This document shows, in pieces, positions 1 to 64,000 of a stretch of 64,000 bases of DNA; positions within the stretch are counted from its first letter, which is position 1; every line of letters begins with the position of its first letter. The notes below the pieces were generated by a model. The model ran no database searches. It was not told where the DNA came from and worked only from the letters and a program-made list of their open reading frames with translations. The stretch spans positions 161 through 64,160 of the forward strand of contig BPDA01000003.1 in NCBI GenBank assembly GCA_019654055.1, given 5' to 3'. A program made the translations under genes and the position numbers. The stretch comes from Methanobacteriota archaeon (GTDB lineage: Archaea > Thermoplasmatota > Poseidoniia > Poseidoniales > Thalassarchaeaceae).

Positions 1-860
1 AGACGCTGTACCTAGATTGGGAGGCCGAGCCCTACACCCTGACCTATGAGGTGGGCAAGTTGGTCGTCATAGATGGCACCATAGGGAGCGATGGCGAGGA
101 GTGGTGGATCGAGGGGGATGCCCCGACCGACCGGCTCTGCATGCTCCCGTCCTCCGAAGACTTGGCTGACGACATAGTGGGTCAGTCGGGGGACTGGGGA
201 GGCAGGCTGGCATGGTCCACTGACGAGGCCGAGGTATGTCTCGACCGAGGCTACGTCGAGGCCCTACAGCACCCCGCAGGCCAGTTCGGCGACGATCTCA
301 TGACGATGAAGGAGGTGGTCGAGGACCCGTTCGCCCACGTGGGCAACAGCTACCAGTTCGAGGGCTGGATCACCGATCCAATCTCGCCGGACTATGACAA
401 GGGATATGTCGGTGACGGGCCAGGCTACTACGACAGGGACACCAAACTCAGGATAGAGTTCGTCGGCGAGCACGCGGAGTGGATTGAGGCCGATCAGGCG
501 ATTCGGTTCAATGCCACGGTGCTGTGGTCGGAGTCTGAGGGCAGGATCGTCCTGGAGGCGCGGTCATGGCTGCTCGGGGAGGCGCCGGCGCCGTCTGTGC
601 TCAACTGGGGCGATGGCTACAACTCGTGGAGGTGGGACATCGGCAAGCTGGTGCAAATCACTGGCGAGGCGGTGATGGATGAGGACGGTAGCCAGTGGAT
701 TTCACGCTCCGGCTCAGATGAGAGGGTCTGCCTGCTGGGCGACGGTACCGAGGCCAGCCAGCAGGAGCAAATCGGCGAGCCCATCGAATGGACCGGTCGT
801 CTGACTATGACCGAGGACTCGATAGGTAACTCGGCGCAATTCTGCATCGACATACGCTGA
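1..860 (+). CDS. hypothetical protein, 5' end outside window; internally repeated module
   Basis: The frame of the listed 51..860 ORF stays open back to base 3 (TLYLDWEAEPYTLTYE), so the GTG at 51 is probably internal. Two similar modules are present (GKLVVIDGT...WGGRLAW...VCLD and GKLVQITGE...WTGRLTM...FCID). No family recognised. Confidence 0.5.
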   Translation, partial: TLYLDWEAEPYTLTYEVGKLVVIDGTIGSDGEEWWIEGDAPTDRLCMLPSSEDLADDIVGQSGDWGGRLAWSTDEAEVCLDRGYVEALQHPAGQFGDDLMTMKEVVEDPFAHVGNSYQFEGWITDPISPDYDKGYVGDGPGYYDRDTKLRIEFVGEHAEWIEADQAIRFNATVLWSESEGRIVLEARSWLLGEAPAPSVLNWGDGYNSWRWDIGKLVQITGEAVMDEDGSQWISRSGSDERVCLLGDGTEASQQEQIGEPIEWTGRLTMTEDSIGNSAQFCIDIR

Positions 861-869
861 GGTGATTCA

Positions 870-2525
870 ATGGACCCCTGGGTGCTGGACTTCGGTTGGC
901 TGATTGGCTCCTACCTGTTCGGCATCATGCTGGGCTGCCTGACCGGTCTGATTCCCGGGTTCCATGTCAACAACGTGGCCTTAATCGCATTGAGTCTCTC
1001 TCCTGTTGCAGTCGCCATAGGGATCCCTCTGGATGCGGTGGCAGGAATCATCGTGGCCTGCGGCACTGTGCACACATTCCTGAACTACATCCCGAGCGCC
1101 CTCGTGGGAGCTCCTGACGACAACATGGCGCTCGCCCTGCTGCCTGGGCACCGCATGCTAATCTCAGGGCAGGCCGCACAGGGGGTCGCATACTCGGCTC
1201 GTGGCTCGCAGATGGGCATGCTGATGTCCATTCCCCTGCTAATCGTTGCGAGGTTGCTGTTCGGAGAGGATCCTGGACTAGGCCTGTATGAGTCCAGCCG
1301 CGATGTCCTCCCCTGGCTGCTACTAATTATCTCGATATTCCTAATCATGACCGAAACGACCAGATTGGCGTGGCCGGAGTGGAGCCAGCGTCTGACCAGC
1401 AGGCTCGTCTTACCTCTGCCGCGCAAGATCGAGTTCAACATACCAATTGGGAAGTTCAACATCCACCGCAGATGGGAGAACCTAGACCTGAGACTGGGCA
1501 GCAGCTCGAGGACCGCAGGGATGCTCGCTGCGACTTTCTTCTTCCTGCTCACAGGATTCTACGGCTGGGCTGTGTTTGAGCTGCCCGGTCGCTCGCCAAT
1601 TGGGATGCCATCAGCCACCCTGCTATTCCCAGGCCTAGCCGGTCTGTTCGGGATAGCCAACCTAATCGACATCTACGTCACGACCTCGGAGATCCCTCCT
1701 CAGGAGGCCAACTGGGAGATGCCTCCGATGAAGCCGCTCGCAATCCCGACTTTCCTGTCCGCGATCGTCTCCTCAGTGATGGCCATCCTACCCGGGATGA
1801 CTGCCGCTCAGGCGACTGTGGTAGTCATGAGTATGCGCAACCTCTGGGGTAGGCTGACAGACCCCGACTACATCCCTGCAGACTTCGAGCACGGCATCCA
1901 GCCGGGCTTCACGCCGAAGGCATCGCCGCTGGATGTGGATGACCTCGACGAACTCTCGGACGAGGAGAGGGAGATCTTTGAGGAAGTCCTGACCGAGGCC
2001 GGAGTCAGTCCCGACCTAGACCTAGGGGCCCAGAGCCAGCAGCAGGACCTCGAAGTCATCGCGGTGCTATCCTCGGTGAACACCGCTGTCACGGTGATGG
2101 TCCTAGGTTTCCTATACATGGTCGGCAGGCCGCGCTCGGGGGCCGCGCTGGCACTCAACATGATGTATCCCATCGACATGTGGAACGCCGTCGAGCCCCC
2201 AGCTGATTTCATCAGACTGTTGGGAATCACAATTGCCTCTGGTCTGTTCGCGGTTCCGGTTATGATCAAGGTCGGCAAGGGGATGCTTAAGATGCACGAA
2301 ATTGTCCCCCTGAGGACGCTGGTATTCTCAGTCACCGGATTCATCGCGATTCTGGTCTGGCTATCCACCGGGTGGATAGGGCTTGGAGTCCTAATCATCG
2401 GAACTGCGATGGGTCTGATGCCGCCTCGGATAGGCATCCGGCGCAGCCACGCGATGGGGATTATACTAGTCCCGATAATGATGTACACGTTCGCGCGAGA
2501 ATTCGACGGATTCGGCTTCATATGA
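870..2525 (+). CDS. polytopic membrane protein, TctA/DUF112-like transporter family (tentative)
   Basis: 551 aa with many hydrophobic segments. The N-terminal GCLTGLIPGFHVNN resembles the PG motif of TctA/DUF112 proteins. Contains an acidic loop DVDDLDELSDEEREIFEE. Starts 9 nt after the upstream stop. Confidence 0.45.
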   Translation: MDPWVLDFGWLIGSYLFGIMLGCLTGLIPGFHVNNVALIALSLSPVAVAIGIPLDAVAGIIVACGTVHTFLNYIPSALVGAPDDNMALALLPGHRMLISGQAAQGVAYSARGSQMGMLMSIPLLIVARLLFGEDPGLGLYESSRDVLPWLLLIISIFLIMTETTRLAWPEWSQRLTSRLVLPLPRKIEFNIPIGKFNIHRRWENLDLRLGSSSRTAGMLAATFFFLLTGFYGWAVFELPGRSPIGMPSATLLFPGLAGLFGIANLIDIYVTTSEIPPQEANWEMPPMKPLAIPTFLSAIVSSVMAILPGMTAAQATVVVMSMRNLWGRLTDPDYIPADFEHGIQPGFTPKASPLDVDDLDELSDEEREIFEEVLTEAGVSPDLDLGAQSQQQDLEVIAVLSSVNTAVTVMVLGFLYMVGRPRSGAALALNMMYPIDMWNAVEPPADFIRLLGITIASGLFAVPVMIKVGKGMLKMHEIVPLRTLVFSVTGFIAILVWLSTGWIGLGVLIIGTAMGLMPPRIGIRRSHAMGIILVPIMMYTFAREFDGFGFI

Positions 2526-2602
2526 GTCCAATACCGCGGTTTAGCACATTCTGAACGCAGTGTAACGCTTATCTCAGATACCCTTGTGTGCGCACGTAGA
2601 GA

Positions 2603-5386
2603 GTGCATACCATGAACCGTAAATCGATAGCAATGATGCTCACAGGAATAATCCTAGTCAGTCTAAACATGTTCGTCCTGACCGGGGTAGTCGCAAGCAA
2701 CGTCCAAGCCGGAGTCGGGGAACTGATTGTCGCCGACAGAGATGGAGTGATAGAAGATGGTCAGGAAGAGCCGGACAAGTGGGAGAGAGATGATTGGCTA
2801 GTACAGACCTCCGAGAGAGCCTACTTCGCCTACAACCTGACGGACACAGATTGGCGAAACAGTGGACATGATGTCCCACCTTTCGAGAAGATGGGGCCAT
2901 TCATCTACACGGTCACCACGACCAAGGATGTTCTAGACTTCGACCCTGAGGGTGGCACCATCACCTACTCGGAGTACGACTCGTTTGATTGGTGCGAGAA
3001 TTGCACGTGGGTAGATGAAGAAGGCACCCCGCACGCATCGGTCTCGGGAGACTACGAGTTGACGAATGCGAACATCCTCTGGAACACGCAGAGGATGGCT
3101 GGAGTGGCCACCGGGATAACCTACGGCGAGATATTTGCTAAGGCTGGATTCACTCAGATGATGCTAATCAACGACATGCAGAACAGGGCGCCCAGCATCT
3201 GGGCAGCCAGCCAGATTGGCATGATGGTCCCCGGGGCATCACAGGCACTCCAGGATGCTGGCTACGACGAGGCAACCGCCGACGCCATGGCACCGGCTGC
3301 AGTCCTTAGGGGCTCGTATGACAACTGGCTCGCGCAGAGCGGCGCCAGCGACGTCGGCCCCGACTTCGCCGCATCCGCGCAGAGCATCTTGTATGATGCG
3401 GTCGACCCATCGACTGGGATTTGCATAGCGCTGACATGCGACATAGGGCCCATGCTGGTTGCTGGAATGGGGGAGCCTAGTGAAGCTACGACCTCCTCAC
3501 GCGCCGCGCTTCTAGGATACGCAAGCACCGACCCCGAGGAGCTTGCACACATCGACTGGGCTGTGTACGCACTGGCCGGGACGATCTTCCAGTCACAGGG
3601 CGGCGGGGAGGACCTCTCAACCCTATCCAACGCGTCCTTGCGCGCGAGACTGGCGGAGGTCAGCGGAGTCGATATAGCCAACCCAGTGGCCTTGAACAAC
3701 ATTCTTTGGGGAACCGAGGGCTCGAGCCCGAACAACGGAATCCTTTCCGTTTCGGACTTCCAGGGAATCCCTCTATACGGGGTCGCGCTGTTCCTGCTAG
3801 GTGCTCAGGGCGACGTCTTCGGAACGATGCTTACCTACGGCATTGGGCTGACCCAACTGATGGGTCTCGCCTATGACTGGGCAGGGATTTGGATAGACAT
3901 GGTTGGAGGCGTTCCGCTTGAATTCGAGATGATTCTTGTGGGAGGCTCCGGGACAATGGACGCCAATGCTTGGTGGCAGCACTCGTTCGGCTCCGAGGAG
4001 CCGATTGCCGGAGGATACATCCCAATCGGCCTTAACAGGGGTGATTTCGCTGGCACAGTCGATCTGACCCTTGATCAGGTGCGCGACATCCTGTATGATT
4101 CGGATTACGCACTGACCGGTGACTTCGCTACGGCGTTCGTCTACGGGGAGTTCTCAGGATCCTCCCTACCGGTTGGGTCGGAGGGGCCTGTCATGGGTGG
4201 TGACGTGCATACTTGGGACGATGCCTACGTCGCGGGACTATACGGTATCTCAGAGACAGATGCAGCCGCCCTGAAGAGCTGGGTCAAGGACTTCATGTTC
4301 GAACAGGTTGTAGGGGCTCTGCTAGCATTCCAATATGGCGCTTCAGCATATACCACGCAGCCAATTCATAACTGGCTCTATGGGTGGAGCGATCCCGTAT
4401 TGGTTGGTCTTTATGGGGAGGAGAACAGCTGGGTCAAACTCGAGACCAACGAGACCTACTACGGGTCCGGGGGGAAGAGCACGGGGGACTTCTCGGTCTA
4501 CCAGATGAAGATACCAACCAGCGTTGACGGGTTGAGTACGGCCGAGCACGCCTTCATGGAGGGTTACATCAACTCCGACGGAGACGGGTTGTGCGACTTC
4601 AAACTCGATGCCGCCGGCAACGCCGAATATGGAGTCGAGTGCGAGGCCAACGAGACCTACGGGATGACGGAGCACCTACCGTGGAGGGCCCCTCACAGGG
4701 AAGCTAGTGTGTATGGGCTACTCTCCGACCACGTCGGAAATTCCAACACTGAGATTACTGGGACCATAGGCGGCATTGCAGACGCCGACGAGCCATTCAG
4801 TGTCAATCTAGTTGGATACTCAATAGCACAGACCGAAGTGGGTGAGACCGTGACCTACAAGGGAATCGAGATGGTCGAACATCACGTTGCGCTGGACCCC
4901 GCCGAGAACCAGATCCAGGCCAAGTTGGTTGGATTCAGCTTGGGTGAGGTAGCGGTCCTTCCCGGGGCTCTGCCAGTCTACTTCGGTTCAAGTGTTGACA
5001 TCAAGGTCGAGCCGGTGACCAACGTCGCGATGTACGGCAAGTCGGTTTCTAGATTCTACCTCGACCTCAGATGGGCGGGTGCGATGAACCCTGACTTCAC
5101 CGACGCTGACGGCGACGGCGAGCCAGACGATTGGCAGACGCAGCCGGTATTTGAGATTCACACCTTCAGCGAGATTGGTGATGATGATGCTGCCTCGTTC
5201 AAGTGCACTGTGATTGACCACATGAGTTCTACTTGGTGGACTGACTTCGGTGGCGAGGGCGACTGCGAGCTTGAGGCTTTGACTACCTTCTCATACATCG
5301 CAGCGCTACTCTACGTCGCTGGAATCGGTCTAGCCGTCTACGGTGGCATGGGCCTGATTGCGACCTCCAGAGAAGAAGAGGTATAG
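2603..5386 (+). CDS. CD36/LIMP-2/SR-B-like ectodomain protein with N- and C-terminal TM anchors
   Basis: 927 aa. An N-terminal TM (IAMMLTGIILVSLNMFVLTGVV) and a C-terminal TM (FSYIAALLYVAGIGLAVYGGMGLIA) bracket a large ectodomain. Colinear CD36-family-like blocks are present (YFAYNLTD..GPFIYTV..GGTITYSEY; NWLYGWSDPVL; PVFEIHTFSEIGDDD). Confidence 0.6.
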   Translation: MHTMNRKSIAMMLTGIILVSLNMFVLTGVVASNVQAGVGELIVADRDGVIEDGQEEPDKWERDDWLVQTSERAYFAYNLTDTDWRNSGHDVPPFEKMGPFIYTVTTTKDVLDFDPEGGTITYSEYDSFDWCENCTWVDEEGTPHASVSGDYELTNANILWNTQRMAGVATGITYGEIFAKAGFTQMMLINDMQNRAPSIWAASQIGMMVPGASQALQDAGYDEATADAMAPAAVLRGSYDNWLAQSGASDVGPDFAASAQSILYDAVDPSTGICIALTCDIGPMLVAGMGEPSEATTSSRAALLGYASTDPEELAHIDWAVYALAGTIFQSQGGGEDLSTLSNASLRARLAEVSGVDIANPVALNNILWGTEGSSPNNGILSVSDFQGIPLYGVALFLLGAQGDVFGTMLTYGIGLTQLMGLAYDWAGIWIDMVGGVPLEFEMILVGGSGTMDANAWWQHSFGSEEPIAGGYIPIGLNRGDFAGTVDLTLDQVRDILYDSDYALTGDFATAFVYGEFSGSSLPVGSEGPVMGGDVHTWDDAYVAGLYGISETDAAALKSWVKDFMFEQVVGALLAFQYGASAYTTQPIHNWLYGWSDPVLVGLYGEENSWVKLETNETYYGSGGKSTGDFSVYQMKIPTSVDGLSTAEHAFMEGYINSDGDGLCDFKLDAAGNAEYGVECEANETYGMTEHLPWRAPHREASVYGLLSDHVGNSNTEITGTIGGIADADEPFSVNLVGYSIAQTEVGETVTYKGIEMVEHHVALDPAENQIQAKLVGFSLGEVAVLPGALPVYFGSSVDIKVEPVTNVAMYGKSVSRFYLDLRWAGAMNPDFTDADGDGEPDDWQTQPVFEIHTFSEIGDDDAASFKCTVIDHMSSTWWTDFGGEGDCELEALTTFSYIAALLYVAGIGLAVYGGMGLIATSREEEV

Positions 5387-5477
5387 TAGCCCCCGATTCA
5401 CATAGTCAGCCGGCTATGCCGGCTGCGGGCCCGCGTGCACGAAGGGTTGAACCCATGTCGTCCAGCAGCACCGCCCC

Positions 5478-8400
5478 ATGAGTGTACGCCCTAGGCGCTG
5501 TGCGGCGGCGCTCTCGCTGGGCATCTTGATGCTGATGTCGCTGTCGCCGGTCCTGATTGACGGACTTGGCGGAACGGGACCTGCAAGAAGCGCCTCCAAC
5601 CGCTCCACGAACTGCTCAGCGATATGCATCAACGAGATGATGCCCAACGCCGACGGCTCCGATCAGGGTGTGTTCCCGAACGGGGAGTGGGTCGAGCTGC
5701 ACAACTCGGGCTCAGTGGGCATCAGCCTTGAGAGTTGGACCCTTGAGGATGTCGGCGGCTGGATTCACCCAATCGATTCGTCAACCTGGGTTGGTTTCGA
5801 CCAGCTCCCCAATCCATACGTCATTTCAGCTGGCTCCTACGTCGTAATCGCCGAGAACGAGGTCGGCACCCTGAGGCTGAACAACGCAGGCGAGACGCTG
5901 TACCTCAAGGATGCCAGCGGGGCCATCATCCACACAGTGACTACCGGCGAGGCATCCAACGGGATCTCGAAGATTCCCACTGCTGATTCATCTGCGGATT
6001 GGGTCGACTCAGAGGAGAACACCCCCGGGGCTGAGAACTCCGAGGGGACAGGTGGTGGCGGAGGAGAGACAGGGGGGACTCCCTACGATCTCACTCGGGT
6101 GATGATGATGCCGAGCGGGGCCGAGGTCACTGGACTGCATGTCAACTCACTGGGTAATCTGTTCGTCAACGCGATGCACCCCGACGATGATTACTACGAT
6201 GCCACGGTCGGGGTGGTCAACGGGGTTGATTGGAATGCCCTTCCGGATGTGGTTCCTGAGCTCGAGCTTTCCAGTAGCGAATGGGATGTCTGGCATGGCG
6301 TAAGGGTGTCTCACGGAGATTACCAGGTGCTCGTGCAAAGCGGTGATGGGCTGTCCGAGGGGGGTGTTGCAGGGGGTATCTACGCTGTCGATGACGGTGA
6401 GCTCCTGTTCACCAGCCAGAAGCCAGACTTCAACGCCTTCGTCCCCCTGAACCCACAGGGCACCAGAGGCTATCTGTACACTACCTGGGAGAGTCGGCCT
6501 GCAGGGGTGAGTCAGCTCTTGATTCAGTGGAACTCGGCCTCGGAGGAATGGGACGTCCTAGGTGGCTTGATGCAGGACCTCAGCGGGATGAACGGTGGAT
6601 GGGTGCTGTGCTTTGGCTCAATCAGCCCGTGGGGCACTCCACTTCTCTCCGAAGAGCTCTACTTCGCCGACACAGAAAACTGGAACGACCCCGGTTACCA
6701 TTATCACTCAGACCAACAGGAACTGGCCGATTACTTGGGCTACTACCCCAATCCATACGATTACGGTTGGATCGTTGAGATAGAGGATGCGGATACGCCG
6801 ACGCCGACCTTCGAAAAGCAACTCTCGATGGGCAGATTCTCACACGAGAACGCTCAGGTTATGCCCGATCAGAGGACGGTGTACCTGTCTGACGACGAGT
6901 ACGGGACGGTGCTGTTCAAATTCATGGCTGACACGCCAGGTGACCTAGAATCGGGTACCTTGTATGCTGCTAGGGTCACACAGGACTTAGGAAGTAATCC
7001 CGCTACCACTGGGTTCGACGTTCAGTGGGTGGAGTTGGCTTCATCCAGCGATTCTCAGATTGAGGCTTGGATAGACGAGTATGATGGCATCACCACTGCG
7101 GATTTCGTCGATGGTGAGAACTCTTACATCTCCAATCAGGAGATCAACGACTGGGCCGAGGGAATCCTAGACGACGATTTGGATGGTGACGGCGATGTCG
7201 GTTCGGCAGTCGACGACAGGGTCGCATTCCTCGAATCAAGGAAGGCTGCCGGAGCCATCGGGGCCACCGACGAGTGGAACAAGATGGAGGGAGTTGTCTT
7301 CAACCCCGCAGCACCTGGTTACGTGTATCTGGCAATGTCGGACATCCGATACGACATGAGCGACTCGCAAGGAGACATCAGGCTGTCCGAGAACCGCTGC
7401 GGGATAGTCTACAGGATGCCGGTTGAGGACGACTGGGATGTCAGTCGGATTGAGCCGGTTATCGCTGGTGGAACCTACTCATCCGGCTCGTGCGACCCGA
7501 ACCGAATAGCCGGACCCGACAACCTAGCTGTGCTCGATGATGGCAGGGTCCTAGTGGCCGAGGACACCGGCAAGCACGACAACAACATGCTATGGCTCTG
7601 GGATCCTCCCGTCGAGCCGACCGAATGGGACGGCGAGTACGACGTGAAGTTCACCCGCATCATGCCTGCAGAGGTCCCGGACAGGGACAACGACTGGTTC
7701 GAGTTGACCAACACGGGGGACTCGGTTGTCAATCTGGCTGGCTGGACCATCGAACGCATCCGCTCGACCGAACCCTGGGTATCTATGGTCAACGATCTAA
7801 CAATCGATGCAGGTGCGTCAGTGGTGCTGACCGAGAACCCAGCCAACCTACTCGCGGACGGGGGCATCGAGGCCCTCGATGGCAACGTCGTGCTGAACAA
7901 CATGCCCTGGTTAGTTGACTCCGGCAGCGCCCTGCAGCTGAAGGCCCCCGACGGCACCGTGGTGGATGCCATAGCCTTCGGCGGTGGAATCGCCGAGATT
8001 AATGGCTGGCAGGGCGCTGCCGTGTCAGTACCCGGAGATGGGACACCTGGGCTCATCCTGATGCGCGGCGGCGGCTGCGGAGACTACCCCGACACAGATA
8101 CCGGGTCGGACTGGGAGCAGCGATGGATTAGGATTGGCGCCTCGACCTTTTGTGATGGAGGGCACTTCACGACAGGAGCAGCCTCGTCCGTATCCGCCTC
8201 AATAGGCCCAGATTCGGCCTTCAACGACTTGAAGCAGTGGATTGAGGCTGCCGAGAGTTCCATCCACCTGCACGTCTACCAGTTCATGAGCCCCGATCTG
8301 ACCCAAACGCTCCTCGATGCGATTGCCAGAGGGGTCGAGGTGACGCTGCTGCTTGAAGAAGGGATTCTCGATGGCAGCAGCACGGTCAACAACCAGAGGG

Positions 8401-10052
8401 GGCACGCACAGACTCTGCATGATGCGGGTGCGACGGTTCTCTGGATGGAGGACCCTACTCAGATCAGTTCGCCTTACGCGTTCATTCACAGCAAGGTGGC
8501 TGTCAGAGACTCTGAGAGCGTGTGGATCTCGTCTGGTAACTGGAAAGACACCAGCGTGCCTCCCGATGGGGTAGGCAACCGCGAGTGGTCAGTGATATTG
8601 AACTCCCAAGCCGCTGCCGAGTTGGTCCTGTCCCGGATGGCATGGGACGAGAATGCTCAGCATCTGCACATCTTCCCTCACTCGTCTTGGCACGCTCCGA
8701 CTTTCGACTGGACCATGGAGGAGCCGTGGCACGAGGGCGAACTGACGCCCATCGAGTACCATCAGGGTCCGTTCGATGCCCAACTCCTGACTTGTCCTGA
8801 TGACTGCGTCACGGGCATAGTCTCGATGATCGAATCAGCGCAGCAATCAATCGAACTTTCTGTGCAGTATTTGGATCTGGACTGGTACTGGGGCTTCGGT
8901 GAAAACCCAATCATTGCTGCTCTCCACGATGCAGCGCAGAGAGGCGTAAGCATACGCCTGATGCTGAACGGATTCTACGCAGAGTGGGACGAAGAGATTC
9001 GCGATGCCATCCACATGTTCAACACGGATTGGAACGCGACCGAGGGGCTCGATGCCACGGCGCGGCTGATGGCCTACTCCGACACCATCGTCAAACTGCA
9101 CAACAAGGGCGCCATCATCGATGGCTCAAGTGTTCTCGTTGGAAGCATGAACTGGGGTTCAAGTGCGGCATTGAGGAACCGCGAGATGGGTGTGCTGATC
9201 CACCATCAGGGGCTCGCCGCTGAATACTCTGCCTCCTTTGAGGAGGACTGGAACAGATTGGATCCGACTACCGACTCAGACGGTGACTTGCTCCCGGACC
9301 AGTGGGAGGTCGAGTACGGGCTCAACCGGCACTCTGCGGCCGTCCTCGGTACAGCCCTCAGCGAGCAGTCTCTGGACCCTGACGAGGACGGGTTGAACAA
9401 CCTCGAGGAGTTCCAGTTGAACGGGGACCCGTTGTCCAATGACACCGACGGCGACTGCATACCCGACGGTGAGGAGTCGGCATTCGCGCAAAGCGTACTC
9501 CGCTCGCCCTCATTCGCCATGACTTCCGGAGACGTGGACGAGAACGGCGTACCAGACGGGGAGCAGTACGGCTGCCAGACCATAGTGGACGGAGGCGGGA
9601 CCGGTGGCGGGGATGACGGTGAGGCAGGAGGTAACGACTCAGTGGAGGAAGAGCCCGACGACGGCTTCCTCAACATCAGGGAAGATCCGCTATCTAGGCC
9701 GGGGGCGAAATTCCTGTTCTGGTTGATGGTCATTTCCACGATATCACTGGCTCTGGCCGGAGCCTCGATGTTCCTGCAGCCCCGCAAGGGTACAGACGAG
9801 GTTCTCGTCGACGACTCCGGCTACAAGTTCGACGACCCGGACTCCAGTCTGGCGATTCTCAAAGGGACCAGTTTTGACGAAGGGGCAGAGGACGCGCGCG
9901 CGCGAAAGGAGGGGCGAGATGACGGCTCGCACGGCTCCATCAGACTGGATGGTTTCGGATTCGAATCCTCCACGCGTGACGAGGTCCAGTGGATGCTAGA
10001 TCAGGGGCACACGATGGATGAGGTTCGCGCCGAGCTCGGAGAGGAGGAGTGA
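5478..10052 (+). CDS. giant anchored ecto-phosphoesterase: LTD - PhoX/DUF839-like phosphatase - LTD - PLD-superfamily (2x HKD) - TSP3-like repeats - TM - cytoplasmic tail
   Basis: 1524 aa with an N-terminal signal/TM. Two lamin-tail-domain-like segments (CINEMMPN..GEWVELHNSG; FTRIMPAEVPDRDNDWFELTNTG). PhoX-like core (MGRFSHENAQVMPDQRTVYLSDDEYG; PDNLAVLDDGRVLVAEDTG). Two HKD motifs (FIHSKVAVRDSESVWISSGNW; KLHNKGAIIDGSSVLVGSMNWG). D-rich repeats (DSDGDLLPD, DPDEDGLNN, DTDGDCIPD). C-terminal TM FLFWLMVISTISLALAGASMFL. Confidence 0.8.
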   Translation: MSVRPRRCAAALSLGILMLMSLSPVLIDGLGGTGPARSASNRSTNCSAICINEMMPNADGSDQGVFPNGEWVELHNSGSVGISLESWTLEDVGGWIHPIDSSTWVGFDQLPNPYVISAGSYVVIAENEVGTLRLNNAGETLYLKDASGAIIHTVTTGEASNGISKIPTADSSADWVDSEENTPGAENSEGTGGGGGETGGTPYDLTRVMMMPSGAEVTGLHVNSLGNLFVNAMHPDDDYYDATVGVVNGVDWNALPDVVPELELSSSEWDVWHGVRVSHGDYQVLVQSGDGLSEGGVAGGIYAVDDGELLFTSQKPDFNAFVPLNPQGTRGYLYTTWESRPAGVSQLLIQWNSASEEWDVLGGLMQDLSGMNGGWVLCFGSISPWGTPLLSEELYFADTENWNDPGYHYHSDQQELADYLGYYPNPYDYGWIVEIEDADTPTPTFEKQLSMGRFSHENAQVMPDQRTVYLSDDEYGTVLFKFMADTPGDLESGTLYAARVTQDLGSNPATTGFDVQWVELASSSDSQIEAWIDEYDGITTADFVDGENSYISNQEINDWAEGILDDDLDGDGDVGSAVDDRVAFLESRKAAGAIGATDEWNKMEGVVFNPAAPGYVYLAMSDIRYDMSDSQGDIRLSENRCGIVYRMPVEDDWDVSRIEPVIAGGTYSSGSCDPNRIAGPDNLAVLDDGRVLVAEDTGKHDNNMLWLWDPPVEPTEWDGEYDVKFTRIMPAEVPDRDNDWFELTNTGDSVVNLAGWTIERIRSTEPWVSMVNDLTIDAGASVVLTENPANLLADGGIEALDGNVVLNNMPWLVDSGSALQLKAPDGTVVDAIAFGGGIAEINGWQGAAVSVPGDGTPGLILMRGGGCGDYPDTDTGSDWEQRWIRIGASTFCDGGHFTTGAASSVSASIGPDSAFNDLKQWIEAAESSIHLHVYQFMSPDLTQTLLDAIARGVEVTLLLEEGILDGSSTVNNQRGHAQTLHDAGATVLWMEDPTQISSPYAFIHSKVAVRDSESVWISSGNWKDTSVPPDGVGNREWSVILNSQAAAELVLSRMAWDENAQHLHIFPHSSWHAPTFDWTMEEPWHEGELTPIEYHQGPFDAQLLTCPDDCVTGIVSMIESAQQSIELSVQYLDLDWYWGFGENPIIAALHDAAQRGVSIRLMLNGFYAEWDEEIRDAIHMFNTDWNATEGLDATARLMAYSDTIVKLHNKGAIIDGSSVLVGSMNWGSSAALRNREMGVLIHHQGLAAEYSASFEEDWNRLDPTTDSDGDLLPDQWEVEYGLNRHSAAVLGTALSEQSLDPDEDGLNNLEEFQLNGDPLSNDTDGDCIPDGEESAFAQSVLRSPSFAMTSGDVDENGVPDGEQYGCQTIVDGGGTGGGDDGEAGGNDSVEEEPDDGFLNIREDPLSRPGAKFLFWLMVISTISLALAGASMFLQPRKGTDEVLVDDSGYKFDDPDSSLAILKGTSFDEGAEDARARKEGRDDGSHGSIRLDGFGFESSTRDEVQWMLDQGHTMDEVRAELGEEE

Positions 10053-11329
10053 TGTCCGAGGCGATTCGCCGCCTCGTTCAAGGCGTGGTTGACGGTTCGC
10101 TGTCCGATGACGAGTTGGCCGAGTGGCTGCGTGACGTATTCGACGAAGGGCTCTCCGAGCAGGATACGGTAACCCTGACTGAAGCGATGCGGGACTCGGG
10201 CGATGTCCTGGAATGGAGCTCCGATATCTCTGATCTAGTGGTCGACAAGCACTCCACAGGGGGAGTGGGTGACAAGGTGTCGCTGGTACTAGCCCCCGCC
10301 CTAGCATCGTGCGGTCTGAAGGTGCCTATGATCTCGGGCCGGGGGCTGGGCCATACCGGAGGAACACTGGACAAGCTGGAGAGCATCCCGGGGTTCAGCG
10401 TGGAAATGGGGATCAGCGGCATCCGCGAGCAGGTCGAGGGCATCGGCGTCGCCATGGTCGGCCAGAGCGACGCTCTAGTCCCTGCAGACCGTCGCATGTA
10501 CGCCATGCGCGACGTCACCGGGACGGTGGCGTCGATTCCCCTGATTACTTCCTCAATCGTATCCAAGAAGGCGGCTGAGGGGCTGTCTGCGCTGGTACTG
10601 GACGTCAAGTTCGGCCGGGCCGCCTTCATGCCCGAGCGCGAGCATGCCGAGGAATTGGCGCGCTCGCTCGTCGATGCCGCAAACGGCATGGGAATCGCGA
10701 CCACGGCGGTGCTGACTTCGATGGAGCAGCCCCTCGGCTGCGCCATAGGCAACTCGCTGGAGGTCCTCGAGAGCGTCGAGACGCTGTGCGGAAGGGGTCC
10801 CGAGGACCTCGAAGAGTTGGTCTGCGTGCAGGGCGGCCTACTTCTGCAAGCCACTGGGCTTGCAGCTGGCTTCGAGGCCGGGGCGGTGATGATTCACGAT
10901 AGTCTGCATGACGGTTCAGCATTCCAAAGGTTTCGCGAGATGGTGCAGGCCCAAGGGGGAGACGCCTCGGTCCTCGACAGCGACGCTTCGCTGACGCGGG
11001 GGCTGGGGCTGATGGGTCCGGAACTGAACACCACCGAGCTGTCATCTGGCTCGGCGGGTTGGGTTGAGGACATCGATGCCATGGCAATCGCCACGGCATG
11101 CTTGGGGCTCGGTGCTGGAAGGACCAGATTGGGAGACATAGTCGACCGTGCGGTGGGTGCCATCCTCGAGGTGCAGGTCGGGGACCGATTGGAGGTGGGG
11201 GAGCCATGGATGGTCCTCTACCACCGCGGTGAGATGGACAGGGGGGTCTTGGAGGGGCTTCTGGGTTCAATCACGCTCTCCGACGAAGAGGTAGTCCCCA
11301 AATCGAGGATAGCAGAGGTGTTTGAATGA
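10049..11329 (+). CDS. deoA: thymidine/pyrimidine-nucleoside phosphorylase
   Basis: 426 aa with family motifs DKHSTGGVGDKVSLVLAP and GRGLGHTGGTLDKLESIPGF. It lacks the N-terminal extension of archaeal AMP phosphorylase. The GTG start overlaps the upstream TGA (GTGATG). Confidence 0.85.
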   Translation: MMSEAIRRLVQGVVDGSLSDDELAEWLRDVFDEGLSEQDTVTLTEAMRDSGDVLEWSSDISDLVVDKHSTGGVGDKVSLVLAPALASCGLKVPMISGRGLGHTGGTLDKLESIPGFSVEMGISGIREQVEGIGVAMVGQSDALVPADRRMYAMRDVTGTVASIPLITSSIVSKKAAEGLSALVLDVKFGRAAFMPEREHAEELARSLVDAANGMGIATTAVLTSMEQPLGCAIGNSLEVLESVETLCGRGPEDLEELVCVQGGLLLQATGLAAGFEAGAVMIHDSLHDGSAFQRFREMVQAQGGDASVLDSDASLTRGLGLMGPELNTTELSSGSAGWVEDIDAMAIATACLGLGAGRTRLGDIVDRAVGAILEVQVGDRLEVGEPWMVLYHRGEMDRGVLEGLLGSITLSDEEVVPKSRIAEVFE

Positions 11330-12168
11330 GGTTCGGCCACATAGACCGGATTAGGGCCATCGCCGTGCTTTGCATGGTCGAGGTTCACACGGCTGCAATC
11401 ATCCCCCCGGAGGGCATCAGCGTAGGCCACCCTGCCGCCTTCGTCGCGGCTGCCTTCGGCGGCATGGCCGCTCCCATGTTCGTGACCATATCCGGCTGGG
11501 GCATCCACACCAGTGCCACTCGTAGGGCCGCAGACCCGAGCCATGACACTGGGATGTGGCTGCGATGGCTGACCCCGAGGGTCCTGCTGCTGGGCCTGTG
11601 CCAACTGCTAGTCAACCTGCTTCTCAACGTCGACAGGGGTGGTCGCTTCGAATGGCATACCCCCGGCGTCCTGACGCTGCTGGCCGTAGCCGCTCTGCTG
11701 GCACCAGTCCTGATACGACTGTCGATGCGCTCGCGCACGGGGCTGATGCTGCTGATGGTGGCTTCTCCTCTGGCTCTGGGGGACGCCTCGGGCACGGACT
11801 GGACGTGGTGGGAGAGGGTCGGTTCCCAAGGGGCCTCCGAATGGCTCGCGAGGCTGCTGTGGAACGGTACCTACCCTGCGGTGCCGTGGCTGGGCTTCGT
11901 CCTTCTGGGCTCCATCATCCACGACCTCGCCGACGAACCCTCTGCCAGAGAGCGTAACATCGCCCTCGGCCTAGTTGCCACCTCCGTCACCGCAGCAGTA
12001 GCGGCCTACGAAGGCATCCCGTGGGCCCTGACCGAGGGTGAGGCGGTGCTGACGTTCTTCCCTGCCAGCCCAGCCTTCCTTGTGGTATCGGGAACCTTCG
12101 TACTACTCGCCCACAGGGCGCTTGAGGGCTCGGAGTCCAGAGGCGGGGAGCCAGGGGGGAGGAGATAG
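11326..12168 (+). CDS. DUF1624/heparan-alpha-glucosaminide N-acetyltransferase-like membrane acyltransferase, interrupted by in-frame TAG
   Basis: The N-terminal IDRIRAIAVLCMVEVH is typical of DUF1624, and the protein has multiple TM segments. The ORF ends at TAG 12166-12168, but the family-typical C-terminus continues in the same frame. Confidence 0.6.
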   Translation: MRFGHIDRIRAIAVLCMVEVHTAAIIPPEGISVGHPAAFVAAAFGGMAAPMFVTISGWGIHTSATRRAADPSHDTGMWLRWLTPRVLLLGLCQLLVNLLLNVDRGGRFEWHTPGVLTLLAVAALLAPVLIRLSMRSRTGLMLLMVASPLALGDASGTDWTWWERVGSQGASEWLARLLWNGTYPAVPWLGFVLLGSIIHDLADEPSARERNIALGLVATSVTAAVAAYEGIPWALTEGEAVLTFFPASPAFLVVSGTFVLLAHRALEGSESRGGEPGGRR

Positions 12169-12396
12169 CTGGAGTTTCTCGAGCCGGCAGGTCGAATCAC
12201 GCTCACGATCTACGTCGCTCACTTCGCCGTCCTCGGAGCGGTTGCGTCGGCGATGCAGGGCGAACCTCGGCTGGAGCTCGTCCCGGCTTTCGCTGCGACC
12301 ATCGCCCACACCCTGATCTGGATTCCCCTAGCGGTCTGGCACCAGAAGCACATCCCCGAAGTCTCGTTGGAGTCCATGTTGAGGAGACTCAGTTAG
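12169..12396 (+). other. in-frame continuation of the DUF1624 gene after the TAG codon
   Basis: My translation in the same frame gives LEFLEPAGRITLTIYVAHFAVLGAVASAMQGEPRLELVPAFAATIAHTLIWIPLAVWHQKHIPEVSLESMLRRLS, then TAG at 12394-12396. It is hydrophobic and family-like (G-R-x-x-L-x-I-Y-x-x-H) and has no start codon of its own. Confidence 0.55.
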
Positions 12397-15262
12397 GCGT
12401 CACCGAAATCGGACCGAACCACACCTCGCCCTCTTCGTTGGACGCCATTATGCGGACGTAGTGGGTGCCGCCATCGCTTGTGAAGCTAATCTCGGCCGCA
12501 CCGGAACCGACCTGTGGCGTACCCACGCTGACGCTGTATGGCCAGAGCTGGGAGTTGTTGCCCATGTCGGTCTGACCGTAGTAGACAGTAAGGGATGTGT
12601 TCGTACCGTTGTCATAGACATCCCAAGTGACATCCGCGGTGCTGCTGGTGATGTTGGCAGTGCTCAGGTTCCTGAGAATAGCGTCGTAGGCGTGGTACTC
12701 TCCGCGTAACGGGTCTTCGACCCAGACAGGGAGGTGCTCGAGCGCATCGAAGGTGGCTTGGGTGAGTGGGAAGCCCCATGCCGCGTGATAGGGGGCTAGG
12801 TTGTACCCCGTGGCGTTCGAGACATGCAGCACCCATGCGTTGAACTCCTCTGTGTCGCCTACTGGCACTTCGGCGGAGGGCAAGGTGTAGTAGACACTGA
12901 GTGCCTCCGTAATTGGATCCCATCCCCACTCCTCCTTGATGATCAGATACGTGTCGAGTGCTATCCAAACGGACCAATTGGAGATGTTGGAGCCGTCGTC
13001 GAAGTAAGCGCGCATACGTGATGCTCGCTGTACTGGGTCGACCGCCCCGTGACCCTCGACCCCGACCAGGTCTTCCATCAGGTAGACGCTGGCGAAGTTG
13101 CATCCCGTCTCGGTAGTACCGGGCAGTGTGGAAGGCATCCACTGGTGGTTGTGGCCGAGCTCGTGGAACATGCCCCAATCGCCGTTCTCGGACATGTATG
13201 AGACATTGACCACTCCGGCGACGCTCAGGTCGTGCGCCATGAACGGATATCCGGAGTGCATCCAGCCAGCAGATATCTGTGCATCGAAGACTGCCCTCTC
13301 TACCCTCGGCCACGGCGTGTAGCCGTAGAGTTCATGCTCCATCCCTAGAGCCTGATCCCACCAGTCCATCAGGTCCTGGGGGTTGTCTAGGTCCCTAATC
13401 TCGTGGCTCGGGACAGTCAGAATGAACTGGTCGCTGCCAATCTCTGCCCACGGCGCCGGGTCGTGACGGTACTGCTGCAGCCACTGGAACACATCGGTCT
13501 CGCCGTGTATGTACCTCGGGGCCTTGACCGCGTTAGAGACGGTGATGTCGAAGTCACCCAGGATGGAACCAGCTTGGATGCCGATGTATATCGGGCCGCC
13601 GAAGGCGTTGCCGACCTCCATAGTGTCCTCGTCGACGTACCACCACCTGACAATCTGCGGATGCCGGTGGAGCTGGCTCTTGCCCCAAAGGCTGTCGCTG
13701 TGGGCACCAACCAGGACGTACGTGCCGGAGTCAACTACCTCGGCAGGCAGGGTCACGGTCACGACCTCGCCTGGGGCAGCATATAGGCCGGTGGTCATCC
13801 TGACGTGGGATCTGGCCTGAGAATATCCAAAATTGCTTGGAAGCCCACTCTGGTTGCCATCTATAGACATGGTCCGGGATATCCTAGTGGCGTTGGCGGG
13901 GACCTCCCCGGGGAACTCGACATGACTCGGGTGAACGGGTAGCTCGCTGGCGGCTAGGCCCTGTGTCAGGGCGGCCTCCACCCTAAGGAGCGTGTCTGCG
14001 ACCGGGTCCTCTCCGAGGTTGTGCCCAACATTCTGCCACAGGGTGCCATACTGGATTACCGTCCATCCCGTTACGTTGACTGTCTCCCTAAGTGGCCCCC
14101 AAAAGCCATCGAAGTCCAGAGCCACGACACCTGTGCACGATGACAGGGTGGCGTCGGCGATTGCCGCATCTTCGACCGAGAGGGTCTGATTGTCGATCCT
14201 GTCAGCTCGGATCGCCTCTATCGCGGCCTGCGGTCGAGTCAGTTCGTGAGGTACCACTCTGAAGTCGACGGTGTTGTACCCCCATGCATGTGACACGAAC
14301 AGCCCGGTGGTCTTGGCTATCTTGTTGCCGGGGTAGTTGTGCGAAACGTCGCTGTTGGAATATGACCAATACCATGCGTGACCCCCCATGATGAGGCCGC
14401 CGCCATCCAGCATGAAATCGATCAGGTTCAGATTGTCTTGGTCGTCATGGCCATTCCAGAACTCGTCTAGCAGGCAGTCTATCCCCGAGAGGTCCGCAGG
14501 AGTGACCGATAGGTGTACCGTGTGCCCTTCGCCCTGCAGCTCGTCCTCAAAGTCATCATAGCCCGCTCCATAGGCGAGCCCCACGTCCGCGTTCTCGCCG
14601 CAGACCCACTCGACTGCGCGCAAGGAGAACTCGGTCTCCTTGACGCCAGCGCCGTCGACCCAGCTCTCGTGGCCGTACCCGAGCATCTTGCCCCTACCTA
14701 CATGGCTGCCGGAGATTACTGGAATGGTTGAGCCGTAGCCCTCCTCGGCGAAGCCGACCGGGAATGCCCACTGCCCGATTGGCAGAACCGGAGAGGGCCA
14801 GCCACCCCAGTTCGTCTGCCCCATTCCTCTCAGCAGGTCGGACTGGTCGGCTGCGAGGTCGTGCACCGCTATCCACAGGTTCAGCCCTGCCGCCCCTCCG
14901 GTGTTGTTAGCCCAAATCGTGTACTCTATCCACCCGGTACGCTCGTCGGGGGTGCCAGTAATGCTGCCGTTGGATAGTAGGATTAGTCCGGAGGGCAATG
15001 CGGGGCTGACCTCCCAGGTGTCAATGTCAGGTCCGTCGTTGGTGGCCGGGATGAGGATGCTCTCGTTGGCCTCCAGCGCAAACTCCAATCCGGGCCATGA
15101 GATAGCATCAGGGGGCAGGCTGGTAATCCTGAACTGTAGCGTCGTGGAGGCGGGGCCGCCGGAGTTGTTGGCCCAGACGGTGTGATGAGTCCATGGCTGC
15201 AGCAGCGTTGCAGTGCCACTGACCTGCCCGGTGTAGTGGTCGAACGCGAAACCCGAGGGCAA
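12389..15262 (-). CDS. M60-like (enhancin-like) zinc metallopeptidase with He_PIG Ig-like repeats and C-terminal FN3-like domain; C-terminal fragment of a split gene
   Basis: HExxH in MFHELGHNHQW within an M60-like context. Ig-like repeats LPSGFAFDHYTGQVSGT and LPSGLILLSNGSITGTP. FN3-like tail (ADVTWDVYDNGTNTSLTVYYG). The listed TTG start lies inside a repeat and has no signal peptide. The frame is open upstream to about 15366. Confidence 0.75.
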   Translation of the reverse strand: MPSGFAFDHYTGQVSGTATLLQPWTHHTVWANNSGGPASTTLQFRITSLPPDAISWPGLEFALEANESILIPATNDGPDIDTWEVSPALPSGLILLSNGSITGTPDERTGWIEYTIWANNTGGAAGLNLWIAVHDLAADQSDLLRGMGQTNWGGWPSPVLPIGQWAFPVGFAEEGYGSTIPVISGSHVGRGKMLGYGHESWVDGAGVKETEFSLRAVEWVCGENADVGLAYGAGYDDFEDELQGEGHTVHLSVTPADLSGIDCLLDEFWNGHDDQDNLNLIDFMLDGGGLIMGGHAWYWSYSNSDVSHNYPGNKIAKTTGLFVSHAWGYNTVDFRVVPHELTRPQAAIEAIRADRIDNQTLSVEDAAIADATLSSCTGVVALDFDGFWGPLRETVNVTGWTVIQYGTLWQNVGHNLGEDPVADTLLRVEAALTQGLAASELPVHPSHVEFPGEVPANATRISRTMSIDGNQSGLPSNFGYSQARSHVRMTTGLYAAPGEVVTVTLPAEVVDSGTYVLVGAHSDSLWGKSQLHRHPQIVRWWYVDEDTMEVGNAFGGPIYIGIQAGSILGDFDITVSNAVKAPRYIHGETDVFQWLQQYRHDPAPWAEIGSDQFILTVPSHEIRDLDNPQDLMDWWDQALGMEHELYGYTPWPRVERAVFDAQISAGWMHSGYPFMAHDLSVAGVVNVSYMSENGDWGMFHELGHNHQWMPSTLPGTTETGCNFASVYLMEDLVGVEGHGAVDPVQRASRMRAYFDDGSNISNWSVWIALDTYLIIKEEWGWDPITEALSVYYTLPSAEVPVGDTEEFNAWVLHVSNATGYNLAPYHAAWGFPLTQATFDALEHLPVWVEDPLRGEYHAYDAILRNLSTANITSSTADVTWDVYDNGTNTSLTVYYGQTDMGNNSQLWPYSVSVGTPQVGSGAAEISFTSDGGTHYVRIMASNEEGEVWFGPISVTPN

Positions 15263-15366
15263 CGGAGGGTCGACCTCCCAAGTGTCAGGATTCCCTCCCT
15301 GCCAGCTCGGCGTGACCTGCCCGATGTCATCGCCCTGCCTGAGGTCGAACTGGTAGGGCTCGTAGG

Positions 15367-16383
15367 CTAGGTCTCGGTAGGGATGTCCCTGACGTCGATG
15401 ATGATGGTCGAGGACAGTGAGCCTCCAGTGTTTTGGACCGTGATTACGTACTCCCTCAGAGGGTGGACCGAAACCGGGGTACCTCGCAGAGAGCCATCGT
15501 ACTGGTGCAGAGTCATGCCATCAGGTAGCGGGGGTTCGATTGCCCATTCGGTCGCCTCGCCGCCCTCGTAGGATGGTATCACTTGGACAGTCTGGCCTAT
15601 GGTCCAGTAGAACGGGTGCCCGGGGTACGACAGAGCCGTGGGCTGCTCGTGCAGGGTGATAATCCTAATCGGGGCTTCGACTGAGCCGCCCGAGTTGGAG
15701 GCGGTGATGGTGTGGTTGGTGTCTCCGAGAGAGCGTGCTATCCCGGTTATCGAGCCGTCATCCAGAATCGCCAGCCCCTCAGGCAAGGAGGGGCTGACTG
15801 ACCAAGAGTCCGCCGAGCCCCCCATCACCAGGGGCTGCCCCATGGAGCACTCTTGCCACAGAGTGCACGACAGCATATCCGAGAGGTAGTGAATCGAGTC
15901 CGGTGCTGCAGCCACCACGGTGATGTCGATGGTGGTGGCCGTGGAGCCCACGGAGTTGGTCCCGATGATTGTGTGGCGAGTCTCCTCCGCCTCCTCCTCG
16001 GGAATCCCACTGATGACACCTGAGGCACCATCTAGGGACAGTCCGTCAGGTAGCCGGGGATTGACGAACCAGTTCTGCGGCCCGTCACCGAGGAAGCTCG
16101 GGGTCAGGGCCTGCATCTCGACCCCGTGGACCAGAAGTATGGAGCTCTCTCCGTAGGTCAGGGAACTCGGCTGCTGCATCAGCCTGCAGGCATCCCCGGT
16201 GAAGACTTGGTGCGACATGCAGTCGTCCTCGGTGATGACGTGGACGAAGCAGTCAGGATGGGATGGCTCAGCCACGCAGTCGACCTCTTCCGCGGGCTCT
16301 CCCTCCCCTCCAAACAGCCCGAGACATCCCGAGCTTAGCATCAGGATCGAGAGGACGAGGGCGGCGTTGCGCTTGGGCTGCAC
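15367..16383 (-). CDS. lipoprotein-signal plus three He_PIG Ig-like repeats; N-terminal fragment of the M60-like peptidase gene
   Basis: Signal/lipobox MQPKRNAALVLSILMLSSGC. Repeats LPDGLSLDGASGVISGIP, LPEGLAILDDGSITGIA and LPDGMTLHQYDGSLRGTP. The ORF ends mid-repeat at a TAG, and the repeat continues in the -1 frame. Confidence 0.7.
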   Translation of the reverse strand: MQPKRNAALVLSILMLSSGCLGLFGGEGEPAEEVDCVAEPSHPDCFVHVITEDDCMSHQVFTGDACRLMQQPSSLTYGESSILLVHGVEMQALTPSFLGDGPQNWFVNPRLPDGLSLDGASGVISGIPEEEAEETRHTIIGTNSVGSTATTIDITVVAAAPDSIHYLSDMLSCTLWQECSMGQPLVMGGSADSWSVSPSLPEGLAILDDGSITGIARSLGDTNHTITASNSGGSVEAPIRIITLHEQPTALSYPGHPFYWTIGQTVQVIPSYEGGEATEWAIEPPLPDGMTLHQYDGSLRGTPVSVHPLREYVITVQNTGGSLSSTIIIDVRDIPTET

Positions 16384-16449
16384 GGACCCGATTGAGCGGC
16401 CCCTGCCGAAAAAGTGTGCGTAGGCCGTGCTCCCCTGTAGGGAGCACGT

Positions 16450-17730
16450 TCACGCGAGACCCGGGTATGCCGGTCCGGGCTCGAAGCAGTAGTGCACGGT
16501 CTGGAAGCCCGACTTGAACTCGGTGACGTCCGTGCGGACCGCCTTGGGATCTTCTTGCGAGAGCAGCGCCCTCGCGAAGAAGCGTGCCACGTCCTGCATC
16601 TCATCGGGTCTCATGCCGACCCTAGTCAGCTCGGGAACCCCTAGCCTGAGCCCGCTGGGGGACATCGCCTTGGTATCGCCTGGAAGCATGTTCATGTTGG
16701 TGATGATGCCGGCCTCCTCAAGCAGCGCGGCTGCATCCCTTCCAGCCCCGGAGTCGGCCTCGCCATGGCGGGTGAGGACCTGATGGCTGGCAGTGTAGTC
16801 GCGCTCCTCGGCCATCACCTCGAAGCCTTCTGCCGCGAGCGCGGCGCCGAGCGCCCTAGCGTTGGCGACGATGTCCTTGGCGTAATCGGAACCGAACTCC
16901 TCGAACTCGGCCAGCGCGACCGCTTTTCCGGCCACGTGGTGGAGGTGGTAGGAGGAGCAAACGCCGGGGAAGATCGCGCTGTTCAGGCGGCGTTGGAACT
17001 TGGGGTCATCGGAGTCTGAGAGGAGGAAGCCCCCTTGCGGGCCGGGGAACGTCTTGTGACTGCTACCTGTCATCACGTCGGCACCCTCTCGCAGAGGGTC
17101 CTGGAACTGGCCTCCGGCAATCAGCCCGAGGACGTGTGCGGCGTCGTACATCACCTTGGCACCGACCTCGTGGGCCGCGTCGGCCAGCTCCTCCAGAGGG
17201 GTCGGGAACAGGAAGACCGATTGGCCGAACAGAGCCATGTTGGGCTCGGTCTCCCTGATTAGGGCCGCTGCTGCATCGATGTCGGGCTCCATGCGACTCT
17301 CGACCCAAGGATATGTCACGAGATTCAACCCCCTCAACCCCACAGCGCCCATACGGGCGTGGGAGATGTGCCCTCCGTCAGCGGTGGAAACCGCGGTGAT
17401 GGTGTCCCCCGGCTTCGCTAGGGCCTTGAGGCCAGCCATGTTGGAGACGGTCCCCGAGGTGGATTGGATGTTGGCGAAACTGCAACCGAAGACGCGCTGT
17501 GCCGAGGCGATGCCAATCTCCTCGATGGTGTCGAAGTCGTCGCAACCCTGGTAGTACCGCTTGCCCGGCAGGCCCTCAGCGTACCTGCCATGCAGGTCCG
17601 AGTCGCAGGCCCTGCGAACCAGTGGGCTGAGGATGTTCTCGCTGGCTATCATCGGCAGGCTGTCGCGGTAGTGCCTGCCGGACTCGTCGACGGCACCCAG
17701 AATCCTCGACGTTGCCTCGCGAGCGCTCAT
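16450..17730 (-). CDS. glyA: serine hydroxymethyltransferase
   Basis: 426 aa with SHMT motifs LPMIASENILSP, GLPGKRYYQGC and TGSSHKTFPGPQGG. Confidence 0.95.
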   Translation of the reverse strand: MSAREATSRILGAVDESGRHYRDSLPMIASENILSPLVRRACDSDLHGRYAEGLPGKRYYQGCDDFDTIEEIGIASAQRVFGCSFANIQSTSGTVSNMAGLKALAKPGDTITAVSTADGGHISHARMGAVGLRGLNLVTYPWVESRMEPDIDAAAALIRETEPNMALFGQSVFLFPTPLEELADAAHEVGAKVMYDAAHVLGLIAGGQFQDPLREGADVMTGSSHKTFPGPQGGFLLSDSDDPKFQRRLNSAIFPGVCSSYHLHHVAGKAVALAEFEEFGSDYAKDIVANARALGAALAAEGFEVMAEERDYTASHQVLTRHGEADSGAGRDAAALLEEAGIITNMNMLPGDTKAMSPSGLRLGVPELTRVGMRPDEMQDVARFFARALLSQEDPKAVRTDVTEFKSGFQTVHYCFEPGPAYPGLA

Positions 17731-17800
17731 GCGCCATGCATCGAGAGTAGGTCAAAGAGGTTAGCGGAAGGGCGTCTGACCCCCTGCATTCAGACCCATC

Positions 17801-19945
17801 GTGGGAGAGTATTTTGAATCGGGGCCGACATGGTGGCCCATGAGCCGACGCGCTACCCTGACTGCCATCCTGACTGCAATGCTCCTGTTAACGGTCCCTT
17901 ACGCCGTACTCGCGACCGATTCGGACGGCGACGGCACCGACGACGCAAACGACGACTTTCCGGACAACCCGTGTGCTGACACCGACACCGACGGGGACGG
18001 GTTGCCCGACACGGTAGTGAGCGGTTGTACCTCCCAATCGGTTGTCGGCTACACCTCCTTCGAGGACCCTTTCACCATCGCGAGCGTGAAGTACACTGAC
18101 ACTGGAAACGATTCGGTCAGCAGGTACCTTTGGAACAACGCCAACGAACCGCATATCGCCCACAACCAGACTAATGGGACAGAGATGGGTTTCACCCTCT
18201 ACTACACCTCGACTGGTGGCGTCGGACTGACTGACGGTGACTACTTCGGCACAATCAACTACACCGGGACTGTCGGCAGCTTCACCGATGGTAACAACGG
18301 CTACCAGATGTCGGATGTCGATGGCATCGCTACTCTGGCTCTCGATGATATCACAGCAGAAGTGGTGACTTTCGACTTCTTCCTCCAAGACACCGGATAC
18401 GAGACCTCGAACCCCGTGGACTACCTCGTAATCAGATTCATCGGCGCGAACAGCGATATCGAAATCGTCAACACAACGGGCTACGACATCGACACCGACA
18501 ACTCGTCATGGCTCGACACGTGGACGACGATGACGGTGATGATAGGAGCGGCCGGGCACGGTCATCTCGAAGTCGAATTCTCCTCGAACTCTGCTATGGA
18601 GGCCCTGTACCTCGACAACATCCAATTTACTGCTGCGGTGACGCTGTCGGCCGATACCGACGATGACGGGGACGGGTGGAGCGATGTCGATGAGACGGAT
18701 TGCGGGACCGATCCGCTGGACGGTAACGACGTGCCCGCGGACACTGACATGAACGGCATCTGCGACGCTCTCGAGGGCGATGACTTCGACGGCGATGGGA
18801 TTCCGAACGACAGTGATCCCGACGACGACAACGACGGTGTGGATGATATCGATGACGATTTCCCGCTGAACCCCAACGAGACCACGGACACCGATGGGGA
18901 TGGTGTGGGGGACAACGCCGACGAGGACGACGACGACGATGGTTGGTTAGACGACAACGAGCTGGGCTGCGGGACAGACCCGCTGGATGACTCTTCAGTC
19001 CCATCCGACTACGACGCCGACTCCGTGTGCGACTCACTAGATGCGGATGACGACAACGATGGCGTCGACGACGCGGACGACGCGTTTCCCCACGACGACA
19101 CCGAGTGGATCGACACCGATGGGGACGGTAAGGGAGACAATGCCGACGAGGACGATGACAACGACGGCTGGGATGACTCCGACGAGTCGTCTTGCGGCAC
19201 CGATCCAGGCGATGCCGGCTCCGTTCCCGCGGACCTAGATGCGGATGGCACTTGCGATGCGCTGGACGATGACACCGACGGCGATGGGTGGTTAGACTCC
19301 GACGAGTCGTCTTGCGGCACCGACCCAAGCGACGCCGGTTCGGTCCCATCAGACGTGGACTCCGACGGGGATTGCGACGTTCTGGACGAGGACGCGGACA
19401 ACGACGGCTGGAGTGACTCCGACGAGGCGACCTGCGGGAGCGACACGATGGACCCGGACTCCGTGCCGGCAGACCAAGACGGGGACTCCGAATGCGACGC
19501 TGTTGACTCGGACATCGACGGTGACGGTCATGACAACGACGCTGACGAGTTCCCTGGGATGCCTCCGAGTGGGTGGACAGTGACGGGGATGGCACCGGAG
19601 ACAATGCGGACGCCGATGACGACGGAGACGGCTGGGACGATGATGTCGATGAGTTTCCACATGACGACACCGAGTGGGTGGACAGTGACGGGGATGGCAC
19701 CGGAGACAATGCGGACGCCGATGACGACGGAGACGGCTGGTCCGACGCGACCGAGTCCGACTGCGGCAGCGACGGGGTGGACGAGGATTCGGTGCCGGCC
19801 GACTTCGACGGTGATGGCCAGTGCGACGACCTCGACCCGGACGACGACGGTGACGGAGTTGCAGACAGCGATGATGCGATGCCGAATGATCAGAGCGAGT
19901 GGGACGACACCGACGGCGACGGAATCGGAGACAACGCCGACCTAG
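17801..19945 (+). CDS. secreted thrombospondin-type-3-repeat (D-x-D-x-D-G) surface protein, N-terminal fragment (authentic frame only to ~19557)
   Basis: N-terminal signal/TM (ATLTAILTAMLLLTVPYAVLA). Many DTDGDG.GDNADEDDDNDGW..SDE..CGTDP repeats. After ~19557 the translation turns into low-complexity T/M/P/R text, while the repeats continue in another frame. Confidence 0.75.
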   Translation: MGEYFESGPTWWPMSRRATLTAILTAMLLLTVPYAVLATDSDGDGTDDANDDFPDNPCADTDTDGDGLPDTVVSGCTSQSVVGYTSFEDPFTIASVKYTDTGNDSVSRYLWNNANEPHIAHNQTNGTEMGFTLYYTSTGGVGLTDGDYFGTINYTGTVGSFTDGNNGYQMSDVDGIATLALDDITAEVVTFDFFLQDTGYETSNPVDYLVIRFIGANSDIEIVNTTGYDIDTDNSSWLDTWTTMTVMIGAAGHGHLEVEFSSNSAMEALYLDNIQFTAAVTLSADTDDDGDGWSDVDETDCGTDPLDGNDVPADTDMNGICDALEGDDFDGDGIPNDSDPDDDNDGVDDIDDDFPLNPNETTDTDGDGVGDNADEDDDDDGWLDDNELGCGTDPLDDSSVPSDYDADSVCDSLDADDDNDGVDDADDAFPHDDTEWIDTDGDGKGDNADEDDDNDGWDDSDESSCGTDPGDAGSVPADLDADGTCDALDDDTDGDGWLDSDESSCGTDPSDAGSVPSDVDSDGDCDVLDEDADNDGWSDSDEATCGSDTMDPDSVPADQDGDSECDAVDSDIDGDGHDNDADEFPGMPPSGWTVTGMAPETMRTPMTTETAGTMMSMSFHMTTPSGWTVTGMAPETMRTPMTTETAGPTRPSPTAAATGWTRIRCRPTSTVMASATTSTRTTTVTELQTAMMRCRMIRASGTTPTATESETTPT
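19565..19740 (+). repeat. two exact 71-bp direct repeats, 105 bp apart, inside the TSP3 coding region
   Basis: ccgagtgggtggacagtgacggggatggcaccggagacaatgcggacgccgatgacgacggagacggctgg occurs at 19565-19635 and again at 19670-19740. Confidence 0.9.
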
Positions 19946-20157
19946 ATGACGATAATGACGGTTGGTCCGATGCTGAGGAAGGTGAATGCGGGGCTGACCA
20001 GTACGACAGTGACAGCACGCCGACCGATTACGATAACAACGGGGTGTGTGACGCCAACGACCCCATCATCGAGCCGGAGCCCGAGGGCACCCCCGGATTC
20101 GGCCTAATCTCGGCTCTGGCCATGCTCGCCCTTGCGGCTTTCGCTCGAAGGGATTGA
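19573..20157 (+). CDS. C-terminal fragment of the same TSP3-repeat protein, ending in a PGF-CTERM archaeal sorting signal
   Basis: Continues the DSDGDGTGDNADADDDGDGW repeats. The C-terminus EGTPGFGLISALAMLALAAFARRD matches the PGF-CTERM pattern (PGF, hydrophobic helix, basic end). Confidence 0.75.
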   Translation: MDSDGDGTGDNADADDDGDGWDDDVDEFPHDDTEWVDSDGDGTGDNADADDDGDGWSDATESDCGSDGVDEDSVPADFDGDGQCDDLDPDDDGDGVADSDDAMPNDQSEWDDTDGDGIGDNADLDDDNDGWSDAEEGECGADQYDSDSTPTDYDNNGVCDANDPIIEPEPEGTPGFGLISALAMLALAAFARRD

Positions 20158-20233
20158 TGGCGCCGACAGCAGGACTCGAACCTGCGACCTGTGGATTAAC
20201 AGTCCACCGCTCCACCAACTAAGCTATGTCGGC
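20158..20233 (-). tRNA. tRNA-Asn (GTT), CCA encoded
   Basis: The reverse complement folds as a cloverleaf: acceptor GCCGACA/TGTCGGC, anticodon loop CTGTTAA, T-loop GGTTCGAGTCC, 3' G-CCA. Confidence 0.9.
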
Positions 20234-20273
20234 CTGACTTGCGGCTGGCCCCACCCTTCATCAAAGAATCGGA

Positions 20274-21221
20274 TTACTCCCATTCGATGGTACCGGGTGG
20301 CTTGTGGGTGACATCGTAGACGACTCGGTTCACTTGACCCTTCAGCGAATTGGTGATCTCGGTGCTGATTTCGGCCAGCACGTCGTGTGGTATCTCGGAG
20401 TACCTTGCGCTCATCCCGTCTAGGCTCGTCACTGCTCTGACCACCACCGTCTCCCCGTGCACGCGCGCGTCACCGTGGACGCCTACGCTCCTGACGGGCA
20501 GCAGGGCCGCGAAGTACTGCCAGGGCAACTCACACCTGCCCTCGGCAGCGGCGACCTGCAAGTGGGTCTCGACGATATGGCAGGCCTCTCGGCACGCCTC
20601 GACCCTGTCAGGCGTAATCTCGCCGAGAACACGTACGGCTAGGCCAGGGCCGGGGAACGGCTGACGCTCGCTCGAGGGTATTCCGAGTTCGCGGGCTATG
20701 GCGCGTACCTCGTCCTTGTAGAACTCGCGCAGCGGCTCGACAATTAGCAACTCGACATCATCAGGGAGCCCTCCTACATTGTGGTGCGACTTGATGACGT
20801 CGCGCTCGCCGCCGCCGGACTCTATCCAGTCAGGGGCTATGGTCCCCTGGACCAGGAACTTGGCACCACATCCGCTCTGTTCGTCCTCGAAAACTCTGAT
20901 GAACTGCTCTCCGATTACCTTGCGCTTGTCCTCTGGGTCGGTGACTCCGGCGAGATGACCCAAGAAGCGTTCCGAGGCGTCGACCACCTTGAGTTCGATG
21001 CCGAGGTCCGAGAACATCTCAGCGACCTCCTCCGACTCGTTCTTGCGCATCAGCCCTGTGTCGACGTAGACGCAGTGCAGCAGGCTCCCTACCGCACGGT
21101 GCGCGAGAATCGCGGCCACCGTGCTGTCGATGCCCCCGGAGCATGCGATAATCGCGGTGTCGTCAATCTGGGACTGTAGGGCCTCGACCGCCTCGTCCAC
21201 GAGGACCTGGGTCTGCACCAA
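20274..21221 (-). CDS. guaA: GMP synthase (glutamine-hydrolysing) subunit B, ATP-pyrophosphatase domain
   Basis: 315 aa with P-loop ACSGGIDSTVAA and the C-terminal KPPGTIEWE typical of GuaA. The archaeal split-subunit size fits. Confidence 0.9.
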   Translation of the reverse strand: MVQTQVLVDEAVEALQSQIDDTAIIACSGGIDSTVAAILAHRAVGSLLHCVYVDTGLMRKNESEEVAEMFSDLGIELKVVDASERFLGHLAGVTDPEDKRKVIGEQFIRVFEDEQSGCGAKFLVQGTIAPDWIESGGGERDVIKSHHNVGGLPDDVELLIVEPLREFYKDEVRAIARELGIPSSERQPFPGPGLAVRVLGEITPDRVEACREACHIVETHLQVAAAEGRCELPWQYFAALLPVRSVGVHGDARVHGETVVVRAVTSLDGMSARYSEIPHDVLAEISTEITNSLKGQVNRVVYDVTHKPPGTIEWE

Positions 21222-21225
21222 GGGC

Positions 21226-21699
21226 TCACTCCCTCAGAGACTCGTCGTCGGCGATGACTCCCGCGGTGCGCGCCTCTCGCCATTCGGAGAATCTGGATGA
21301 TAAGTCGGCATCGCTCAGTGAGAGAATCTGGACGGCCAGTACGCCGGCGTTGTCACCGCGGTCGACGCCCACGGTCGCGACCGGCATCCCGGGGGGCATC
21401 TGGACTATCGAGAGCAGGCTGTCGAGTGGTACCTTCCCGCCAACCGGGACTCCGATTACCGGTAGGGTGGTCATTGCTGCTACCACACCGGGTAAAGCGG
21501 CTGCCATACCTGCCATGCCGACGAACACCTTGCATCCGTCTTCTATGGCCAATGTCACGACGCTCTCGAGGTACTTTGGCGCCCTGTGGGCAGAGGCGAC
21601 CCTGACCTCGTGCGAGATCCCGAACTCCGATAGCACTGCCGAGCACTTGTCGGCCACGTGCAGGTCGGACTTGGACCCAAGCAGAATGCAGACGTCCAT
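21226..21699 (-). CDS. purE: N5-carboxyaminoimidazole ribonucleotide mutase
   Basis: Motifs LGSKSDL, SAHRAP and GMAAALPGVVAAMTTLPVIGVPV. The ORF is open to 21762, but the internal ATG (MDVCILLGSKSD) gives a normal length and removes the overlap with the upstream gene. Confidence 0.85.
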   Translation of the reverse strand: MDVCILLGSKSDLHVADKCSAVLSEFGISHEVRVASAHRAPKYLESVVTLAIEDGCKVFVGMAGMAAALPGVVAAMTTLPVIGVPVGGKVPLDSLLSIVQMPPGMPVATVGVDRGDNAGVLAVQILSLSDADLSSRFSEWREARTAGVIADDESLRE

Positions 21700-21721
21700 G
21701 CACTGCCGGGTAGTGGTCGGT

Positions 21722-22654
21722 TCAAATGCCTGCCGTCTTAGCACTGTCCTGCTTTTGGGCATCGAGGGCGAGAAGCCTCTCTGGCCACTCCAGTCCCATG
21801 TCGATCACAGGGGGTTTCGACAGGGGGCCTGCGGCGAGAGCATCGCCCACCGGACCGACGTGGAACGGATCGTGTACGAAACCGGACCGGTCGATTAGGG
21901 CAACAGCTAGGAAGCGATCGTCGCCACGGCTCGCACCCGAGATTGCGAGGCGTCCGTAATCGCAGTCGAGAGCGGCTATCGGTCCCGTGGTCCAAGACTC
22001 GGAGGTAACCTGCCACTCAGGAGGCAGCATTGACTCCGAACCCCATTTTGAATGGTCTATCGGCAGAAGCCACCTCGATGAGGGAATCTGCAGCACCCGC
22101 TTGATTCGGCGGTAAGTCCGGAACCAAGCTAGCCAGAATAGTGCGTAGGAAGCCCAACCGAATAGCGGACTTGTTAGGACGTGTAGGGCGAAGGCTGCCG
22201 AAGCGGCAGCGAAGGTGGCCCAGTCGAACGGGAGGGATAGAATCGTCCCGCGCGACATCGGTTGGGTGGAACGGGCCATGTAGAGTGGAACTAGGACCAG
22301 AGCCCATGACAGGGAGAAGAACAGTGCTGACACGATCTGGTCGTCTGTAGGGAGGCGCTCAGGCAGAACGAGGGGTATGGCAGAGAGCAGCAGGAACAAC
22401 GGCGACCATGCAAGAGGCAGTAGGATGGATGGTGCGACGGGCTGCAGACGTTGTCTGGTCCAGCCTCGGCCGCCCTCCTGGGCATTAGTGCTGGGCCAGC
22501 TCTCGGGGGGACTGGACTCACCGCGCCTGTTGCCATGCTGAGATGAGTCTGTAGGGAGTTTCCACCATCCCGGCTCTCCTACCAGCCAGTGGTGGTCCAG
22601 TCCAGACTCCATGGTTGGCGCACGGGCGTTGGGGTCTTGTCCGCTTCGGCTCAC
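21722..22654 (-). CDS. hypothetical membrane protein
   Basis: 310 aa with a hydrophilic N-terminus, about four TM segments (ILLPLAWSPLFLLLSAIPLVL etc.) and a soluble C-terminal domain. No family recognised. Confidence 0.5.
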   Translation of the reverse strand: MSRSGQDPNARAPTMESGLDHHWLVGEPGWWKLPTDSSQHGNRRGESSPPESWPSTNAQEGGRGWTRQRLQPVAPSILLPLAWSPLFLLLSAIPLVLPERLPTDDQIVSALFFSLSWALVLVPLYMARSTQPMSRGTILSLPFDWATFAAASAAFALHVLTSPLFGWASYALFWLAWFRTYRRIKRVLQIPSSRWLLPIDHSKWGSESMLPPEWQVTSESWTTGPIAALDCDYGRLAISGASRGDDRFLAVALIDRSGFVHDPFHVGPVGDALAAGPLSKPPVIDMGLEWPERLLALDAQKQDSAKTAGI

Positions 22655-24162
22655 TCAGGGCCCGGATGTCTGAGGACTAGGTTGCGTGCCGCCCAAACCT
22701 CGTCCACTCTCCTGACATCAGTGGTGTGAGGTGCGGAGGTGACGATTTCGGGGTCCTCGCAGAGAATCTCGTGGAAGTCATCAGCGAACCTGTCCATGAC
22801 CTCCTTCGACTCGGTCTCGGTGGGCTCAATCATCAGGCACTCCGGGACTATCATGGGGAAGTACAGGGTAGGGGCCATGACTCCATAGTCAAGCAGCCTC
22901 TTGGCAACGTCCCTACCAGTCACACCCACAGCGTCCTTGAGCGCGCTCAGGGAGATGGTGAACTCGTGCTTCACCACATCGGCTGGGGCCCCATCCAGAG
23001 GCATCGCATGCATCCGCTCAGCAGTGTCGGAACCGGGGTGCAGGATGCGGTGACGAAGGTAGTTGGCGTTCAGCACGGCGTGCTCACTCATCCGCTCCAA
23101 CTCCCTGCCGTACCTCCTGTAGAAAGCCCAGGCACGGACCACGGCACCAGAGTTGCCATGCCACTGTTGGATCTTGCCGATGCTGGACTCCCCGACCTCC
23201 CTCCAGAAATACCAGTAGTCGTCGCCAACCCCTTCCGGATCGTCTGCGACCCGGTCCCTGCGGTCGGCTATCGGACTCGGGAGGAATGGAGATAGGTGCG
23301 ACTTCACCCCAATGGGTCCGCTTCCAGGCCCGCCGCCCCCATGCGGCTGGCTGAATGTCTTGTGCAGGTTATAGTGCACGGCGTCGAAACCCATCCTGCC
23401 AGGATCCGTCTTGCCCAATATGGCGTTGAAGTTAGCACCATCGTAGTACATCTGCCCGCCGGCCTCGTGGACCATCTCGGCAGCCCGGGATATCTCCGGC
23501 TCAAACAGACCGAGAGTGGATGGATTGGTAATCATCATCGCTGCGGTATCGTCGCCCACGGCTTCCTCGAGCGCAGCGAGGTCAATCCTGCCGTCGGCGG
23601 CGCTCGGTATCTCGATTATGTCGTATCCACACATCGCGGCTGAAGCCGGGTTGGTGCCGTGTGCGGAATCGGGGACGATTACCTTGTCGCGGTGACTCTG
23701 GCCGATGCTGCGATGGAATTCCTGGATGCAGCGCATGGCGGTGAACTCGCCTTGGGCTCCCGCGACCGGCTGCAGAGTCACCTCGTCCATTCCGGAGCAG
23801 ATCGAGAGCATTTCCTGCATCTCGAAGAAGATCGCCAGAAGGCCCTGTACCTGATGCTCTGGCTGTAGTGGGTGTATTCGGTCGATTCCGGGCAACTGGA
23901 CTATCCTCTCGTTGAGCCTCGGGTTGTGCTTCATTGTGCAAGAGCCGAGTGGGTAGAATCCGGTGTCGATACCGAAGTTCCTACTGGAGAGCCAGGTATA
24001 GTGGCGCACGAGCTCCGGTTCACTGGCCCTAGGCCAAACTGGAGGGGATTCTCGACGCAATGGCTCCGGTACGGTGGACCACGCCTCCTGCTCGCCCAGC
24101 GATGGTTCTGGTTGCGACCATCCTGCGCCCTCGGCACCGTTGAACTCGAACAGGTCGCTCAT
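22651..24162 (-). CDS. gcvPB: glycine dehydrogenase (decarboxylating) subunit 2
   Basis: P-protein C-terminal-half motifs (YPLGSCTMKHNP, NLHKTFSQPHGGGGPG). The likely start MSDLFEF at 24162 forms an ATGA overlap with the gcvPA stop. The ORF is open to 24273. Confidence 0.93.
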   Translation of the reverse strand: MSDLFEFNGAEGAGWSQPEPSLGEQEAWSTVPEPLRRESPPVWPRASEPELVRHYTWLSSRNFGIDTGFYPLGSCTMKHNPRLNERIVQLPGIDRIHPLQPEHQVQGLLAIFFEMQEMLSICSGMDEVTLQPVAGAQGEFTAMRCIQEFHRSIGQSHRDKVIVPDSAHGTNPASAAMCGYDIIEIPSAADGRIDLAALEEAVGDDTAAMMITNPSTLGLFEPEISRAAEMVHEAGGQMYYDGANFNAILGKTDPGRMGFDAVHYNLHKTFSQPHGGGGPGSGPIGVKSHLSPFLPSPIADRRDRVADDPEGVGDDYWYFWREVGESSIGKIQQWHGNSGAVVRAWAFYRRYGRELERMSEHAVLNANYLRHRILHPGSDTAERMHAMPLDGAPADVVKHEFTISLSALKDAVGVTGRDVAKRLLDYGVMAPTLYFPMIVPECLMIEPTETESKEVMDRFADDFHEILCEDPEIVTSAPHTTDVRRVDEVWAARNLVLRHPGPE

Positions 24163-25526
24163 CGATCGGCCTCCTTCAGCCATGAGGACAGTCCCGCCAC
24201 GAGCGCATCGATGTCCGACTCGCTCGTGCGCTCGTCGGCCCCAATCAGCAGGCATGTCGACATGAAGTCCCACCAGACTCCAAGATCGAATCCGCCCAGA
24301 ACCCCTTTGGAGTCGAGATGGGCCAAGGCGTTCGAGGCCTCGCCTGGCAGTTTAACAGCGAACTCCCTGAAGTTACTGGCCCCGGGGTCCACCAACTCGA
24401 TGCCCTCGATCGAGGTCACGGCCCTCTTCGTGGCCTCGGTCGCCGAGGTCACGCGCAGTGCCAGCCTCTCGATCCCGCGTGGCCCGAGTAACGCCATGTG
24501 CATGGCTCCCATCAGCGCAATCAGGGTCTCGTTGGAGCAAATATTCGAGGTCGCGCGATGCCTGCGGATGTGCTGCTCACGTGTGGATAGGGTCAGGGTG
24601 AAGGCTCGCTTGCCGTCAACGTCTCTCGTCAGGCCGACAATCCTCCCCGGCATCTGCCTGACGTAACTCTCGCCGCAGGCGAATAGCCCATAGATTGGCC
24701 CGCCTGCCGTCGGCCCGATGCCGAACGGCTGGCCTTCCCCGACGACGATGTCCGCCCCCCATCTGCCGGGGGGCTTGACGATACCGAGGGAGACTGCGTC
24801 GACCCCGACTATCAGCGCGGTGCCCCCGCCGATGATCTCCTTCAACCCCATCAGGCCCGGGTCTAGGATACCGAAGGAGCTGGGTTGCTCGACGTACACC
24901 GCGCAGCAGCCTGCTGCTTCGGCGGCCAAGCTCATGTCGACGTGACCGTTCTCAAGATGCTTGAGCATCTTGATATCAAGGCCGCTGCCTTGGGTGTAGT
25001 TCCTAATCACCTCGAGCCTCTGCGGAGGTACGAACTCGGAGACGTAGACCACATTGTCCTGAGACGCCTTACGTCGGTGGACGCGCACTGCGCAGGTGAT
25101 TGCCTCGGCCGCTGCTGTCGACGCGTCGTACATCGAAACGTTTGCCACAGGCAGGCCTACCAGTTCGCTCACCATCGTCTGGAACTCCCACATGGCCTGC
25201 AGCATGCCTTGGCTGACCTCGGGCTGGTAGGGCGTGTATGAGGTCAGGAACTCCCCTCGCGTGGCGAGCATCCCGACCATCGTCGGTACGAAGTTCCTAG
25301 CCAATCCTGCAGCGAGGAAACTGGGCCTGTCATCGAGGCCCACATTGGCACCCAAAAGCCGTTTGGCGTCATCCCATATCTCCTCCTCTGACTGCGGTTC
25401 TGGTAGAGGAAGGGGGGATTCCCTGCGGATGTCCTCAGGGATGTCTGAGAACAACTCGTCAATGGAGCCCATACCCATCGCAGAGAGTATCTCCTGCTCC
25501 CTCCCGAGATTTGGCAACTGGTCCAA
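24159..25526 (-). CDS. gcvPA: glycine dehydrogenase (decarboxylating) subunit 1
   Basis: 455 aa with P-protein N-terminal-half motifs (FLTSYTPYQPEVSQG, REQHIRRHRATSNICSNE). Confidence 0.93.
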   Translation of the reverse strand: MDQLPNLGREQEILSAMGMGSIDELFSDIPEDIRRESPLPLPEPQSEEEIWDDAKRLLGANVGLDDRPSFLAAGLARNFVPTMVGMLATRGEFLTSYTPYQPEVSQGMLQAMWEFQTMVSELVGLPVANVSMYDASTAAAEAITCAVRVHRRKASQDNVVYVSEFVPPQRLEVIRNYTQGSGLDIKMLKHLENGHVDMSLAAEAAGCCAVYVEQPSSFGILDPGLMGLKEIIGGGTALIVGVDAVSLGIVKPPGRWGADIVVGEGQPFGIGPTAGGPIYGLFACGESYVRQMPGRIVGLTRDVDGKRAFTLTLSTREQHIRRHRATSNICSNETLIALMGAMHMALLGPRGIERLALRVTSATEATKRAVTSIEGIELVDPGASNFREFAVKLPGEASNALAHLDSKGVLGGFDLGVWWDFMSTCLLIGADERTSESDIDALVAGLSSWLKEADR

Positions 25527-25649
25527 TGCGACTTTCTCCTGCCTCTCGGCGCACCGAGGAGAATAACGAGAGTCTTCAATGTTCGTCGGGCCGGCTCAGT
25601 CGGTCACCGACACACTCTTAATCGCCCGAACGGAGTCAGTCGCGATAGC

Positions 25650-26495
25650 ATGAGGGTAGCAATCTCGGCGTCCGACGCGTTCGTCGCTCCGTACATAGCC
25701 GAAATGCTCGGCGACTCCGCCGTGGTGGTGCCAGACGAGGCGCTTTCCGATGCCACTTCTCTCGATGCCATGCTGACTCCCTGTAGCGCCCTGATACACA
25801 TCAACTCGCGACCCGCGGACACCTCGGTCGGCCGCACCGACCGCGAGGCATACATCACTATGAGGGAGGCATCCAGACCGATTCTCGATGCGGTGGACAG
25901 GCACGGGGGCCTTCATCTGGTGATACTGGGCACCCTGCGTGTGCACCCCCAGTGGAGCGCTGGGGAAGCGTACTACGGGCTCGAGTCTACCCTAGCTCCC
26001 CGTGACACCGCGGCAGAGGGGCAGTTGTGGATGGAGGAGAATGCACTGGAGCGAGCCGAGGCAGAACGGCCGGTGAGCATAGTCAGGGCCTCCAACGTCC
26101 AAGGTATGCCTCTAGAGGGGCCTCCAGGCAACGGTCTGCTCCATAGGTGGGCCGAGGAGTGCCAGATCGGTTGGATCAACATTCCCGGAGATGGGTCCGA
26201 CATCAAGGACTTCATTCACGTCGAGGACCTCGTGAGGGTGGTGGATGCGGTCCTCTCAAGCCCGCCCCCGACCAGAGAGAGCATTGCAGTGGGGTCTGGC
26301 AAGGGGATATCGATGGAGGATCTCGCATCAATCTACCAGCAGAGGACTGGTTGCGACCTAGAGTTCGGGCAGAGTGATGAGGAGGAGGTCTTCGGAATCG
26401 TCGATGCATGGGGCCTAGAGGAGAGATTCGGGTTCAGGCCGCAGATAAGTCTCGAGGAGATGATCGGGGAGGCCTTCGAGGCCGCAGGTCACTGA
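25650..26495 (+). CDS. NAD(P)-dependent epimerase/dehydratase-fold (extended SDR-like) protein with degenerate cofactor and catalytic motifs
   Basis: 281 aa with overall SDR-like layout (IVRASNVQG, DFIHVEDLV). The N-terminal G-x-x-G-x-x-G is replaced by ISASDAFVAPY, and no clear Y-x-x-x-K is present. Confidence 0.45.
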   Translation: MRVAISASDAFVAPYIAEMLGDSAVVVPDEALSDATSLDAMLTPCSALIHINSRPADTSVGRTDREAYITMREASRPILDAVDRHGGLHLVILGTLRVHPQWSAGEAYYGLESTLAPRDTAAEGQLWMEENALERAEAERPVSIVRASNVQGMPLEGPPGNGLLHRWAEECQIGWINIPGDGSDIKDFIHVEDLVRVVDAVLSSPPPTRESIAVGSGKGISMEDLASIYQQRTGCDLEFGQSDEEEVFGIVDAWGLEERFGFRPQISLEEMIGEAFEAAGH

Positions 26496-28735
26496 GCGTT
26501 CAGTATCAGCCTCTTGCGAATCCCGTTCCACCCAGCGATGGATGCATTCAACGAGTGCTCGGAACCTCTGCGGAACGGGCCCGAGTCGGCATCATTGCGA
26601 AGACGGATATCAACCTCGCCGACTCCCGGAATCTCGGCGATGATGGTACTTCCCCCTCTGTACTCGTCGTCCACGCCGATTCCGAAAGTGCGCTCGGGAG
26701 CTGTTGTCACCTTGATTGAAATGTCGTGAGGCTGTCCTTCGACGGATTCGGCAAGCCTTCTCTGGTCCGACAGCATCCTAGCTTCGGAGAATGCGGAGGC
26801 GAGGTCGACCAGATTAAGAGTGGCGGGTGGAGCGTTAGCATCTACCTCTGGTGCGCCCTTCGGCGTGACGGGTTCTGGAGTCTCCATCTGCCTGGGAGGA
26901 GGGGAGGATCTCCTGCGGGAAGTGACTGATACCCTGTCGGGCACTGAGACTCTCGAGGACCTAGTTACGCGGTGACTGTCGTGCCATGCAGAGCCTCGCT
27001 GCTCACGAACGTCGACTTGTTCTGGGATGTCGACTTGTTCTGGGATGTCGACTTGTTCTGGGATGTCGACTTGTTCTGGGGCGTCGACATGCCGCTCCTC
27101 GTGCCAGGTGTCATGGCTGGCATATTTCAGATCCTCTGGATCAGCGGGTGCTTCCTCTTCTGCTTTCGCAGCAGTGGTGGCTTCTTCTTCGGCGTTTTCC
27201 CTCATATCAGCAGTAATTGCGCCCGCAACACCCACTGCGGCTGCTCCGGCAGCTATGGCCTCGGGGCTCGGCATCCTAGAGGCGATCTGATTCTGCATAG
27301 AGTCTGCGCGGATCCTCCAGATCCTCCTAGCGGCGGACTGTACGGAGAAGGGCAGTTTCTCAATCTCCTTCTCCACCTCCGCATCGGCAATCGACCTAGC
27401 CTGATCGAGTGACATGCCGCCGTCGATCACGGATTGCTCCAACTTGGGCAGCATCTCTGTGAAATTCCCAGTGACCGTGTCGAACTCGGACTCGCCTGCA
27501 TCGGCAGGGGGGCGGGCGGCATCGGTGACCTCGAACGCGACGTATGCAATCTCTCGACCATTATTGTCCGTGTCATGAAGTCTCAGAGTCCACTTCCCCG
27601 GTCCGGGATTGGGCAGGGAGAAGTCGCCGCTGGTCCTGCCTTCGAGATACTTGTAGCTGGTCTCGTGCTGGTCGTTGACCGCCTCATCACCATGAGGAAT
27701 CTCTGCCGGTACGATTCCTATCCAGGCGTCGTCCGGAAGTTCGGGTGAGATGAAGGAGAAATTGATGCCCTCGTCGCTCTTGTAGGAAGATCTCGATGGG
27801 GTGATTTTGATTGTCGGCGACGATGGCGGCTGCGACGCTTCCACCGTGAAGTCCACTCGGTTGTGTAAGGTGTAGCCTCCATCTGAGAATACTCGTATGC
27901 TCCATTGCCCTTCGGACTGCCCAGGCAATGATGCGTTGTTCACGTCAATTTCTCTGAGCCAGCGCCAACGGTCTTCTCCGTGCTCATTGTCCCCTGCACT
28001 AACTGGATAGATACCGACCCAAGCGTCGTTGCTACTGGGGACCTCGTTGATTCTGAAGCGTACGGGTTGGCCTGGAGTCGTATCTAGAATCTCGATGGGG
28101 GCGTTTGTCCACGCTTCGAGGCCCTCAGGCGGACTTTCCGGGCCGGAAGCAGCTGAGACCGTGATCTTGCCGACACCCACCCATCTGCGAGACCCCGTGG
28201 GAAGTGAGCCGTCGCCCCTAGGGCGCGACCAGCCGCCCCTGTACCAGTCGTTGCTGCCGTCCTGCTCCCTGTCGTCTAGGCTCCACGAGGGGGCGCCGCC
28301 GCTGTTGGCGTTGTAGTAGTAGAGGCGGTTCCCAGCTGCGCTCTTGTACCACGGCTTGCCGTTAATCGGGGTCTCCTGCATAGCGTATTCTCCGTTATAG
28401 GAGTCGTTGGGATGCCCGGATATCGAAACGCCTCCTCCGGCAGGTATCGAATCTGTGGGACCTCCTTCCAACAGCACCAGTATCTCAGTGAGATCCACCG
28501 AGCCGTCCGAGTTGATGTCAATCGCCCCGAATACCGCCCTGAGTATGGCCGCAGGTGCCTGCTGACCCGTAATCGACTCCAGCGCTGCTGCGAACTCGTT
28601 CTCCGATAGGGTCCCGTCGCCGTCCAAATCGTACTTGGCAAATAGGGCCTCTCCGGAAACTCCCTTGCTACGCAGGACCTCCTGCAGATTCTTGATGGCG
28701 ATTGCCTCTATGGTCCCACGGGCGCCGTCCATCAT
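26489..28735 (-). CDS. EF-hand pair / WW-like / 2x SKICH-like multidomain protein with hexapeptide tandem repeat
   Basis: 748 aa with no signal peptide. Canonical 12-residue EF loops DLDGDGTLSENE and DINSDGSVDLTE. WW-like PWYKSAAGNRLYYYNANSGGAPSW. Two similar modules carrying DAWVGIYP and DAWIGIVP. IPEQVD repeated 4 times. Confidence 0.7.
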   Translation of the reverse strand: MMDGARGTIEAIAIKNLQEVLRSKGVSGEALFAKYDLDGDGTLSENEFAAALESITGQQAPAAILRAVFGAIDINSDGSVDLTEILVLLEGGPTDSIPAGGGVSISGHPNDSYNGEYAMQETPINGKPWYKSAAGNRLYYYNANSGGAPSWSLDDREQDGSNDWYRGGWSRPRGDGSLPTGSRRWVGVGKITVSAASGPESPPEGLEAWTNAPIEILDTTPGQPVRFRINEVPSSNDAWVGIYPVSAGDNEHGEDRWRWLREIDVNNASLPGQSEGQWSIRVFSDGGYTLHNRVDFTVEASQPPSSPTIKITPSRSSYKSDEGINFSFISPELPDDAWIGIVPAEIPHGDEAVNDQHETSYKYLEGRTSGDFSLPNPGPGKWTLRLHDTDNNGREIAYVAFEVTDAARPPADAGESEFDTVTGNFTEMLPKLEQSVIDGGMSLDQARSIADAEVEKEIEKLPFSVQSAARRIWRIRADSMQNQIASRMPSPEAIAAGAAAVGVAGAITADMRENAEEEATTAAKAEEEAPADPEDLKYASHDTWHEERHVDAPEQVDIPEQVDIPEQVDIPEQVDVREQRGSAWHDSHRVTRSSRVSVPDRVSVTSRRRSSPPPRQMETPEPVTPKGAPEVDANAPPATLNLVDLASAFSEARMLSDQRRLAESVEGQPHDISIKVTTAPERTFGIGVDDEYRGGSTIIAEIPGVGEVDIRLRNDADSGPFRRGSEHSLNASIAGWNGIRKRLILNAQ
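27011..27088 (-). repeat. 18-bp tandem repeat (about 4.3 copies) encoding (IPEQVD)n
   Basis: gtcgacttgttctgggat is repeated head to tail on the + strand, in frame within the 748-aa CDS. Confidence 0.9.
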
Positions 28736-28798
28736 GGCCCATGAAAGGGCCGGACAGCAATGAGGATTTTCCCGGCGGAACCACGTACTGAGTACGGG

Positions 28799-29917
28799 TC
28801 AAACGAACGGAGGTCTCCTAACTCTGGCCCTGACTCTCTTGCGCGGGCTCGATTGCACCCAGACCTCCTGACCCATGCTGATTGGCTGCAGGTACGCCAT
28901 TGCGATTCCCGTACGTCCCAAACTCGGTGAGGGGCCGCCGCTGGTGACATAGCCGAGCACGCTGGCATCGTCTTCGTCAGCCGAGAAGACAGCGTGCCCG
29001 GGCCTTGGCGAGGGGCCTCTATCCAAGCACTCCAGGCCATGCCACCTGTCTCCAGACTCGAGCGAGTCCAGCACACGTTTCCTGCCGACGAAGTCGTGCT
29101 CGGCGTCAAGACCGTAGGGCACTGCCGTCTCCGCGGTGTCTCTGACGAGGAAGTCTTCTGGCAGATCTGCCTCGGGCTGCATTCCCAGACCGGGCCAGAG
29201 AAAGTCCTGGCCAGACAGCAGATACCCCTTCTCAAGGCGCAGTGTGTCTCTGGCACCCAGTCCCACTGGCACTAGCCCGTGGGGGTGCCCCGCCTCCAAC
29301 AGGGCATCCCACAGCAGGGTGGCCTGTTCGTTGTCGACGAATATCTCGTAGCCCCTTTCGCCGGTGTAACCCGTCCCCTGAATCCAACCGCGGATGCCAA
29401 GGGAATTATCCGCTATGTCCTGGCATGCGAACCTCCCGACCGCGTTGTCCCCTCCGATGACGTCAGTGAGGATGCGTTCCGACATAGGTCCCTGAAGGGC
29501 TAGGATGCTGGTCATGTCGGATAGGTCCTGAATGGCAATCGAGCCGTCGACAGGGAGCAGTGAGGACAGCCAATCCAGCATGATGGGGGCCATCGAGGCG
29601 TTTGGCACCCCCAGAACCTCGGTCTCGGACTTGACGGCGAAAATCATGTCATCGATTATGTGGCCGTCGTAATCTAGGAAGTGCGTGTACCCGCACCTAC
29701 CGCTTGCGAAGTTCATATACTCCTGAGTCGCAATGCTACTCAGCCATGAGCGCACGTCCCTCACCGGAGAACCGGAAGAAACCCATATGGGATACGTCGA
29801 ACAGGCCGGCGGCAGCTCTGGTGGACAGATGCTCCTCCTGTATCGAGGAGTACCAGATCGGCAGCTCAAAGCCATGGAAGTCCACCATCCTCGCTCCCGC
29901 ATCCAAGTGGGATTCAT
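28799..29917 (-). CDS. gcvT: aminomethyltransferase (glycine cleavage T protein), C-terminal fragment (authentic frame from ~29757 downward)
   Basis: GcvT-like body (GYTGERGYEIF, LGARDTLRLEKG). The first ~55 listed residues are out-of-frame text that overlaps the N-terminal fragment. Confidence 0.85.
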   Translation of the reverse strand: MNPTWMRERGWWTSMALSCRSGTPRYRRSICPPELPPACSTYPIWVSSGSPVRDVRSWLSSIATQEYMNFASGRCGYTHFLDYDGHIIDDMIFAVKSETEVLGVPNASMAPIMLDWLSSLLPVDGSIAIQDLSDMTSILALQGPMSERILTDVIGGDNAVGRFACQDIADNSLGIRGWIQGTGYTGERGYEIFVDNEQATLLWDALLEAGHPHGLVPVGLGARDTLRLEKGYLLSGQDFLWPGLGMQPEADLPEDFLVRDTAETAVPYGLDAEHDFVGRKRVLDSLESGDRWHGLECLDRGPSPRPGHAVFSADEDDASVLGYVTSGGPSPSLGRTGIAMAYLQPISMGQEVWVQSSPRKRVRARVRRPPFV

Positions 29918-29978
29918 ACAACGAGGTCCTCACCGGCCCGTCACCTGACACGCACCCGAGGGGGGTCAATGGGTGCAA
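29736..29978 (-). CDS. gcvT: aminomethyltransferase N-terminal fragment
   Basis: RTSLYESHLDAGARMVDFHGFELPIWYSSIQEEHLSTRAAAGLFDVSHMG is the canonical GcvT N-terminus. The frame breaks at the CCC run 29758-29760. Confidence 0.85.
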   Translation of the reverse strand: MHPLTPLGCVSGDGPVRTSLYESHLDAGARMVDFHGFELPIWYSSIQEEHLSTRAAAGLFDVSHMGFFRFSGEGRALMAE

Positions 29979-30032
29979 TAAGTTACGGGAGAGGTAAGCG
30001 TTGGAGATAGACTTGCAACTAGAGAGACGGCT

Positions 30033-31109
30033 ATGAGCAAGGAATACGAAGACTTAAATAATAAGGACCCTACTATACAACTGCGAGTTGAGAAGATGGA
30101 ACGAGACACTGCTAGACAGGCCGGCGAATCTGAGCGTGCTTCACAGAAGCGAAGCCGTTCGAAGCCTATCCGACCTGCGCGACGCCCGTCTAGGGAGCGT
30201 GGCACCGAATCTATGGCCGGTCCCTGCAAGGTGTGCGGGGCCAACTCGTGGGATACCGATGACATCAGAGGGGAGACCTCCTGCTCGGAGTGCGGCTACG
30301 TCGCGTCCGAGAACATGATTGACCCTGGGGCCGAGTGGATTAACCACTCCGACGGGGACGACAGGAGTCGTGTAGGCGCGCCCACCACCCTCACTCTGTC
30401 GGACAAGGGACTGTCGACCGAAATTCGTCGCTCCGATCTCACCGCAGGCGGCGCTAGACGGCACGGGATGTCCGGCAAGGCTCTCCGCGAGTGGAGGCGC
30501 AGGCAGCGAATCGACCAGCGCAGCAAGACCCGGGACAGCCGCAGCCGCAACCTATCGAAGGCGATGCAGTTCATCCGCGACCGCGGGGACCTACCCTCTC
30601 AGATCGAGCAGGAGGCAGCCTCGCTGTACAGGCACTCGGTGGAGCGTGGCTTGGTCACCGGACGCAGCATCCGTGGCGTCTCGGCGGCTTGCGTCTACAT
30701 CGCCGCGAGGGAGGCCAAGATACCGCGCAAGATAGAAGACGTCGCCGAGGCGTTCGACATGATCAAACCGGTGGAGGAGAAGGAGCTCAAGCGCACCATC
30801 AGGTTGGTCGCGAGGATGCTCGGCACGCATCACATCACCGGGCCGGAGGAGTACTTCGAGAAGTTCCACTCCGACCTCGGCCTGCCACCTCATGTACTCG
30901 GCGGGGTCCGTGACCTGTGGGACTCGGTCAAAGACGACCTGTCATGGCAGGGTAAGAAGCCCTCCGGAATCGCCGGAGTAATCATCTACAAGGCATCTCA
31001 GGAGAGCTCGTCGCCGAGGACTCAGAGCGAGGTCTGCAAGGTCTCGGGAATCAGCGAGGTGACCCTGAGGGGGCTCCTGAAGATACTGGCTCAACTCACT
31101 GCTGAGTAG
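30033..31109 (+). CDS. tfb: transcription initiation factor IIB (TFB)
   Basis: Zn-ribbon CKVCGANSWDTDDIRGETSCSECG followed by two cyclin-fold repeats. The 60-aa basic N-terminal extension has atypically AT-rich codons, and ATG at 30213 (MAGPCKVCG) would give the usual ~298 aa. Confidence 0.85.
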   Translation: MSKEYEDLNNKDPTIQLRVEKMERDTARQAGESERASQKRSRSKPIRPARRPSRERGTESMAGPCKVCGANSWDTDDIRGETSCSECGYVASENMIDPGAEWINHSDGDDRSRVGAPTTLTLSDKGLSTEIRRSDLTAGGARRHGMSGKALREWRRRQRIDQRSKTRDSRSRNLSKAMQFIRDRGDLPSQIEQEAASLYRHSVERGLVTGRSIRGVSAACVYIAAREAKIPRKIEDVAEAFDMIKPVEEKELKRTIRLVARMLGTHHITGPEEYFEKFHSDLGLPPHVLGGVRDLWDSVKDDLSWQGKKPSGIAGVIIYKASQESSSPRTQSEVCKVSGISEVTLRGLLKILAQLTAE

Positions 31110-31143
31110 GCATTGTTGAAGGCCCAATCCCCCTAGCCCGGGC

Positions 31144-31308
31144 ATGCAGCTAGAACCGATAGAAGAACTAGGCGTCGCTATCGCTGACGGGCTCGAGGAA
31201 GAGTTTGGAGAGAGGAGCTGGTGGAGCTCCTTCAAGGCAGTTATGTTCTACGGACCGGCCGTTCTGATTGCGATTTATCTCTTGGGCTTCCTCACGGGTA
31301 TCTTCTGA
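31144..31308 (+). CDS. possible small tail-anchored membrane protein (54 aa)
   Basis: My translation is MQLEPIEELGVAIADGLEEEFGERSWWSSFKAVMFYGPAVLIAIYLLGFLTGIF, an acidic head plus one C-terminal TM. It falls below the ORF-track size cutoff. No homology recognised. Confidence 0.3.
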   Translation: MQLEPIEELGVAIADGLEEEFGERSWWSSFKAVMFYGPAVLIAIYLLGFLTGIF

Positions 31309-31314
31309 GAATAG

Positions 31315-31391
31315 TGGTGGACGCTGGGGGATTTGAACCCCCGGCCACCTGGTTGCAAACCAGGTGCTCTTCCAAGCTGAGCTAAGCGCCC
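31315..31391 (-). tRNA. tRNA-Ala (TGC), CCA encoded
   Basis: Reverse complement GGGCGCTTAGCTCAGCTTGGAAGAGCACCTGGTTTGCAACCAGG...TTCAAATCCCCCAGCGTCCACCA. The anticodon loop is TTTGCAA and the acceptor stem has the G3:U70 pair. Confidence 0.9.
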
Positions 31392-31441
31392 TTGGCGGTT
31401 CGAATCGGCCTGAGTTCTTGAGTCCAACCGTCGTCCGGGGC

Positions 31442-32152
31442 TCACTCGTCATCGGTTGTGTCCGACAGTCTAGGCAGGATGATTGCCATCCCGACGAGCG
31501 AGGCCAGCAGAATCAGCACGAGTACATCGTCGTCAGTAGACTTTTCCTCCTCGGAACCTGTGGGAGGATTAGTTGGAAGCGTGTGCTGGTCCTCTGAGAA
31601 GTTGACTGTGAAAGGTGACTCTGTCAGGGTTTGGTTGTGCTCAATCTGATGCAGCATCGAGATGTTGCCGGGCAGCAGGCCGTTAGATGGATCGAGAAGG
31701 ATCAGTTCGGTCACCTCGCAATCGGAATCTACCTTATCACCGGTCTCGTTCAGTTCGCACGAGGGAGATAGCCAGGCCGTGGCCATATCATCCACCCCCT
31801 CGAACACCCCATCCCCGTCGGCATCGATCAACACCCTGTGAGCCACTCCATCGCGACTGTCGACGTTGTAGAAGAACAGCGAGTCCGTCGAGACCAGGAT
31901 ACCTGGTGCGACCCCATCAGGAGTAACGCCGTCCTCTTTGAGGAGCATCGTGTATTCCTTGGGCTCGTGGGCGGATGCCGGCACTGCCAGAAGTAGCAGA
32001 GACAACGTTACTGTCAACAGGCAGACTTCTCGCACGCCCCGCCGTAGCGGGGCGATGGCTTCAACATGACCGGCAGGCTCGCAGCGCCCAGTGGATTCGC
32101 AACGCACCGTTCTAGCCATCGGGCTCGCTGTCTGCATGGTAGCTGCCATCAC
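31442..32152 (-). CDS. secreted, C-terminally TM-anchored cupredoxin-like protein; predicted mature N-terminus His (paralog of 35878..36414)
   Basis: Signal CLLTVTLSLLLLAVPASA followed by HEPKEY. The core DSLFFYNVDSRDGVAHRVLIDADGDGVFE is shared with the paralog. C-terminal TM VLVLILLASLVGMAIIL. The probable start is GTG at 32035 (MREVCLL). Confidence 0.55.
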   Translation of the reverse strand: MMAATMQTASPMARTVRCESTGRCEPAGHVEAIAPLRRGVREVCLLTVTLSLLLLAVPASAHEPKEYTMLLKEDGVTPDGVAPGILVSTDSLFFYNVDSRDGVAHRVLIDADGDGVFEGVDDMATAWLSPSCELNETGDKVDSDCEVTELILLDPSNGLLPGNISMLHQIEHNQTLTESPFTVNFSEDQHTLPTNPPTGSEEEKSTDDDVLVLILLASLVGMAIILPRLSDTTDDE

Positions 32153-33836
32153 CGCCGTGATGATGCTTTCAGACAGTCCTGAAGACGGTGACTCTGACTA
32201 TGGAGGGATACTTGACCCACTAATACAGGACGAGGGTCACGACCACAGAAACGCCAGCCAGCACATGATGTACACCGACAACATCCAGCCTATCTCCTTC
32301 AACGGACTGACGGCCCCGGGCAACGCGGAGATCCAAGTGGCAGACTCTCCTGACGGCAAGACCTACGCCTACATTGCCGGCTGGAGCGAGATGCACATAG
32401 TCGATGTGAGTGATCCCTCAAACACCACGGTCACTGGGGTCTACTACGACCCGAACACCCAGGTCCTCGATGTCAAGTACCTTGAGTACAACGGTAGGGA
32501 GTACGTCATCGTGCAGAACCAATTGGTCGACCCAGGCGCTGCCGACCCCAACGTTGGGGAGTGGGAGGATCCTGCCCAGGTCACAGTCACGCTGGTCGAC
32601 GTCACGGACAAGAGTGACCCGAGCTGGGTCGACTCGTGGTACGATGCTGACCATCCGAGTGGACCTCATAACCTCTACACCCATATGATCGACAACGAGT
32701 GGTACATCTTCGTCGCCAACCCCGACTACGAGGCGTGCGACGTGGGGCAGGGTGACGCATGCGGAGGCATCACCATCGCCCACCTCAACTTCGCCGGCTA
32801 CGGCGACCTGCCTCGGATAGTGAAGGTCGGAGAGGCCGAAGTCAGCTGGGAGTCAACGCTCGGAGGCTGGATCTATATCCACGACATGACGGTTCAGACC
32901 TGGCCCGGCGAGGATTCCAACGACCCTCGTTTCGAAAGGACCTACGTCTATGGGGCCTACTGGGAGGCGGGTCTACGGATTTTCGACGTCTCGGACGTCC
33001 CACACCCGAACAAGGATCTCATCGAGTATGCTTGGTATGGCTCGCTGTGCAGGCTCTCGGGAGGCACCCAAGCCGGCTGCACCTGGAGGGCGCCAGAGGT
33101 CGGCCAGTGGATGGAATTCGAGGACTTCGACGGCGACGGAGAGATTGACTGCGGCTGCACCAGCAACGAGAACGGAGGCCGCGCCTCCTACATTCACTAC
33201 GCCGAACCTGTCGACGAGATGGTCGACGCATCGCACCTAGGGTACCCTGCGGGGAAGATGCACCTGACTCTACTGGCGACGGAGGTCCTCGAGACCACTG
33301 TCGGGACGGGGATGGCCTACCTGCTCGACACCACTGCCTACGAAGAAGTGAACGGTAATGTTAGATTCATGCCAGAACTAATCCACGGCTGGGAAATCCC
33401 ATTTGCCAATGACCACCACATCCCGGGCGGCGAGGAGTGGTTGCTGTTCAGCCCGCACAACGCCGACACCCACGTCTTCCAGACTGGGCTGCCGGGGCTG
33501 CCCGACACCAGCCACGGTGGGGCGTGGGACGCTAGGATATATCTCTCCAGCTATCATGCCGGGCTGTGGGTGATGGATGTAGAGACATTGATGCTGGCAG
33601 GTCTGTCTGACGGCAACAAGACAGTTGTCCACATGGATGCCACCATCGGCTACCACCTGCCCCATGGGGTTGACGGTGAGCCGCTCGACAGTTCATACTA
33701 CGACTTCGGATGGACTCCGTTCCTGTGGGCAGCGGAGTACCACAAGGGCTACACCTACCTGTCATGCATCACCACCGGGCTGTACATTGTCCAGTTGGAC
33801 ATTGACCAGCCATACGGCGTGCCATTGGGCCAATAA
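32091..33836 (+). CDS. LVIVD-repeat beta-propeller surface protein (signal-anchored)
   Basis: N-terminal TM VLAIGLAVCMVAAITAVMML. LVIVD-type strands are repeated (MHIVDVSDPSN, VTLVDVTDKSDP, GLRIFDVSDVPHP, GLWVMDVE, GLYIVQLD). His-rich segment DEGHDHRNASQH near the N-terminus. Confidence 0.65.
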   Translation: MDSQRTVLAIGLAVCMVAAITAVMMLSDSPEDGDSDYGGILDPLIQDEGHDHRNASQHMMYTDNIQPISFNGLTAPGNAEIQVADSPDGKTYAYIAGWSEMHIVDVSDPSNTTVTGVYYDPNTQVLDVKYLEYNGREYVIVQNQLVDPGAADPNVGEWEDPAQVTVTLVDVTDKSDPSWVDSWYDADHPSGPHNLYTHMIDNEWYIFVANPDYEACDVGQGDACGGITIAHLNFAGYGDLPRIVKVGEAEVSWESTLGGWIYIHDMTVQTWPGEDSNDPRFERTYVYGAYWEAGLRIFDVSDVPHPNKDLIEYAWYGSLCRLSGGTQAGCTWRAPEVGQWMEFEDFDGDGEIDCGCTSNENGGRASYIHYAEPVDEMVDASHLGYPAGKMHLTLLATEVLETTVGTGMAYLLDTTAYEEVNGNVRFMPELIHGWEIPFANDHHIPGGEEWLLFSPHNADTHVFQTGLPGLPDTSHGGAWDARIYLSSYHAGLWVMDVETLMLAGLSDGNKTVVHMDATIGYHLPHGVDGEPLDSSYYDFGWTPFLWAAEYHKGYTYLSCITTGLYIVQLDIDQPYGVPLGQ

Positions 33837-33907
33837 CGCCCTAGCGCGTAGCGCTCGGGCGACCGGTGCATTGAACAACCGACCGTATTCGTCCGCGGTC
33901 GCGAGGC

Positions 33908-34255
33908 TTGCCCATGACCGGACTCAGGAACGTCCCGATGCTGATGATGGTCACTCTGATGGTGCTAGCACCGCTGTCTGGATGCCTGTCGTTCATTACC
34001 GGAGACGATTCGGATGATGACGGGTACACTTGGGTGGACCCGGTGGTCGAGATCGAGGATGCCAATCACTCGCACAACGACATGTTGGCTCACAGACTGT
34101 ACACTCCGAATGCGAGGCTAATCGACTACCACAACCTCAACTGCGATGGTGAGGTCAAGCCTCCTGCGGACCTTGACAACACCGCTGGTCGCCCTTGCTA
34201 CCCCGAGTGGAAGAACGTCGGCCCGACTCCGGGGACAACTCTGAGATTGCAATAG
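33908..34255 (+). CDS. LVIVD-repeat lipoprotein, N-terminal fragment
   Basis: Signal/lipobox LMMVTLMVLAPLSGC. EDANHSHNDMLAHRLYT parallels DEGHDHRNASQHMMYT of the upstream paralog. The frame breaks at the GGGG run 34231-34234. Confidence 0.65.
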   Translation: MPMTGLRNVPMLMMVTLMVLAPLSGCLSFITGDDSDDDGYTWVDPVVEIEDANHSHNDMLAHRLYTPNARLIDYHNLNCDGEVKPPADLDNTAGRPCYPEWKNVGPTPGTTLRLQ

Positions 34256-35868
34256 AGGGTAACTTCTACGAGGACTGCGAGATTTACGCCGACGGTAGCG
34301 GGGGGTGCTATGCCTACGTATCCAGTTACAACCAGTTCGAGATTCTAGACATCAGCAACCCAAACAACATACAATTGCTTTCAACGTACTACGCCGAGAT
34401 TGCCCGGATGATTGACATCAAGGTCACTCCAGATAACAACTGGGTGCTGGTAAATCACGAGTTGACCAACAGTGAGCTCGACCCGATACCCAACGACGAC
34501 GATGCCAACAGTGGGATGAATCGCCTCGATGTCATCTATGTCGGCGACAAGACCAGTCCAGTCAAGGTCGCCGAGTGGAACAACCCTCCTGCCGGCTTCC
34601 ACAATCAGGATGTTCACGTCTACTGCGACTGGGACCCGGCCAACCCACTGTGGTCCGGCGAGGAGTGTCACCTGTTCCTGTTCGGAGCCGACCCTTACCC
34701 CGAACTCGTAGCAGGCGGCGGTCCCGTCAAGGGCACACAGGTGTTCTACGTCCCTCTTGGCTTCGAGGCATGGACCTGCTGGGACTGTAACGATGAGCAA
34801 CAAAACTCGAGTCGAGAGATACTCCGATGGGGCGCCTACACGCCAGAGGGTCAGACCACATGCGGCGGCTCGGTGTTCAATCACGACCACGTGTTCTTCG
34901 TCCACCCTGTGACCAAGCAGAAGCTTCTGATTGCATCTTACTGGGATGCTGGTCTGAGGATCGTGGATGTCACCGAGCCACCAGATGTGGCTGACTCGAT
35001 GGGAATTACATGGCCACAGGAAATAGGTCGGTGGCTGGGGTGTTCATCTGATGACAGCGGGTGGTACGGCCCCGACGGAGGAGGACATGCCGACATGTCT
35101 GCCGAAGAGTGGCTCGACGCTGGTCAGGGCAACGGCAACATCCACTATGCAATTCCGTTCAAGAATCTAGTCTGCGACGGCATCAGCGAATATGATCCCG
35201 TGTCAGAATGGCCTGCCAGTTGCGGAACCGGGCCCGAAGATGCTAGCTACGGTCAGAATTGGAGGCACTACACGATTATCGCCCCAGAATACGGCTCTAA
35301 CGACAATCACACAGGATACCTATGGACTATTGATACTACAGATCCAACCAAGCCGTTCCTCGTCTCAAAATGGAGACTTCCGGGCCAGGGCATGCTTGCC
35401 AACGGCAGTAGCCACCCGCAGCACTACATCCCTGGCGGCTACATCTACAGTCCGCACAATGGTGACATCGGGCCCAACGGTCACGCTTACTGGACCCACT
35501 ACCACGCAGGTGCTTGGTTAACCGATCATGGCCATACTTGGGACGAGTTGGTATGGGAAAACAGCTACCCCGAACCCGATAGGGGCTTCAAGGCGATAGT
35601 CGATCTGGCTCCGACCCACACCGTGGGATACTACTTGCCTTCGGGCCCAGAGTGGTCGGACAACGCCAGCGAGGAGCTGGGTTACGACATGGCAGACTGC
35701 TGGGCCTCCTGCATGATTCCATTCGACTGGGGGCTGCAGTACGATCCGAGGGGTTTCGTGCTAATCTCCGAGATGGTCAGTGGCATCTACGTCGTGCAGT
35801 TCGACGAGGACTACGACCCACGTTACCACTACCCGGCCCTGTGGCAGGCCGAGGCGAGCGATGAGTGA
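34195..35868 (+). CDS. LVIVD-repeat beta-propeller protein, C-terminal fragment (authentic from ~34232)
   Basis: FEILDISNPNN, LDVIYVGDKTSP, GLRIVDVTEPPD and GIYVVQFDE. Paralogous to 32091..33836. Confidence 0.65.
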   Translation: MLPRVEERRPDSGDNSEIAIEGNFYEDCEIYADGSGGCYAYVSSYNQFEILDISNPNNIQLLSTYYAEIARMIDIKVTPDNNWVLVNHELTNSELDPIPNDDDANSGMNRLDVIYVGDKTSPVKVAEWNNPPAGFHNQDVHVYCDWDPANPLWSGEECHLFLFGADPYPELVAGGGPVKGTQVFYVPLGFEAWTCWDCNDEQQNSSREILRWGAYTPEGQTTCGGSVFNHDHVFFVHPVTKQKLLIASYWDAGLRIVDVTEPPDVADSMGITWPQEIGRWLGCSSDDSGWYGPDGGGHADMSAEEWLDAGQGNGNIHYAIPFKNLVCDGISEYDPVSEWPASCGTGPEDASYGQNWRHYTIIAPEYGSNDNHTGYLWTIDTTDPTKPFLVSKWRLPGQGMLANGSSHPQHYIPGGYIYSPHNGDIGPNGHAYWTHYHAGAWLTDHGHTWDELVWENSYPEPDRGFKAIVDLAPTHTVGYYLPSGPEWSDNASEELGYDMADCWASCMIPFDWGLQYDPRGFVLISEMVSGIYVVQFDEDYDPRYHYPALWQAEASDE

Positions 35869-35877
35869 GTTGATTCT

Positions 35878-36414
35878 ATGCGCGTGAAGGCGCTTGCCGT
35901 GATACTCGTAGTGACTCTGCTGATGCCTACTGCGGTTGCGCACGGGGCAAACACATTCTCATTCATCATGAGGAACCAGTCCATTCAGCCTGACACGGCA
36001 CAGGTTCTGCAGAATGATACCCTGATCTTCGTCAACACGGCAGACTATGACCGAAACGTGCTGATTGACGCGGACGGGGATGGGGTCGAGGAGATGAACT
36101 GCATCGCTGGCCCCTCTAACTCATCCTCCACTGATGACGAGTGTTACCTGTGGCTGGACCCAGCCAACTGGACTCAGGGGGAGTACGAGGTGAGGATCCA
36201 TTCGAACGGCAGCCTGTGGCAGACGATCTCACTGACTGTGGTGCTAGACGACCACACGGAGACCCTGCCGCCAGAAGGCTTCACATTCGGCCCGGACCCG
36301 AGCGAGCCTGAGGAGGATGATTCGAGTGTGCTGCTGAGTGCCGCGGTTCTCATGGCCGGTGCCGCGGCGTTCGTCTGGGTTGTTCGCAACGTCAAGGGAG
36401 ATGAGGCAGAGTGA
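35878..36414 (+). CDS. secreted, C-terminally TM-anchored cupredoxin-like protein; predicted mature N-terminus His
   Basis: Signal MRVKALAVILVVTLLMPTAVA followed by HGANTF. Core DTLIFVNTADYDRNVLIDADGDGVEE. C-terminal TM VLLSAAVLMAGAAAFVWVV. Starts 10 nt after the upstream stop. Confidence 0.55.
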   Translation: MRVKALAVILVVTLLMPTAVAHGANTFSFIMRNQSIQPDTAQVLQNDTLIFVNTADYDRNVLIDADGDGVEEMNCIAGPSNSSSTDDECYLWLDPANWTQGEYEVRIHSNGSLWQTISLTVVLDDHTETLPPEGFTFGPDPSEPEEDDSSVLLSAAVLMAGAAAFVWVVRNVKGDEAE

Positions 36415-37142
36415 AGCGGGCACTGGCTGTTCTGGTGGCTGCCAGCGTCATTCTGGCAGGATGCCTAGGAGATGCTGAATCCGACGTGTTCTACGGCGAA
36501 GACATCAACCCGCCGGTTCCCGCAGATGACTTCGTCCTAGTCGACGAGAACGGAGATTACTACTCGTTGTACCAATTGCAGGGCAAGGTAATCGTGGTCG
36601 CCTTCCTCTTCACGAGGTGTCCCGACATATGCCCGATAGTCAGCGCGAACCTCGACTTCGTCTCAGAGGAACTCGGCGATAAATTCGGCTCCGAGGTCGC
36701 CATATTGTCGATTACCGTCGACCCTTGGGCGGATAACTCAAGCGTGTTATCGGCCTATGCCGAGCAGAGGGGGCTGGACTGGCCCCATCTGACGACTTCA
36801 GACCCCAGCGACCTCTCCGAACTCGAGGAAGTATGGAGGAACTTCGGCGTAGGACTCGAAGTATACAACTCAGACGAGGACTCGGATGGGGTGGTCGACG
36901 GCTTCGACACCTGTCCGGGAACTCCCGAGGGTGAGTCGGTCGACGACAACGGCTGCGGCCTGGAGACCCAGCAGACCGAAGGCGACGTCAAGGTGATGCA
37001 CCACCCGCTGACATACTGGGTGGGCCACGAGACCGGGACGATTATCATCGACAAGCAGATGCACCAGAGGGTCTGGTGGGGCGACAACGACTGGAATGTG
37101 GAGTTGGTACTCGAGGACATCTACCTCCTACTGGAGGAGTGA
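36411..37142 (+). CDS. Sco1/SenC-family thioredoxin-fold copper chaperone lipoprotein with D/C-rich insert
   Basis: Lipobox ASVILAGC. GKVIVVAFLFTRCPDICP (C-x-x-x-C). A conserved His lies in VMHHPLTYWVGHETGTIIID. Insert DSDGVVDGFDTCPGTPEGESVDDNGCG. The start overlaps the upstream stop by 4 nt. Confidence 0.8.
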   Translation: MKRALAVLVAASVILAGCLGDAESDVFYGEDINPPVPADDFVLVDENGDYYSLYQLQGKVIVVAFLFTRCPDICPIVSANLDFVSEELGDKFGSEVAILSITVDPWADNSSVLSAYAEQRGLDWPHLTTSDPSDLSELEEVWRNFGVGLEVYNSDEDSDGVVDGFDTCPGTPEGESVDDNGCGLETQQTEGDVKVMHHPLTYWVGHETGTIIIDKQMHQRVWWGDNDWNVELVLEDIYLLLEE

Positions 37143-38231
37143 GTGATGCGCCAAGGGATAATCGCCGTACTGCTCGCCAGCATGCTGGTGCTACCCGGGT
37201 GCATAGCGTCCGATGACGGCGTCGAGTTGTATGGCGTCGAGTACAGGGAACCACCAGATGCACCGGACTTCACGCTATTCGATCAGAACGGGGACCCGTT
37301 CACGCTCTCCGAGCACGAGGGTAAGGTCGTGGTTGTCGCGTTCGTCTACACCTCGTGCCCCGACATCTGTCTCGTGATCTCAGCCAACCTGGACTACATC
37401 GGCCAGAACCTCGCTGGCTACTCCGATGATGTCGTCATCGTCTCGGTGACCATCGACCCCGCTCGCGACACTGTGAGCCACCTGGCGGAGTGGACCGAGC
37501 AGATGAGCTATGACTGGTACCACCTGACCGGACCGACAGCCACCCTGCAGGACACGTACAGATCCTGGAACGTGATTGTCGACAACGAGCACATCAACGC
37601 CAGCCAGCCGCCTGAGGAAGGTACGAATCGAATCGCGGTCCTATACCCGGACAACTCCTCCTTCCACCACGATGAGGTCGGGGCTGGACTGAGTGCGAGC
37701 GACTTCGCGATTCAGGCCTTCAATGACTCGAACATCAGCTACGACATGAGCGAGGGGCTCATTGGGGACTGGCAGTCTGGTGACGAATGGTCCTGGGTCC
37801 TGCACCTCTGGGACATCGATAACGAGTCCTGGGTACCCACCGAGTGGGACATCTCATCCATCTCCCTAGATGCTGGGACTCATCTGGCCTGGGCAGCCAG
37901 CAACGCCGACATGGGGAGCCTACCTCCGGGAGTGGAATGCAACGGCCATGGCTGGGTGATGGGTTCGGGAGGTGGGGCCCACTGCATGTGCGACGAGGGC
38001 TATGAGAGGCCCGATGGCGACTGGTTGGCATGCGTGGCCGAGGGTACCGGTAGCAGCGGCCAGAGTAACGGCGCAGACCCTCACGAAGAGTCCCTCGGGG
38101 AGTACGAGGTCGGCCACTCTACGGTTACCTTCGTCCTCGACAAACAACTGCGCAAGCGCGTCGCCTATTCAGGAATCGACTGGGGTGTCGATGATTTCCT
38201 CCACGATCTCAAAGCGCTGGCAGACGAGTGA
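37143..38231 (+). CDS. Sco1/SenC-family lipoprotein with ~170-aa insertion containing an EGF-like Cys pattern
   Basis: Lipobox LVLPGC. GKVVVVAFVYTSCPDICL. The distal GHSTVTFVLDKQ strand is present. The insert includes ECNGHGWVMGSGGGAHCMCDEGYERPDGDWLAC. Starts directly after the upstream stop. Confidence 0.75.
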   Translation: MMRQGIIAVLLASMLVLPGCIASDDGVELYGVEYREPPDAPDFTLFDQNGDPFTLSEHEGKVVVVAFVYTSCPDICLVISANLDYIGQNLAGYSDDVVIVSVTIDPARDTVSHLAEWTEQMSYDWYHLTGPTATLQDTYRSWNVIVDNEHINASQPPEEGTNRIAVLYPDNSSFHHDEVGAGLSASDFAIQAFNDSNISYDMSEGLIGDWQSGDEWSWVLHLWDIDNESWVPTEWDISSISLDAGTHLAWAASNADMGSLPPGVECNGHGWVMGSGGGAHCMCDEGYERPDGDWLACVAEGTGSSGQSNGADPHEESLGEYEVGHSTVTFVLDKQLRKRVAYSGIDWGVDDFLHDLKALADE

Positions 38232-38234
38232 TTC

Positions 38235-39164
38235 ATGGGTTCGTTTCAAGAATCCGCCCCTTATGGGGCGGATGTGGCTGACGACGGCGTCGCTCGCTCG
38301 CTTTTCCTCGCAGGGCTGATGGTTGTCAGCGTAATGGTCGGCATTCTGTTCTTCGATGTCGAGAAGGAGGGGCAGAACCTCGCTCCAATCATCGAAGGCG
38401 AAATCCCCTCCAACATCCTCTTCGGAAGCATCGACTCGCTGAGCTTGAGCATCACGGATGAGGAGATGGGAGGGTTGACGGTGACCGCCACGCTCGACGA
38501 GAATCCCATTCAGGATATGATGGATGCAGACGGCAATCTCATCATTGACATCTCCGAGCTCAAAATGGGCAGTCACGTAATCAAGGTGGAGGCAACAGAC
38601 AGTCTCGGGCAGGAGTCTAGGTGGACCACGGTATTCATCATCGAGTACCCCGATGAGGGTTTCACGGTGATAGTGGTCAGCAGCAACGAGATATTCGTCG
38701 AGCGTGGCAACGGCACCACTGTCTCTGGGGTCTTGGTCCACCAGAGCATGGAGACCTGCGAGCTAGGGTGGTCTGACGGCAACGTGGACGAGTTCAGCCT
38801 GAACCTGCCTTACGACGAGAACGGGAGGTTCGATCTGGAGTTCTCCGACATTCAGGAGAACCTGACGATATCAGTCAGGGGTACCTGTGGGACATGGGTC
38901 GACTCTTCCGAGACCGAGGTGTTCAACATCACAGTCACCGAACCCGCCGAACAGCCTGAGCCGGCTCGCGGGTGCACCGACCCGGGAGCCAACAACTACG
39001 ACGAGAGCGCCGAGGAAGACGATGGGTCGTGCACCTACGATGAGGAGCCCGAGCCCAGCAGAGGATGCACCGACCCGGAGGCCAACAACTACGACGAGAG
39101 CGCCGAGGAAGACGACGGGACGTGCACCTACGACGAAGAGTCAGAGCCCGAGCCGGTTTCCTGA
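38235..39164 (+). CDS. N-terminally TM-anchored Ig-like-domain protein with two C-terminal GCTD..NYD..DDG.C.Y modules
   Basis: TM LFLAGLMVVSVMVGILFF. Beta-rich Ig-like segments (HVIKVEATDSLGQES). Tandem RGCTDPGANNYDESAEEDDGSCTYDEEPEP and RGCTDPEANNYDESAEEDDGTCTYDEESEP. Confidence 0.55.
   Translation: MGSFQESAPYGADVADDGVARSLFLAGLMVVSVMVGILFFDVEKEGQNLAPIIEGEIPSNILFGSIDSLSLSITDEEMGGLTVTATLDENPIQDMMDADGNLIIDISELKMGSHVIKVEATDSLGQESRWTTVFIIEYPDEGFTVIVVSSNEIFVERGNGTTVSGVLVHQSMETCELGWSDGNVDEFSLNLPYDENGRFDLEFSDIQENLTISVRGTCGTWVDSSETEVFNITVTEPAEQPEPARGCTDPGANNYDESAEEDDGSCTYDEEPEPSRGCTDPEANNYDESAEEDDGTCTYDEESEPEPVS
38967..39152 (+). repeat. 93-bp tandem duplication (2 copies) encoding the 31-aa Cys module
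   Basis: gccaacaactacgacgagagcgccgaggaagacga is identical at 38988 and 39081, and the flanking bases are near-identical. Confidence 0.85.
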
Positions 39165-39236
39165 TTGCCGTCCCATATAATCTAGGTCCGCCCTTAGATG
39201 GTGTCGGACTTCTGCTCGCTGTGGCTGCGGTCGGGC

Positions 39237-40727
39237 TCAGAGGATTGGCATCCGGCGCAGCTTCTCCAAATCGGGCAGGTACAACTCGCGGATGTCATCC
39301 AACTCCAGAGTGAGCATAGCCAAGCGCTCCAGACCCAAGCCCCACGCGCAAACAGGCCACTCCGTACCGAGTGGCTCGGTGACTTCAGGTCGGAAGATGC
39401 CTGAGCCGCCCAACTCGAGCCATTCGCCCTTCCACATGACGTCCACCTCAACGCTAGGCTCGGTGTAGGGGAAGTAGGCGGGCCGCACCCTGACGTCTGG
39501 GAAACCCATCTTCGAGTAGAATGTCTTCAGAGTCGAGATTAGCATCGGCAGGTTCGCCTCGGCCTCGTGGATGATGCCCTCAATCTGGTAGAACTCCGGC
39601 AGATGCGTCCGGTCGATTGACTCCTGACGAAACACCCTTCCAATCCCGAACACACGGCATGGCTGATGCGGGTTATCGGCGATGTGTCGGACAGTGTTGA
39701 CGGTCGTGTGCGTCCTCAGGAGTGCCTTCCTCGCCTCGTCCCTGTCGAATTCTCCTCCCCAGCCCCTGCTCCCGGTGTCGTGGCCATGCTCGTGTACTTT
39801 GGCCCAGAGATCCAGGTACTCGGAATCGACCTCGACCTGCTCGGGCTCCGAGAGATAGAAGGTATCCTGCATGGTCCGTGCCGGGTGGGACTGGGGGATG
39901 AACAGGGCATCCATGTTCCACCCCGCTGACTGCACGAAGTCGCCCTCGATCTCGGAGAATCCCATCTCGAGGAACACCGAGCGAATCGTCTCGATTAGTG
40001 CCTGCATAGGGTGCGGCCTCCCACCCGAGGGAGTGGGTGCGGGAGCGTTGACGTCGAACGGCTTGAATCTCGCACCCCTCCATTCGTCGCCTTGTAGCAG
40101 CTCCGGGGTGACGTCACCGATCATCTCGACCTCGTCGAGGGTCGACGAGTCGACGGACGATCCGGCCTCAGTGAGGGTCCAACTCCTAGAAACCCGCTGC
40201 TCCACCACAATCAGGCCCTTGCGAGATGAGAAGTGGCTGACCATTTCGGCATCCAGTTCCGACTCGTCCATGGGGCCGTCGGCCAGTAATCCGACAAAGG
40301 CGGTCCTCTGCTCGATGGCAGAATCCACCGTGCCCTCGTCATCGACAACAAAGCGACCGTTCTCGAGACTTATTCCGAGGACCTTTAGCAAGCCCACTCC
40401 TGGGCCGGCCTCGTTGCGCTCAAACTCAGACGAGAGCGTGGCCATCGTCCTGCTGTCCGGGTCCTGCTCCCTGAGCCAGCCCCATAGTCGATCCTCCAGC
40501 AGTCCCTCAGTTGCCGCAGACTTGCCCTCCTCGCCCAGAGACACGGAGCTCACTCGCTCCTCCGAGACCTCGGCCAGACCGAACTCCTCGAGGCCGGCAC
40601 CGGCTCCCGCTACGTGCACCTGGTCATCCCAACCCGTTGCAGACAGCAGCTGTCCGAGCGACCATGTGCGATTGGGTTCAGACAGCATCGCACGAAGCAT
40701 GCGACGCTCGTTGTTGCCCAGATCCAC
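39237..40727 (-). CDS. pheS: phenylalanine--tRNA ligase alpha subunit (archaeal type)
   Basis: 496 aa with class-II motifs (HPARTMQDTFYL, RTHTTVNTVR, GRVFRQESIDRTHLPEFYQIEG, GLGLERL) and an N-terminal wHTH-rich extension as in archaeal PheS. Confidence 0.92.
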   Translation of the reverse strand: MDLGNNERRMLRAMLSEPNRTWSLGQLLSATGWDDQVHVAGAGAGLEEFGLAEVSEERVSSVSLGEEGKSAATEGLLEDRLWGWLREQDPDSRTMATLSSEFERNEAGPGVGLLKVLGISLENGRFVVDDEGTVDSAIEQRTAFVGLLADGPMDESELDAEMVSHFSSRKGLIVVEQRVSRSWTLTEAGSSVDSSTLDEVEMIGDVTPELLQGDEWRGARFKPFDVNAPAPTPSGGRPHPMQALIETIRSVFLEMGFSEIEGDFVQSAGWNMDALFIPQSHPARTMQDTFYLSEPEQVEVDSEYLDLWAKVHEHGHDTGSRGWGGEFDRDEARKALLRTHTTVNTVRHIADNPHQPCRVFGIGRVFRQESIDRTHLPEFYQIEGIIHEAEANLPMLISTLKTFYSKMGFPDVRVRPAYFPYTEPSVEVDVMWKGEWLELGGSGIFRPEVTEPLGTEWPVCAWGLGLERLAMLTLELDDIRELYLPDLEKLRRMPIL

Positions 40728-40801
40728 CTCATCACCCCGGGACTTGCCGAATTAAGCCGTCCACTTGATGCTTGCCGACGCGCCGCCCCTAGGGGCGGCG
40801 T

Positions 40802-41278
40802 TTACTCCTCCTCGGACTCCCATAGGAGGGTGGAACAGGAACTGCACGAATGGCTGCTGGGCTTCCGCCCGTCGATCCAGTCGATGTTGCCGCACCTACC
40901 GCAGAGCACCGAGGTCCTGATTGGGGACTCAAGGGTGGTGTCGACTCGGTACATCGCCCGCCCCGCGTCCGGCATCGTGGTGGAATCGGGCTCCCACGCA
41001 GCGACCTTCTCCGGGTCCACGTTCTCCTCGACTGCCATTCCGAGTCCGACTACCAGCAGAACGATTCCGGCTATTGCCAAGGGGGCTGCGACTGCGATGG
41101 CGAAGGCCGAGGCGCCAGATGAGAGGGTGATTCCGCTGCTGAGAGCGATGCACGCCCATGCGGCTAGTACCGTGTTGGTCCTCATGTTGCTCCGGGGGGC
41201 CGTTCGCACGGCCGTTCGAGAGGTCGCGGGTGCATGAAGATGGCCCTGCGAGTCCCGTTTGGTGGATGTAGGGTTCAA
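40802..41278 (-). CDS. hypothetical membrane protein with C-terminal zinc ribbon
   Basis: Two TM segments (VLAAWACIALSSGITL; AVAAPLAIAGIVLLVVGLGMA) and a Cys4 motif (CGRCG...CSSC). The start is uncertain; an internal MRTNTVL is possible. Confidence 0.4.
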   Translation of the reverse strand: MNPTSTKRDSQGHLHAPATSRTAVRTAPRSNMRTNTVLAAWACIALSSGITLSSGASAFAIAVAAPLAIAGIVLLVVGLGMAVEENVDPEKVAAWEPDSTTMPDAGRAMYRVDTTLESPIRTSVLCGRCGNIDWIDGRKPSSHSCSSCSTLLWESEEE

Positions 41279-41305
41279 GAGTCCGAGTCCGTCGTCTTGG
41301 AGCGC

Positions 41306-41382
<77 letters not shown>

Positions 41383-41430
41383 AAACTCCACTGTGAAAGG
41401 TCAAAGTGCGAGTCGCCCCGGGAGTCGGTC

Positions 41431-42282
41431 ATGGGCGCGGTAGTGGTCGATGGGAAGGCACTGGCACTTGGCCTCGAGGAGGGGCTGAGGGAGCGGGTCG
41501 AGGCCCTCAAGCAGAACGAGATCGTGCCACATCTTGCCGTGGTCATCGCCGGTGACGATCCAGCAAGCCATGTCTACGTGCGAAACAAGCAGCGAGCCTG
41601 CGAGAGATGTGGTATCCTCAGCACCCGTATCGACCTGCCGTCCAACGCCACCCAAGAGAGTGTGCTCGAAGTCGTCGCCAATCTGAACTCAGATTCCTCG
41701 GTGCATGGTATTCTGGTCCAGAGTCCAGTCCCCGAGGGAGTCGCCGAACTAGTAATCGCATCGGCGATCTCTCCGGAAAAGGACGTCGATGGGTTTCACC
41801 CCACCAACCTCGGAAGGCTGGTGCAGGGCGATGCCAGCGGTCTGCTACCCTGCACTCCATCAGGAGTGCTGATGATGCTCGAGCAGAGCGGTGCGAGGCT
41901 GAGCGGTGCTAAGGCGGTTGTTCTTGGGCGCTCGAGGATAGTCGGCATGCCGATGGCCCTCATGCTGGCTCAGCGAGGAGTCGATGCCACGGTGACGATC
42001 GTACACTCTAGGACCGAGGACGCGCCCGCGTTGTGCCGAGAGGCCGACATAGTCGTGGCAGCCATCGGCAGGCCTCACACTGTGAAGGAGGACTGGATTA
42101 AGTCTGGTGCCTTCGTTGCCGACGTGGGCATATCGAGGACTGGTGATGGAGGCATCGCCGGCGATGTCGATCCCGGAGTGAGCGAGGTAGCGGGCTGGTT
42201 GACTCCGGTACCGGGTGGAGTTGGTCCGATGACCATCGCTATGCTGATGATGAACACGGTCAGGGCGGCCGAGTCGTCCTAG
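41431..42282 (+). CDS. folD: bifunctional 5,10-methylenetetrahydrofolate dehydrogenase/cyclohydrolase
   Basis: 283 aa with motifs ASHVYVRNKQRAC, HGILVQSPVP, DVDGFHPTNLGRL, PCTPSGV and GGVGPMTIAMLMMNT. Confidence 0.95.
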   Translation: MGAVVVDGKALALGLEEGLRERVEALKQNEIVPHLAVVIAGDDPASHVYVRNKQRACERCGILSTRIDLPSNATQESVLEVVANLNSDSSVHGILVQSPVPEGVAELVIASAISPEKDVDGFHPTNLGRLVQGDASGLLPCTPSGVLMMLEQSGARLSGAKAVVLGRSRIVGMPMALMLAQRGVDATVTIVHSRTEDAPALCREADIVVAAIGRPHTVKEDWIKSGAFVADVGISRTGDGGIAGDVDPGVSEVAGWLTPVPGGVGPMTIAMLMMNTVRAAESS

Positions 42283-42593
42283 AACACTCCCAACTCGAAC
42301 CTAGCGTCCTCGCTGGCGTGGACACGGGGGTCCCAAGGCGGGGAGAACGTCAGATTCACGTGGACGCTGTCCACTCCCTCCGTAGCTAGGGCCGAGCGAT
42401 GCACTGCGGACATTATCTCGGGGGCGACGGGGCATCCCGGACTGGTCAGAGTCATGTCTATTTCTGCGTGCGCGCCTTCTTCGCCATCCTCGATCCTGAT
42501 TGCGTAAATCAGGCCGAGCTCAGTCACTGACATCTTCATTTCCGGGTCCTCGACGTCACCGAGTGACTGCATTATCTCCGACTCTTCTACCAT
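42279..42593 (-). CDS. DUF59/MIP18-family Fe-S assembly protein (SufT-like)
   Basis: 104 aa with VEDPEMKMSVTELGLIY and MTLTSPGCPVAPEI, typical of DUF59. Sits downstream of sufS-sufE. Confidence 0.8.
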   Translation of the reverse strand: MVEESEIMQSLGDVEDPEMKMSVTELGLIYAIRIEDGEEGAHAEIDMTLTSPGCPVAPEIMSAVHRSALATEGVDSVHVNLTFSPPWDPRVHASEDARFELGVF

Positions 42594-42600
42594 ATCTTCC

Positions 42601-43074
42601 TCATAGCAGCAGGGCTGCCTCCTCGGTCACTCGCTTGAACATGTTGAGGAAGCCGTTGGCCCTGCTCGGGGTCAGCGAGGATCGGATGCCCATCTCCTCT
42701 GCGTAGTCTGGCTCCATCCCAGCCACGTCCGCTGGGTCCATTCCGTTTACGGCCATTGCCGTCACCGCCATCAGACCCTGTACGATCTGGGCGTCGGCAC
42801 CTCCACGCAGCAGGAATCCCCCGCTCTCGTCGGCCGTGCATATCACATGCGCTCTGGACTGGCAGCCGTGAACCTGATTGTCATCGTCCCACTCCTCTTG
42901 GGGCAGTGGCGACGGGTGCCTCTTGGAGTAGGAGAACAGAAGCTCGTAGCGCTCCATCGCATCGAAGCAGGCCTGGAACTCCTCGACCACCGCATCGAGG
43001 TGCTCGGGCCACCTCCTGCTTCCATCCATGTTACCTCGTCCTAGGGGCCCGCCTTGAACATGACTAGCGGTCAT
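42601..43074 (-). CDS. sufE: cysteine desulfuration protein SufE
   Basis: 157 aa with the SufE-like HGCQSRAHV active-site Cys loop and ADAQIVQGLMAV. The start overlaps the sufS stop by 4 nt. Confidence 0.8.
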   Translation of the reverse strand: MTASHVQGGPLGRGNMDGSRRWPEHLDAVVEEFQACFDAMERYELLFSYSKRHPSPLPQEEWDDDNQVHGCQSRAHVICTADESGGFLLRGGADAQIVQGLMAVTAMAVNGMDPADVAGMEPDYAEEMGIRSSLTPSRANGFLNMFKRVTEEAALLL

Positions 43075-44297
43075 GCGAATCTGTCGACGACCTCTTCGAG
43101 GTACTGCACGAATGACTCGGCCTCGCCCATGGTGTTGTAAATCCAGAACGAGGCGCGGTTCGTCGAAGGCACTCCCAACGCGTCCATCAGCGGCTGGGCG
43201 CAGTGATGGCCGGTCCTGACCGCGAAGCCTCCCTCGTCCAGCAGCAGTGCTAGGTCCTGCGACTGTATGTCCTCGTGCAGGAAGGAGACCGCCCCACTGC
43301 TGTCCTCCCTGTCCGGGTCGCCGTAGATTCTAATCCCAGGGATCTCCCTCATCCTAGACGCGGTCCACGAGGCGATGTCGTTGATGTGCTCGTGCACCTC
43401 TCTCATGTCAAACTGGTCGAGCCATTCGACAGCGGCCCCCCAGCCTATCGCCTCCGCGATTCGGGGTGTTCCGGTCTCGAACATAGCGTGGCCTTCCTGG
43501 AACGTCGAGCCCTCGGTCGAGACTCGCTTAATCATCGACCCGCCAGTCATGAACGGGCCCATCTCGGCCATCGCGTCGCGTCTGACGAGCAGGCAGCCTA
43601 TGCCAGTGGGCCCAGCCATCTTGTGAGCAGATATGGCGACGAAGTCCGCCCCCAGTGAGTCGAAGTCGATTCTCTCGTGTGGGGCCCCCTGGGCGCAGTC
43701 TATGAGCACCCGCGCGCCGGCGGCATGCGACATCTCGATGATATTCTCTATCGGATTGCGCACGCCCAGGACATTGCTGGTGTGGACGACGCAGACCAGA
43801 GAGGCGCCTTCGATAGCCACTTCGAAGGCATCCATGTCGAGAGTGAATGACGCGGTGTCGATGGGCACATACCTGACCTCGATACCGTTGTCGACGGACA
43901 TCTGCTGCCAAGGAACGATGTCCGCGTGGTGCTCCATCTCGGTCAGGACGACGACATTGCCCTCGCTGAGGTTCTCCCTCGCCCAGCCGTAGGCTGCCAG
44001 GTTGATCGCCTCGGTAGCCCCGCTGGTGTAGATCATCTGGTCGGGGGAGGTTCCGAAGTACGAGGATATTCGCTCCCTTGCGCCCTCCAGCGCCGTGGTC
44101 GCCTCGTCGGCGAGGGTGTGATTGGCCCTGTGCGCATTGGAGTTGTAGTGCTCGTAATACTCGCTCATGGCGTCAATAACGCACTGCGGCTTCTGAGAGG
44201 TCGCAGCGTTGTCGAAGTAGACGAGTCTCTTGCCGTTCGGCAGCGTTCGCGCGAGGATGGGGAAATCAGCACGTATATCCTCGATGTCCAAAGCCAT
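43071..44297 (-). CDS. sufS: cysteine desulfurase, SufS type
   Basis: 408 aa with PLP-Lys context ISAHKMAGPTGIGCL and the catalytic loop RTGHHCAQP. Confidence 0.9.
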   Translation of the reverse strand: MALDIEDIRADFPILARTLPNGKRLVYFDNAATSQKPQCVIDAMSEYYEHYNSNAHRANHTLADEATTALEGARERISSYFGTSPDQMIYTSGATEAINLAAYGWARENLSEGNVVVLTEMEHHADIVPWQQMSVDNGIEVRYVPIDTASFTLDMDAFEVAIEGASLVCVVHTSNVLGVRNPIENIIEMSHAAGARVLIDCAQGAPHERIDFDSLGADFVAISAHKMAGPTGIGCLLVRRDAMAEMGPFMTGGSMIKRVSTEGSTFQEGHAMFETGTPRIAEAIGWGAAVEWLDQFDMREVHEHINDIASWTASRMREIPGIRIYGDPDREDSSGAVSFLHEDIQSQDLALLLDEGGFAVRTGHHCAQPLMDALGVPSTNRASFWIYNTMGEAESFVQYLEEVVDRFA

Positions 44298-44355
44298 CGC
44301 TGTCCCTCGGTCATTTCGAACCGATGGTCCGATATCAAGTAGCGCCCGGGCGTGG

Positions 44356-46485
44356 ATGGCTCATACGGGCAAACCCAATAACTTGGACAGGGCATGTTAC
44401 CGCGTGAGCAAGGTCCCAGCCTCCTCCGTTCTCGTATCGATGCTGGTGCTCTCGCTGGCCTTCACCGCAGTTGCTCAAACCGTGCCTCCGCCCGAGTGGT
44501 CAGACGCCGTCACAGCCGGTGGGTGGTGGGAGGACCAAGTCACCGACATCGCGGTAGACCCCGGCACGGGTGACGTAATCGTCGTTGGCACTTTCCTGTA
44601 CAATCTCCATCTGGGGCCCTACGTCCTCTCCTCGGTGCCTCATGTCACGATGGGTAACGCGAGTGACATCTTCGTGGCGAAGCTCTCCGGTTCCGAGTGG
44701 AAATGGGCTGTCTCCGCGGGAGGGGGGGACCACGACTGGGCCAACTCGATTGCCATCGACTCCAATGGCGACGCGTACGTGGCCGGGGGCTTCATGTCAA
44801 ACAATAGCTCGTTCGACCAGTTCACACTGGCCAACGCGGATCAGACTCCTAGGACAGGACTGGTTTCCCAGCCCACCTCAGACGGATTCTTGGCGAAGAT
44901 CAGCAAGGAGGGTAACTGGCAGTGGGTCGAATCATTCTCCGGCCCCGGTTCAGAAGAGGTCTCCGAGGTATCAGTAGGGCCGAACGACAAGGTGGTGGCT
45001 GCCGGCACCTTCCATTCATCCAGCATGCATTTCAGAGGGAACAAGTCACTCTCCAACAGCGGAATGAATGGGACCGCGGACATCTTCGTCATCAAGCTCG
45101 ACGGCAACGGCTCGCACGTCTGGCACACCCAGGTCTTGGGGTCGCATGACGAGGTGGTGCAGGGGATGGCCATCCACGAATACGGGGATGTGATGCTCAC
45201 CGGCTACTTCCTCGACCAAGCGGCGTACTTCACGCCGTACAAGGCAATCAACTCCAAACCGGGCTACTCAGAGGCCTTCGTCGCCAGACTATCTCCCTCT
45301 GGATTATGGTCATGGGTCGCTGTGGCTGGCGGGGAACGAGGTGACGAGGGGGTCGACTTGGATGTGGACTCCAACGGCATGACCTACGTAATCGGTCGAT
45401 TCGGTTCAGACTCCATCGGATTCCGAGACCCCAGTAACCTCTCTGTGTCCAAACTCGACAACACGGTGCAGGTTGGCTCGACAGACGTCTTCGTAGCCAA
45501 GCTGGATGGGGCTGGAAACTGGCTGTGGGTCGTCGGCATAGAGGGCGAAGGCACCGATGATGCTGGTGGCATCACGGTGATTGAGGAGTGCGGCTCCTCA
45601 GTAGAGAGTGGTGGAGATGCTGGCTCGTCCTCACAGAGCGGGTGCGTGACCGGTGCGGTCGTGGCAGGTGGCTTCTACTCGTTGAGCTATGTCTTCGGCA
45701 ATACTATCTTGCAACATTCGGCGGCTACCTCCCATCAAGACATGTACCTTGCTGGAATCTCCGAAAATGGCAGTTGGCAGTGGGCGATATCGGGCGGGAT
45801 GGCAAAGTGGCCCGAGTACTTCGCGCTGGAGAACCACTACGGGACCATTCACATCGCAGGCTCTTTCGCGGTGGGCAAGGTGACTCTGGGGGAGTACGAC
45901 ATGCACAACTGGGACGAGAACAGCACCTACCAGTGGCCCGACGGCTTCGTCGCCTCCCTTGAGTACCCGCCACCGCCTCCCCCGGCAGGGTGCACGGACT
46001 CGCAAGCCATCAACTGGGATCCGCTTGCTCAGGTCGACGACGGTTCTTGCGAGTACGACAACGACGGTGACGGAATCGGCGACAACTCCGATGACGATGA
46101 CGATGACGATGGTTTCAACGATGTAATCGAGGTTTTCTGCGACACCGACCCCTTGGATTCCGACTCATACCCCTTGGACTCGGACTCGGACGGGATCTGC
46201 GACTTCATGGACGACGATAGCGACAACGACGGTCTGCTCGATGGGGAAGAGATAGAGTATGGAACTGATCCGATGAACCCGGACTCGGACGGGGATGGAT
46301 TCTATGACGGAGACGAAGTTCTGGGAGGACATGACCCGCTGGATGCCGAGGATTATCCCCTGCGCCTGTGCTGCCTCCCTCCCAGTCCCCTTGTGTCGGC
46401 ATTGCCGGTGATTCTGGTCGGGCTATTGATTGCACTATTCCTCTGGAGGAGGAAGAAGGTAAAATCGACTGAATCGGACGATTAG
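44356..46485 (+). CDS. secreted SBBP-like beta-propeller protein with Cys module, TSP3-like repeats and C-terminal TM anchor
   Basis: Signal SSVLVSMLVLSLAFTAVAQ. SBBP-like blades (IAIDSNGDAYVAGGF, LDVDSNGMTYVIGRF). GCTDSQAINWDPLAQVDDGSCEY. DNDGDGIGDNSDDDDDDDG, DSDSDGICD and DSDGDGFYD repeats. C-terminal TM ALPVILVGLLIALFLW. The ORF is open from 44230 but that start would overlap sufS, so ATG 44356 is preferred. Confidence 0.7.
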   Translation: MAHTGKPNNLDRACYRVSKVPASSVLVSMLVLSLAFTAVAQTVPPPEWSDAVTAGGWWEDQVTDIAVDPGTGDVIVVGTFLYNLHLGPYVLSSVPHVTMGNASDIFVAKLSGSEWKWAVSAGGGDHDWANSIAIDSNGDAYVAGGFMSNNSSFDQFTLANADQTPRTGLVSQPTSDGFLAKISKEGNWQWVESFSGPGSEEVSEVSVGPNDKVVAAGTFHSSSMHFRGNKSLSNSGMNGTADIFVIKLDGNGSHVWHTQVLGSHDEVVQGMAIHEYGDVMLTGYFLDQAAYFTPYKAINSKPGYSEAFVARLSPSGLWSWVAVAGGERGDEGVDLDVDSNGMTYVIGRFGSDSIGFRDPSNLSVSKLDNTVQVGSTDVFVAKLDGAGNWLWVVGIEGEGTDDAGGITVIEECGSSVESGGDAGSSSQSGCVTGAVVAGGFYSLSYVFGNTILQHSAATSHQDMYLAGISENGSWQWAISGGMAKWPEYFALENHYGTIHIAGSFAVGKVTLGEYDMHNWDENSTYQWPDGFVASLEYPPPPPPAGCTDSQAINWDPLAQVDDGSCEYDNDGDGIGDNSDDDDDDDGFNDVIEVFCDTDPLDSDSYPLDSDSDGICDFMDDDSDNDGLLDGEEIEYGTDPMNPDSDGDGFYDGDEVLGGHDPLDAEDYPLRLCCLPPSPLVSALPVILVGLLIALFLWRRKKVKSTESDD

Positions 46486-46497
46486 AGCGGATGTTTA

Positions 46498-46974
46498 TTG
46501 TTCAGCACCCCCCTCCGGCCAATCATGGCGGGACCTGCTGGGCAGGATACGGTCGAGCGGCTCGGAAGTCGTGACCTCAATCTGGATGGGGAAATTATCA
46601 ATCTCGCAATAGTGGGGTCGAGCAGATTCTACGACTTCATGGTCTTCGAGGGAGCGGTCGAGTCATGGGTGGAAGAGAACGGCTACCCGGACATGATTAT
46701 CGTCGGTGGAGCGAGTGGTGTTGACTACATGGCCGAGCGCTGGGCTGACAACAACTCAGTTCCGCTTGCTGTATTTACTGAGGAGTGGAGTGATCCCAAC
46801 AGGAGTCTGGTTGACAGAGGTAGGACCGAGGCCGCAAACACCCTAACTGAGAAAATTCTGAGTGGGGCCTCACATATCCTAGCGATGCCGTCCCCAACTA
46901 GCAAGTGGACAAGAATAGTGATTGAACAGGCAACCTCCAGAGGCATTCCTACGGATGTTCATGAAGTTGAATGA
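46498..46974 (+). CDS. SLOG-fold DUF2493-like protein
   Basis: 158 aa with MIIVGGASGVDYMAERWADNNSVP...FTEEW, which matches the DUF2493 G-G-A-x-G-x-D...W-A pattern. Confidence 0.55.
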   Translation: MFSTPLRPIMAGPAGQDTVERLGSRDLNLDGEIINLAIVGSSRFYDFMVFEGAVESWVEENGYPDMIIVGGASGVDYMAERWADNNSVPLAVFTEEWSDPNRSLVDRGRTEAANTLTEKILSGASHILAMPSPTSKWTRIVIEQATSRGIPTDVHEVE

Positions 46975-46975
46975 T

Positions 46976-47053
46976 TGGTGCTCCTGTCGGGATTCGAACC
47001 CGAGTCGCCGGGATGAAAACCCGGAATGATGGGCCGTGCTACACCACAGGAGC
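46976..47053 (-). tRNA. tRNA-Glu (TTC), CCA encoded
   Basis: Reverse complement GCTCCTGTGGTGTAGCACGG...CCGGGTTTTCATCCCGG...GGTTCGAATCCCGACAGGAGCACCA, with anticodon loop TTTTCAT. Confidence 0.88.
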
Positions 47054-47091
47054 GACGAGGTTACGACAGCCGTCCCCCCCATAACGATTCG

Positions 47092-49323
47092 TCACGGAGG
47101 GTTGCCCGATCCTGCGGTGGTGATAGTCTGCGATTCGGGCGTGCCGTCTTGGTCGGAATCTATGGTGATGACCGTGACGGTGATGCCTTGGGATGTGCCG
47201 CCGACATAGTCAATCTGGAATCCGACCCAAGTGCTGTTGGTGTGGTAAGCATGTCCATGAGAGTTGATGTTCCACTCAAACACGGAGTGCGAGAGGTAGG
47301 CCTCCTGCAGAACCTCGATGTTGCCGGAGGAAGAGAGCGAGAGGTTTCTCGCGTGCCAGATGTTGATATTGGCCGCGGTAGTCACGTTGCCGTCAGCGTT
47401 GTCATCCCTCTGCCCCATGTAGTGACGGTGGAACACCCTACGGTTGAGGAAGCTGTCATTGTCGGTGTCAGTTGCCTGCCAGGTCCGGCTCAGGTAGTGG
47501 TAGGTGTCGGGACTACCGTCTGAGTTGTTGTCCCACGAAGTCAGTTCATTGACCACGATGCGAATTCTATGGGGCTGGTGCAACGAATTGCGCCACACCT
47601 CCATCGAGCGAGTCTCCTCGGTCTGGAAGGTCCAGCCATGGGCGTGCTGATCTAGGTAGGAGGTCTCTCGGACCCTCCTGAAGATGTGCTCCTCGAAACC
47701 GTCCTCGTTGGAGTCCCACCACGTCAGGGTAGCGGTGTATGACTCACGCTGCTCGAGATGGTGGTCGAAGTCCCAGTCAGTCGCATTGGACATGTGTATG
47801 GTTCTCTGCTTCCACTCAAGTGTCCCATCCGCATCGTCGTCGACCATGCGAGTCAGTGCGAATCGGTGGATGTGGTGCTCCACCATCCCCCAGTCCCAAT
47901 GTTGGTGCCAGCCTCGCATGCGGGCGGTGTAGTCGAGGTCGCCGTCGTGGTCGGTGTCTACCTTGAGTACCCCTGCTCGCCAAGTCCACTGTAGTTCAAT
48001 GACGCCGTTGGAGTCGTTGTCGAACTGAACGGTGTTCTGCTGAAGCGCGCGGACCACATCGACGTTGCCGTCGGAGTTAGTGTCCCTGACTACGACCGCT
48101 CGCAGGTTGTCGCGATGGCGATCGGCGTTGCCGTCCTCTGTGGGGTCCCAGACCCATGAGGTGTGGTCGATTGCCATCCAGCGCTCGGGCGTGCCGTCAT
48201 CGTTGCCATCGATGCGATGGATGAGTCGGGAGTGCGAAAAGTAGGCGGTCAGGACCAAGCCGATGCCCTGATCGACCATCCTGCGGTCCTGGTTCAGGAT
48301 GACTCTGCGCTCCAGATTGCCGTCTTGATCGGCATCGGTCCGGGCATGCACGAACAGGTGTATGTTTACGTCCTCGTAGGTACCGTTGTCCCAAGTCCAC
48401 ACGGTTCTGGTCAGGACGTCGTGCCGCTCGGGGATGCCGTCCGAGTTCTGATCGACCAAGTCGAGTCCCCTGAAGCGCGTGAAGAAGAGATCATCCTGAC
48501 CGTCGCCGTCGCGGTCGTGCGAGCACTGGGTGTTGCGAACCAGTATGATTCGCTCGGGCCCCGGGATGCCGTCCGAGTCGAACCAGAACACGCCTACAGT
48601 CCTGTGGCATAGGGTCTCGGCGACCCCGTCGTTGTCCCAGTCCTCCCAGAAGCTGTCGTTCCACCACGTGGCCGTCACCTGCGAGATGGAACGAGAGTAG
48701 GTCTGCTCTTGCATCGAGGAGTCGTCAATGTCTCCCCAGGCCTCGTCGAACACTGGGTCGACTATCTCAGTCCTCGCTGTGTTTTCGAATGGAATCGGGG
48801 CGAGTTCGTCCTCCGAGGGAGCCTCGTCCTCGTTGACGACGCTGCTCTGAATCATCAGGGGGTCACTCGGGATGGCGTCGGCCTCCTCCTCGTCACCGAC
48901 CTCGTCACGCACCGAATCCTCGTCGGTGGTAACCCAATCATCCACCTCCTGGTCGTCGTCGTAGTGGCCATCCCCATCAGGGTCGAAGTCGGATTGCCAA
49001 TCGTACTCCTCATCATCCTGAGCATCGGTGACCTCGTCTACGGTGCCGTCGCCGTCGGGGTCGAGCTCCTGCTCGACCTCGTCATCAAGCTGCTCCTCGG
49101 CCTCGCCCTCCAGCTCTTCCTGAAGCTGGGCGGCCTCGAGGTCGTCGGCGACCGATACCACCTCGACGTGGAACACACGCTCGGTGGATATCCCGGTCGG
49201 CCCGGTGGCAGTTACTCGGACCACGTACACACCCTCCTCCAAGTACTGGTGAGACTCCTCGGCAAGGGCGGGCTCGGACGTCGAACTGTCACCCCACTCG
49301 ATGGAGACGGAGACGGGACCCAA
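47092..49323 (-). CDS. giant secreted protein, C-terminal fragment: PKD end, acidic linker, ~15 spaced D-x-D/N-x-D-G Ca-binding-loop repeats
   Basis: The PKD end is VSVSIEWGDSSTS..VYVVRVTATG. Repeated loops include DNDGVAE, DRDGDGQDD, DQNSDGIPERH, DADQDGNLERR, DGNDDGTPERW, DTNSDGNVD, DTDHDGDLD, DDDADGTLE, DNNSDGSPD and DSDQDGTPE. The listed TTG start is an artefact of the split. Confidence 0.7.
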   Translation of the reverse strand: MGPVSVSIEWGDSSTSEPALAEESHQYLEEGVYVVRVTATGPTGISTERVFHVEVVSVADDLEAAQLQEELEGEAEEQLDDEVEQELDPDGDGTVDEVTDAQDDEEYDWQSDFDPDGDGHYDDDQEVDDWVTTDEDSVRDEVGDEEEADAIPSDPLMIQSSVVNEDEAPSEDELAPIPFENTARTEIVDPVFDEAWGDIDDSSMQEQTYSRSISQVTATWWNDSFWEDWDNDGVAETLCHRTVGVFWFDSDGIPGPERIILVRNTQCSHDRDGDGQDDLFFTRFRGLDLVDQNSDGIPERHDVLTRTVWTWDNGTYEDVNIHLFVHARTDADQDGNLERRVILNQDRRMVDQGIGLVLTAYFSHSRLIHRIDGNDDGTPERWMAIDHTSWVWDPTEDGNADRHRDNLRAVVVRDTNSDGNVDVVRALQQNTVQFDNDSNGVIELQWTWRAGVLKVDTDHDGDLDYTARMRGWHQHWDWGMVEHHIHRFALTRMVDDDADGTLEWKQRTIHMSNATDWDFDHHLEQRESYTATLTWWDSNEDGFEEHIFRRVRETSYLDQHAHGWTFQTEETRSMEVWRNSLHQPHRIRIVVNELTSWDNNSDGSPDTYHYLSRTWQATDTDNDSFLNRRVFHRHYMGQRDDNADGNVTTAANINIWHARNLSLSSSGNIEVLQEAYLSHSVFEWNINSHGHAYHTNSTWVGFQIDYVGGTSQGITVTVITIDSDQDGTPESQTITTAGSGNPP

Positions 49324-50090
49324 AGGGTCCTCTGCTTCGGTTTCGATGCTAAGTTCACCAGCCAGATTGAGGTGGATACGGCCTTGGGGGATGGATTGGT
49401 GGATACTGTTAGAGACGGGGCCTGGGCGTCATCGACCCTGATTGATCCCTGCGCGGTGGCCAAGAAGCCCGAAGGGTCGGTTGCCGAGACGTGGACCGAA
49501 TAGATCCCCGGCTCGCCCCAGATGTGCTGGCCCGACAGGTCTCGGAGGGTGGTTCCATCCGAGAAGTCGACCTCGACGACCAACTCGTCCCCGTCTGGGT
49601 CCGACGCTTCGACGGACCAAGCGACCGGGGCGCCCGCTATGCCCTCAGATGGGAGATCGAGGGAGATGATGGGAGCCCTGTTTGGCTCTAGCAGAGTGAA
49701 TATCACAGCCGCTACCGTTGTAGCGCCCATGGAGTCGGTGAGTTCTACCTCGATGGTGTGAGTGCCCACGGAAAGGAAACCCGCGTCGTAGGTCAGGCTG
49801 TTTGAAGTCTGAGAGAGAGCCCCATCGAGACGCCAGTTGGCGATGAAGGGGGCTGTGCCCTCCTCGATGACGGCGTTGGCGATAATCAGGTCGTTGGCCG
49901 TGGTCGGGGAGCCTTCGAGGACCACGCTGGCGGAAACCACGGTGGGTTCGGGCTGCTCGATAATCTCGTCAGTGGCACCCAAGCACCCAGAGCTCAACAT
50001 CAGAGCCACTAGGAACAGACCAGTCTGGATTCGGCGGGTGTTGTTGTCTCGGGTAGTCCTGTACATCGAACTTAGGGCGTCACTTCCCAC
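49212..50090 (-). CDS. N-terminal fragment of the same protein: lipoprotein signal plus PKD-like domains (authentic to ~49420)
   Basis: Signal/lipobox LFLVALMLSSGC. PKD-like segments (HTIEVELTDSMGAT; WSVEASDPDGDELVVEVDFSDGT..GIYSVHVSATDPSG). After the GGGG run 49417-49420 the text becomes S/P-rich nonsense, while the PKD domain continues in another frame. Confidence 0.7.
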   Translation of the reverse strand: MGSDALSSMYRTTRDNNTRRIQTGLFLVALMLSSGCLGATDEIIEQPEPTVVSASVVLEGSPTTANDLIIANAVIEEGTAPFIANWRLDGALSQTSNSLTYDAGFLSVGTHTIEVELTDSMGATTVAAVIFTLLEPNRAPIISLDLPSEGIAGAPVAWSVEASDPDGDELVVEVDFSDGTTLRDLSGQHIWGEPGIYSVHVSATDPSGFLATAQGSIRVDDAQAPSLTVSTNPSPKAVSTSIWLVNLASKPKQRTLWVPSPSPSSGVTVRRPSPPLPRSLTSTWRRVCTWSE

Positions 50091-50118
50091 CTTAAAGGAA
50101 AGTGGGTCATCGGATTTG

Positions 50119-51129
50119 TCAAGGCCTCAGTGAGAGAGGCTCGACGAGCGTCGACCACAGCCTCAGGCCCTCCTCGGTCAGCTCTCGATTAGTCCTCAGG
50201 CCCCTCCTTCTGCGAGTAATCAGACCCTGGGACTCTAGCCTCTTGAGGTGGTGTCCCACCAACTGCTGGCTGGTACCGATGGTGGATGCCAGTTCCCTCT
50301 GCGTAGGGGGAGTCTCGCCCCCCTCCTGCTCCGCGATTGAACGCAGCACCATCAGAGCCACGTCACTCAGTTGGCTGGCATCTATCGGGCGAGGCAGGCT
50401 TGACGTCTCCGCGGCACGGTCGACGGCTGATGTATAGTAGCGCAATAGGCGGCCGTCGCGCCTGCACCACACCTTACCCTCGATCTCCAGGATTCTAAGG
50501 TGGTGCACTGCCTGATGGTTGCCCATCTCGAGTGCGCGTATGATGCCAGAGAGGTGGCATCCGGGGTGTGCGGTCAGGAAACCCTCGAGTCGACCCCTCT
50601 GGTATGTCCCGGCTAGGGTTCCCGTGCCCTCTGAGACCCTGAGTTGCGAGAAGCGTCCCATCGACCTGACCATCTTCGCCCTAGTCGGCTCATCGCCAGC
50701 CGAGACGAGTGCGAGCGATAGTAGGACTATCGCCATGAAAGCAGGGGCCCAGGGCAGTGCAGGGACCGAGATGGGCGTGATTCCTCGTTCCGTCTCCTGA
50801 CCTGACTCCTCGTTGTCCTGACTGCCTAATCCAGTTGACCAAGCGTCTTCGATGAGCCAGGTCCCTTCCAAGGCACCAGCCAGTGCGACGCCAATCGTGC
50901 GACCCTCGACAGGACTGAGGAACAGCCCCGGCTGCGGCTGAGGCTCGTGCAGTAGACCATCGGAGTCCTCCAGCATCCAGACCCCGGGCGTCGTGCGCAC
51001 CCACGTGGCCTCCTGATCGGCTGCTGCCGCGGGTGCGGAAACGACTAGGACTGCGAACATCAAGAACGCCATGGGAAACACGCGACTGGTCCGCGCTGAC
51101 GCCCCTAGCATGGTGAGTCGGAGATTCAC
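50119..51129 (-). CDS. membrane-anchored double winged-helix (MarR/ArsR-like) putative transcription regulator with extracytoplasmic N-terminal domain
   Basis: Signal FPMAFLMFAVLVVSAPAAAA, then a ~100-aa ectodomain and TM LPWAPAFMAIVLLSLALV. Two wHTH units follow (LSGIIRALEMGNHQAVHHLRILEIEGKV; QRELASTIGTSQQLVGHHLKRLESQGLI). Confidence 0.55.
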   Translation of the reverse strand: MNLRLTMLGASARTSRVFPMAFLMFAVLVVSAPAAAADQEATWVRTTPGVWMLEDSDGLLHEPQPQPGLFLSPVEGRTIGVALAGALEGTWLIEDAWSTGLGSQDNEESGQETERGITPISVPALPWAPAFMAIVLLSLALVSAGDEPTRAKMVRSMGRFSQLRVSEGTGTLAGTYQRGRLEGFLTAHPGCHLSGIIRALEMGNHQAVHHLRILEIEGKVWCRRDGRLLRYYTSAVDRAAETSSLPRPIDASQLSDVALMVLRSIAEQEGGETPPTQRELASTIGTSQQLVGHHLKRLESQGLITRRRRGLRTNRELTEEGLRLWSTLVEPLSLRP

Positions 51130-51162
51130 GTATGGGTTAAGCGTCTTGGGTCGTCGTGTTTG

Positions 51163-51816
51163 TCAGGATTGATTCTCACTGTGTCCCTCGCCGGCTAGGT
51201 CCGACCACCAACCTATCATCGGCACGAACAGCGCCAGACCCACAATCCCGCCGACAAGCCAAACCAGAGGATTCTCCAGCAGACCGAGGAAGTCCTCGCC
51301 CCATAGCCCAAGGAGCAATCCCTCCATCCCGAACCTAATCCCTCGGCCGAACAGACCTGCTGCTACGAACAGTCTGAGGTCCATCCTGCCGGCTCCCGCA
51401 GCCCAAGCGAGGGCCTTGTAGGGAATCGGGGAGACCGCGGCTAGGAATATGCCCGCAGACCCGTACCTGTCTATCAGGGTATCCAGCCTAGCTACCGTGG
51501 CATCGCTGGCGAAGCGCTCCAGTATCGGCCTACCGGCATAGGCGCCAATTCCATATCCGGCCACTGCGCCAATTACACTCGAGACGGTAGCAACAAGGAC
51601 GATGGTCAGGATATCTAGGGAACTATCCGCACCGAGGACCATCGGGATTACCAATAGGTCGGGAGGTGCTGGCTGAAGGGCCGCTTCTGAGGCCGACACG
51701 ATGGCGAGTCCCAGTAGGCCGAAGCCCTCTGCCCACTCGATTATCGAGTCGGTGATTCCATTCAACACGCACCTTCGTCCGTCCTTTTCGGGATGAACGT
51801 TGCTTCCCGCGGACAC
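51163..51816 (-). CDS. DedA/VTT-family (YqaA-like) membrane protein
   Basis: 217 aa and polytopic. The N-terminal GLLGLAIVSASEAALQPAPPDLLVIPMVL resembles YqaA/DedA entry motifs. Confidence 0.55.
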   Translation of the reverse strand: MSAGSNVHPEKDGRRCVLNGITDSIIEWAEGFGLLGLAIVSASEAALQPAPPDLLVIPMVLGADSSLDILTIVLVATVSSVIGAVAGYGIGAYAGRPILERFASDATVARLDTLIDRYGSAGIFLAAVSPIPYKALAWAAGAGRMDLRLFVAAGLFGRGIRFGMEGLLLGLWGEDFLGLLENPLVWLVGGIVGLALFVPMIGWWSDLAGEGHSENQS

Positions 51817-51867
51817 CGGCCAGGCTCAGAGGCGACCCCTGAAAGCGGGGCCGACCTACGCCTAGGC

Positions 51868-52365
51868 ATGGCGGCAGGCGAGGTGCTGGACACCGCTGCT
51901 CTAATCGCCTGGCCCCTCGAGAGGATGCGTGGCAGTCTGGTAGTCCCTGGCCAGAGGGTCGAATTGACCCGGATTTCACCCGATCGGGAGATCCTTCTCG
52001 ATGCAGCGGACCTGGAATGGGCATCTCCAGGACCTGATGCGATCGCTCGAGCCAGCGACATCGCAGTCAGCACGGGAGACATGGCTGGACTCTCCCCCGT
52101 TGACCTAGAGCTGTTGGCCTTGGCCGTGGAGAGGGCTGCGACACTAGTGACCGATGACTATCGCCTTCAGAACCTGTGCGAGAAGGGTGGTGTGCCTTGG
52201 CTGTCGGTGACAATGGAGGGAGTCAGGGCGCTGTGGGCGTGGGAGCTGCGCTGCACCGGATGCGGTGCGGTGTTACCTACTCCCGAATCGCCCAACCCGA
52301 GTCGTGAATTGGGCAACTGCGTAGATTGTGGCTCCGAACTAGGACTCAGACGCAAGATGGACTAG
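51868..52365 (+). CDS. Nob1-like PIN-domain endonuclease with C-terminal zinc ribbon
   Basis: VLDTAALIAW (PIN start), LVTDDYRLQNLC, and Cys4 CTGCG...CVDCG. The ORF is open from 51793, but the internal ATG (MAAGEVLDTAAL) is the likely start. Confidence 0.65.
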   Translation: MAAGEVLDTAALIAWPLERMRGSLVVPGQRVELTRISPDREILLDAADLEWASPGPDAIARASDIAVSTGDMAGLSPVDLELLALAVERAATLVTDDYRLQNLCEKGGVPWLSVTMEGVRALWAWELRCTGCGAVLPTPESPNPSRELGNCVDCGSELGLRRKMD

Positions 52366-52575
52366 TCACTCGCTCTCGCTGGAGGCTTCCTCGCTGACCC
52401 CTCCCCTGTCCATGTCTCTCTCGGCTTCGGAGGGGTTCCTGACCTCACTGACTGCCATCTCGTACTCGCCCTTGGCCAATCCGAGGCTGCGGGCCAACTC
52501 GGGTATCTTCTTGGCGCCGAAGAACAGCACCGCGATTCCAATCAGAATCGCCATCTCAGTGGTCCCTACTGCCAT
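52366..52575 (-). CDS. tatA: Sec-independent translocase protein TatA/E
   Basis: 69 aa. EMAILIGIAVLFFGAKKIPELARSLG is the canonical TatA TM-hinge-amphipathic helix. Confidence 0.8.
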   Translation of the reverse strand: MAVGTTEMAILIGIAVLFFGAKKIPELARSLGLAKGEYEMAVSEVRNPSEAERDMDRGGVSEEASSESE

Positions 52576-52630
52576 GCTATCGGCTGTAGGTGAGAGTGTC
52601 CTCGTTCAAATGCTTCGGCTCGGTAGTCCC

Positions 52631-52888
52631 CTAACCACCGGAAACCGGAGGGAGGAATGCCACCTCGGAAGAATCAGCCAGGGGAACCTTCAGGGATGCT
52701 CCTATCTGTCCGTCGATTGCCACTCGGAGACCCGAATCGAGGAATTTCGAGAGTTCGAACCTGTCAATCAACTGCTCGGTCGTGGTCCCGAGCTCGAGGG
52801 CCACCTCAATCTCGCGCTCGCCCAACCTCTCGGCCATGGGACCGAAGAACAGCATCCTGACCTTCACGGCCCTGCCTGAGCCAGCCAT
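52631..52888 (-). CDS. MoaD/ThiS-family ubiquitin-like protein (SAMP-like), C-terminal GG
   Basis: 85 aa with MoaD-like FFGPMAERLGERE and a C-terminus of FLPPVSGG. Confidence 0.7.
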   Translation of the reverse strand: MAGSGRAVKVRMLFFGPMAERLGEREIEVALELGTTTEQLIDRFELSKFLDSGLRVAIDGQIGASLKVPLADSSEVAFLPPVSGG

Positions 52889-52965
52889 GGTGGTGCGAGC
52901 CCAGCCGCTCCCATCAACCCATCTCTCTCGCAGGGACTATACCGCGAGCGCGCCGCGCATGGGCG

Positions 52966-53658
52966 ATGGTAGAGATATCGGCGGTGGTCTTCGACTGCGA
53001 TGGGGTGCTGACCGACAACGGCTCCTCTTGGCAGAACATACACGACAACTTTGGGACAGAGAACCGCGACACCCTGGAGCGCTTCCTAAATCGCGAGATC
53101 AGCGATGATGAGTTCATGGCAGAGGACATACGGCTGTGGACCGCTGTGCAACCACGAATTCATCGCGATGACATCATGCGATGCTACTCAGGAATCACGC
53201 TGATGGCTGGGGCGCGCGATGTCGTGCGCGAACTGCAGAGCAGAGGGATATTCGTGGCCATCGTCTCCGCCGGCGTCGACGTCTTCGTCAGCGCCATAGC
53301 ATCGATGCTCAAGGTGGATGACTGGGTGGCCAACGGCTTCGACTGGGATGAGGAGAGTTGGTTGCGCGGGCCCTCGCCCGCTCTGGTCAACTCGCACGAG
53401 AAGGGTGTGTTGGTCGAGAAGCTCTCTCGGATTGAGGGGATCGAGCCTGAGGGCATCGTCTCGGTGGGAGATTCCAGCACCGACCTCTCGATGATGATTC
53501 CCGGCTCGCGGTTCATCGGCTTCAACCCAGCCCGGCAGAGGGCAGTGGATGCATTCAGGGATGCGGGAGTCCCAATGGTAGAGGGCAACGACCTGCGAGA
53601 CATTTGGGTGCATCTGTTCGACGGTGAGGCGTTTCCAGACTCAGGCGAAGGGGATTGA
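52966..53658 (+). CDS. HAD-superfamily hydrolase (phosphoserine-phosphatase-like subfamily)
   Basis: Motif I VVFDCDGVLTD, motif II VSAG, and the distal GDSSTDLSM. Confidence 0.7.
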   Translation: MVEISAVVFDCDGVLTDNGSSWQNIHDNFGTENRDTLERFLNREISDDEFMAEDIRLWTAVQPRIHRDDIMRCYSGITLMAGARDVVRELQSRGIFVAIVSAGVDVFVSAIASMLKVDDWVANGFDWDEESWLRGPSPALVNSHEKGVLVEKLSRIEGIEPEGIVSVGDSSTDLSMMIPGSRFIGFNPARQRAVDAFRDAGVPMVEGNDLRDIWVHLFDGEAFPDSGEGD

Positions 53659-55257
53659 GGCCGTGGCGTGGGTGTGGAGGTTTACCACCGTCAGAATGCA
53701 TGGCTTGGGCTGGAACCCCAGCATCCTCTGGTAGTCGGTCTGGTCCTGCCAGGTGGAGCTGTGCACCATGGTGGTGCCCTTGTGATTGCCAACGTAGTGC
53801 CCGTGCACGTGACCGGTGACGAAGATGTCCGGCACCGTGGAAATGACCATGCGGTCCTCGGGCTCAGGGGACAGAGGGGTCTTACCGCCCCATGATGGGG
53901 CTAGGTGCCTGCGTTCCATCATCGCCCTCATCGCCAGTTCCGGCGACGAGTAGGTGACCGAGCGAAGCCCCGCCACGAAGTCGTCGATGCTCTTCCCGTG
54001 ATACGACAGCACGCGAACGCCATGCAGGCTGAAGTCGCAGGGGTTCCCGACGAACACGGTGTCCGAGTAGTCCTGCTGCACCTCCGGGTCGAGGGCCGGC
54101 TGCGGCTCTGCAGGACGGACCGCGTCGTGATTGCCAGGCAGGATCATCACATCGACCCAGTCCGGGAGTCCCTCAAGCAGCCTCGCAAGCTCTCCGTACT
54201 GGTTGAACAGGTCCTTGATTGCCAGATGGCGCTCCTGGCCCGGGTAGATTCCGACCCCATCCACTCCATCGCCGCTCAGAACGAAATACTTCACTGTCCG
54301 AGCCAAGGGGTCCGTCCTAAACCACTCGATCATCTTCTCCCATTGTGGGGCGAGGAAGGTCTTGCTGCCCACGTGGACGTCGGACAGGAAGGCAGCTGAG
54401 ACGGCCTCGGACTCGCTGGCTGCGGATTTGGAGTGCCTCCCCAATGGAGCCATGTGGATATCACTCACTACGAAATACGGATCCCTGTTGAGATTGAAGT
54501 GACCGTCGACACCGACCACATCGTCGTTCATCAGGCCATCCAGTGATGCGTGGAAGCTAGAGGCCCCCGTGGGTTCCTTCAGCATGCACCTGACCTGCAT
54601 GGAGTCGTCTTCGATATCGAACCACAGATAACCTCCTTTTGACCACTTATCCACGCTGACCAGCCCTACAAATGTCACTTCGTAGTCCCGACTGGAGTGC
54701 CGCTGCCTATTGCGCCACGCCTCCGAGATGCTGATTGGACGGCGCGGCAGGGCCCTTCCGGCAATCATCATCTGACGTATCTGGCTCAGCCTGTCCGAGA
54801 AGCACGAACGGATGTCTTGCATCTTGCCCTGCGTGGTCGAGCGTCCCGTGATGTCGAAGTGTATCTCAATCTCTGCGTCGACGTCCTTGGCCTGCATCGG
54901 GAAGTCGTCGAGACTGTAATGGTCTAGCCCGTGGCGACGCACAGGTGGTGCGAGCACCTGGGTTCCGACTGGTGCTACGGTCCGACCGATGGCCAAGTGG
55001 CTCTCCGGGTCCGGCAGGGTCGCCTGCTCGGACCTCGGCGTGGTAGAGGCTTCGATGGTATCGTCGGTCGGAACCAAGGTCAGGACCTCATCCACGGTCC
55101 TCTCGCTCAACATGACCACGTTCGACCTCTGGGCGGCCTCGATGAGGGGCGAGATGTCTGAGAGGCCTTGGATTCTCTCTTGCGCGCCCCTGCCGACCAC
55201 GAGGAGTCCCGCAGCGGTCAATTGGCGCTGTATCTCAGCCCATTCGCCATCGGCCAT
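53641..55257 (-). CDS. polB: DNA polymerase II (PolD) small subunit DP1
   Basis: 538 aa. Calcineurin-like phosphoesterase motifs in DP1 order (FLSDVHVGS, LSGDGVDG, ILPGNHD, VTGHVHG) follow an OB-fold region. Confidence 0.85.
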   Translation of the reverse strand: MADGEWAEIQRQLTAAGLLVVGRGAQERIQGLSDISPLIEAAQRSNVVMLSERTVDEVLTLVPTDDTIEASTTPRSEQATLPDPESHLAIGRTVAPVGTQVLAPPVRRHGLDHYSLDDFPMQAKDVDAEIEIHFDITGRSTTQGKMQDIRSCFSDRLSQIRQMMIAGRALPRRPISISEAWRNRQRHSSRDYEVTFVGLVSVDKWSKGGYLWFDIEDDSMQVRCMLKEPTGASSFHASLDGLMNDDVVGVDGHFNLNRDPYFVVSDIHMAPLGRHSKSAASESEAVSAAFLSDVHVGSKTFLAPQWEKMIEWFRTDPLARTVKYFVLSGDGVDGVGIYPGQERHLAIKDLFNQYGELARLLEGLPDWVDVMILPGNHDAVRPAEPQPALDPEVQQDYSDTVFVGNPCDFSLHGVRVLSYHGKSIDDFVAGLRSVTYSSPELAMRAMMERRHLAPSWGGKTPLSPEPEDRMVISTVPDIFVTGHVHGHYVGNHKGTTMVHSSTWQDQTDYQRMLGFQPKPCILTVVNLHTHATASIPFA

Positions 55258-55329
55258 CCTCAGCGGGTGGGCCGGGGACGCTCATGATGATATCGCCGGA
55301 ATTCCCCCGTCGGTGCCATAGGCACCGAT

Positions 55330-56019
55330 TCAGTCGTCCCAGTCTGTTAGTGAGGCGAGGTCCACCTCGGATATCTCTTCTGCCACCGTCTTCTTGCTAC
55401 TTTGCCAACTCATACTACCCTCCCACTCCTCGTCGGAGGGATCGAACTCGGAGGTATCAACCTCAGAGGTCTCGGCCTGCCTCTCGGATGCTTCGGACTC
55501 AGAGGTCTGGCCCCCTTCCACCCTATCGAGGGCCTCGAGCGTGAGTCTGAGGGCGAAGGCTGCGAAGGAACGTTTGTTGTCAAGGCGGTCGTTCTCCCCG
55601 TAGTCCATCCTCCTGACTAGGAAGTAATCCTCGGTTACCACTGCCACGTGAACCCGGCCGACTTCCTTGTCTGGCGTGGACCCCCCTGGGCCGGCGATCC
55701 CGGTTATGGCGATGGCGACGTCTGAGTCCGACTGGTAGCGCGCTCCTCTAGCCATCTGAACTGCGACTTCGTGCGAGACGGCCCCGGCCTCGCCCTCGTC
55801 GAAGGCAGTCTTCTCGACCCCGAGTTCGCGCATCTTCGAGTCGTTGGAGTACACCACCCATCCCTGTTTGAACCACTCGGAGGCACCTGAGATGTCGGTA
55901 ATCAGCGAAGCCAGCAACCCTCCCGTGCACGACTCGGCTGTAGATACCGTCCAGCCACGCTTACGAAGCCGGCGGGTCACCCGGGATGCCAGTCCCGCAG
56001 TCTCTTCGACCACGTTCAC
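55330..56019 (-). CDS. CinA-family nicotinamide-nucleotide amidohydrolase domain protein (PncC-like) with acidic C-terminal tail
   Basis: TVSTAESCTGGLLASLITDISGAS and AIAITGIAGPGG motifs, plus a D/E/S-rich tail of ~70 aa. Confidence 0.8.
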   Translation of the reverse strand: MNVVEETAGLASRVTRRLRKRGWTVSTAESCTGGLLASLITDISGASEWFKQGWVVYSNDSKMRELGVEKTAFDEGEAGAVSHEVAVQMARGARYQSDSDVAIAITGIAGPGGSTPDKEVGRVHVAVVTEDYFLVRRMDYGENDRLDNKRSFAAFALRLTLEALDRVEGGQTSESEASERQAETSEVDTSEFDPSDEEWEGSMSWQSSKKTVAEEISEVDLASLTDWDD

Positions 56020-56072
56020 CGGCCATGGCCGGCACTCTTGAGAGTTTCACTCGGAGAACTGAGGTTCAAGTT

Positions 56073-56148
56073 GGTGGGCCCGACCGGAATTGAACCGGTG
56101 ATCTTCGCTTTGTAAGAGCGACGTCATAACCCCTAGACCACGGGCCCC
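56073..56148 (-). tRNA. tRNA-Val (TAC), CCA encoded
   Basis: Reverse complement GGGCCCGTGGTCTAGGGGTTATGACGTCGCTCTTACAAAGCGAAGATCACCGGTTCAATTCCGGTCGGGCCCACCA, with anticodon loop CTTACAA. Confidence 0.9.
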
Positions 56149-56167
56149 GAGAGGACGAAGAGGGGTT

Positions 56168-57205
56168 GTGTTCAAATCCCCTCCGGCACAATGGAGGTCC
56201 AGAGGGGGTTACGTGGAAGGCATCCAGGACTTGGTCGAACGGCTCAGGGCCGCAGGGGTGCCGGTCGATGAGGGCGTGGCCGAGGCCATGAGGTCAGTAG
56301 ACCCGCGGGACTTCACCGACCATGACACCGAGTTGTTCCTGATGGACAGGCCGGTGCCGTTCTTAGTGACTCAAACCGGGGCGGCCAAGACCATCTCAGC
56401 CCCGCACATGGTCGCGACCCTACTGCACCACCTCGAGATTAGGGAGGGGCAGCACGTCCTCCTGCTCGGCTCCAAGGGTGGGTACCTCGCCTCGCTTCTC
56501 GATTGCATGCTCGGACCGAATGGAGCTGTGACTGTTATCGAACCTCACCCAGAGGTCTTACGGCACACCCGAGATAGGATGGAGGCGCGTGGTTCGATGG
56601 GGCTGTTGAGGGCACTGCCGCCCGATTCGCTCGAGGGTTGGGCGGATTTCAGCAGGCGAGTGGACAGAGTGCTAGTCACCGGGGCCATCAGGATGCTGCC
56701 GCCCGAGGTGGAGGCGCTGGTCGAGGACGGGGGCTTCGCCCTCGGACCGTTTGGAGGCCCGGTCCATCAGAGGCTGCTCAAGAAGGAACGGCAGGGGGAC
56801 GCGTGGTTCGACACCGACCTCGGTGGCGTGGTCTTCGGGCCGATGGACCTCTCCGAGGCCGAGAGGTCGCCATTGGACCCGCTTTCCCTCGCCGAGCACC
56901 TTGAGGACCTTCTAGACCTGATGGCCGAGCTGATTGAGATCGAGGACGAGTCGCTCGATAGGCTGGAGGGACTCATCATCGCTCTCAGAGAGCTACCTGC
57001 CGACCTGCCCATGCTGAGCGAGGACTCCAGCGAGGACGAAATCCTAGAGCACCCAGTGATGGAGCTTCTGATGATGGAGATGGAATGGCTTGGCCCAATG
57101 TGGCCTCTGTTCGGCGATTTCATGTCGGTCGAGATATCCAGCCCAGGATCTCCCGATGACGATGACGACGGTATGATTGGGGGTCACGAGGACCTCGTGC
57201 CCTAG
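56168..57205 (+). CDS. pcm: protein-L-isoaspartate O-methyltransferase-like protein with long acidic C-terminal extension
   Basis: PCMT motifs ISAPHMVATLLHHLEIREGQHVLLLGSKGGY. About 130 extra D/E/L-rich residues. The GTG start is uncertain. Confidence 0.65.
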   Translation: MFKSPPAQWRSRGGYVEGIQDLVERLRAAGVPVDEGVAEAMRSVDPRDFTDHDTELFLMDRPVPFLVTQTGAAKTISAPHMVATLLHHLEIREGQHVLLLGSKGGYLASLLDCMLGPNGAVTVIEPHPEVLRHTRDRMEARGSMGLLRALPPDSLEGWADFSRRVDRVLVTGAIRMLPPEVEALVEDGGFALGPFGGPVHQRLLKKERQGDAWFDTDLGGVVFGPMDLSEAERSPLDPLSLAEHLEDLLDLMAELIEIEDESLDRLEGLIIALRELPADLPMLSEDSSEDEILEHPVMELLMMEMEWLGPMWPLFGDFMSVEISSPGSPDDDDDGMIGGHEDLVP

Positions 57206-57209
57206 ACGG

Positions 57210-57623
57210 CTAATCGCCCATTGCCGGTTGCGATAGTCTCGACAGGGGTATCGAGATTGGTGGGAGGTGGTCGGACAGGAGGTGCCTAGACGTCTTGGGG
57301 GGGAACAGCTCGCCTGACAGCGCTGCTTGGATGACCTCTTCCTTCTCTAGCGAGTCGTATCCGGAATTCGGCCAGACGGCTAGAGTCACCCTGTCGTCTT
57401 CCAGATAGTCGACGAGTACGCACGGCAGGCACAGGAGCTCCATCCTTTCCGCCACCTTGGTCCGGTGGTGACCGTCCAGTATGGTCCCTGTCTTCCCATC
57501 GACCAGGAGGGGTTTGGTGTACGCCCTCCATCGTAGCGTCATCTTCTCGAGGTTGTCGACCCTGTGCTCCTCCACCTGCTCGTGGGGAAGCAGGGTCTCC
57601 AAGGGTACCAACTCGACCTTCAC
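57210..57623 (-). CDS. ParB/sulfiredoxin-fold N-terminal-domain protein
   Basis: 137 aa. LLPHEQVEEHRV...ILDGHHRTKVAE matches the ParB-like nuclease-domain core (D-G-H-H-R). Confidence 0.55.
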   Translation of the reverse strand: MKVELVPLETLLPHEQVEEHRVDNLEKMTLRWRAYTKPLLVDGKTGTILDGHHRTKVAERMELLCLPCVLVDYLEDDRVTLAVWPNSGYDSLEKEEVIQAALSGELFPPKTSRHLLSDHLPPISIPLSRLSQPAMGD

Positions 57624-57696
57624 AAGGAGCCGAAGGGCCGTTGGCCAATATGCCTAACGCCCGAAGCAATCATGGCCGAAATGCCGTCGGCGCAAC

Positions 57697-58935
57697 ATGG
57701 AAGCCGTTGACGATGGCATCGGAGAGGCCGACAGGCTGGTGCTGGAAGGGCTGCGCTCGGCCGGTGATGCGTGGATTGTCGGCGGATGGGTCAGAGAGGC
57801 ACTATGGGGCCGTCACAAAACGGATATGGACATAGCCACCACGTTGCAGCCCAGTGAGGTCAAGGAGCTGTTTCCACGCTCGCTGATGGTGGGTGAGAAG
57901 TACGGTACGGTGATAGTCAGGCTCGACGAGTCAATCTCAGACAATACGTGGGAGGTCACCACGCTGCGCAGCGAAGGTAGTTATGGCGACGGTAGGAGGC
58001 CGGATCAGGTCGAATTTGGGCACAGTATAGAGGACGACTTGGCGCGACGGGACTTCACCATCAATGCGATGGCCATCGACTCGGATGGCGATTTGATAGA
58101 TCCTTTCGGCGGTATCTCTGACCTCGAAGACGGCGTACTGCGTGCAGTAGGAGTGGCTGGAGAGAGATTAGGCGAGGACGGTCTTCGGATAATGAGGGCA
58201 TACAGATTCCTAGATTCCGCTGATGGCATGCGAAGCATGGAAGGGTCGTTGAGGTCCGCTGTGAAGGATAATCTCGAGATGCTGGATGTAGTCTCACGAG
58301 AGAGAATCGGGGTCGAGATGATGAGAATCCTCGGCGGGTGGAATCCGGGAGAGGTGGTCTCGCAGATGCTCGAAGACGGCGTCATGGGGCGGGTCATGCC
58401 AGAAATCGCATGCACCGCCGTGCCGTCGTTCTGCGAGGATTCGATGGTCAATCTCGCTCTGCTCTGCAGCGATGAAACCTCCGAGGGCGACGAGATGGTG
58501 GCCAAGCTTCGAAGCGCCTTGGTCCTGGCCAAGCAGCAACTGCGACAGATGGCCTTCCTGCACGACGCCAGGGACGTTTCTCTGAGTACCGAGGTTGGAG
58601 GGCTTCGCCGCTTCCGAGCGGCCCTCCCTGCGGAATGGAGAAGTGCTTTCACTGCCTATTCGCAGGGACTGGGTAGGGACACCGAGGAGTTCTCCAATGC
58701 CCTAGAGGCACTGAGTCCCCTAATCGCAGGCAACGCACCCTTGGTGGACGGGATTGCACTGGTCGAAGCAACCGGATTGGAGCCTGGGCCGAGGATGGGG
58801 CGTCTGAAGGGGCTGCTGCACCGGATTCAGGTGGAGCGCGACCTCTCGACCTCTGGCGAGGTGCTGTCGGTACTCGACGAGCTGGACTGGAGGGACTCGG
58901 ACTACGAGGGCTGGCCAGCACTGGGTTGGCCCTAG
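57697..58935 (+). CDS. class-II tRNA nucleotidyltransferase/poly(A) polymerase family protein (CCA-adding-enzyme-like, no HD domain)
   Basis: Head-domain motifs in order: IVGGWVREALWG, DMDIAT, LRSEGSYGDGRRPDQVEF, DLARRDFTINAMA, DPFGGISDL, EDGLRIMRAYRF. Confidence 0.7.
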   Translation: MEAVDDGIGEADRLVLEGLRSAGDAWIVGGWVREALWGRHKTDMDIATTLQPSEVKELFPRSLMVGEKYGTVIVRLDESISDNTWEVTTLRSEGSYGDGRRPDQVEFGHSIEDDLARRDFTINAMAIDSDGDLIDPFGGISDLEDGVLRAVGVAGERLGEDGLRIMRAYRFLDSADGMRSMEGSLRSAVKDNLEMLDVVSRERIGVEMMRILGGWNPGEVVSQMLEDGVMGRVMPEIACTAVPSFCEDSMVNLALLCSDETSEGDEMVAKLRSALVLAKQQLRQMAFLHDARDVSLSTEVGGLRRFRAALPAEWRSAFTAYSQGLGRDTEEFSNALEALSPLIAGNAPLVDGIALVEATGLEPGPRMGRLKGLLHRIQVERDLSTSGEVLSVLDELDWRDSDYEGWPALGWP

Positions 58936-59429
58936 GGCAGCTCGTTCAGCATCTCGATGTACTCTTCCTGATCTAGGTACTGGTCCTCATCGAACTCGTG
59001 CGGCTGCACAATCACGCACCAGCCGTCTCCGTAGGCATCGTCGTTGAGCAAATCGGGGTTGTCCTCGACCTCCCCATTCAACTCCGAAATCTTGCAGGGG
59101 AACGGGGAGTTAATCAGCAGGGTCTCAATCTCTCCCTCGAAACTGGTGGTCAATGTAATCAGCAGATCCTCAGCCCCGACCTCGTCGCCGCTACCCATGA
59201 TTCTGATGGCGTCATCGTCACCGGAATCGGACTCGGCCTTGAACTCGCTGTCATCCTCGGGGCGGGTGAGCACCACTCTCACGATTTCACCGTACTCGGC
59301 ACGGACGAACTCGCTGATTCCAATCTTCACAGATTCCGCCTTGTCGTCCAAGGCCTGGAGCCACAAATGCTCGAGAGTGTACTTGCGATCATGAGCTATG
59401 CTGAACTCCGAGTAGTCGCCGTTTGCCAT
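58932..59429 (-). CDS. GcvH-like protein lacking the lipoyl-lysine, with acidic insertion
   Basis: YTLEHLWL...IGISEFVRAEYGEIVRV and SPFPCKISELNGEVEDNPDLLNDDAYGDGW align with GcvH. The E-S-V-K position reads E-G-E-I. Contains a ~35-aa D/E/S insert. Confidence 0.6.
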   Translation of the reverse strand: MANGDYSEFSIAHDRKYTLEHLWLQALDDKAESVKIGISEFVRAEYGEIVRVVLTRPEDDSEFKAESDSGDDDAIRIMGSGDEVGAEDLLITLTTSFEGEIETLLINSPFPCKISELNGEVEDNPDLLNDDAYGDGWCVIVQPHEFDEDQYLDQEEYIEMLNELP

Positions 59430-59542
59430 GTTATACCGAACCGCGCGCTCAGATGTTCAATTTGAACTATTCGATTTAGACACCTTGCCGATGGCCACGA
59501 TGGATTAACAAAGAAACCCGCCTCGGTCGCACGGGGAGAGCC

Positions 59543-60721
59543 GTGGATTTCAGTGAGACCGAGGAACAGGGGATGATTCGCGAAATGGTACGGGATTTCG
59601 CCGAGAGCGTGCTCGCTCCGACCTGCTTGGAGCGTGACAGGGCGCAGCAGGCCCCCCTCGATGAATGGGCGGCGTTCTGCGAGCAGTCCGGACTGCAGGG
59701 CATCACGATTCCCGAAAATTATGGGGGCAGTCCCGTCGACGACGTCTCCGAGGCCATAATCGTCGAGGAGCTCGCCCGCGTCGACCCCTCGTTCTCGGTG
59801 ATGTATTGCGTCCACGTCGGACTGTGCTCGAAGACAATAGCACTGAACGGCAACGACCAGCAGAAGCAAGAGTACCTATCGAGACTAGCCGGGAACGAGA
59901 TCGGCGCGTATTCGCTGTCGGAGGCAGGTGCGGGCACTGACGCTGCCGCACTCGGTTGCAAGGCAAAACTGAGTGAAGATGGCAGCCACTACGTCCTCAA
60001 CGGCGAGAAGATGTGGGTGACCAACGGTGCGAGTGCCGATATCTACGTGCTTTTTGCCAAGGATGTGGACCATCCGGAGTACGGCCAGAAGAAGCACGGT
60101 GGGACCACCGCGTTCATCGTCGAGAGGGGTTTCGAGGGGTTCTCCGTCGGTAAGAAGGAGGATAAACTTGGAATACGCTCGAGCGATACCTGCTCTCTGT
60201 TGCTTGAAGACTGCAAGGTCCCTGCGGAGAACGTTTTGGGGGGATCCGGTGAGGGCTTTCCGATAGCCATGAACGCACTGGACAACTCAAGGATAGGTAT
60301 CGCCGCTCAGGCCCTAGGCATCTCCCAAGGGGCATACGAGTCGGCGCTGAACTACGCGCACGAGCGAATCGCCTTTGGGAAGCCAATCGCGCACCACCAG
60401 AGCATTGGCAACTACCTCGCCGACATGGCCACCCGGACGGAAGCTGCGAGGATGATGGTCTACAAGGCGGCCTGGGCCAAACAGAGGCACTACGAGGATG
60501 GAGCGCCCAGACACACCAAGGAGGCGAGTATGGCCAAGTTGTTCGCCGGCGATACCGCGATGTGGGTGTCCGAGAGGGCGGTTCAGGTCCTAGGAGGATA
60601 CGGCTACACCACCGACTTCCCCGTCGAGCGCTTCTTCCGCGATGCCAAGATAACGCAGATTTACGAAGGCACCCAAGAGGTGCAGAGAATCGTCATCAAC
60701 CGCTCGATATCGCCAGAGTAG
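59543..60721 (+). CDS. acyl-CoA dehydrogenase (short/medium-chain type)
   Basis: 392 aa with ACAD motifs (GAYSLSEAGAGTDAAA, KMWVTNG, QVLGGYGYTTDFPVERFFRDAKITQIYEGT). Confidence 0.9.
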   Translation: MDFSETEEQGMIREMVRDFAESVLAPTCLERDRAQQAPLDEWAAFCEQSGLQGITIPENYGGSPVDDVSEAIIVEELARVDPSFSVMYCVHVGLCSKTIALNGNDQQKQEYLSRLAGNEIGAYSLSEAGAGTDAAALGCKAKLSEDGSHYVLNGEKMWVTNGASADIYVLFAKDVDHPEYGQKKHGGTTAFIVERGFEGFSVGKKEDKLGIRSSDTCSLLLEDCKVPAENVLGGSGEGFPIAMNALDNSRIGIAAQALGISQGAYESALNYAHERIAFGKPIAHHQSIGNYLADMATRTEAARMMVYKAAWAKQRHYEDGAPRHTKEASMAKLFAGDTAMWVSERAVQVLGGYGYTTDFPVERFFRDAKITQIYEGTQEVQRIVINRSISPE

Positions 60722-60728
60722 TGGTCGT

Positions 60729-61979
60729 ATGGCAGCATTCCCTATCGAGGAAGTGCGCTCGAGGTTTCCTGGACTGCTTCGCGAGGTCAATGGGCATCAG
60801 GCCATATTCTTCGACGGTCCGGGAGGAAGTCAGTCACCCGAGACGGTGGGAGATGCGGTCAAGCACTACCTGATGCACCAGAATGCGAACATTGGGATGT
60901 CATTCGCGACCTCGGTCGAGACGGACGCCCTAATCGAGGACACTATGAGGGCCTGCGCCGACTTCGTCGGTTGTGATGACCACAGGGAGATAGTGTTCGG
61001 GCAGAACATGACCAGTCTGACGATACAGTTGGCGAGTGCCCTCAGTCGAACTTGGGGCCCTGGCGACGAGGTCGTTGTGACGCGCCTCGATCACGATGCC
61101 AACGTCCGTCCGTGGGTACTTGCCGCAGAGTGGTCGGGGGCAACCGTGAGGCGCGTGGACATCAACCCCGATGACTGTACCCACGATGCCGAGTCCCTAG
61201 ATGAATCGATTAACGAGAACACGGTACTGGTGGCAGTGGGGGCGGCATCGAACCTGTCTGGCACAATCAACGACGTGGCCGACATAAGCAGGAAGGCACA
61301 CGAGGTCGGTGCGGAGGTGTTCGTGGATGCCGTCCACTATGCCCCGCACTTGCTCGTGGACGTCAAGCAGACCGGGTGCGACTATCTGGCCTGCTCCTCG
61401 TACAAATTCTTCGGGACCCATCAGGGCATACTGTGGGGGCGGGCCGGGAGGTTGGCCGATTTGCCCGTGGCCAAGTTGCGCGTCTCGACCGAGGACATAC
61501 CATTCCGATGGATGACGGGCACCCAGAGCCACGAGTCCATAGCGGGCACTCTGGCTGCGATAGAGCATCTGGCATGGGTTGGCAGAGCGGTGTCCAGCGA
61601 GGACTTGGGGCGTCGGGAGGCGTTGCGATCAGCCTTCTCAGCGATTGAACACTACGAACGCGACCTGTGCTGGCGAATAATCGAGGGGCTGCAGTCAATC
61701 GCAGGAATCAGGATATGGGGGATAACAGACCCCTCTCGCTCCTCGGAGAGGGCTCCGACGGTGTCTTTCACCCACGATTCTATGAGCGCTCGGCAGATTG
61801 CCGATGCCCTGGCCGAGCGAGGCATATTCGTCTGGGCCGGGAACTTCTACGCCCTAGAGCTCAGCGAGGCGCTCGGACTGGAGCCTGAGGGTGTGCTCCG
61901 AGTGGGTGTATTGCACTACAACACCATGGAAGAGGTCGACAGGTTCCTCAGCGAGCTCTCTGGGATTCTGCCAGATTAA
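60729..61979 (+). CDS. aminotransferase class V / cysteine-desulfurase-like PLP enzyme
   Basis: 416 aa with PLP-Lys context CSSYKFFGTHQGILWG and a class-V fold pattern. Confidence 0.75.
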   Translation: MAAFPIEEVRSRFPGLLREVNGHQAIFFDGPGGSQSPETVGDAVKHYLMHQNANIGMSFATSVETDALIEDTMRACADFVGCDDHREIVFGQNMTSLTIQLASALSRTWGPGDEVVVTRLDHDANVRPWVLAAEWSGATVRRVDINPDDCTHDAESLDESINENTVLVAVGAASNLSGTINDVADISRKAHEVGAEVFVDAVHYAPHLLVDVKQTGCDYLACSSYKFFGTHQGILWGRAGRLADLPVAKLRVSTEDIPFRWMTGTQSHESIAGTLAAIEHLAWVGRAVSSEDLGRREALRSAFSAIEHYERDLCWRIIEGLQSIAGIRIWGITDPSRSSERAPTVSFTHDSMSARQIADALAERGIFVWAGNFYALELSEALGLEPEGVLRVGVLHYNTMEEVDRFLSELSGILPD

Positions 61980-61980
61980 A

Positions 61981-63531
61981 CTACTCGACCCAGCGATACT
62001 CGCGCTGGCCCTCGAGATTACCCTCAGCGCCGATGCTGACGAGAGCAAACTCATCGCTGGGCTTGACCACCGAGCGCTTGCGAGAGCCCTTGTGCAAGGC
62101 CTCGTAGACGGTCTTGTTGATTGGATGGCGGCCGGACAGGCGTTCAAACAGGTGGAATCTCGAGGCAATCTCTCGCCACTCGGGCTGGACGACTCCCTCG
62201 AAGACCTTGGCCTTGGCTCCCGAGCCGTAGCCGCAGAGTCCGACCATCTCGCCTGACATGTCGATGTTCTCGATGTAGTCGGACTCCATCGCAGACATCA
62301 GCGCGAGGAAGATAGAGCCAGTGTACTGATTACCAATCAGACTCGACGCACGGGTGGTCCTCTCGATTCTCTCGTCGACGAACTTCTGGAATGCGTCAGT
62401 CTTGGATATCAGTCTACGATAGCCGTCGTTGGCTCGCTCGAACTCCTCGATGCCCTCAGGAGTGTCCGGAAAGTCCCCGGGCATTGGCTCGAGGCCAATC
62501 TGCTCGACTATCTCGGCCCACATCGGTAGGTGCCTCCGGTCATGGCGGAAGACGTCTGGGAACATCCTCTTGCCTTGGAACGCATACGGCAGGTGGACGA
62601 TGATTCGGCTCCACTGGTTGGTCAGGATCTCGTCGTTGTCAGGGTCGTATCGGCCTTCCCGAATCGCCTTCTCGCGGAAGTTGATGAACGCCTGCTTGAC
62701 GGACTCTGAGTAGCACCGGTTGGAGAACTGGCCGTCGAAAACAGGGGTGTCCTTGTGGATCTGCAGCATGGGGCTCTCGAACATGACGTCGTCCTTCTTC
62801 GAGGAGCGTGGCAGGTGCTTGAGAATGCGCTCTGCGAGCCCCTCCTTGACCTTCTCGCCGCTCTCACGAGCGAGGTCTAGGACGTTCTCCACGATTGTCC
62901 TGGTGTCGACCTCGCGCCGTGGCTTGAAGAAATCGTGGACGGGCATAGTCGAGACGCCCCATATATCGGGTATCTCGAGCAATCTGGGGTTGTGGCGAAT
63001 CAGAATTGCCCCGCCGCCTGCGCCCTGTGTGTACTCGCCGGACGAGCCTATGTCGTACTTGGCGTTGTCAGCGAACACGACTATTCCCATTCTGTCCTTC
63101 TCCTCGCCACCCCGAGCGACCCAGTCGAGTGTGTTGTGCATGGCATCGACGGCACCTATGCAGGCGAAGGTCAGATCCACCACGTCGCAATTGCGGAAGC
63201 AATCCTTGCCGTGAATGGGTGAATAACGCTGCTCGAGCATGTCCATGATGTACGTCGCGGTCGGTTTGGAGCCATCTAGGGCGGATTCGGTCCCGAGGTA
63301 TATCCTACCGACCGAGGAAGGGTCGATTCCGTTGCGGTCGAGCAATCTTCGGACCGCGTTCGCGCCCATCGTCGCGGTGTCCTCGTGAACGTCGGGAATC
63401 GCCATCGCAGCCAGTCCGAGGCCGCGATTCAGTTTGCCGAAATCGGCCCCCCTGAGCTTGGCGAAGTCCTCCATGTCGAAGTACAGGCGGGGGAAGTGAA
63501 TCGCGATGTCGTCGATGCCGACCGATGTCAT
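61981..63531 (-). CDS. hydroxymethylglutaryl-CoA synthase, long bacterial/eukaryotic (MvaS-like) type
   Basis: 516 aa, colinear with MvaS blocks: VGIDDIAIHFPRLYFDM, GTESALDGSKP, catalytic Cys in LTFACIGAV, GEYTQGAGGGAIL, VHLPYAFQGKRM, GNQYTGSIFLAL, GYGSGAKA. Confidence 0.8.
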   Translation of the reverse strand: MTSVGIDDIAIHFPRLYFDMEDFAKLRGADFGKLNRGLGLAAMAIPDVHEDTATMGANAVRRLLDRNGIDPSSVGRIYLGTESALDGSKPTATYIMDMLEQRYSPIHGKDCFRNCDVVDLTFACIGAVDAMHNTLDWVARGGEEKDRMGIVVFADNAKYDIGSSGEYTQGAGGGAILIRHNPRLLEIPDIWGVSTMPVHDFFKPRREVDTRTIVENVLDLARESGEKVKEGLAERILKHLPRSSKKDDVMFESPMLQIHKDTPVFDGQFSNRCYSESVKQAFINFREKAIREGRYDPDNDEILTNQWSRIIVHLPYAFQGKRMFPDVFRHDRRHLPMWAEIVEQIGLEPMPGDFPDTPEGIEEFERANDGYRRLISKTDAFQKFVDERIERTTRASSLIGNQYTGSIFLALMSAMESDYIENIDMSGEMVGLCGYGSGAKAKVFEGVVQPEWREIASRFHLFERLSGRHPINKTVYEALHKGSRKRSVVKPSDEFALVSIGAEGNLEGQREYRWVE

Positions 63532-63617
63532 AGTGCTCGCTCTCAGGCCCGCGCGGACGAGCGTGGGTTATGAGTCCTCGCACTGCGTAACAGGTGCGAA
63601 AACGGTTAGCAAACGCA

Positions 63618-64000
63618 CTATTGCGAGCCCGTTAGGCGGTTTATCGCCTCAAGTAGCTCCGGTTTCTGCGAGAAGTGCTGTGAAACCGGGTCGAGGATCT
63701 CCGCGAGCCCGTCCGCCACCGCCATCTTGGCGTCCAGGGGATGGATTGAGCCATCTGAGACGGCGTCGACGAAGTCCTGTAGGCCATCCCAGGTGGAGGG
63801 TTCGCCGTACTTGGGATCTGGAGATACCGTGATTGAGCCGAGCTTCGGCAGGACGATGAATTGGGCAATCTCGAAAATCGGGGACGAGGGGTTGCCGACC
63901 TCGAGGAACGCGCCCTTCAGTTTGGTCCTCAGTGAGTCGTGGTCGTCATCGAGAAGGATGGAGTTGCCCGGGTCGGACTTGGACATCTTGTGGTCGAACG
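63618..64000 (-). CDS. tyrS: tyrosine--tRNA ligase (class I aaRS), C-terminal part; N-terminus outside window
   Basis: The frame is open to the window edge (..FDHKMSKSDPGNSILLDD). The KMSKS loop is followed by IHPLDAKMAVADGLAEILDPV, typical of archaeal TyrRS. TrpRS is not fully excluded. Confidence 0.6.
   Translation of the reverse strand, partial: FDHKMSKSDPGNSILLDDDHDSLRTKLKGAFLEVGNPSSPIFEIAQFIVLPKLGSITVSPDPKYGEPSTWDGLQDFVDAVSDGSIHPLDAKMAVADGLAEILDPVSQHFSQKPELLEAINRLTGSQ

Follow-up and report, generated by a model that had tools for sequence, protein, structure and literature searches.

We describe a cluster of seven genes (denoted G0 to G6; positions 31442-39164 of the window, that is, the whole 64-kb stretch of DNA analysed here) that looks like an undescribed enzyme system equipped with its own metal-loading helpers. 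We tentatively favor, at somewhat less than even probability, the reading that these genes encode metallo-propeller enzymes of the cell surface, together with the Sco and His1-cupredoxin chaperones dedicated to their maturation, for which copper is the probable metal. The propellers would be the clients of the Sco and small proteins, the delivered metal would be copper, and the enzymes would oxidize or hydrolyze a dissolved substrate outside the cell. No member of Marine Group II (MGII), one of the most abundant groups of planktonic archaea, has ever been cultured, and what these archaea take up from seawater is determined by their surface enzymes. The cluster encodes surface proteins that are more conserved than an aminoacyl-tRNA synthetase and are all annotated as hypothetical.

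Organization and conservation of the cluster

In the ORF list, the cluster consists of three pairs of paralogs and G6. G0, which encodes a small cupredoxin-like protein, is located on the reverse strand (31442..32035), in an open frame that reaches 32152; the GTG at 32035 is the likely start because the G0 products of relatives are 198-202 aa long. The remaining genes are on the forward strand: G1 (32091..33836), an LVIVD beta-propeller of 581 aa, assigned from the ORF, the Pfam LVIVD match and the AF2 model; G2 (33908..35868), a paralogous propeller with a lipobox, represented by two ORFs in different frames, of about 653 aa if repaired; G3 (35878..36414), a 178-aa protein with a cupredoxin fold assigned from the ORF, AF2 and Foldseek; G4 (36411..37142) and G5 (37143..38231), Sco1/SenC lipoproteins (PF02630, E=2.4e-19 and E=5.9e-26, respectively); and G6 (38235..39164), an ORF for an N-terminally anchored surface protein.

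The spacers given in the original prediction (71, 9, -4, 0 and 3 nt, with G0 about 55 nt from G1) were reproduced from the ORF list, and the proposed pairs of paralogs were borne out by BLASTP: G0/G3, E=1e-8; G1/G2, E=7e-26 at 25% identity; and G4/G5, E=5e-34 at 40% identity. The divergent 55-nt spacer between G0 and G1 (32036..32090, by sequence inspection) would serve both genes as a promoter region. It is GC-rich, and its sole AT-richer element, TTCAACATGA (32060-32069), is separated from each of the two start codons by about 26 nt.

An export or anchor signal is present on every product, as had been predicted. Lipoboxes were found in G2 (LSGC), G4 (LAGC) and G5 (LPGC), with the lipobox Cys at least 95-97% conserved in orthologs; G0 and G3 combine a signal peptide ending in A-x-A↓H (the arrow marks the predicted cleavage site) with a C-terminal TM helix; and G1 and G6 have a TM helix at the N-terminus. 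Signal-peptide cleavage in this set is predicted from these motifs.

G0, G1 and G3-G6 are single ORFs, as described; G2 is not, and the frameshift in it had been missed. The G2 region (33908-35868, 1961 nt) is split into ORFs 33908-34255 and 34195-35868, in different frames, and a nucleotide alignment with three relatives (L075-L077) has a single-base gap, which places a 1-nt deletion at about 34231-34235; addition of one G restores a product of 653 aa. Because G2 is intact both in these close relatives (650 aa; their G1 is 95% identical to that of the window) and in all of the 50-plus orthologs (647-659 aa), the break is either a mistake in the assembly or the mark of a pseudogene that arose very recently.

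When synteny was checked, the neighborhood proved to be kept: the order G0(-) G1 G2 G3 G4 G5 G6 was found again in 66 species-level genomes of Poseidoniales/Thalassarchaeaceae, where virtually every locus of sufficient length has it, which is beyond chance, and also in metagenome contigs in which the identity of G3 is only 45-50%. The cluster occurs in Poseidoniales, is complete throughout Thalassarchaeaceae (MGIIb), and is a lineage-specific operon. G1 is more conserved than the neighboring PheRS in all 40 loci compared, and G2 in 41 of 42.

The copy numbers of small protein, propeller and Sco are 2:2:2 in MGIIb versus 1:1:1 in a divergent lineage (L073), where the Sco gene starts 4 nt after the propeller gene. 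This single-copy trio supports a specific partnership of the three proteins. The ancestral unit would have been such a trio, with a single gene of each type, and would have been duplicated as a whole in MGIIb. A single Sco gene was found in one genome (L018). In contig P0417, a G1-like gene is followed by two M28 peptidase genes and then, about 3 kb downstream, by the Sco gene; L092 has G0-like and G1-like genes, with no Sco within 2.7 kb; and distantly related propellers that share the conserved residues (L006, L079-L091) have no Sco or cupredoxin neighbors. In two lineages, the propeller gene has M28 peptidase genes next to it.

The propellers and their relationship to Sb-PTE

Both G1 and G2 match PF08309 (LVIVD), with 38.4 and 28.5 bits, respectively, against a cut-off of 20.2, and the AF2 model of G1 (pTM 0.82) has seven blades of four strands. 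Among 50 orthologs of G1, 324 of the 581 residues are at least 97% conserved; residues H50, H52, H58, D127, H193, H264, D265, H369, E398, D413, H456 and H489 (G1 numbering) are conserved family-wide, and at least a dozen Cys are conserved in G2. In the proposed mechanism, G1 and G2 would be seven-bladed catalytic subunits anchored at the outer face of the membrane, with a central channel lined by invariant His, Asp and Glu, in which the metal site of G1 is predicted to lie.

The best PDB fold match of G1 is 5hrm, and the only significant matches of the propeller family profile to the PDB are 5hrm (E=6.8e-16) and 5ioj (E=1.7e-15), two constructs of Sb-PTE, the haloalkylphosphorus hydrolase of Sphingobium sp. 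TCM1, which is, to our knowledge, the only characterized homolog of these propellers. Sb-PTE is likewise a seven-bladed LVIVD-type propeller of nearly equal length; it shares with the archaeal family conserved His in short blade motifs (GPH/GFH, SPH/TPH, YIH/NIH), which the AF2 secondary structure of G1 puts at the starts of consecutive blades, and its C-terminal blade is matched by that of G1, Cys559 included. Sb-PTE and the G1 family share about 13% identity. Sb-PTE comes from a bacterium and acts on xenobiotic phosphotriesters at a binuclear Mn center, whereas the propellers described here are archaeal, are membrane- or lipid-anchored, form a pair of paralogs encoded together with Sco and cupredoxin-like genes, and possess an added N-terminal HxHx5H motif and a YHAG His.

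The binuclear ligands of Sb-PTE, reportedly E201, H258, H317, H389, E407 and H475 (Mabanglo et al. 2016), are E or H in the PDB sequence. In a register anchored on the C-terminal blade, these positions stand opposite D127, H193, H264, H369, E398 and H456, respectively; the match is obtained only in this register, and HMMER and global alignment each give another one. Read in this manner, all six ligands appear to have invariant counterparts in the G1/G2 family. Four more invariant His (H50, H52, H58 and H489) lie beyond the Sb-PTE ligand set; H489 is opposite a Phe of Sb-PTE in a manual blade-by-blade reading of the C-terminally anchored register, a pairing that is not part of the printed alignment.

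Four His and two carboxylates are typical of a hydrolase site, not of a copper enzyme, and Sb-PTE uses manganese. Because the ligand set of this binuclear-Mn hydrolase appears to be conserved, the client metal may not be copper. It is possible, if somewhat unlikely, that the propellers are binuclear Mn, Zn or Fe hydrolases of the Sb-PTE kind (with esterase, phosphoesterase, lactonase or peptidase activity) that contain no catalytic copper and serve the organic-matter scavenging typical of MGII, with the Sco proteins functioning as thiol-disulfide oxidoreductases for Cys-rich exported proteins, and the small proteins playing a structural role or binding another metal. The significant homology to Sb-PTE in both sequence and fold, the invariant residues of like chemistry at the six ligand positions of the C-terminally anchored register, the existence of homologs with the same residues and no Sco neighbors, the M28 peptidase genes that adjoin G1-like genes in two lineages, and the numerous conserved Cys of G2 are all consistent with such hydrolases. 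However, the four invariant His outside the Sb-PTE ligand set and the joint shift in the copy numbers of small protein, propeller and Sco argue against this reading. If the propellers are hydrolases, a core extracellular hydrolase of MGIIb has been identified, and Sb-PTE, so far a xenobiotic-degrading oddity, gains a large natural family.

The candidate chaperones: small proteins and Sco

The small proteins had been labeled cupredoxin-like, and this label held: a cupredoxin Greek-key beta-sandwich is predicted by AF2 and Foldseek, with invariant His, Asp, Glu and Cys. The AF2 model of G3 (mean pLDDT 75.6, core >90) matches Cupredoxin_1 4hcf (target TM-score 0.70-0.75), plastocyanins, CuA domains and laccase domains at E~1e-5, and Cupredoxin_1 is weakly matched by 5 of the 24 G3-family members. 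G3 consists of a signal peptide ending in AVA↓HGAN, the cupredoxin domain, an acidic linker and the TM helix; each of H22, C75, C89, D124, H126 and E128 is retained by at least 95% of 66 orthologs and is invariant in a 24-sequence alignment (A1). The signal peptide of G0 ends in ASA↓H, and the C-terminus carries the TM anchor; with residues counted from the 32035 start, at least 95% of 47 orthologs retain His1, H66, H129, two Cys and D149-x-H151. Common to both proteins is a core of A↓His1, two Cys and D-x-H. The A-x-A↓H motif is invariant in both families, putting His first after the predicted cleavage site, and the invariant D-x-H(-x-E) directly follows the last strand, which, given the cupredoxin topology, would bring D-x-H close to His1.

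A type 1 (blue) copper site was considered for G3 and rejected: R59 occupies the position of the first His, and the beta7-beta8 turn, NG(S), contains no Cys, His or Met. Pfam and NCBIfam gave no match of G0 or G3 to the CopC, DUF1775, PCuAC or PmoB families, and the match of the small proteins to the PmoB N-terminus is non-significant (E=1). G0 and G3 represent a new cupredoxin-fold family without a blue-copper site. In the proposed mechanism, the blue-copper site would have been lost, a histidine-brace-type site would be formed by the N-terminal His and D-x-H, and the two proteins, tethered to the membrane, would bind Cu(II) at the surface as chaperones in the manner of YcnI, CopC or PCuAC. 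YcnI (DUF1775), CopC and other histidine-brace proteins (PmoB CuB, X325/Bim1, PmoF-PCuAC) combine a signal peptide, an N-terminal His and a beta-sandwich or cupredoxin-like domain, the layout predicted for G0 and G3; the second His and the carboxylates of G0 and G3 are candidate ligands, as in histidine-brace proteins, and the C-terminal TM tether is as in YcnI, a Cu(II)-binding protein in which a signal peptide, His1 and a domain precede a C-terminal TM helix (PMC8424229). Unlike these proteins, G0 and G3 have Cupredoxin_1, plastocyanin and CuA domains as their closest folds, with no sequence membership in the histidine-brace families, and, unlike in YcnI/CopC-type systems, a CopD-type importer gene is absent nearby. 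An N-terminal His can also bind Ni or other metals besides copper (PMC12537917).

G4 and G5 match PF02630 with 70.1 and 91.5 bits, respectively (cut-off 22.8), and PDB Sco structures at E=1e-10 to 1e-11 (for example, G4 to 2k6v at E=5.6e-11). The copper-binding His on which the original prediction depended is in place in both paralogs, CxxxC and His being present in at least 95% of 55-65 orthologs: C70-x3-C74 and H206 in G4 (65 orthologs), and C72-x3-C76 and H325 in G5 (55 orthologs), where the GHST His aligns with the canonical His of 4hde. G4 has an insert of about 50 aa, TSP3-like and of the Ca-binding type, ahead of the His loop, and G5 has, at the same position, a Cys/Trp/His-rich insert of about 170 aa. 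With CxxxC...H intact, G4 and G5 would function in metal insertion or thiol reduction. The thioredoxin fold of the Sco proteins and their weak matches to TlpA/ResA fit the oxidoreductase role that they would have next to hydrolytic propellers, but the full copper-binding triad, beyond CxxxC, in both paralogs and the brace-like His1/D-x-H signature of the small proteins on a copper-protein fold do not. Because the homolog Sb-PTE contains Mn, the distant propeller homologs are without Sco, and an N-terminal His is not copper-specific, copper loading by the Sco pair, as originally proposed, is something that we infer.

The Sco and His1 small proteins could alternatively capture copper at the surface and distribute it generally to copper proteins of respiration and others (cytochrome oxidase CuA, halocyanin and plastocyanin), with the propellers merely co-located or acting as non-catalytic binders. 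A Sco and a small cupredoxin-like chaperone are the classical CuA-assembly pair, YcnI and CopC function in copper acquisition, no Sco gene besides G4 and G5 was seen within the 64-kb window, and halocyanin and plastocyanin are strongly transcribed by MGIIb (PMC9723583). Such a general system is nevertheless quite improbable: neither cox genes nor genes for a CopD-like or other permease are present in or near the cluster, Sco is tightly coupled to the propeller and G3 genes (directly following the propeller gene in L073), and a passive role is hard to reconcile with propellers that rank with the region's best-conserved proteins and have invariant candidate metal ligands.

Comparison with known systems, and the G6 protein

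A precedent for a Sco-matured propeller is MTO, the Cu-dependent methanethiol oxidase encoded in the mtoX-SCO1/senC-mauG operon, in which the gene for an exported beta-propeller with His-ligated copper lies directly upstream of that for a Sco thought to mature MTO (PMC5739008). MTO belongs to the SBP56 propeller family, whereas G1 and G2 have no SBP56 match, and no product of the cluster matches PF05694 in Pfam at E<=0.1; the mtoX operon includes MauG, which is missing here, and MTO has neither a cupredoxin-like partner nor a paralogous duplicate. The CuA-assembly pair of PCuAC and Sco is known from Thermus, Bradyrhizobium and Rhodobacter, and likewise consists of a Sco thioredoxin-fold protein and a small copper chaperone of cupredoxin-like type that work together on the outer side of the cytoplasmic membrane. 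However, its client is cytochrome oxidase subunit II, whereas the present cluster contains no cox gene, G0 and G3 lack the H(M)X10MX21HXM motif of PCuAC, and G4 and G5 carry large inserts.

In NosZ (CuZ) and thiocyanate dehydrogenase, a multi-His metal cluster is located at the hub of a seven-bladed propeller. The eight invariant His of G1 and G2 would fit a cluster larger than binuclear, by analogy only: both enzymes are absent from the best 50 fold matches, and no Pfam or sequence relationship to them was found. It is conceivable but unlikely that G1 and G2 are multinuclear copper enzymes of a new extracellular class, in which an Sb-PTE-type scaffold with eight invariant His, assembled by a dedicated pathway of histidine-brace cupredoxin chaperones and insert-bearing Sco proteins, oxidizes dissolved organic or sulfur compounds and is central to MGIIb ecology. 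If the copper reading in general is correct, the cluster provides copper enzymes of a new family, histidine-brace chaperones that likewise form a new family and have a cupredoxin fold, and a new class of Sco clients that would tie MGIIb activity to copper availability.

G6 is the least conserved member of the cluster (orthologs are 35-78% identical) and is absent in L013 and L014. It had been described as an Ig-like anchor protein; the N-terminal anchor stands, and the Ig-like label derives only from sub-threshold matches to Big_6, Big_13 and Ca_tandemer. The C-terminus of G6 contains two GCTDPxANNYDESAEEDDGxCTY repeats.

Gene cluster organization and conservation

The cluster (31442-39164) comprises seven genes, denoted G0 to G6, that encode two small cupredoxin-like proteins (G0 and G3), two LVIVD beta-propellers (G1 and G2), two Sco1/SenC proteins (G4 and G5) and an anchored surface protein (G6). 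The original prediction of the gene set, the tight spacing and the divergent first gene held: ORFs are present for G1 (32091-33836), G3 (35878-36414), G4 (36411-37142), G5 (37143-38231) and G6 (38235-39164), all on the plus strand, with spacers of 71, 9, -4, 0 and 3 nt from G1 to G6, and G0 (31442-32035, minus strand) is divergent from G1, located about 55 nt upstream. The G0 frame is open to 32152, and its start was assigned to the GTG at 32035 by homology with relatives of 198-202 aa. The three paralog pairs (G0/G3, G1/G2 and G4/G5) are real, and an export or anchor signal was found in every product, as proposed: lipoboxes with a conserved Cys in G2, G4 and G5; a signal-peptide end of the form A-x-A|H (putative cleavage site) and a C-terminal TM helix in G0 and G3; and an N-terminal TM helix in G1 and G6.

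The second plus-strand gene, G2 (33908-35868, 1961 nt), had been counted as one gene but is not a single ORF; it is split into two segments in different frames, 33908-34255 and 34195-35868. When aligned at the nucleotide level with three close relatives, the window is short by a single base at about 34231-34235, and the differences flanking the gap on both sides are mostly in third positions; adding one G in a GGGG run restores a 653-aa product. All G2 orthologs found are intact (647-659 aa). The break is therefore either a lesion of very recent origin or an error in the assembly. A programmed frameshift was ruled out because the relatives simply carry one extra base.

Both the genes that flank the cluster (for FolD, SufE, PheRS alpha, TFB and glycine-cleavage T protein) and all named homologs indicate Candidatus Poseidoniales, family Thalassarchaeaceae (Marine Group IIb, MGIIb), to which all 66 loci retrieved when the G3 alignment was scanned against one genome per GTDB species also belong. 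Synteny is conserved: tblastn with the window proteins detected the order G0(-), G1 to G6, then PheS(-), in essentially every long-enough locus, with the exception of L018, which has a single Sco gene, and of L013 and L014, where G6 is missing. Median identity to the window protein is highest for the propellers (82% for G1 and 76% for G2), followed by PheRS (72%), FolD (67%), G4 (65%), G5 and G0 (58% each), G6 (52%) and G3 (50%). Identity exceeds that of PheRS in 40 of 40 loci for G1 and in 41 of 42 for G2, and, in a comparison of 50 species, conservation reaches at least 97% at 324 of the 581 residues of G1.

The C-terminus of G6 (38900-39164) contains two tandem copies of a Cys-bounded acidic motif, GCTDPxANNYDESAEEDDGxCTYDEE, that matched no Pfam family. 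Many relatives encode a YHYH-domain protein (PF14240) between G6 and PheRS (e.g., 13581-14537 in locus L001), and in locus L004 (12421-15039) this domain is fused with a G6-like N-terminus and an FSH1 serine-hydrolase domain in an 872-aa protein. The window has no YHYH gene, and the gap between G6 and PheRS is just 72 nt (39164-39237).

Propellers and their candidate metal site

Both G1 and G2 pass the LVIVD model. When 1.84 billion representatives were searched exhaustively, just 236 relatives were recovered at E<=1e-3, of which only a handful are full-length (26-38% identity) and most are lipoproteins of 470-500 aa; a search with the profile of the diverse propeller alignment A2 mostly recovered close G1 orthologs again. 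Invariant or near-invariant positions across the relatives are an N-terminal HxHx5H motif (H50, H52 and H58), D127, K129, GxH193N, H264-D265, IH369Y, E398, D413, SPH456N and YH489AG. The AF2 model of G1 (pTM 0.82) consists of seven four-strand blades, in which H193, H264, H369 and H456 lie at the starts of the innermost strands of four consecutive blades; the blade preceding that of H193 bears D127 and K129.

The top PDB fold match of G1 is 5hrm (E=1.3e-10), the phosphotriesterase Sb-PTE of Sphingobium sp. TCM1, a seven-bladed hydrolase with a binuclear Mn site, followed by the EPTP domains of LGI1 and generic WD40 proteins. Compared with PDB sequences, the propeller family profile also matched Sb-PTE (E=6.8e-16), and there were no other significant matches besides the Sb-PTE constructs 5hrm and 5ioj. 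Homology to NosZ, TcDH or SBP56 was ruled out, these proteins being absent from the top fold matches and without a Pfam match.

We take the metal ligands of Sb-PTE to be E201 (bridging), H258, H317, H389, E407 and H475; the Sb-PTE sequence rebuilt from the PDB match has E or H at exactly these positions. Because the blades resemble each other, alignments slip by whole blades: the HMMER register places H193 opposite H389 and H264 opposite H475, the global alignment places H193 opposite E201, and blade-by-blade Smith-Waterman, hmmalign and global alignment gave no single register. The only unambiguous anchor is the C-terminal blade, where G1 553-572 aligns with Sb-PTE 552-573, including Cys559, with a score of 57, compared with 14-25 for all other pairings. 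Counting blades back from this anchor pairs D127, H193, H264, H369, E398 and H456 of G1 with E201, H258, H317, H389, E407 and H475 of Sb-PTE, respectively, and only in this register is the whole presumed ligand set conserved in G1. In contrast to Sb-PTE, the archaeal propeller family possesses the additional residues H50, H52, H58 and H489. The interpretation that fits best is that the propellers are metalloenzymes holding a metal site at the channel hub.

Small cupredoxin-like proteins and Sco proteins

Neither G0 nor G3 matched a Pfam or NCBIfam family, and weak Cupredoxin_1 matches were obtained for 5 of 24 members of the G3 family. The predicted cupredoxin likeness was borne out by the AF2 model of G3, in which an eight-strand core (pLDDT >90 for residues ~30-120) leads into an acidic, disordered linker and then a C-terminal helix, and by Foldseek, which matched G3 to the Cu-bound Cupredoxin_1 protein 4hcf (target TM-score 0.70-0.75) as well as plastocyanins, CuA domains, two-domain laccases and EfeO. 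The small proteins lack the blue-copper ligands, with the first His replaced by Arg in G3 and a beta7-beta8 turn of just 2-3 residues, which rules out a role as a blue-copper electron carrier.

A joint alignment of G0 and G3, including the divergent L073 and L092 proteins, shows conservation of the His following A-x-A, two Cys, a D-x-H motif located just past the last strand, and the anchor. The cupredoxin fold brings the beginning of strand 1 and the end of strand 8 together at one pole, which makes a candidate metal site formed by His1 and D-x-H plausible. The layout of G0 and G3 (signal peptide, His1, domain, C-terminal TM helix) matches that of the Cu(II)-binding protein YcnI of Bacillus subtilis; the ligands of brace sites are, in general, His1, a second His and carboxylates (PMC8424229). 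One caution is that Ni and other metals, too, are bound at N-terminal His sites (PMC12537917). The absence of matches ruled out membership of G0 and G3 in the CopC, YcnI or PCuAC families, and a relationship to PmoB was likewise dismissed: its N-terminus was the best PDB profile match, at a non-significant E=1. The small-protein family appears to be unclassified.

G4 and G5 pass the SCO1/SenC model and match solved Sco structures, and the expected copper motif, CxxxC plus a distal His, is at least 95% conserved among 65 G4 and 55 G5 orthologs. Both contain conserved inserts directly ahead of the His-bearing hairpin: in G4, a TSP3-like Ca-binding loop of ~50 aa (D155...C182) and, in G5, a Cys/Trp/His-rich segment of ~170 aa that matched no family. 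No such insert is present in the Sco protein of L073, the lineage with single copies. Bacterial TSP3 (calcium-binding) repeats also occur in two further large window proteins (17801-19945 and 44230-46485), one of which additionally contains an SBBP beta-propeller repeat.

Gene linkage and possible function

G1-type propellers were detected in three less related marine lineages (56-67% identity). Locus L073 has a divergently transcribed G0-like gene, a G1-like gene and, 4 nt downstream, a gene for a compact 212-aa Sco; the P0417 contig carries a G1-like gene, two M28 peptidase genes and then a Sco gene; and L092 has the order M28(-), G0-like(-), G1-like, M28(-), with the M28 genes at 3377-5101 and 7771-9360 and no Sco within 2.7 kb. 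Therefore, the core pair is the small protein and the propeller, to which Sco adjacency is usual but not constant. Copies of the small protein, propeller and Sco increase from 1:1:1 to 2:2:2 in MGIIb. No Sco or cupredoxin was detected by tblastn and Pfam at L006, an archaeal homolog (26% identity), or in 13 high-GC metagenome loci (L079-L091). The M28 (binuclear-zinc) aminopeptidase genes that flank the G1-like gene in the P0417 and L092 lineages hint at a connection with the breakdown of peptides outside the cell.

The accessory genes speak for copper, and there is a precedent for such a reading of the propellers: methanethiol oxidase, a Cu-dependent propeller enzyme, is encoded together with SCO1/senC (PMC5739008). 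Our tentative, if leading, interpretation is that the propellers are metallo-enzymes and that Sco and His1-cupredoxin proteins serve as their dedicated maturation chaperones, the metal probably being copper. The propellers' own descent, however, points to a hydrolase of the binuclear Mn/Zn type, a reading that we consider somewhat less likely. A general role in copper distribution, with the propellers merely co-located, seems improbable. No permease or cox gene is present in the cluster or the rest of the 64-kb window, which argues against an uptake system and a simple oxidase-assembly locus; a copper importer was ruled out given the lack of a permease gene in the cluster. No description of the seven-gene module was found in the literature searched, and each component type already has known relatives or analogs.

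Several other proteins encoded in the window stand out. A 748-aa protein (26489-28735) carries a pair of EF-hands at its N-terminus and, internally, a run of PEQVDI repeats, with nothing else recognized. Next to a 338-aa He_PIG protein lies an M60-like (enhancin-type) peptidase of 957 aa that contains He_PIG Ig domains (12389-16383). A predicted 1524-aa surface protein (5478-10052), with two Lamin-tail, one PhoX alkaline phosphatase and two PLD-like domains, looks like a large multi-domain phosphoester-scavenging enzyme.

What the first reader, a model, noticed from the sequence alone, without database searches (positions are those of the whole stretch)
35878..36414. Two paralogous small proteins whose predicted signal-peptidase cleavage exposes His as residue 1 (histidine-brace candidates)
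Seen: 35878..36414 reads ..LLMPTAVA|HGANTF and 31442..32152 reads ..LLLAVPASA|HEPKEY. Both have an A-x-A cleavage motif followed immediately by His. They share the core D(T/S)L.F.N...(R/N)VLIDADGDGV.E and both end in a single TM anchor. Established: a mature N-terminal His, using its amino group plus imidazole, forms the copper histidine brace in LPMOs, CopC, YcnI and the PmoB N-terminal site. Inference: these are membrane-tethered mononuclear Cu proteins, which fits the adjacent Sco1 genes.
Basis: partly seen in the sequence, partly recalled or inferred. Interest (0 to 1): 0.7.

Follow-up and report, generated by a model that had tools for sequence, protein, structure and literature searches.

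The report
Archaeal cupredoxin proteins with N-terminal histidine
Two small membrane-anchored surface proteins of marine Poseidoniales archaea belong to an undescribed family whose first mature residue is almost always histidine, and they most likely hold copper the way bacterial CopC does, next to Sco1 copper chaperones.

Summary
B (35878..36414,+) and A (31442..32035,-; the ORF runs to 32152) are paralogs (BLASTP E=1e-8). Each has a Sec-type signal peptide ending A-x-A|H and a C-terminal transmembrane helix.

Among 77 family representatives with a presequence, position +1 is His in 70 and Asp in 7. Position -1 is Ala or Gly in 76. A second motif, D124-x-H126, sits just after the last strand and is conserved in both paralog families, as are two Cys.

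The AF2 model of B is a cupredoxin-type sandwich that lacks the type-1 Cys/His/Met ligands. No Pfam or NCBIfam family matches. Profile comparison finds no homology to CopC, and only a signal-peptide-level match to PmoB.

The family was found only in Poseidoniales. It always lies beside an LVIVD beta-propeller with seven invariant His, and in all but two loci beside Sco1. MGIIb carries the module in duplicate; two MGIIa loci and one unplaced locus carry a single triad. One Asp1 lineage has extra His and no Sco1 in its cluster.

Best reading: a new family of histidine-brace Cu(II) proteins (His1 amine and imidazole, His126, Asp124), analogous to CopC and YcnI, acting in copper handling. Metal identity, site geometry and role are inferred, not shown.

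The parts
35878..36414 (+). Gene B: 178-aa precursor made of signal peptide, cupredoxin-fold domain, acidic/Pro linker and C-terminal TM anchor
   Evidence: ORF; orthologs only in Poseidoniales; AF2 model with core pLDDT >90; Foldseek cupredoxin hits
35878..35940 (+). B signal peptide (aa 1-21), ending P-T-A-V-A
   Evidence: n/h/c regions and the -3/-1 rule; family statistics
35941..35943 (+). B His22, predicted residue 1 of the mature protein (proposed amine + imidazole ligand)
   Evidence: Invariant in A1 and A3; H 72 / D 7 in 85 representatives
36067..36084 (+). B D64-A-D-G-D-G69, a DxDxDG calcium-loop-like motif after strand 4
   Evidence: D64 73/85, D66 (D48/N21), D68 71/85, G69 69/85. 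A Ca-binding role is inferred from general knowledge of the motif
36100..36144 (+). B Cys75 to Cys89, a probable disulfide closing the loop between strands 5 and 6
   Evidence: Both invariant in A3; C89 77/77 and C75 70/85; they lie at the ends of adjacent strands in the model
36247..36255 (+). B Asp124-Asp-His126, the D-x-H motif directly after the last strand (proposed carboxylate and second imidazole ligand)
   Evidence: Invariant in both paralog families; D 63/69 and H 68/71 aligned; covaries with residue 1
36325..36393 (+). B C-terminal transmembrane helix (about aa 150-172)
   Evidence: AF2 helix 150-175; hydropathy 2.31
31442..32035 (-). Gene A: paralog, 197 aa from GTG 32035 (maximal ORF to 32152), same architecture as B
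31967..31969 (-). A His62 (ORF numbering), predicted mature residue 1 after ..VPASA
   Evidence: CAC codon read directly; nearly invariant in A2
31838..31840 (-). A His105 in N-x-D...t-H-R-v-l-i-D, the position of the first His ligand of classical cupredoxins; absent in B
   Evidence: Invariant in A2; His, Met or deleted across subtypes
31808..31825 (-). A D110-A-D-G-D-G115, DxDxDG loop
31718..31759 (-). A Cys132 to Cys145, probable disulfide
   Evidence: Invariant
31649..31651 (-). A His168 (m-H-Q-I, strand 7), an extra invariant His of the A subfamily
31583..31591 (-). A Asp188-Gln-His190, the D-x-H motif after the last strand
   Evidence: Invariant
31472..31525 (-). A C-terminal transmembrane helix
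   Evidence: Hydropathy 2.87
32091..33836 (+). LVIVD beta-propeller 1 (581 aa, N-terminal TM anchor), divergent from A
   Evidence: Pfam LVIVD E=7.5e-10; AF2 pTM 0.75, propeller fold; 7 invariant His
33914..35868 (+). LVIVD-like beta-propeller 2 (about 651 aa in orthologs), interrupted in the window by a 1-base frameshift near 34233-34236
36411..37142 (+). Sco1/SenC homolog a (lipobox LAGC, CPDIC, downstream His)
   Evidence: Pfam SCO1-SenC E=2.4e-19
37143..38231 (+). Sco1/SenC homolog b (lipobox LPGC, CPDIC, GHS), with a large insertion
   Evidence: Pfam SCO1-SenC E=5.9e-26
38235..39164 (+). Seventh syntenic gene: membrane-anchored protein with weak, sub-threshold Ig-like matches
   Evidence: Weak Big_6/Big_13 hits below Pfam cut-offs; syntenic in all loci with enough flank

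Best explanation
A and B are two paralogs of a Poseidoniales-specific family of extracytoplasmic proteins. Each is tethered to the membrane by a C-terminal helix and has a roughly 105-residue cupredoxin-type beta-sandwich.

Proposed mechanism: signal peptidase cleavage after A-x-A makes His the first residue. Its free amine and imidazole, the His of the D-x-H motif that follows the last strand, and probably that Asp carboxylate form a CopC-type histidine-brace Cu(II) site. The site would lie at the pole of the sandwich where the N- and C-termini emerge, opposite the classical type-1 site and near a DxDxDG (Ca-like) loop.

The protein would capture or hold Cu(II) at the cell surface and exchange it with the co-encoded Sco1 proteins. 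This would metallate a partner, most plausibly the co-encoded His-rich LVIVD beta-propellers or other cuproenzymes.

Shown: paralogy, conservation, fold class, absence of type-1 ligands, synteny. Inferred: cleavage site, ligand set and geometry, copper as the metal, and the trafficking role.
For: - His +1 with Ala/Gly at -1 is conserved: invariant in A1 and A3; H 70 / D 7 of 77 representatives.
- D124 and H126 are invariant across both paralog families and occur in 63/69 and 68/71 aligned representatives.
- Mature B has only 3 His, and 2 of them are these.
- Residue 1 and the C-terminal motif covary. Asp1 variants carry 2 or more His in the motif in 5 of 6 cases, against 10 of 59 for His1 (Fisher p=0.002).
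- The fold is cupredoxin: 4hcf TM 0.68-0.73, EfeO N-domain, plastocyanin; sub-threshold Cupredoxin_1 hits in 4 of 30 members. In this topology strand 1 starts and strand 8 ends at the same pole (strand order plus textbook plastocyanin topology).
- The ligand logic matches CopC, which has His1 with D89-x-H91 (sequence verified; two His + one Asp site per PMC12154828). The architecture matches YcnI: cupredoxin fold, N-terminal His, C-terminal TM helix needed in vivo (10.1101/2021.06.11.448128; PMC12154828).
- The module cupredoxin + LVIVD + Sco1 is syntenic in about 50 species and in the reduced MGIIa triad. Both window Sco1 proteins keep CxxxC and His (sequences).
- A lineage with Asp1 lacks Sco1 in its cluster.
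- His is replaced by Met at the canonical ligand position in some subtypes, which is typical of copper sites.
Against:
- pLDDT at both termini is moderate (about 72-75).
- N-terminal-His proteins can be Ni or other-metal binders (PMC12537917).
- There is no sequence homology to CopC (hhalign 0.6%), and no YcnI or PCuAC hit.
- Here D-x-H follows the last strand, whereas in CopC it sits in a hairpin loop.
- The covariation test is not corrected for phylogeny and rests on 6 Asp1 sequences.
- The Sco1-loss link rests on one locus.
- The LVIVD partner has no detectable similarity to a known cuproenzyme.
Confidence: 0.55

Rival explanations
1. The histidine-brace cupredoxin is a redox or catalytic subunit rather than a chaperone. 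It would form a complex with the LVIVD propeller as part of a new extracellular copper oxidoreductase, and Sco1 would only serve maturation. The layout would resemble NosZ (propeller plus cupredoxin) or methanethiol oxidase with SCO1.
For: One cupredoxin gene per propeller gene in every variant of the module. The propellers keep 7 invariant His plus a near-invariant H-x-H. There is a precedent for SCO1 next to a non-respiratory cuproenzyme (PMC5739008). FtrB, a Cupredoxin_1-type protein, uses a C-terminal Asp/His Cu2+ site for Fe2+ oxidation (PMC11966278).
Against: No similarity of the propeller to NosZ, thiocyanate dehydrogenase or SBP56 was found. The known non-LPMO histidine-brace proteins cited here (CopC, PmoF, YcnI) are described as non-enzymatic (10.1101/2021.06.11.448128). 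The domain is small and the proposed site is solvent-exposed at the termini.
Confidence: 0.2
2. The N-terminal His/D-x-H site binds a metal other than copper (Ni, Zn, Fe), or the proteins are Ca-stabilised structural or adhesive subunits of a surface complex with the LVIVD propellers.
For: N-terminal His chelates several 3d metals regardless of fold (PMC12537917). The DxDxDG loop is strongly conserved. LVIVD repeats are described as cell-surface repeats (PMC2447325). The Asp1 lineage has His-rich acidic tails and no Sco1.
Against: Linkage to Sco1 is constant in almost all lineages. The scaffold is a cupredoxin. His/Met interchange at the canonical copper-ligand position. A purely structural role does not explain 91% His at +1 with compensating His when it is lost.
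Confidence: 0.17
3. They are ordinary blue-copper (type-1) electron carriers like the halocyanin and plastocyanin of these archaea.
For: Cupredoxin fold and membrane tether. A keeps His at the first canonical ligand position.
Against: There is no Cys-x-His-x-Met loop. The only two Cys are a conserved pair flanking a loop between strands 5 and 6. B lacks the canonical His altogether. No Pfam Copper-bind hit.
Confidence: 0.03

Closest known systems
CopC (PF04234), class C0-1 / C1-1 periplasmic copper proteins
   Same: Signal peptide cleaved before His1. The Cu(II) site is built from the His1 amine and imidazole, a second His and an Asp in a D-x-H motif about 90-105 residues downstream. Small Greek-key beta-sandwich. 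Some members also have a Met-rich Cu(I) site at the opposite pole, paralleled here by the variable His/Met 'northern' position.
   Different: No detectable sequence or profile homology (hhalign 0.6%, no Pfam hit). Here D-x-H follows the last strand instead of lying in a hairpin. This family has a C-terminal TM anchor, a DxDxDG loop and a conserved disulfide, is archaeal only, and partners with Sco1/LVIVD rather than CopD.
YcnI / PcuD (DUF1775, PF07987)
   Same: Signal peptide, then a cupredoxin-fold extracytoplasmic domain with N-terminal His as Cu(II) ligand, then a C-terminal TM helix. Encoded with copper-trafficking genes.
   Different: YcnI is a mono-histidine brace (His, Glu, nearby Trp). 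This family has a conserved second His. No Pfam match.
Cupredoxin_1 / EfeO N-domain / FtrB (PF13473, Cup-I/Cup-II)
   Same: Best compact structural matches (4hcf, 7wgu). Weak sub-threshold Pfam hits. Non-type-1 cupredoxins. FtrB has a proposed C-terminal Asp/His Cu2+ site.
   Different: Below the Pfam threshold (best E 0.11). The papers read here describe no N-terminal His ligand for these families. They occur in iron-uptake operons and are soluble periplasmic proteins or domains.
PmoB/AmoB N-terminal cupredoxin domain (CuB site)
   Same: His directly after the signal peptide on a cupredoxin-like domain. Local resemblance ..PTASA|HG.....F.MR.
   Different: The match is confined to 36 residues, most of them signal peptide (hhalign 54%). 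PmoB uses H-x-H, not D-x-H. PmoB is part of a multi-subunit membrane enzyme that is absent here.
Signal-strapping families (DUF4198, DUF6702, Ang-1, Ang-2; PMC12537917)
   Same: Secreted or anchored proteins recognised by a conserved His at +1 of the signal peptide; metal capture at the cell surface.
   Different: Mainly bacterial families with different folds and metals (Ni for DUF4198). No Pfam match of A or B to them.

Membership tests
CopC (PF04234) | Mature N-terminal His generated by signal peptide cleavage | tested here: met
   A-x-A|H; H 70 of 77 representatives. The cleavage site is inferred, not predicted by a dedicated tool.
CopC (PF04234) | Second His plus Asp (D-x-H) completing the Cu(II) site | tested here: met
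   D124-x-H126 is invariant in both paralog families. CopC D89-T-H91 verified in 1m42. The position in the fold differs.
CopC (PF04234) | Sequence/profile membership | tested here: not met
   No Pfam hit at E<=10 in 30 members; hhalign probability 0.6%.
CopC (PF04234) | 1:1 Cu(II) binding | not testable with these tools
   Needs ICP-MS or EPR on protein with a native N-terminus.
YcnI / DUF1775 (PF07987) | Signal peptide + cupredoxin-fold domain + C-terminal TM helix | tested here: met
YcnI / DUF1775 (PF07987) | Mono-histidine brace (His, Glu, conserved Trp) and Pfam membership | tested here: not met
   A second conserved His is present; no PF07987 hit.
Type-1 blue copper proteins (plastocyanin/halocyanin, PF00127) | Cupredoxin fold | tested here: met
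   Foldseek hits to plastocyanin 3bqv/3cvb with TMt 0.62-0.65.
Type-1 blue copper proteins (plastocyanin/halocyanin, PF00127) | His ... Cys-x(n)-His-x(n)-Met ligand set | tested here: not met
   No Cys in the strand 7-8 loop; the only Cys are the C75/C89 pair; B lacks the first His.
Cupredoxin_1 (PF13473; EfeO-N, FtrB) | Pfam gathering score | tested here: not met
   4 of 30 members hit, best E=0.11.
Cupredoxin_1 (PF13473; EfeO-N, FtrB) | Structural similarity | tested here: met
   4hcf/4hcg/4hci TMt 0.68-0.73, rmsd 2.7-3.2; 7wgu.
PmoB/AmoB CuB domain | Homology of the N-terminal domain and an H-x-H motif | tested here: not met
   hhalign aligns only 36 columns, mostly signal peptide, probability 54%. 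The motif here is D-x-H.
LPMO (AA9-AA17) | Ig/FnIII-like catalytic domain of about 150-250 aa with a flat substrate face; LPMO Pfam families | tested here: not met
   The domain is about 105 aa. No LPMO Pfam hit. No LPMO among the top 50 Foldseek hits.
   No Pfam hit. Mature B has 3 Met, none in such a motif.

The most novel reading that the evidence does not exclude
The His1-cupredoxin, the LVIVD beta-propeller (seven invariant His plus an H-x-H...H motif) and Sco1 together form a previously unknown extracellular copper enzyme system that is universal in Poseidoniales. The histidine-brace protein would be its redox or catalytic partner rather than a passive chaperone. That would give these abundant, uncultured ocean archaea an unrecognised copper-dependent oxidative activity.
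Probability: 0.2. Interest if true: 0.85.

Novelty: new variant of a known kind. Interest (0 to 1): 0.62.

Why it matters
Histidine-brace sites are known from LPMOs, pMMO, CopC, PmoF and YcnI. In the held literature I found no described archaeal family of this kind and no mention of this gene cluster.

This family carries the brace logic on a cupredoxin scaffold at the pole opposite the classical copper site. It belongs to a module (cupredoxin, His-rich LVIVD propeller, Sco1) found in every Poseidoniales genome sampled, and these are among the most abundant archaea of the surface ocean.

If confirmed, it would identify how these uncultured organisms acquire or route copper in copper-poor seawater. 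It would also point to the LVIVD propellers, a repeat family with no assigned function, as candidate cuproproteins. The domain is small and soluble enough to be tested directly by EPR and titration.

Tried and rejected
1. PmoB/AmoB homology. The lead was a weak PDB profile hit (E=1.2). hhalign covers only the signal peptide plus about 15 residues, so I rejected it as homology.
2. CopC homology. hhalign gives 0.6%, so it stands only as an analogy.
3. Type-1 blue copper protein. Rejected on ligands.
4. Pfam and NCBIfam on A, B and 10 distant relatives gave no family.
5. PDB sequence searches with the A1 profile, LV1 and the A5 profile returned nothing meaningful.
6. I predicted the structure of LVIVD-1 hoping for similarity to NosZ, thiocyanate dehydrogenase or SBP56. 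Only generic 7-bladed propellers came back, such as LGI1 EPTP and WD40.
7. Literature searches for LVIVD, Poseidoniales + copper, Marine Group II + SCO1, and histidine brace + archaea found no description of this family or cluster.
8. I could not measure His1-His126 distances because model coordinates are not exposed by the tools.
9. The CopC family paper PMC5260838 is not held.

Full report
**Observation**

The window is archaeal (TFB, PheRS, acidic proteins). All relatives of the finding that carry a name come from Candidatus Poseidoniales, i.e. Marine Group II.

BLASTP of A against B gives E=1e-8 at 28% identity and includes the quoted core. Most A orthologs start about 39 codons downstream of the maximal ORF, and a GTG lies at 32035. 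A is therefore probably 31442..32035, which removes the apparent overlap with the divergent gene at 32091.

**Conservation of the N-terminal His**

- In 29 B-family sequences down to 45% identity, the hydrophobic presequence varies and strict conservation begins at A21-H22-G23-A24. Other invariant positions include C75, C89 and D124-x-H126-x-E128.
- In the A family the equivalent His62 is nearly invariant; the one exception is a truncated sequence. D188-x-H190, C132 and C145 are invariant, and so are two extra His, H105 and H168.
- In a joint alignment, the columns invariant in both paralog families are A21, H22, P38, D47, L49, F51, N53, C75, C89, L93, N110, D124 and H126.
- A profile search of 1.84 billion cluster representatives found only 163 proteins at E<=1e-3, so the family is small.
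- Among 85 near-full-length representatives, position 22 is H in 72, D in 7 and a gap in 6. H126 is present in 68 of 71 aligned, D124 in 63 of 69, and C89 in 77 of 77.
- For the 77 with a presequence, -1 is A70/G6/T1 and -3 is V31/A30/T6/S5/G3/I2. K/R occurs in the n-region in 75, and a C-terminal hydrophobic helix in 62.

This is the pattern expected of a Sec signal peptide cleaved immediately before His. No dedicated predictor was available, so the site remains inferred.

**Coupling between residue 1 and the C-terminal motif**

The seven representatives with Asp at +1 tend to have extra His in the C-terminal motif, for example SSQHEH, GHSH and EHHH. Five of 6 Asp1 sequences have two or more His there, against 10 of 59 His1 sequences (Fisher p=0.002). 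The test is not corrected for phylogeny.

In the one Asp1 locus I examined (L060), the protein also has a His-rich acidic tail, and the cluster lacks the Sco1 genes.

**Fold**

The AF2 model of B has mean pLDDT 75, with the core above 90. It shows eight strands followed by a linker and a helix at 150-175.

Foldseek against the PDB returns cupredoxins. The best compact matches are:
- the copper-bound Cupredoxin_1 protein 4hcf (TM 0.68-0.73, rmsd about 2.7-3.2);
- the EfeO N-domain 7wgu;
- plastocyanin;
- two-domain laccases;
- a Nitrosopumilus cupredoxin.

Four of 30 family members give sub-threshold Pfam Cupredoxin_1 hits, best E=0.11. Nothing else in Pfam or NCBIfam matches.

The type-1 ligand loop (Cys, His, Met between strands 7 and 8) is absent. 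The only Cys are a conserved pair at the ends of strands 5 and 6, most simply a disulfide.

From the strand order and textbook plastocyanin topology (my knowledge), three elements emerge at the same pole of the sandwich, opposite the classical copper site:
- the start of strand 1;
- the end of strand 8;
- the loop after strand 4, which here is a conserved DxDxDG calcium-type motif.

His1 lies four residues before strand 1, and D-x-H lies two to four residues after strand 8. A site formed by the two termini is therefore topologically plausible. I could not measure it because model coordinates are not exposed.

**Subtypes**

At the position of the first canonical cupredoxin ligand (N-x-D...t-H-R-v-x-D), the family splits:
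- A-type members keep His, plus m-H-Q on strand 7.
- A group that includes members from named Poseidonia genomes (MGIIa) has Met there, and a second Met replaces N53.
- The B type has deleted the position.

So the family has a constant 'southern' His1/D-x-H site and a variable 'northern' His/Met position. This parallels the CopC classes with and without a second, Met-based Cu(I) site.

**Comparison with known families**

- CopC has His1 plus D89-T-H91. I verified the sequence against 1m42; entry 2c9r has Phe in place of His91. Its Cu(II) site is two His and one Asp on a cupredoxin-like barrel (PMC12154828). Profile comparison shows no homology (probability 0.6%).
- YcnI shares the whole architecture: cupredoxin fold, N-terminal His ligand, and a C-terminal TM helix needed in vivo (10.1101/2021.06.11.448128; PMC12154828). 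However, it is a mono-histidine brace and has no Pfam match here.
- PmoB resembles B locally (..PTASA|HG.....FMR). hhalign aligns only 36 columns, mostly signal peptide, at 54% probability.
- FtrB, a Cupredoxin_1-type protein, has a proposed C-terminal Asp/His Cu2+ site (PMC11966278). This shows that non-type-1 cupredoxins can use such residues.
- A 2025 study that searched for signal peptide + His proteins found mainly bacterial families of other folds, one of them a nickel binder (PMC12537917). That supports the general logic but warns that the metal is not fixed by His1 alone.

**Genomic context**

In 50 species-representative Poseidoniales genomes, the order A(-) | LVIVD-1, LVIVD-2, B, Sco1-a, Sco1-b, a seventh membrane-anchored protein (+) is kept wherever the contig is long enough, with few exceptions. 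One locus lacks a detectable A match (L010), and one has a reduced Sco region (L008).

In loci outside that set, including two MGIIa loci, the module is reduced to cupredoxin <-> LVIVD + Sco1, or occurs as two such units. One locus showed no annotated Sco1.

Both window Sco1 proteins keep CxxxC and the downstream His.

The LVIVD proteins model as 7-bladed propellers (pTM 0.75) and match only generic structural neighbours. Across LVIVD-1, LVIVD-2 and the other cluster-associated homologs they keep seven invariant His (H58, H193, H264, H369, H391, H456, H489) and a near-invariant H50-x-H52. No sequence similarity to solved cuproenzymes was found.

SCO1 next to a non-respiratory copper enzyme has a precedent in methanethiol oxidase (PMC5739008).

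**Interpretation**

The best-supported reading is a new, lineage-specific family of membrane-tethered histidine-brace Cu(II) proteins on a cupredoxin scaffold. They would work with Sco1 in copper handling for a partner that is probably the LVIVD propeller. Confidence is about 0.55.

Rivals:
- a redox or catalytic subunit of a new propeller enzyme (0.2);
- another metal, or a Ca-stabilised structural role (0.17);
- an ordinary blue copper protein (0.03, contradicted by the ligands).

It remains biochemically unproven.

Noticed in passing
window 33914..35868, break near 34233-34236: LVIVD-2 is split into two ORFs in different frames (33908..34255 and 34195..35868). Orthologs encode one 651-654 aa protein reading ..GPTPGDNSEI... 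The window has GGGG where GGGGG would restore the frame, so this is a homopolymer sequencing/assembly error or a real frameshift.
   Followed up: partly
window 32091..33836 and 33914..35868; L001, L003, L055, L057-L060: The LVIVD beta-propellers of this cluster keep seven invariant His (H58, H193, H264, H369, H391, H456, H489 in LVIVD-1 numbering) plus a near-invariant H50-x-H52, across paralogs and across the other homologs compared. With the constant Sco1 neighbour this suggests an undescribed metalloprotein, possibly a copper protein. No similarity to known copper propeller enzymes was found.
   Followed up: partly
L060 8001..8654 and flanks: A lineage whose B-like protein has Asp instead of His at +1 (..VAA|DGGETF) carries a His-rich acidic tail (SSQHEHEGSSHD...HDDDGHSHSHGEE). 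Its cluster lacks both Sco1 genes. The A-like neighbour keeps His1 and also has a His-rich tail.
   Followed up: partly
L055 2958..3656; P0296, P0297, P0319, P0335, P0358 and relatives: A subtype, including members from named Poseidonia genomes, replaces both Asn53 and the canonical cupredoxin His with Met (M-x-D...t-M-R). This hints at a Met-based Cu(I) site at the classical pole in addition to the His1/D-x-H site.
   Followed up: partly
window 38967..39161: The seventh syntenic gene (38235..39164) ends in a tandem duplicated acidic motif with paired Cys: RGCTDP(G/E)ANNYDESAEEDDG(S/T)CTYDEE, twice.
   Followed up: no
window 36411..37142 and 37143..38231: Both Sco1 homologs have lipobox-like N-termini (LAGC, LPGC) and unusual insertions. 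Sco1-a has a thrombospondin type-3-like Ca-binding repeat (sub-threshold Pfam TSP_3 hit, E=0.011). Sco1-b has a long insertion with a Cys-rich stretch (CNGHGW...CMCDEGYERPDGDWLAC).
   Followed up: no
window 32036..32152 (- strand): The upstream extension of ORF A (..EPAGHVEAIAPLRRG..) looks conserved in some database proteins. It overlaps the start of LVIVD-1 on the other strand, so the apparent conservation may reflect that gene rather than a long presequence.
   Followed up: partly
window 26489..28735 (-) and 44230..46485 (+): Other large proteins in the window carry calcium-type motifs. The first has an EF-hand; the second has a bacterial TSP3 repeat with a beta-propeller repeat.
   Followed up: no
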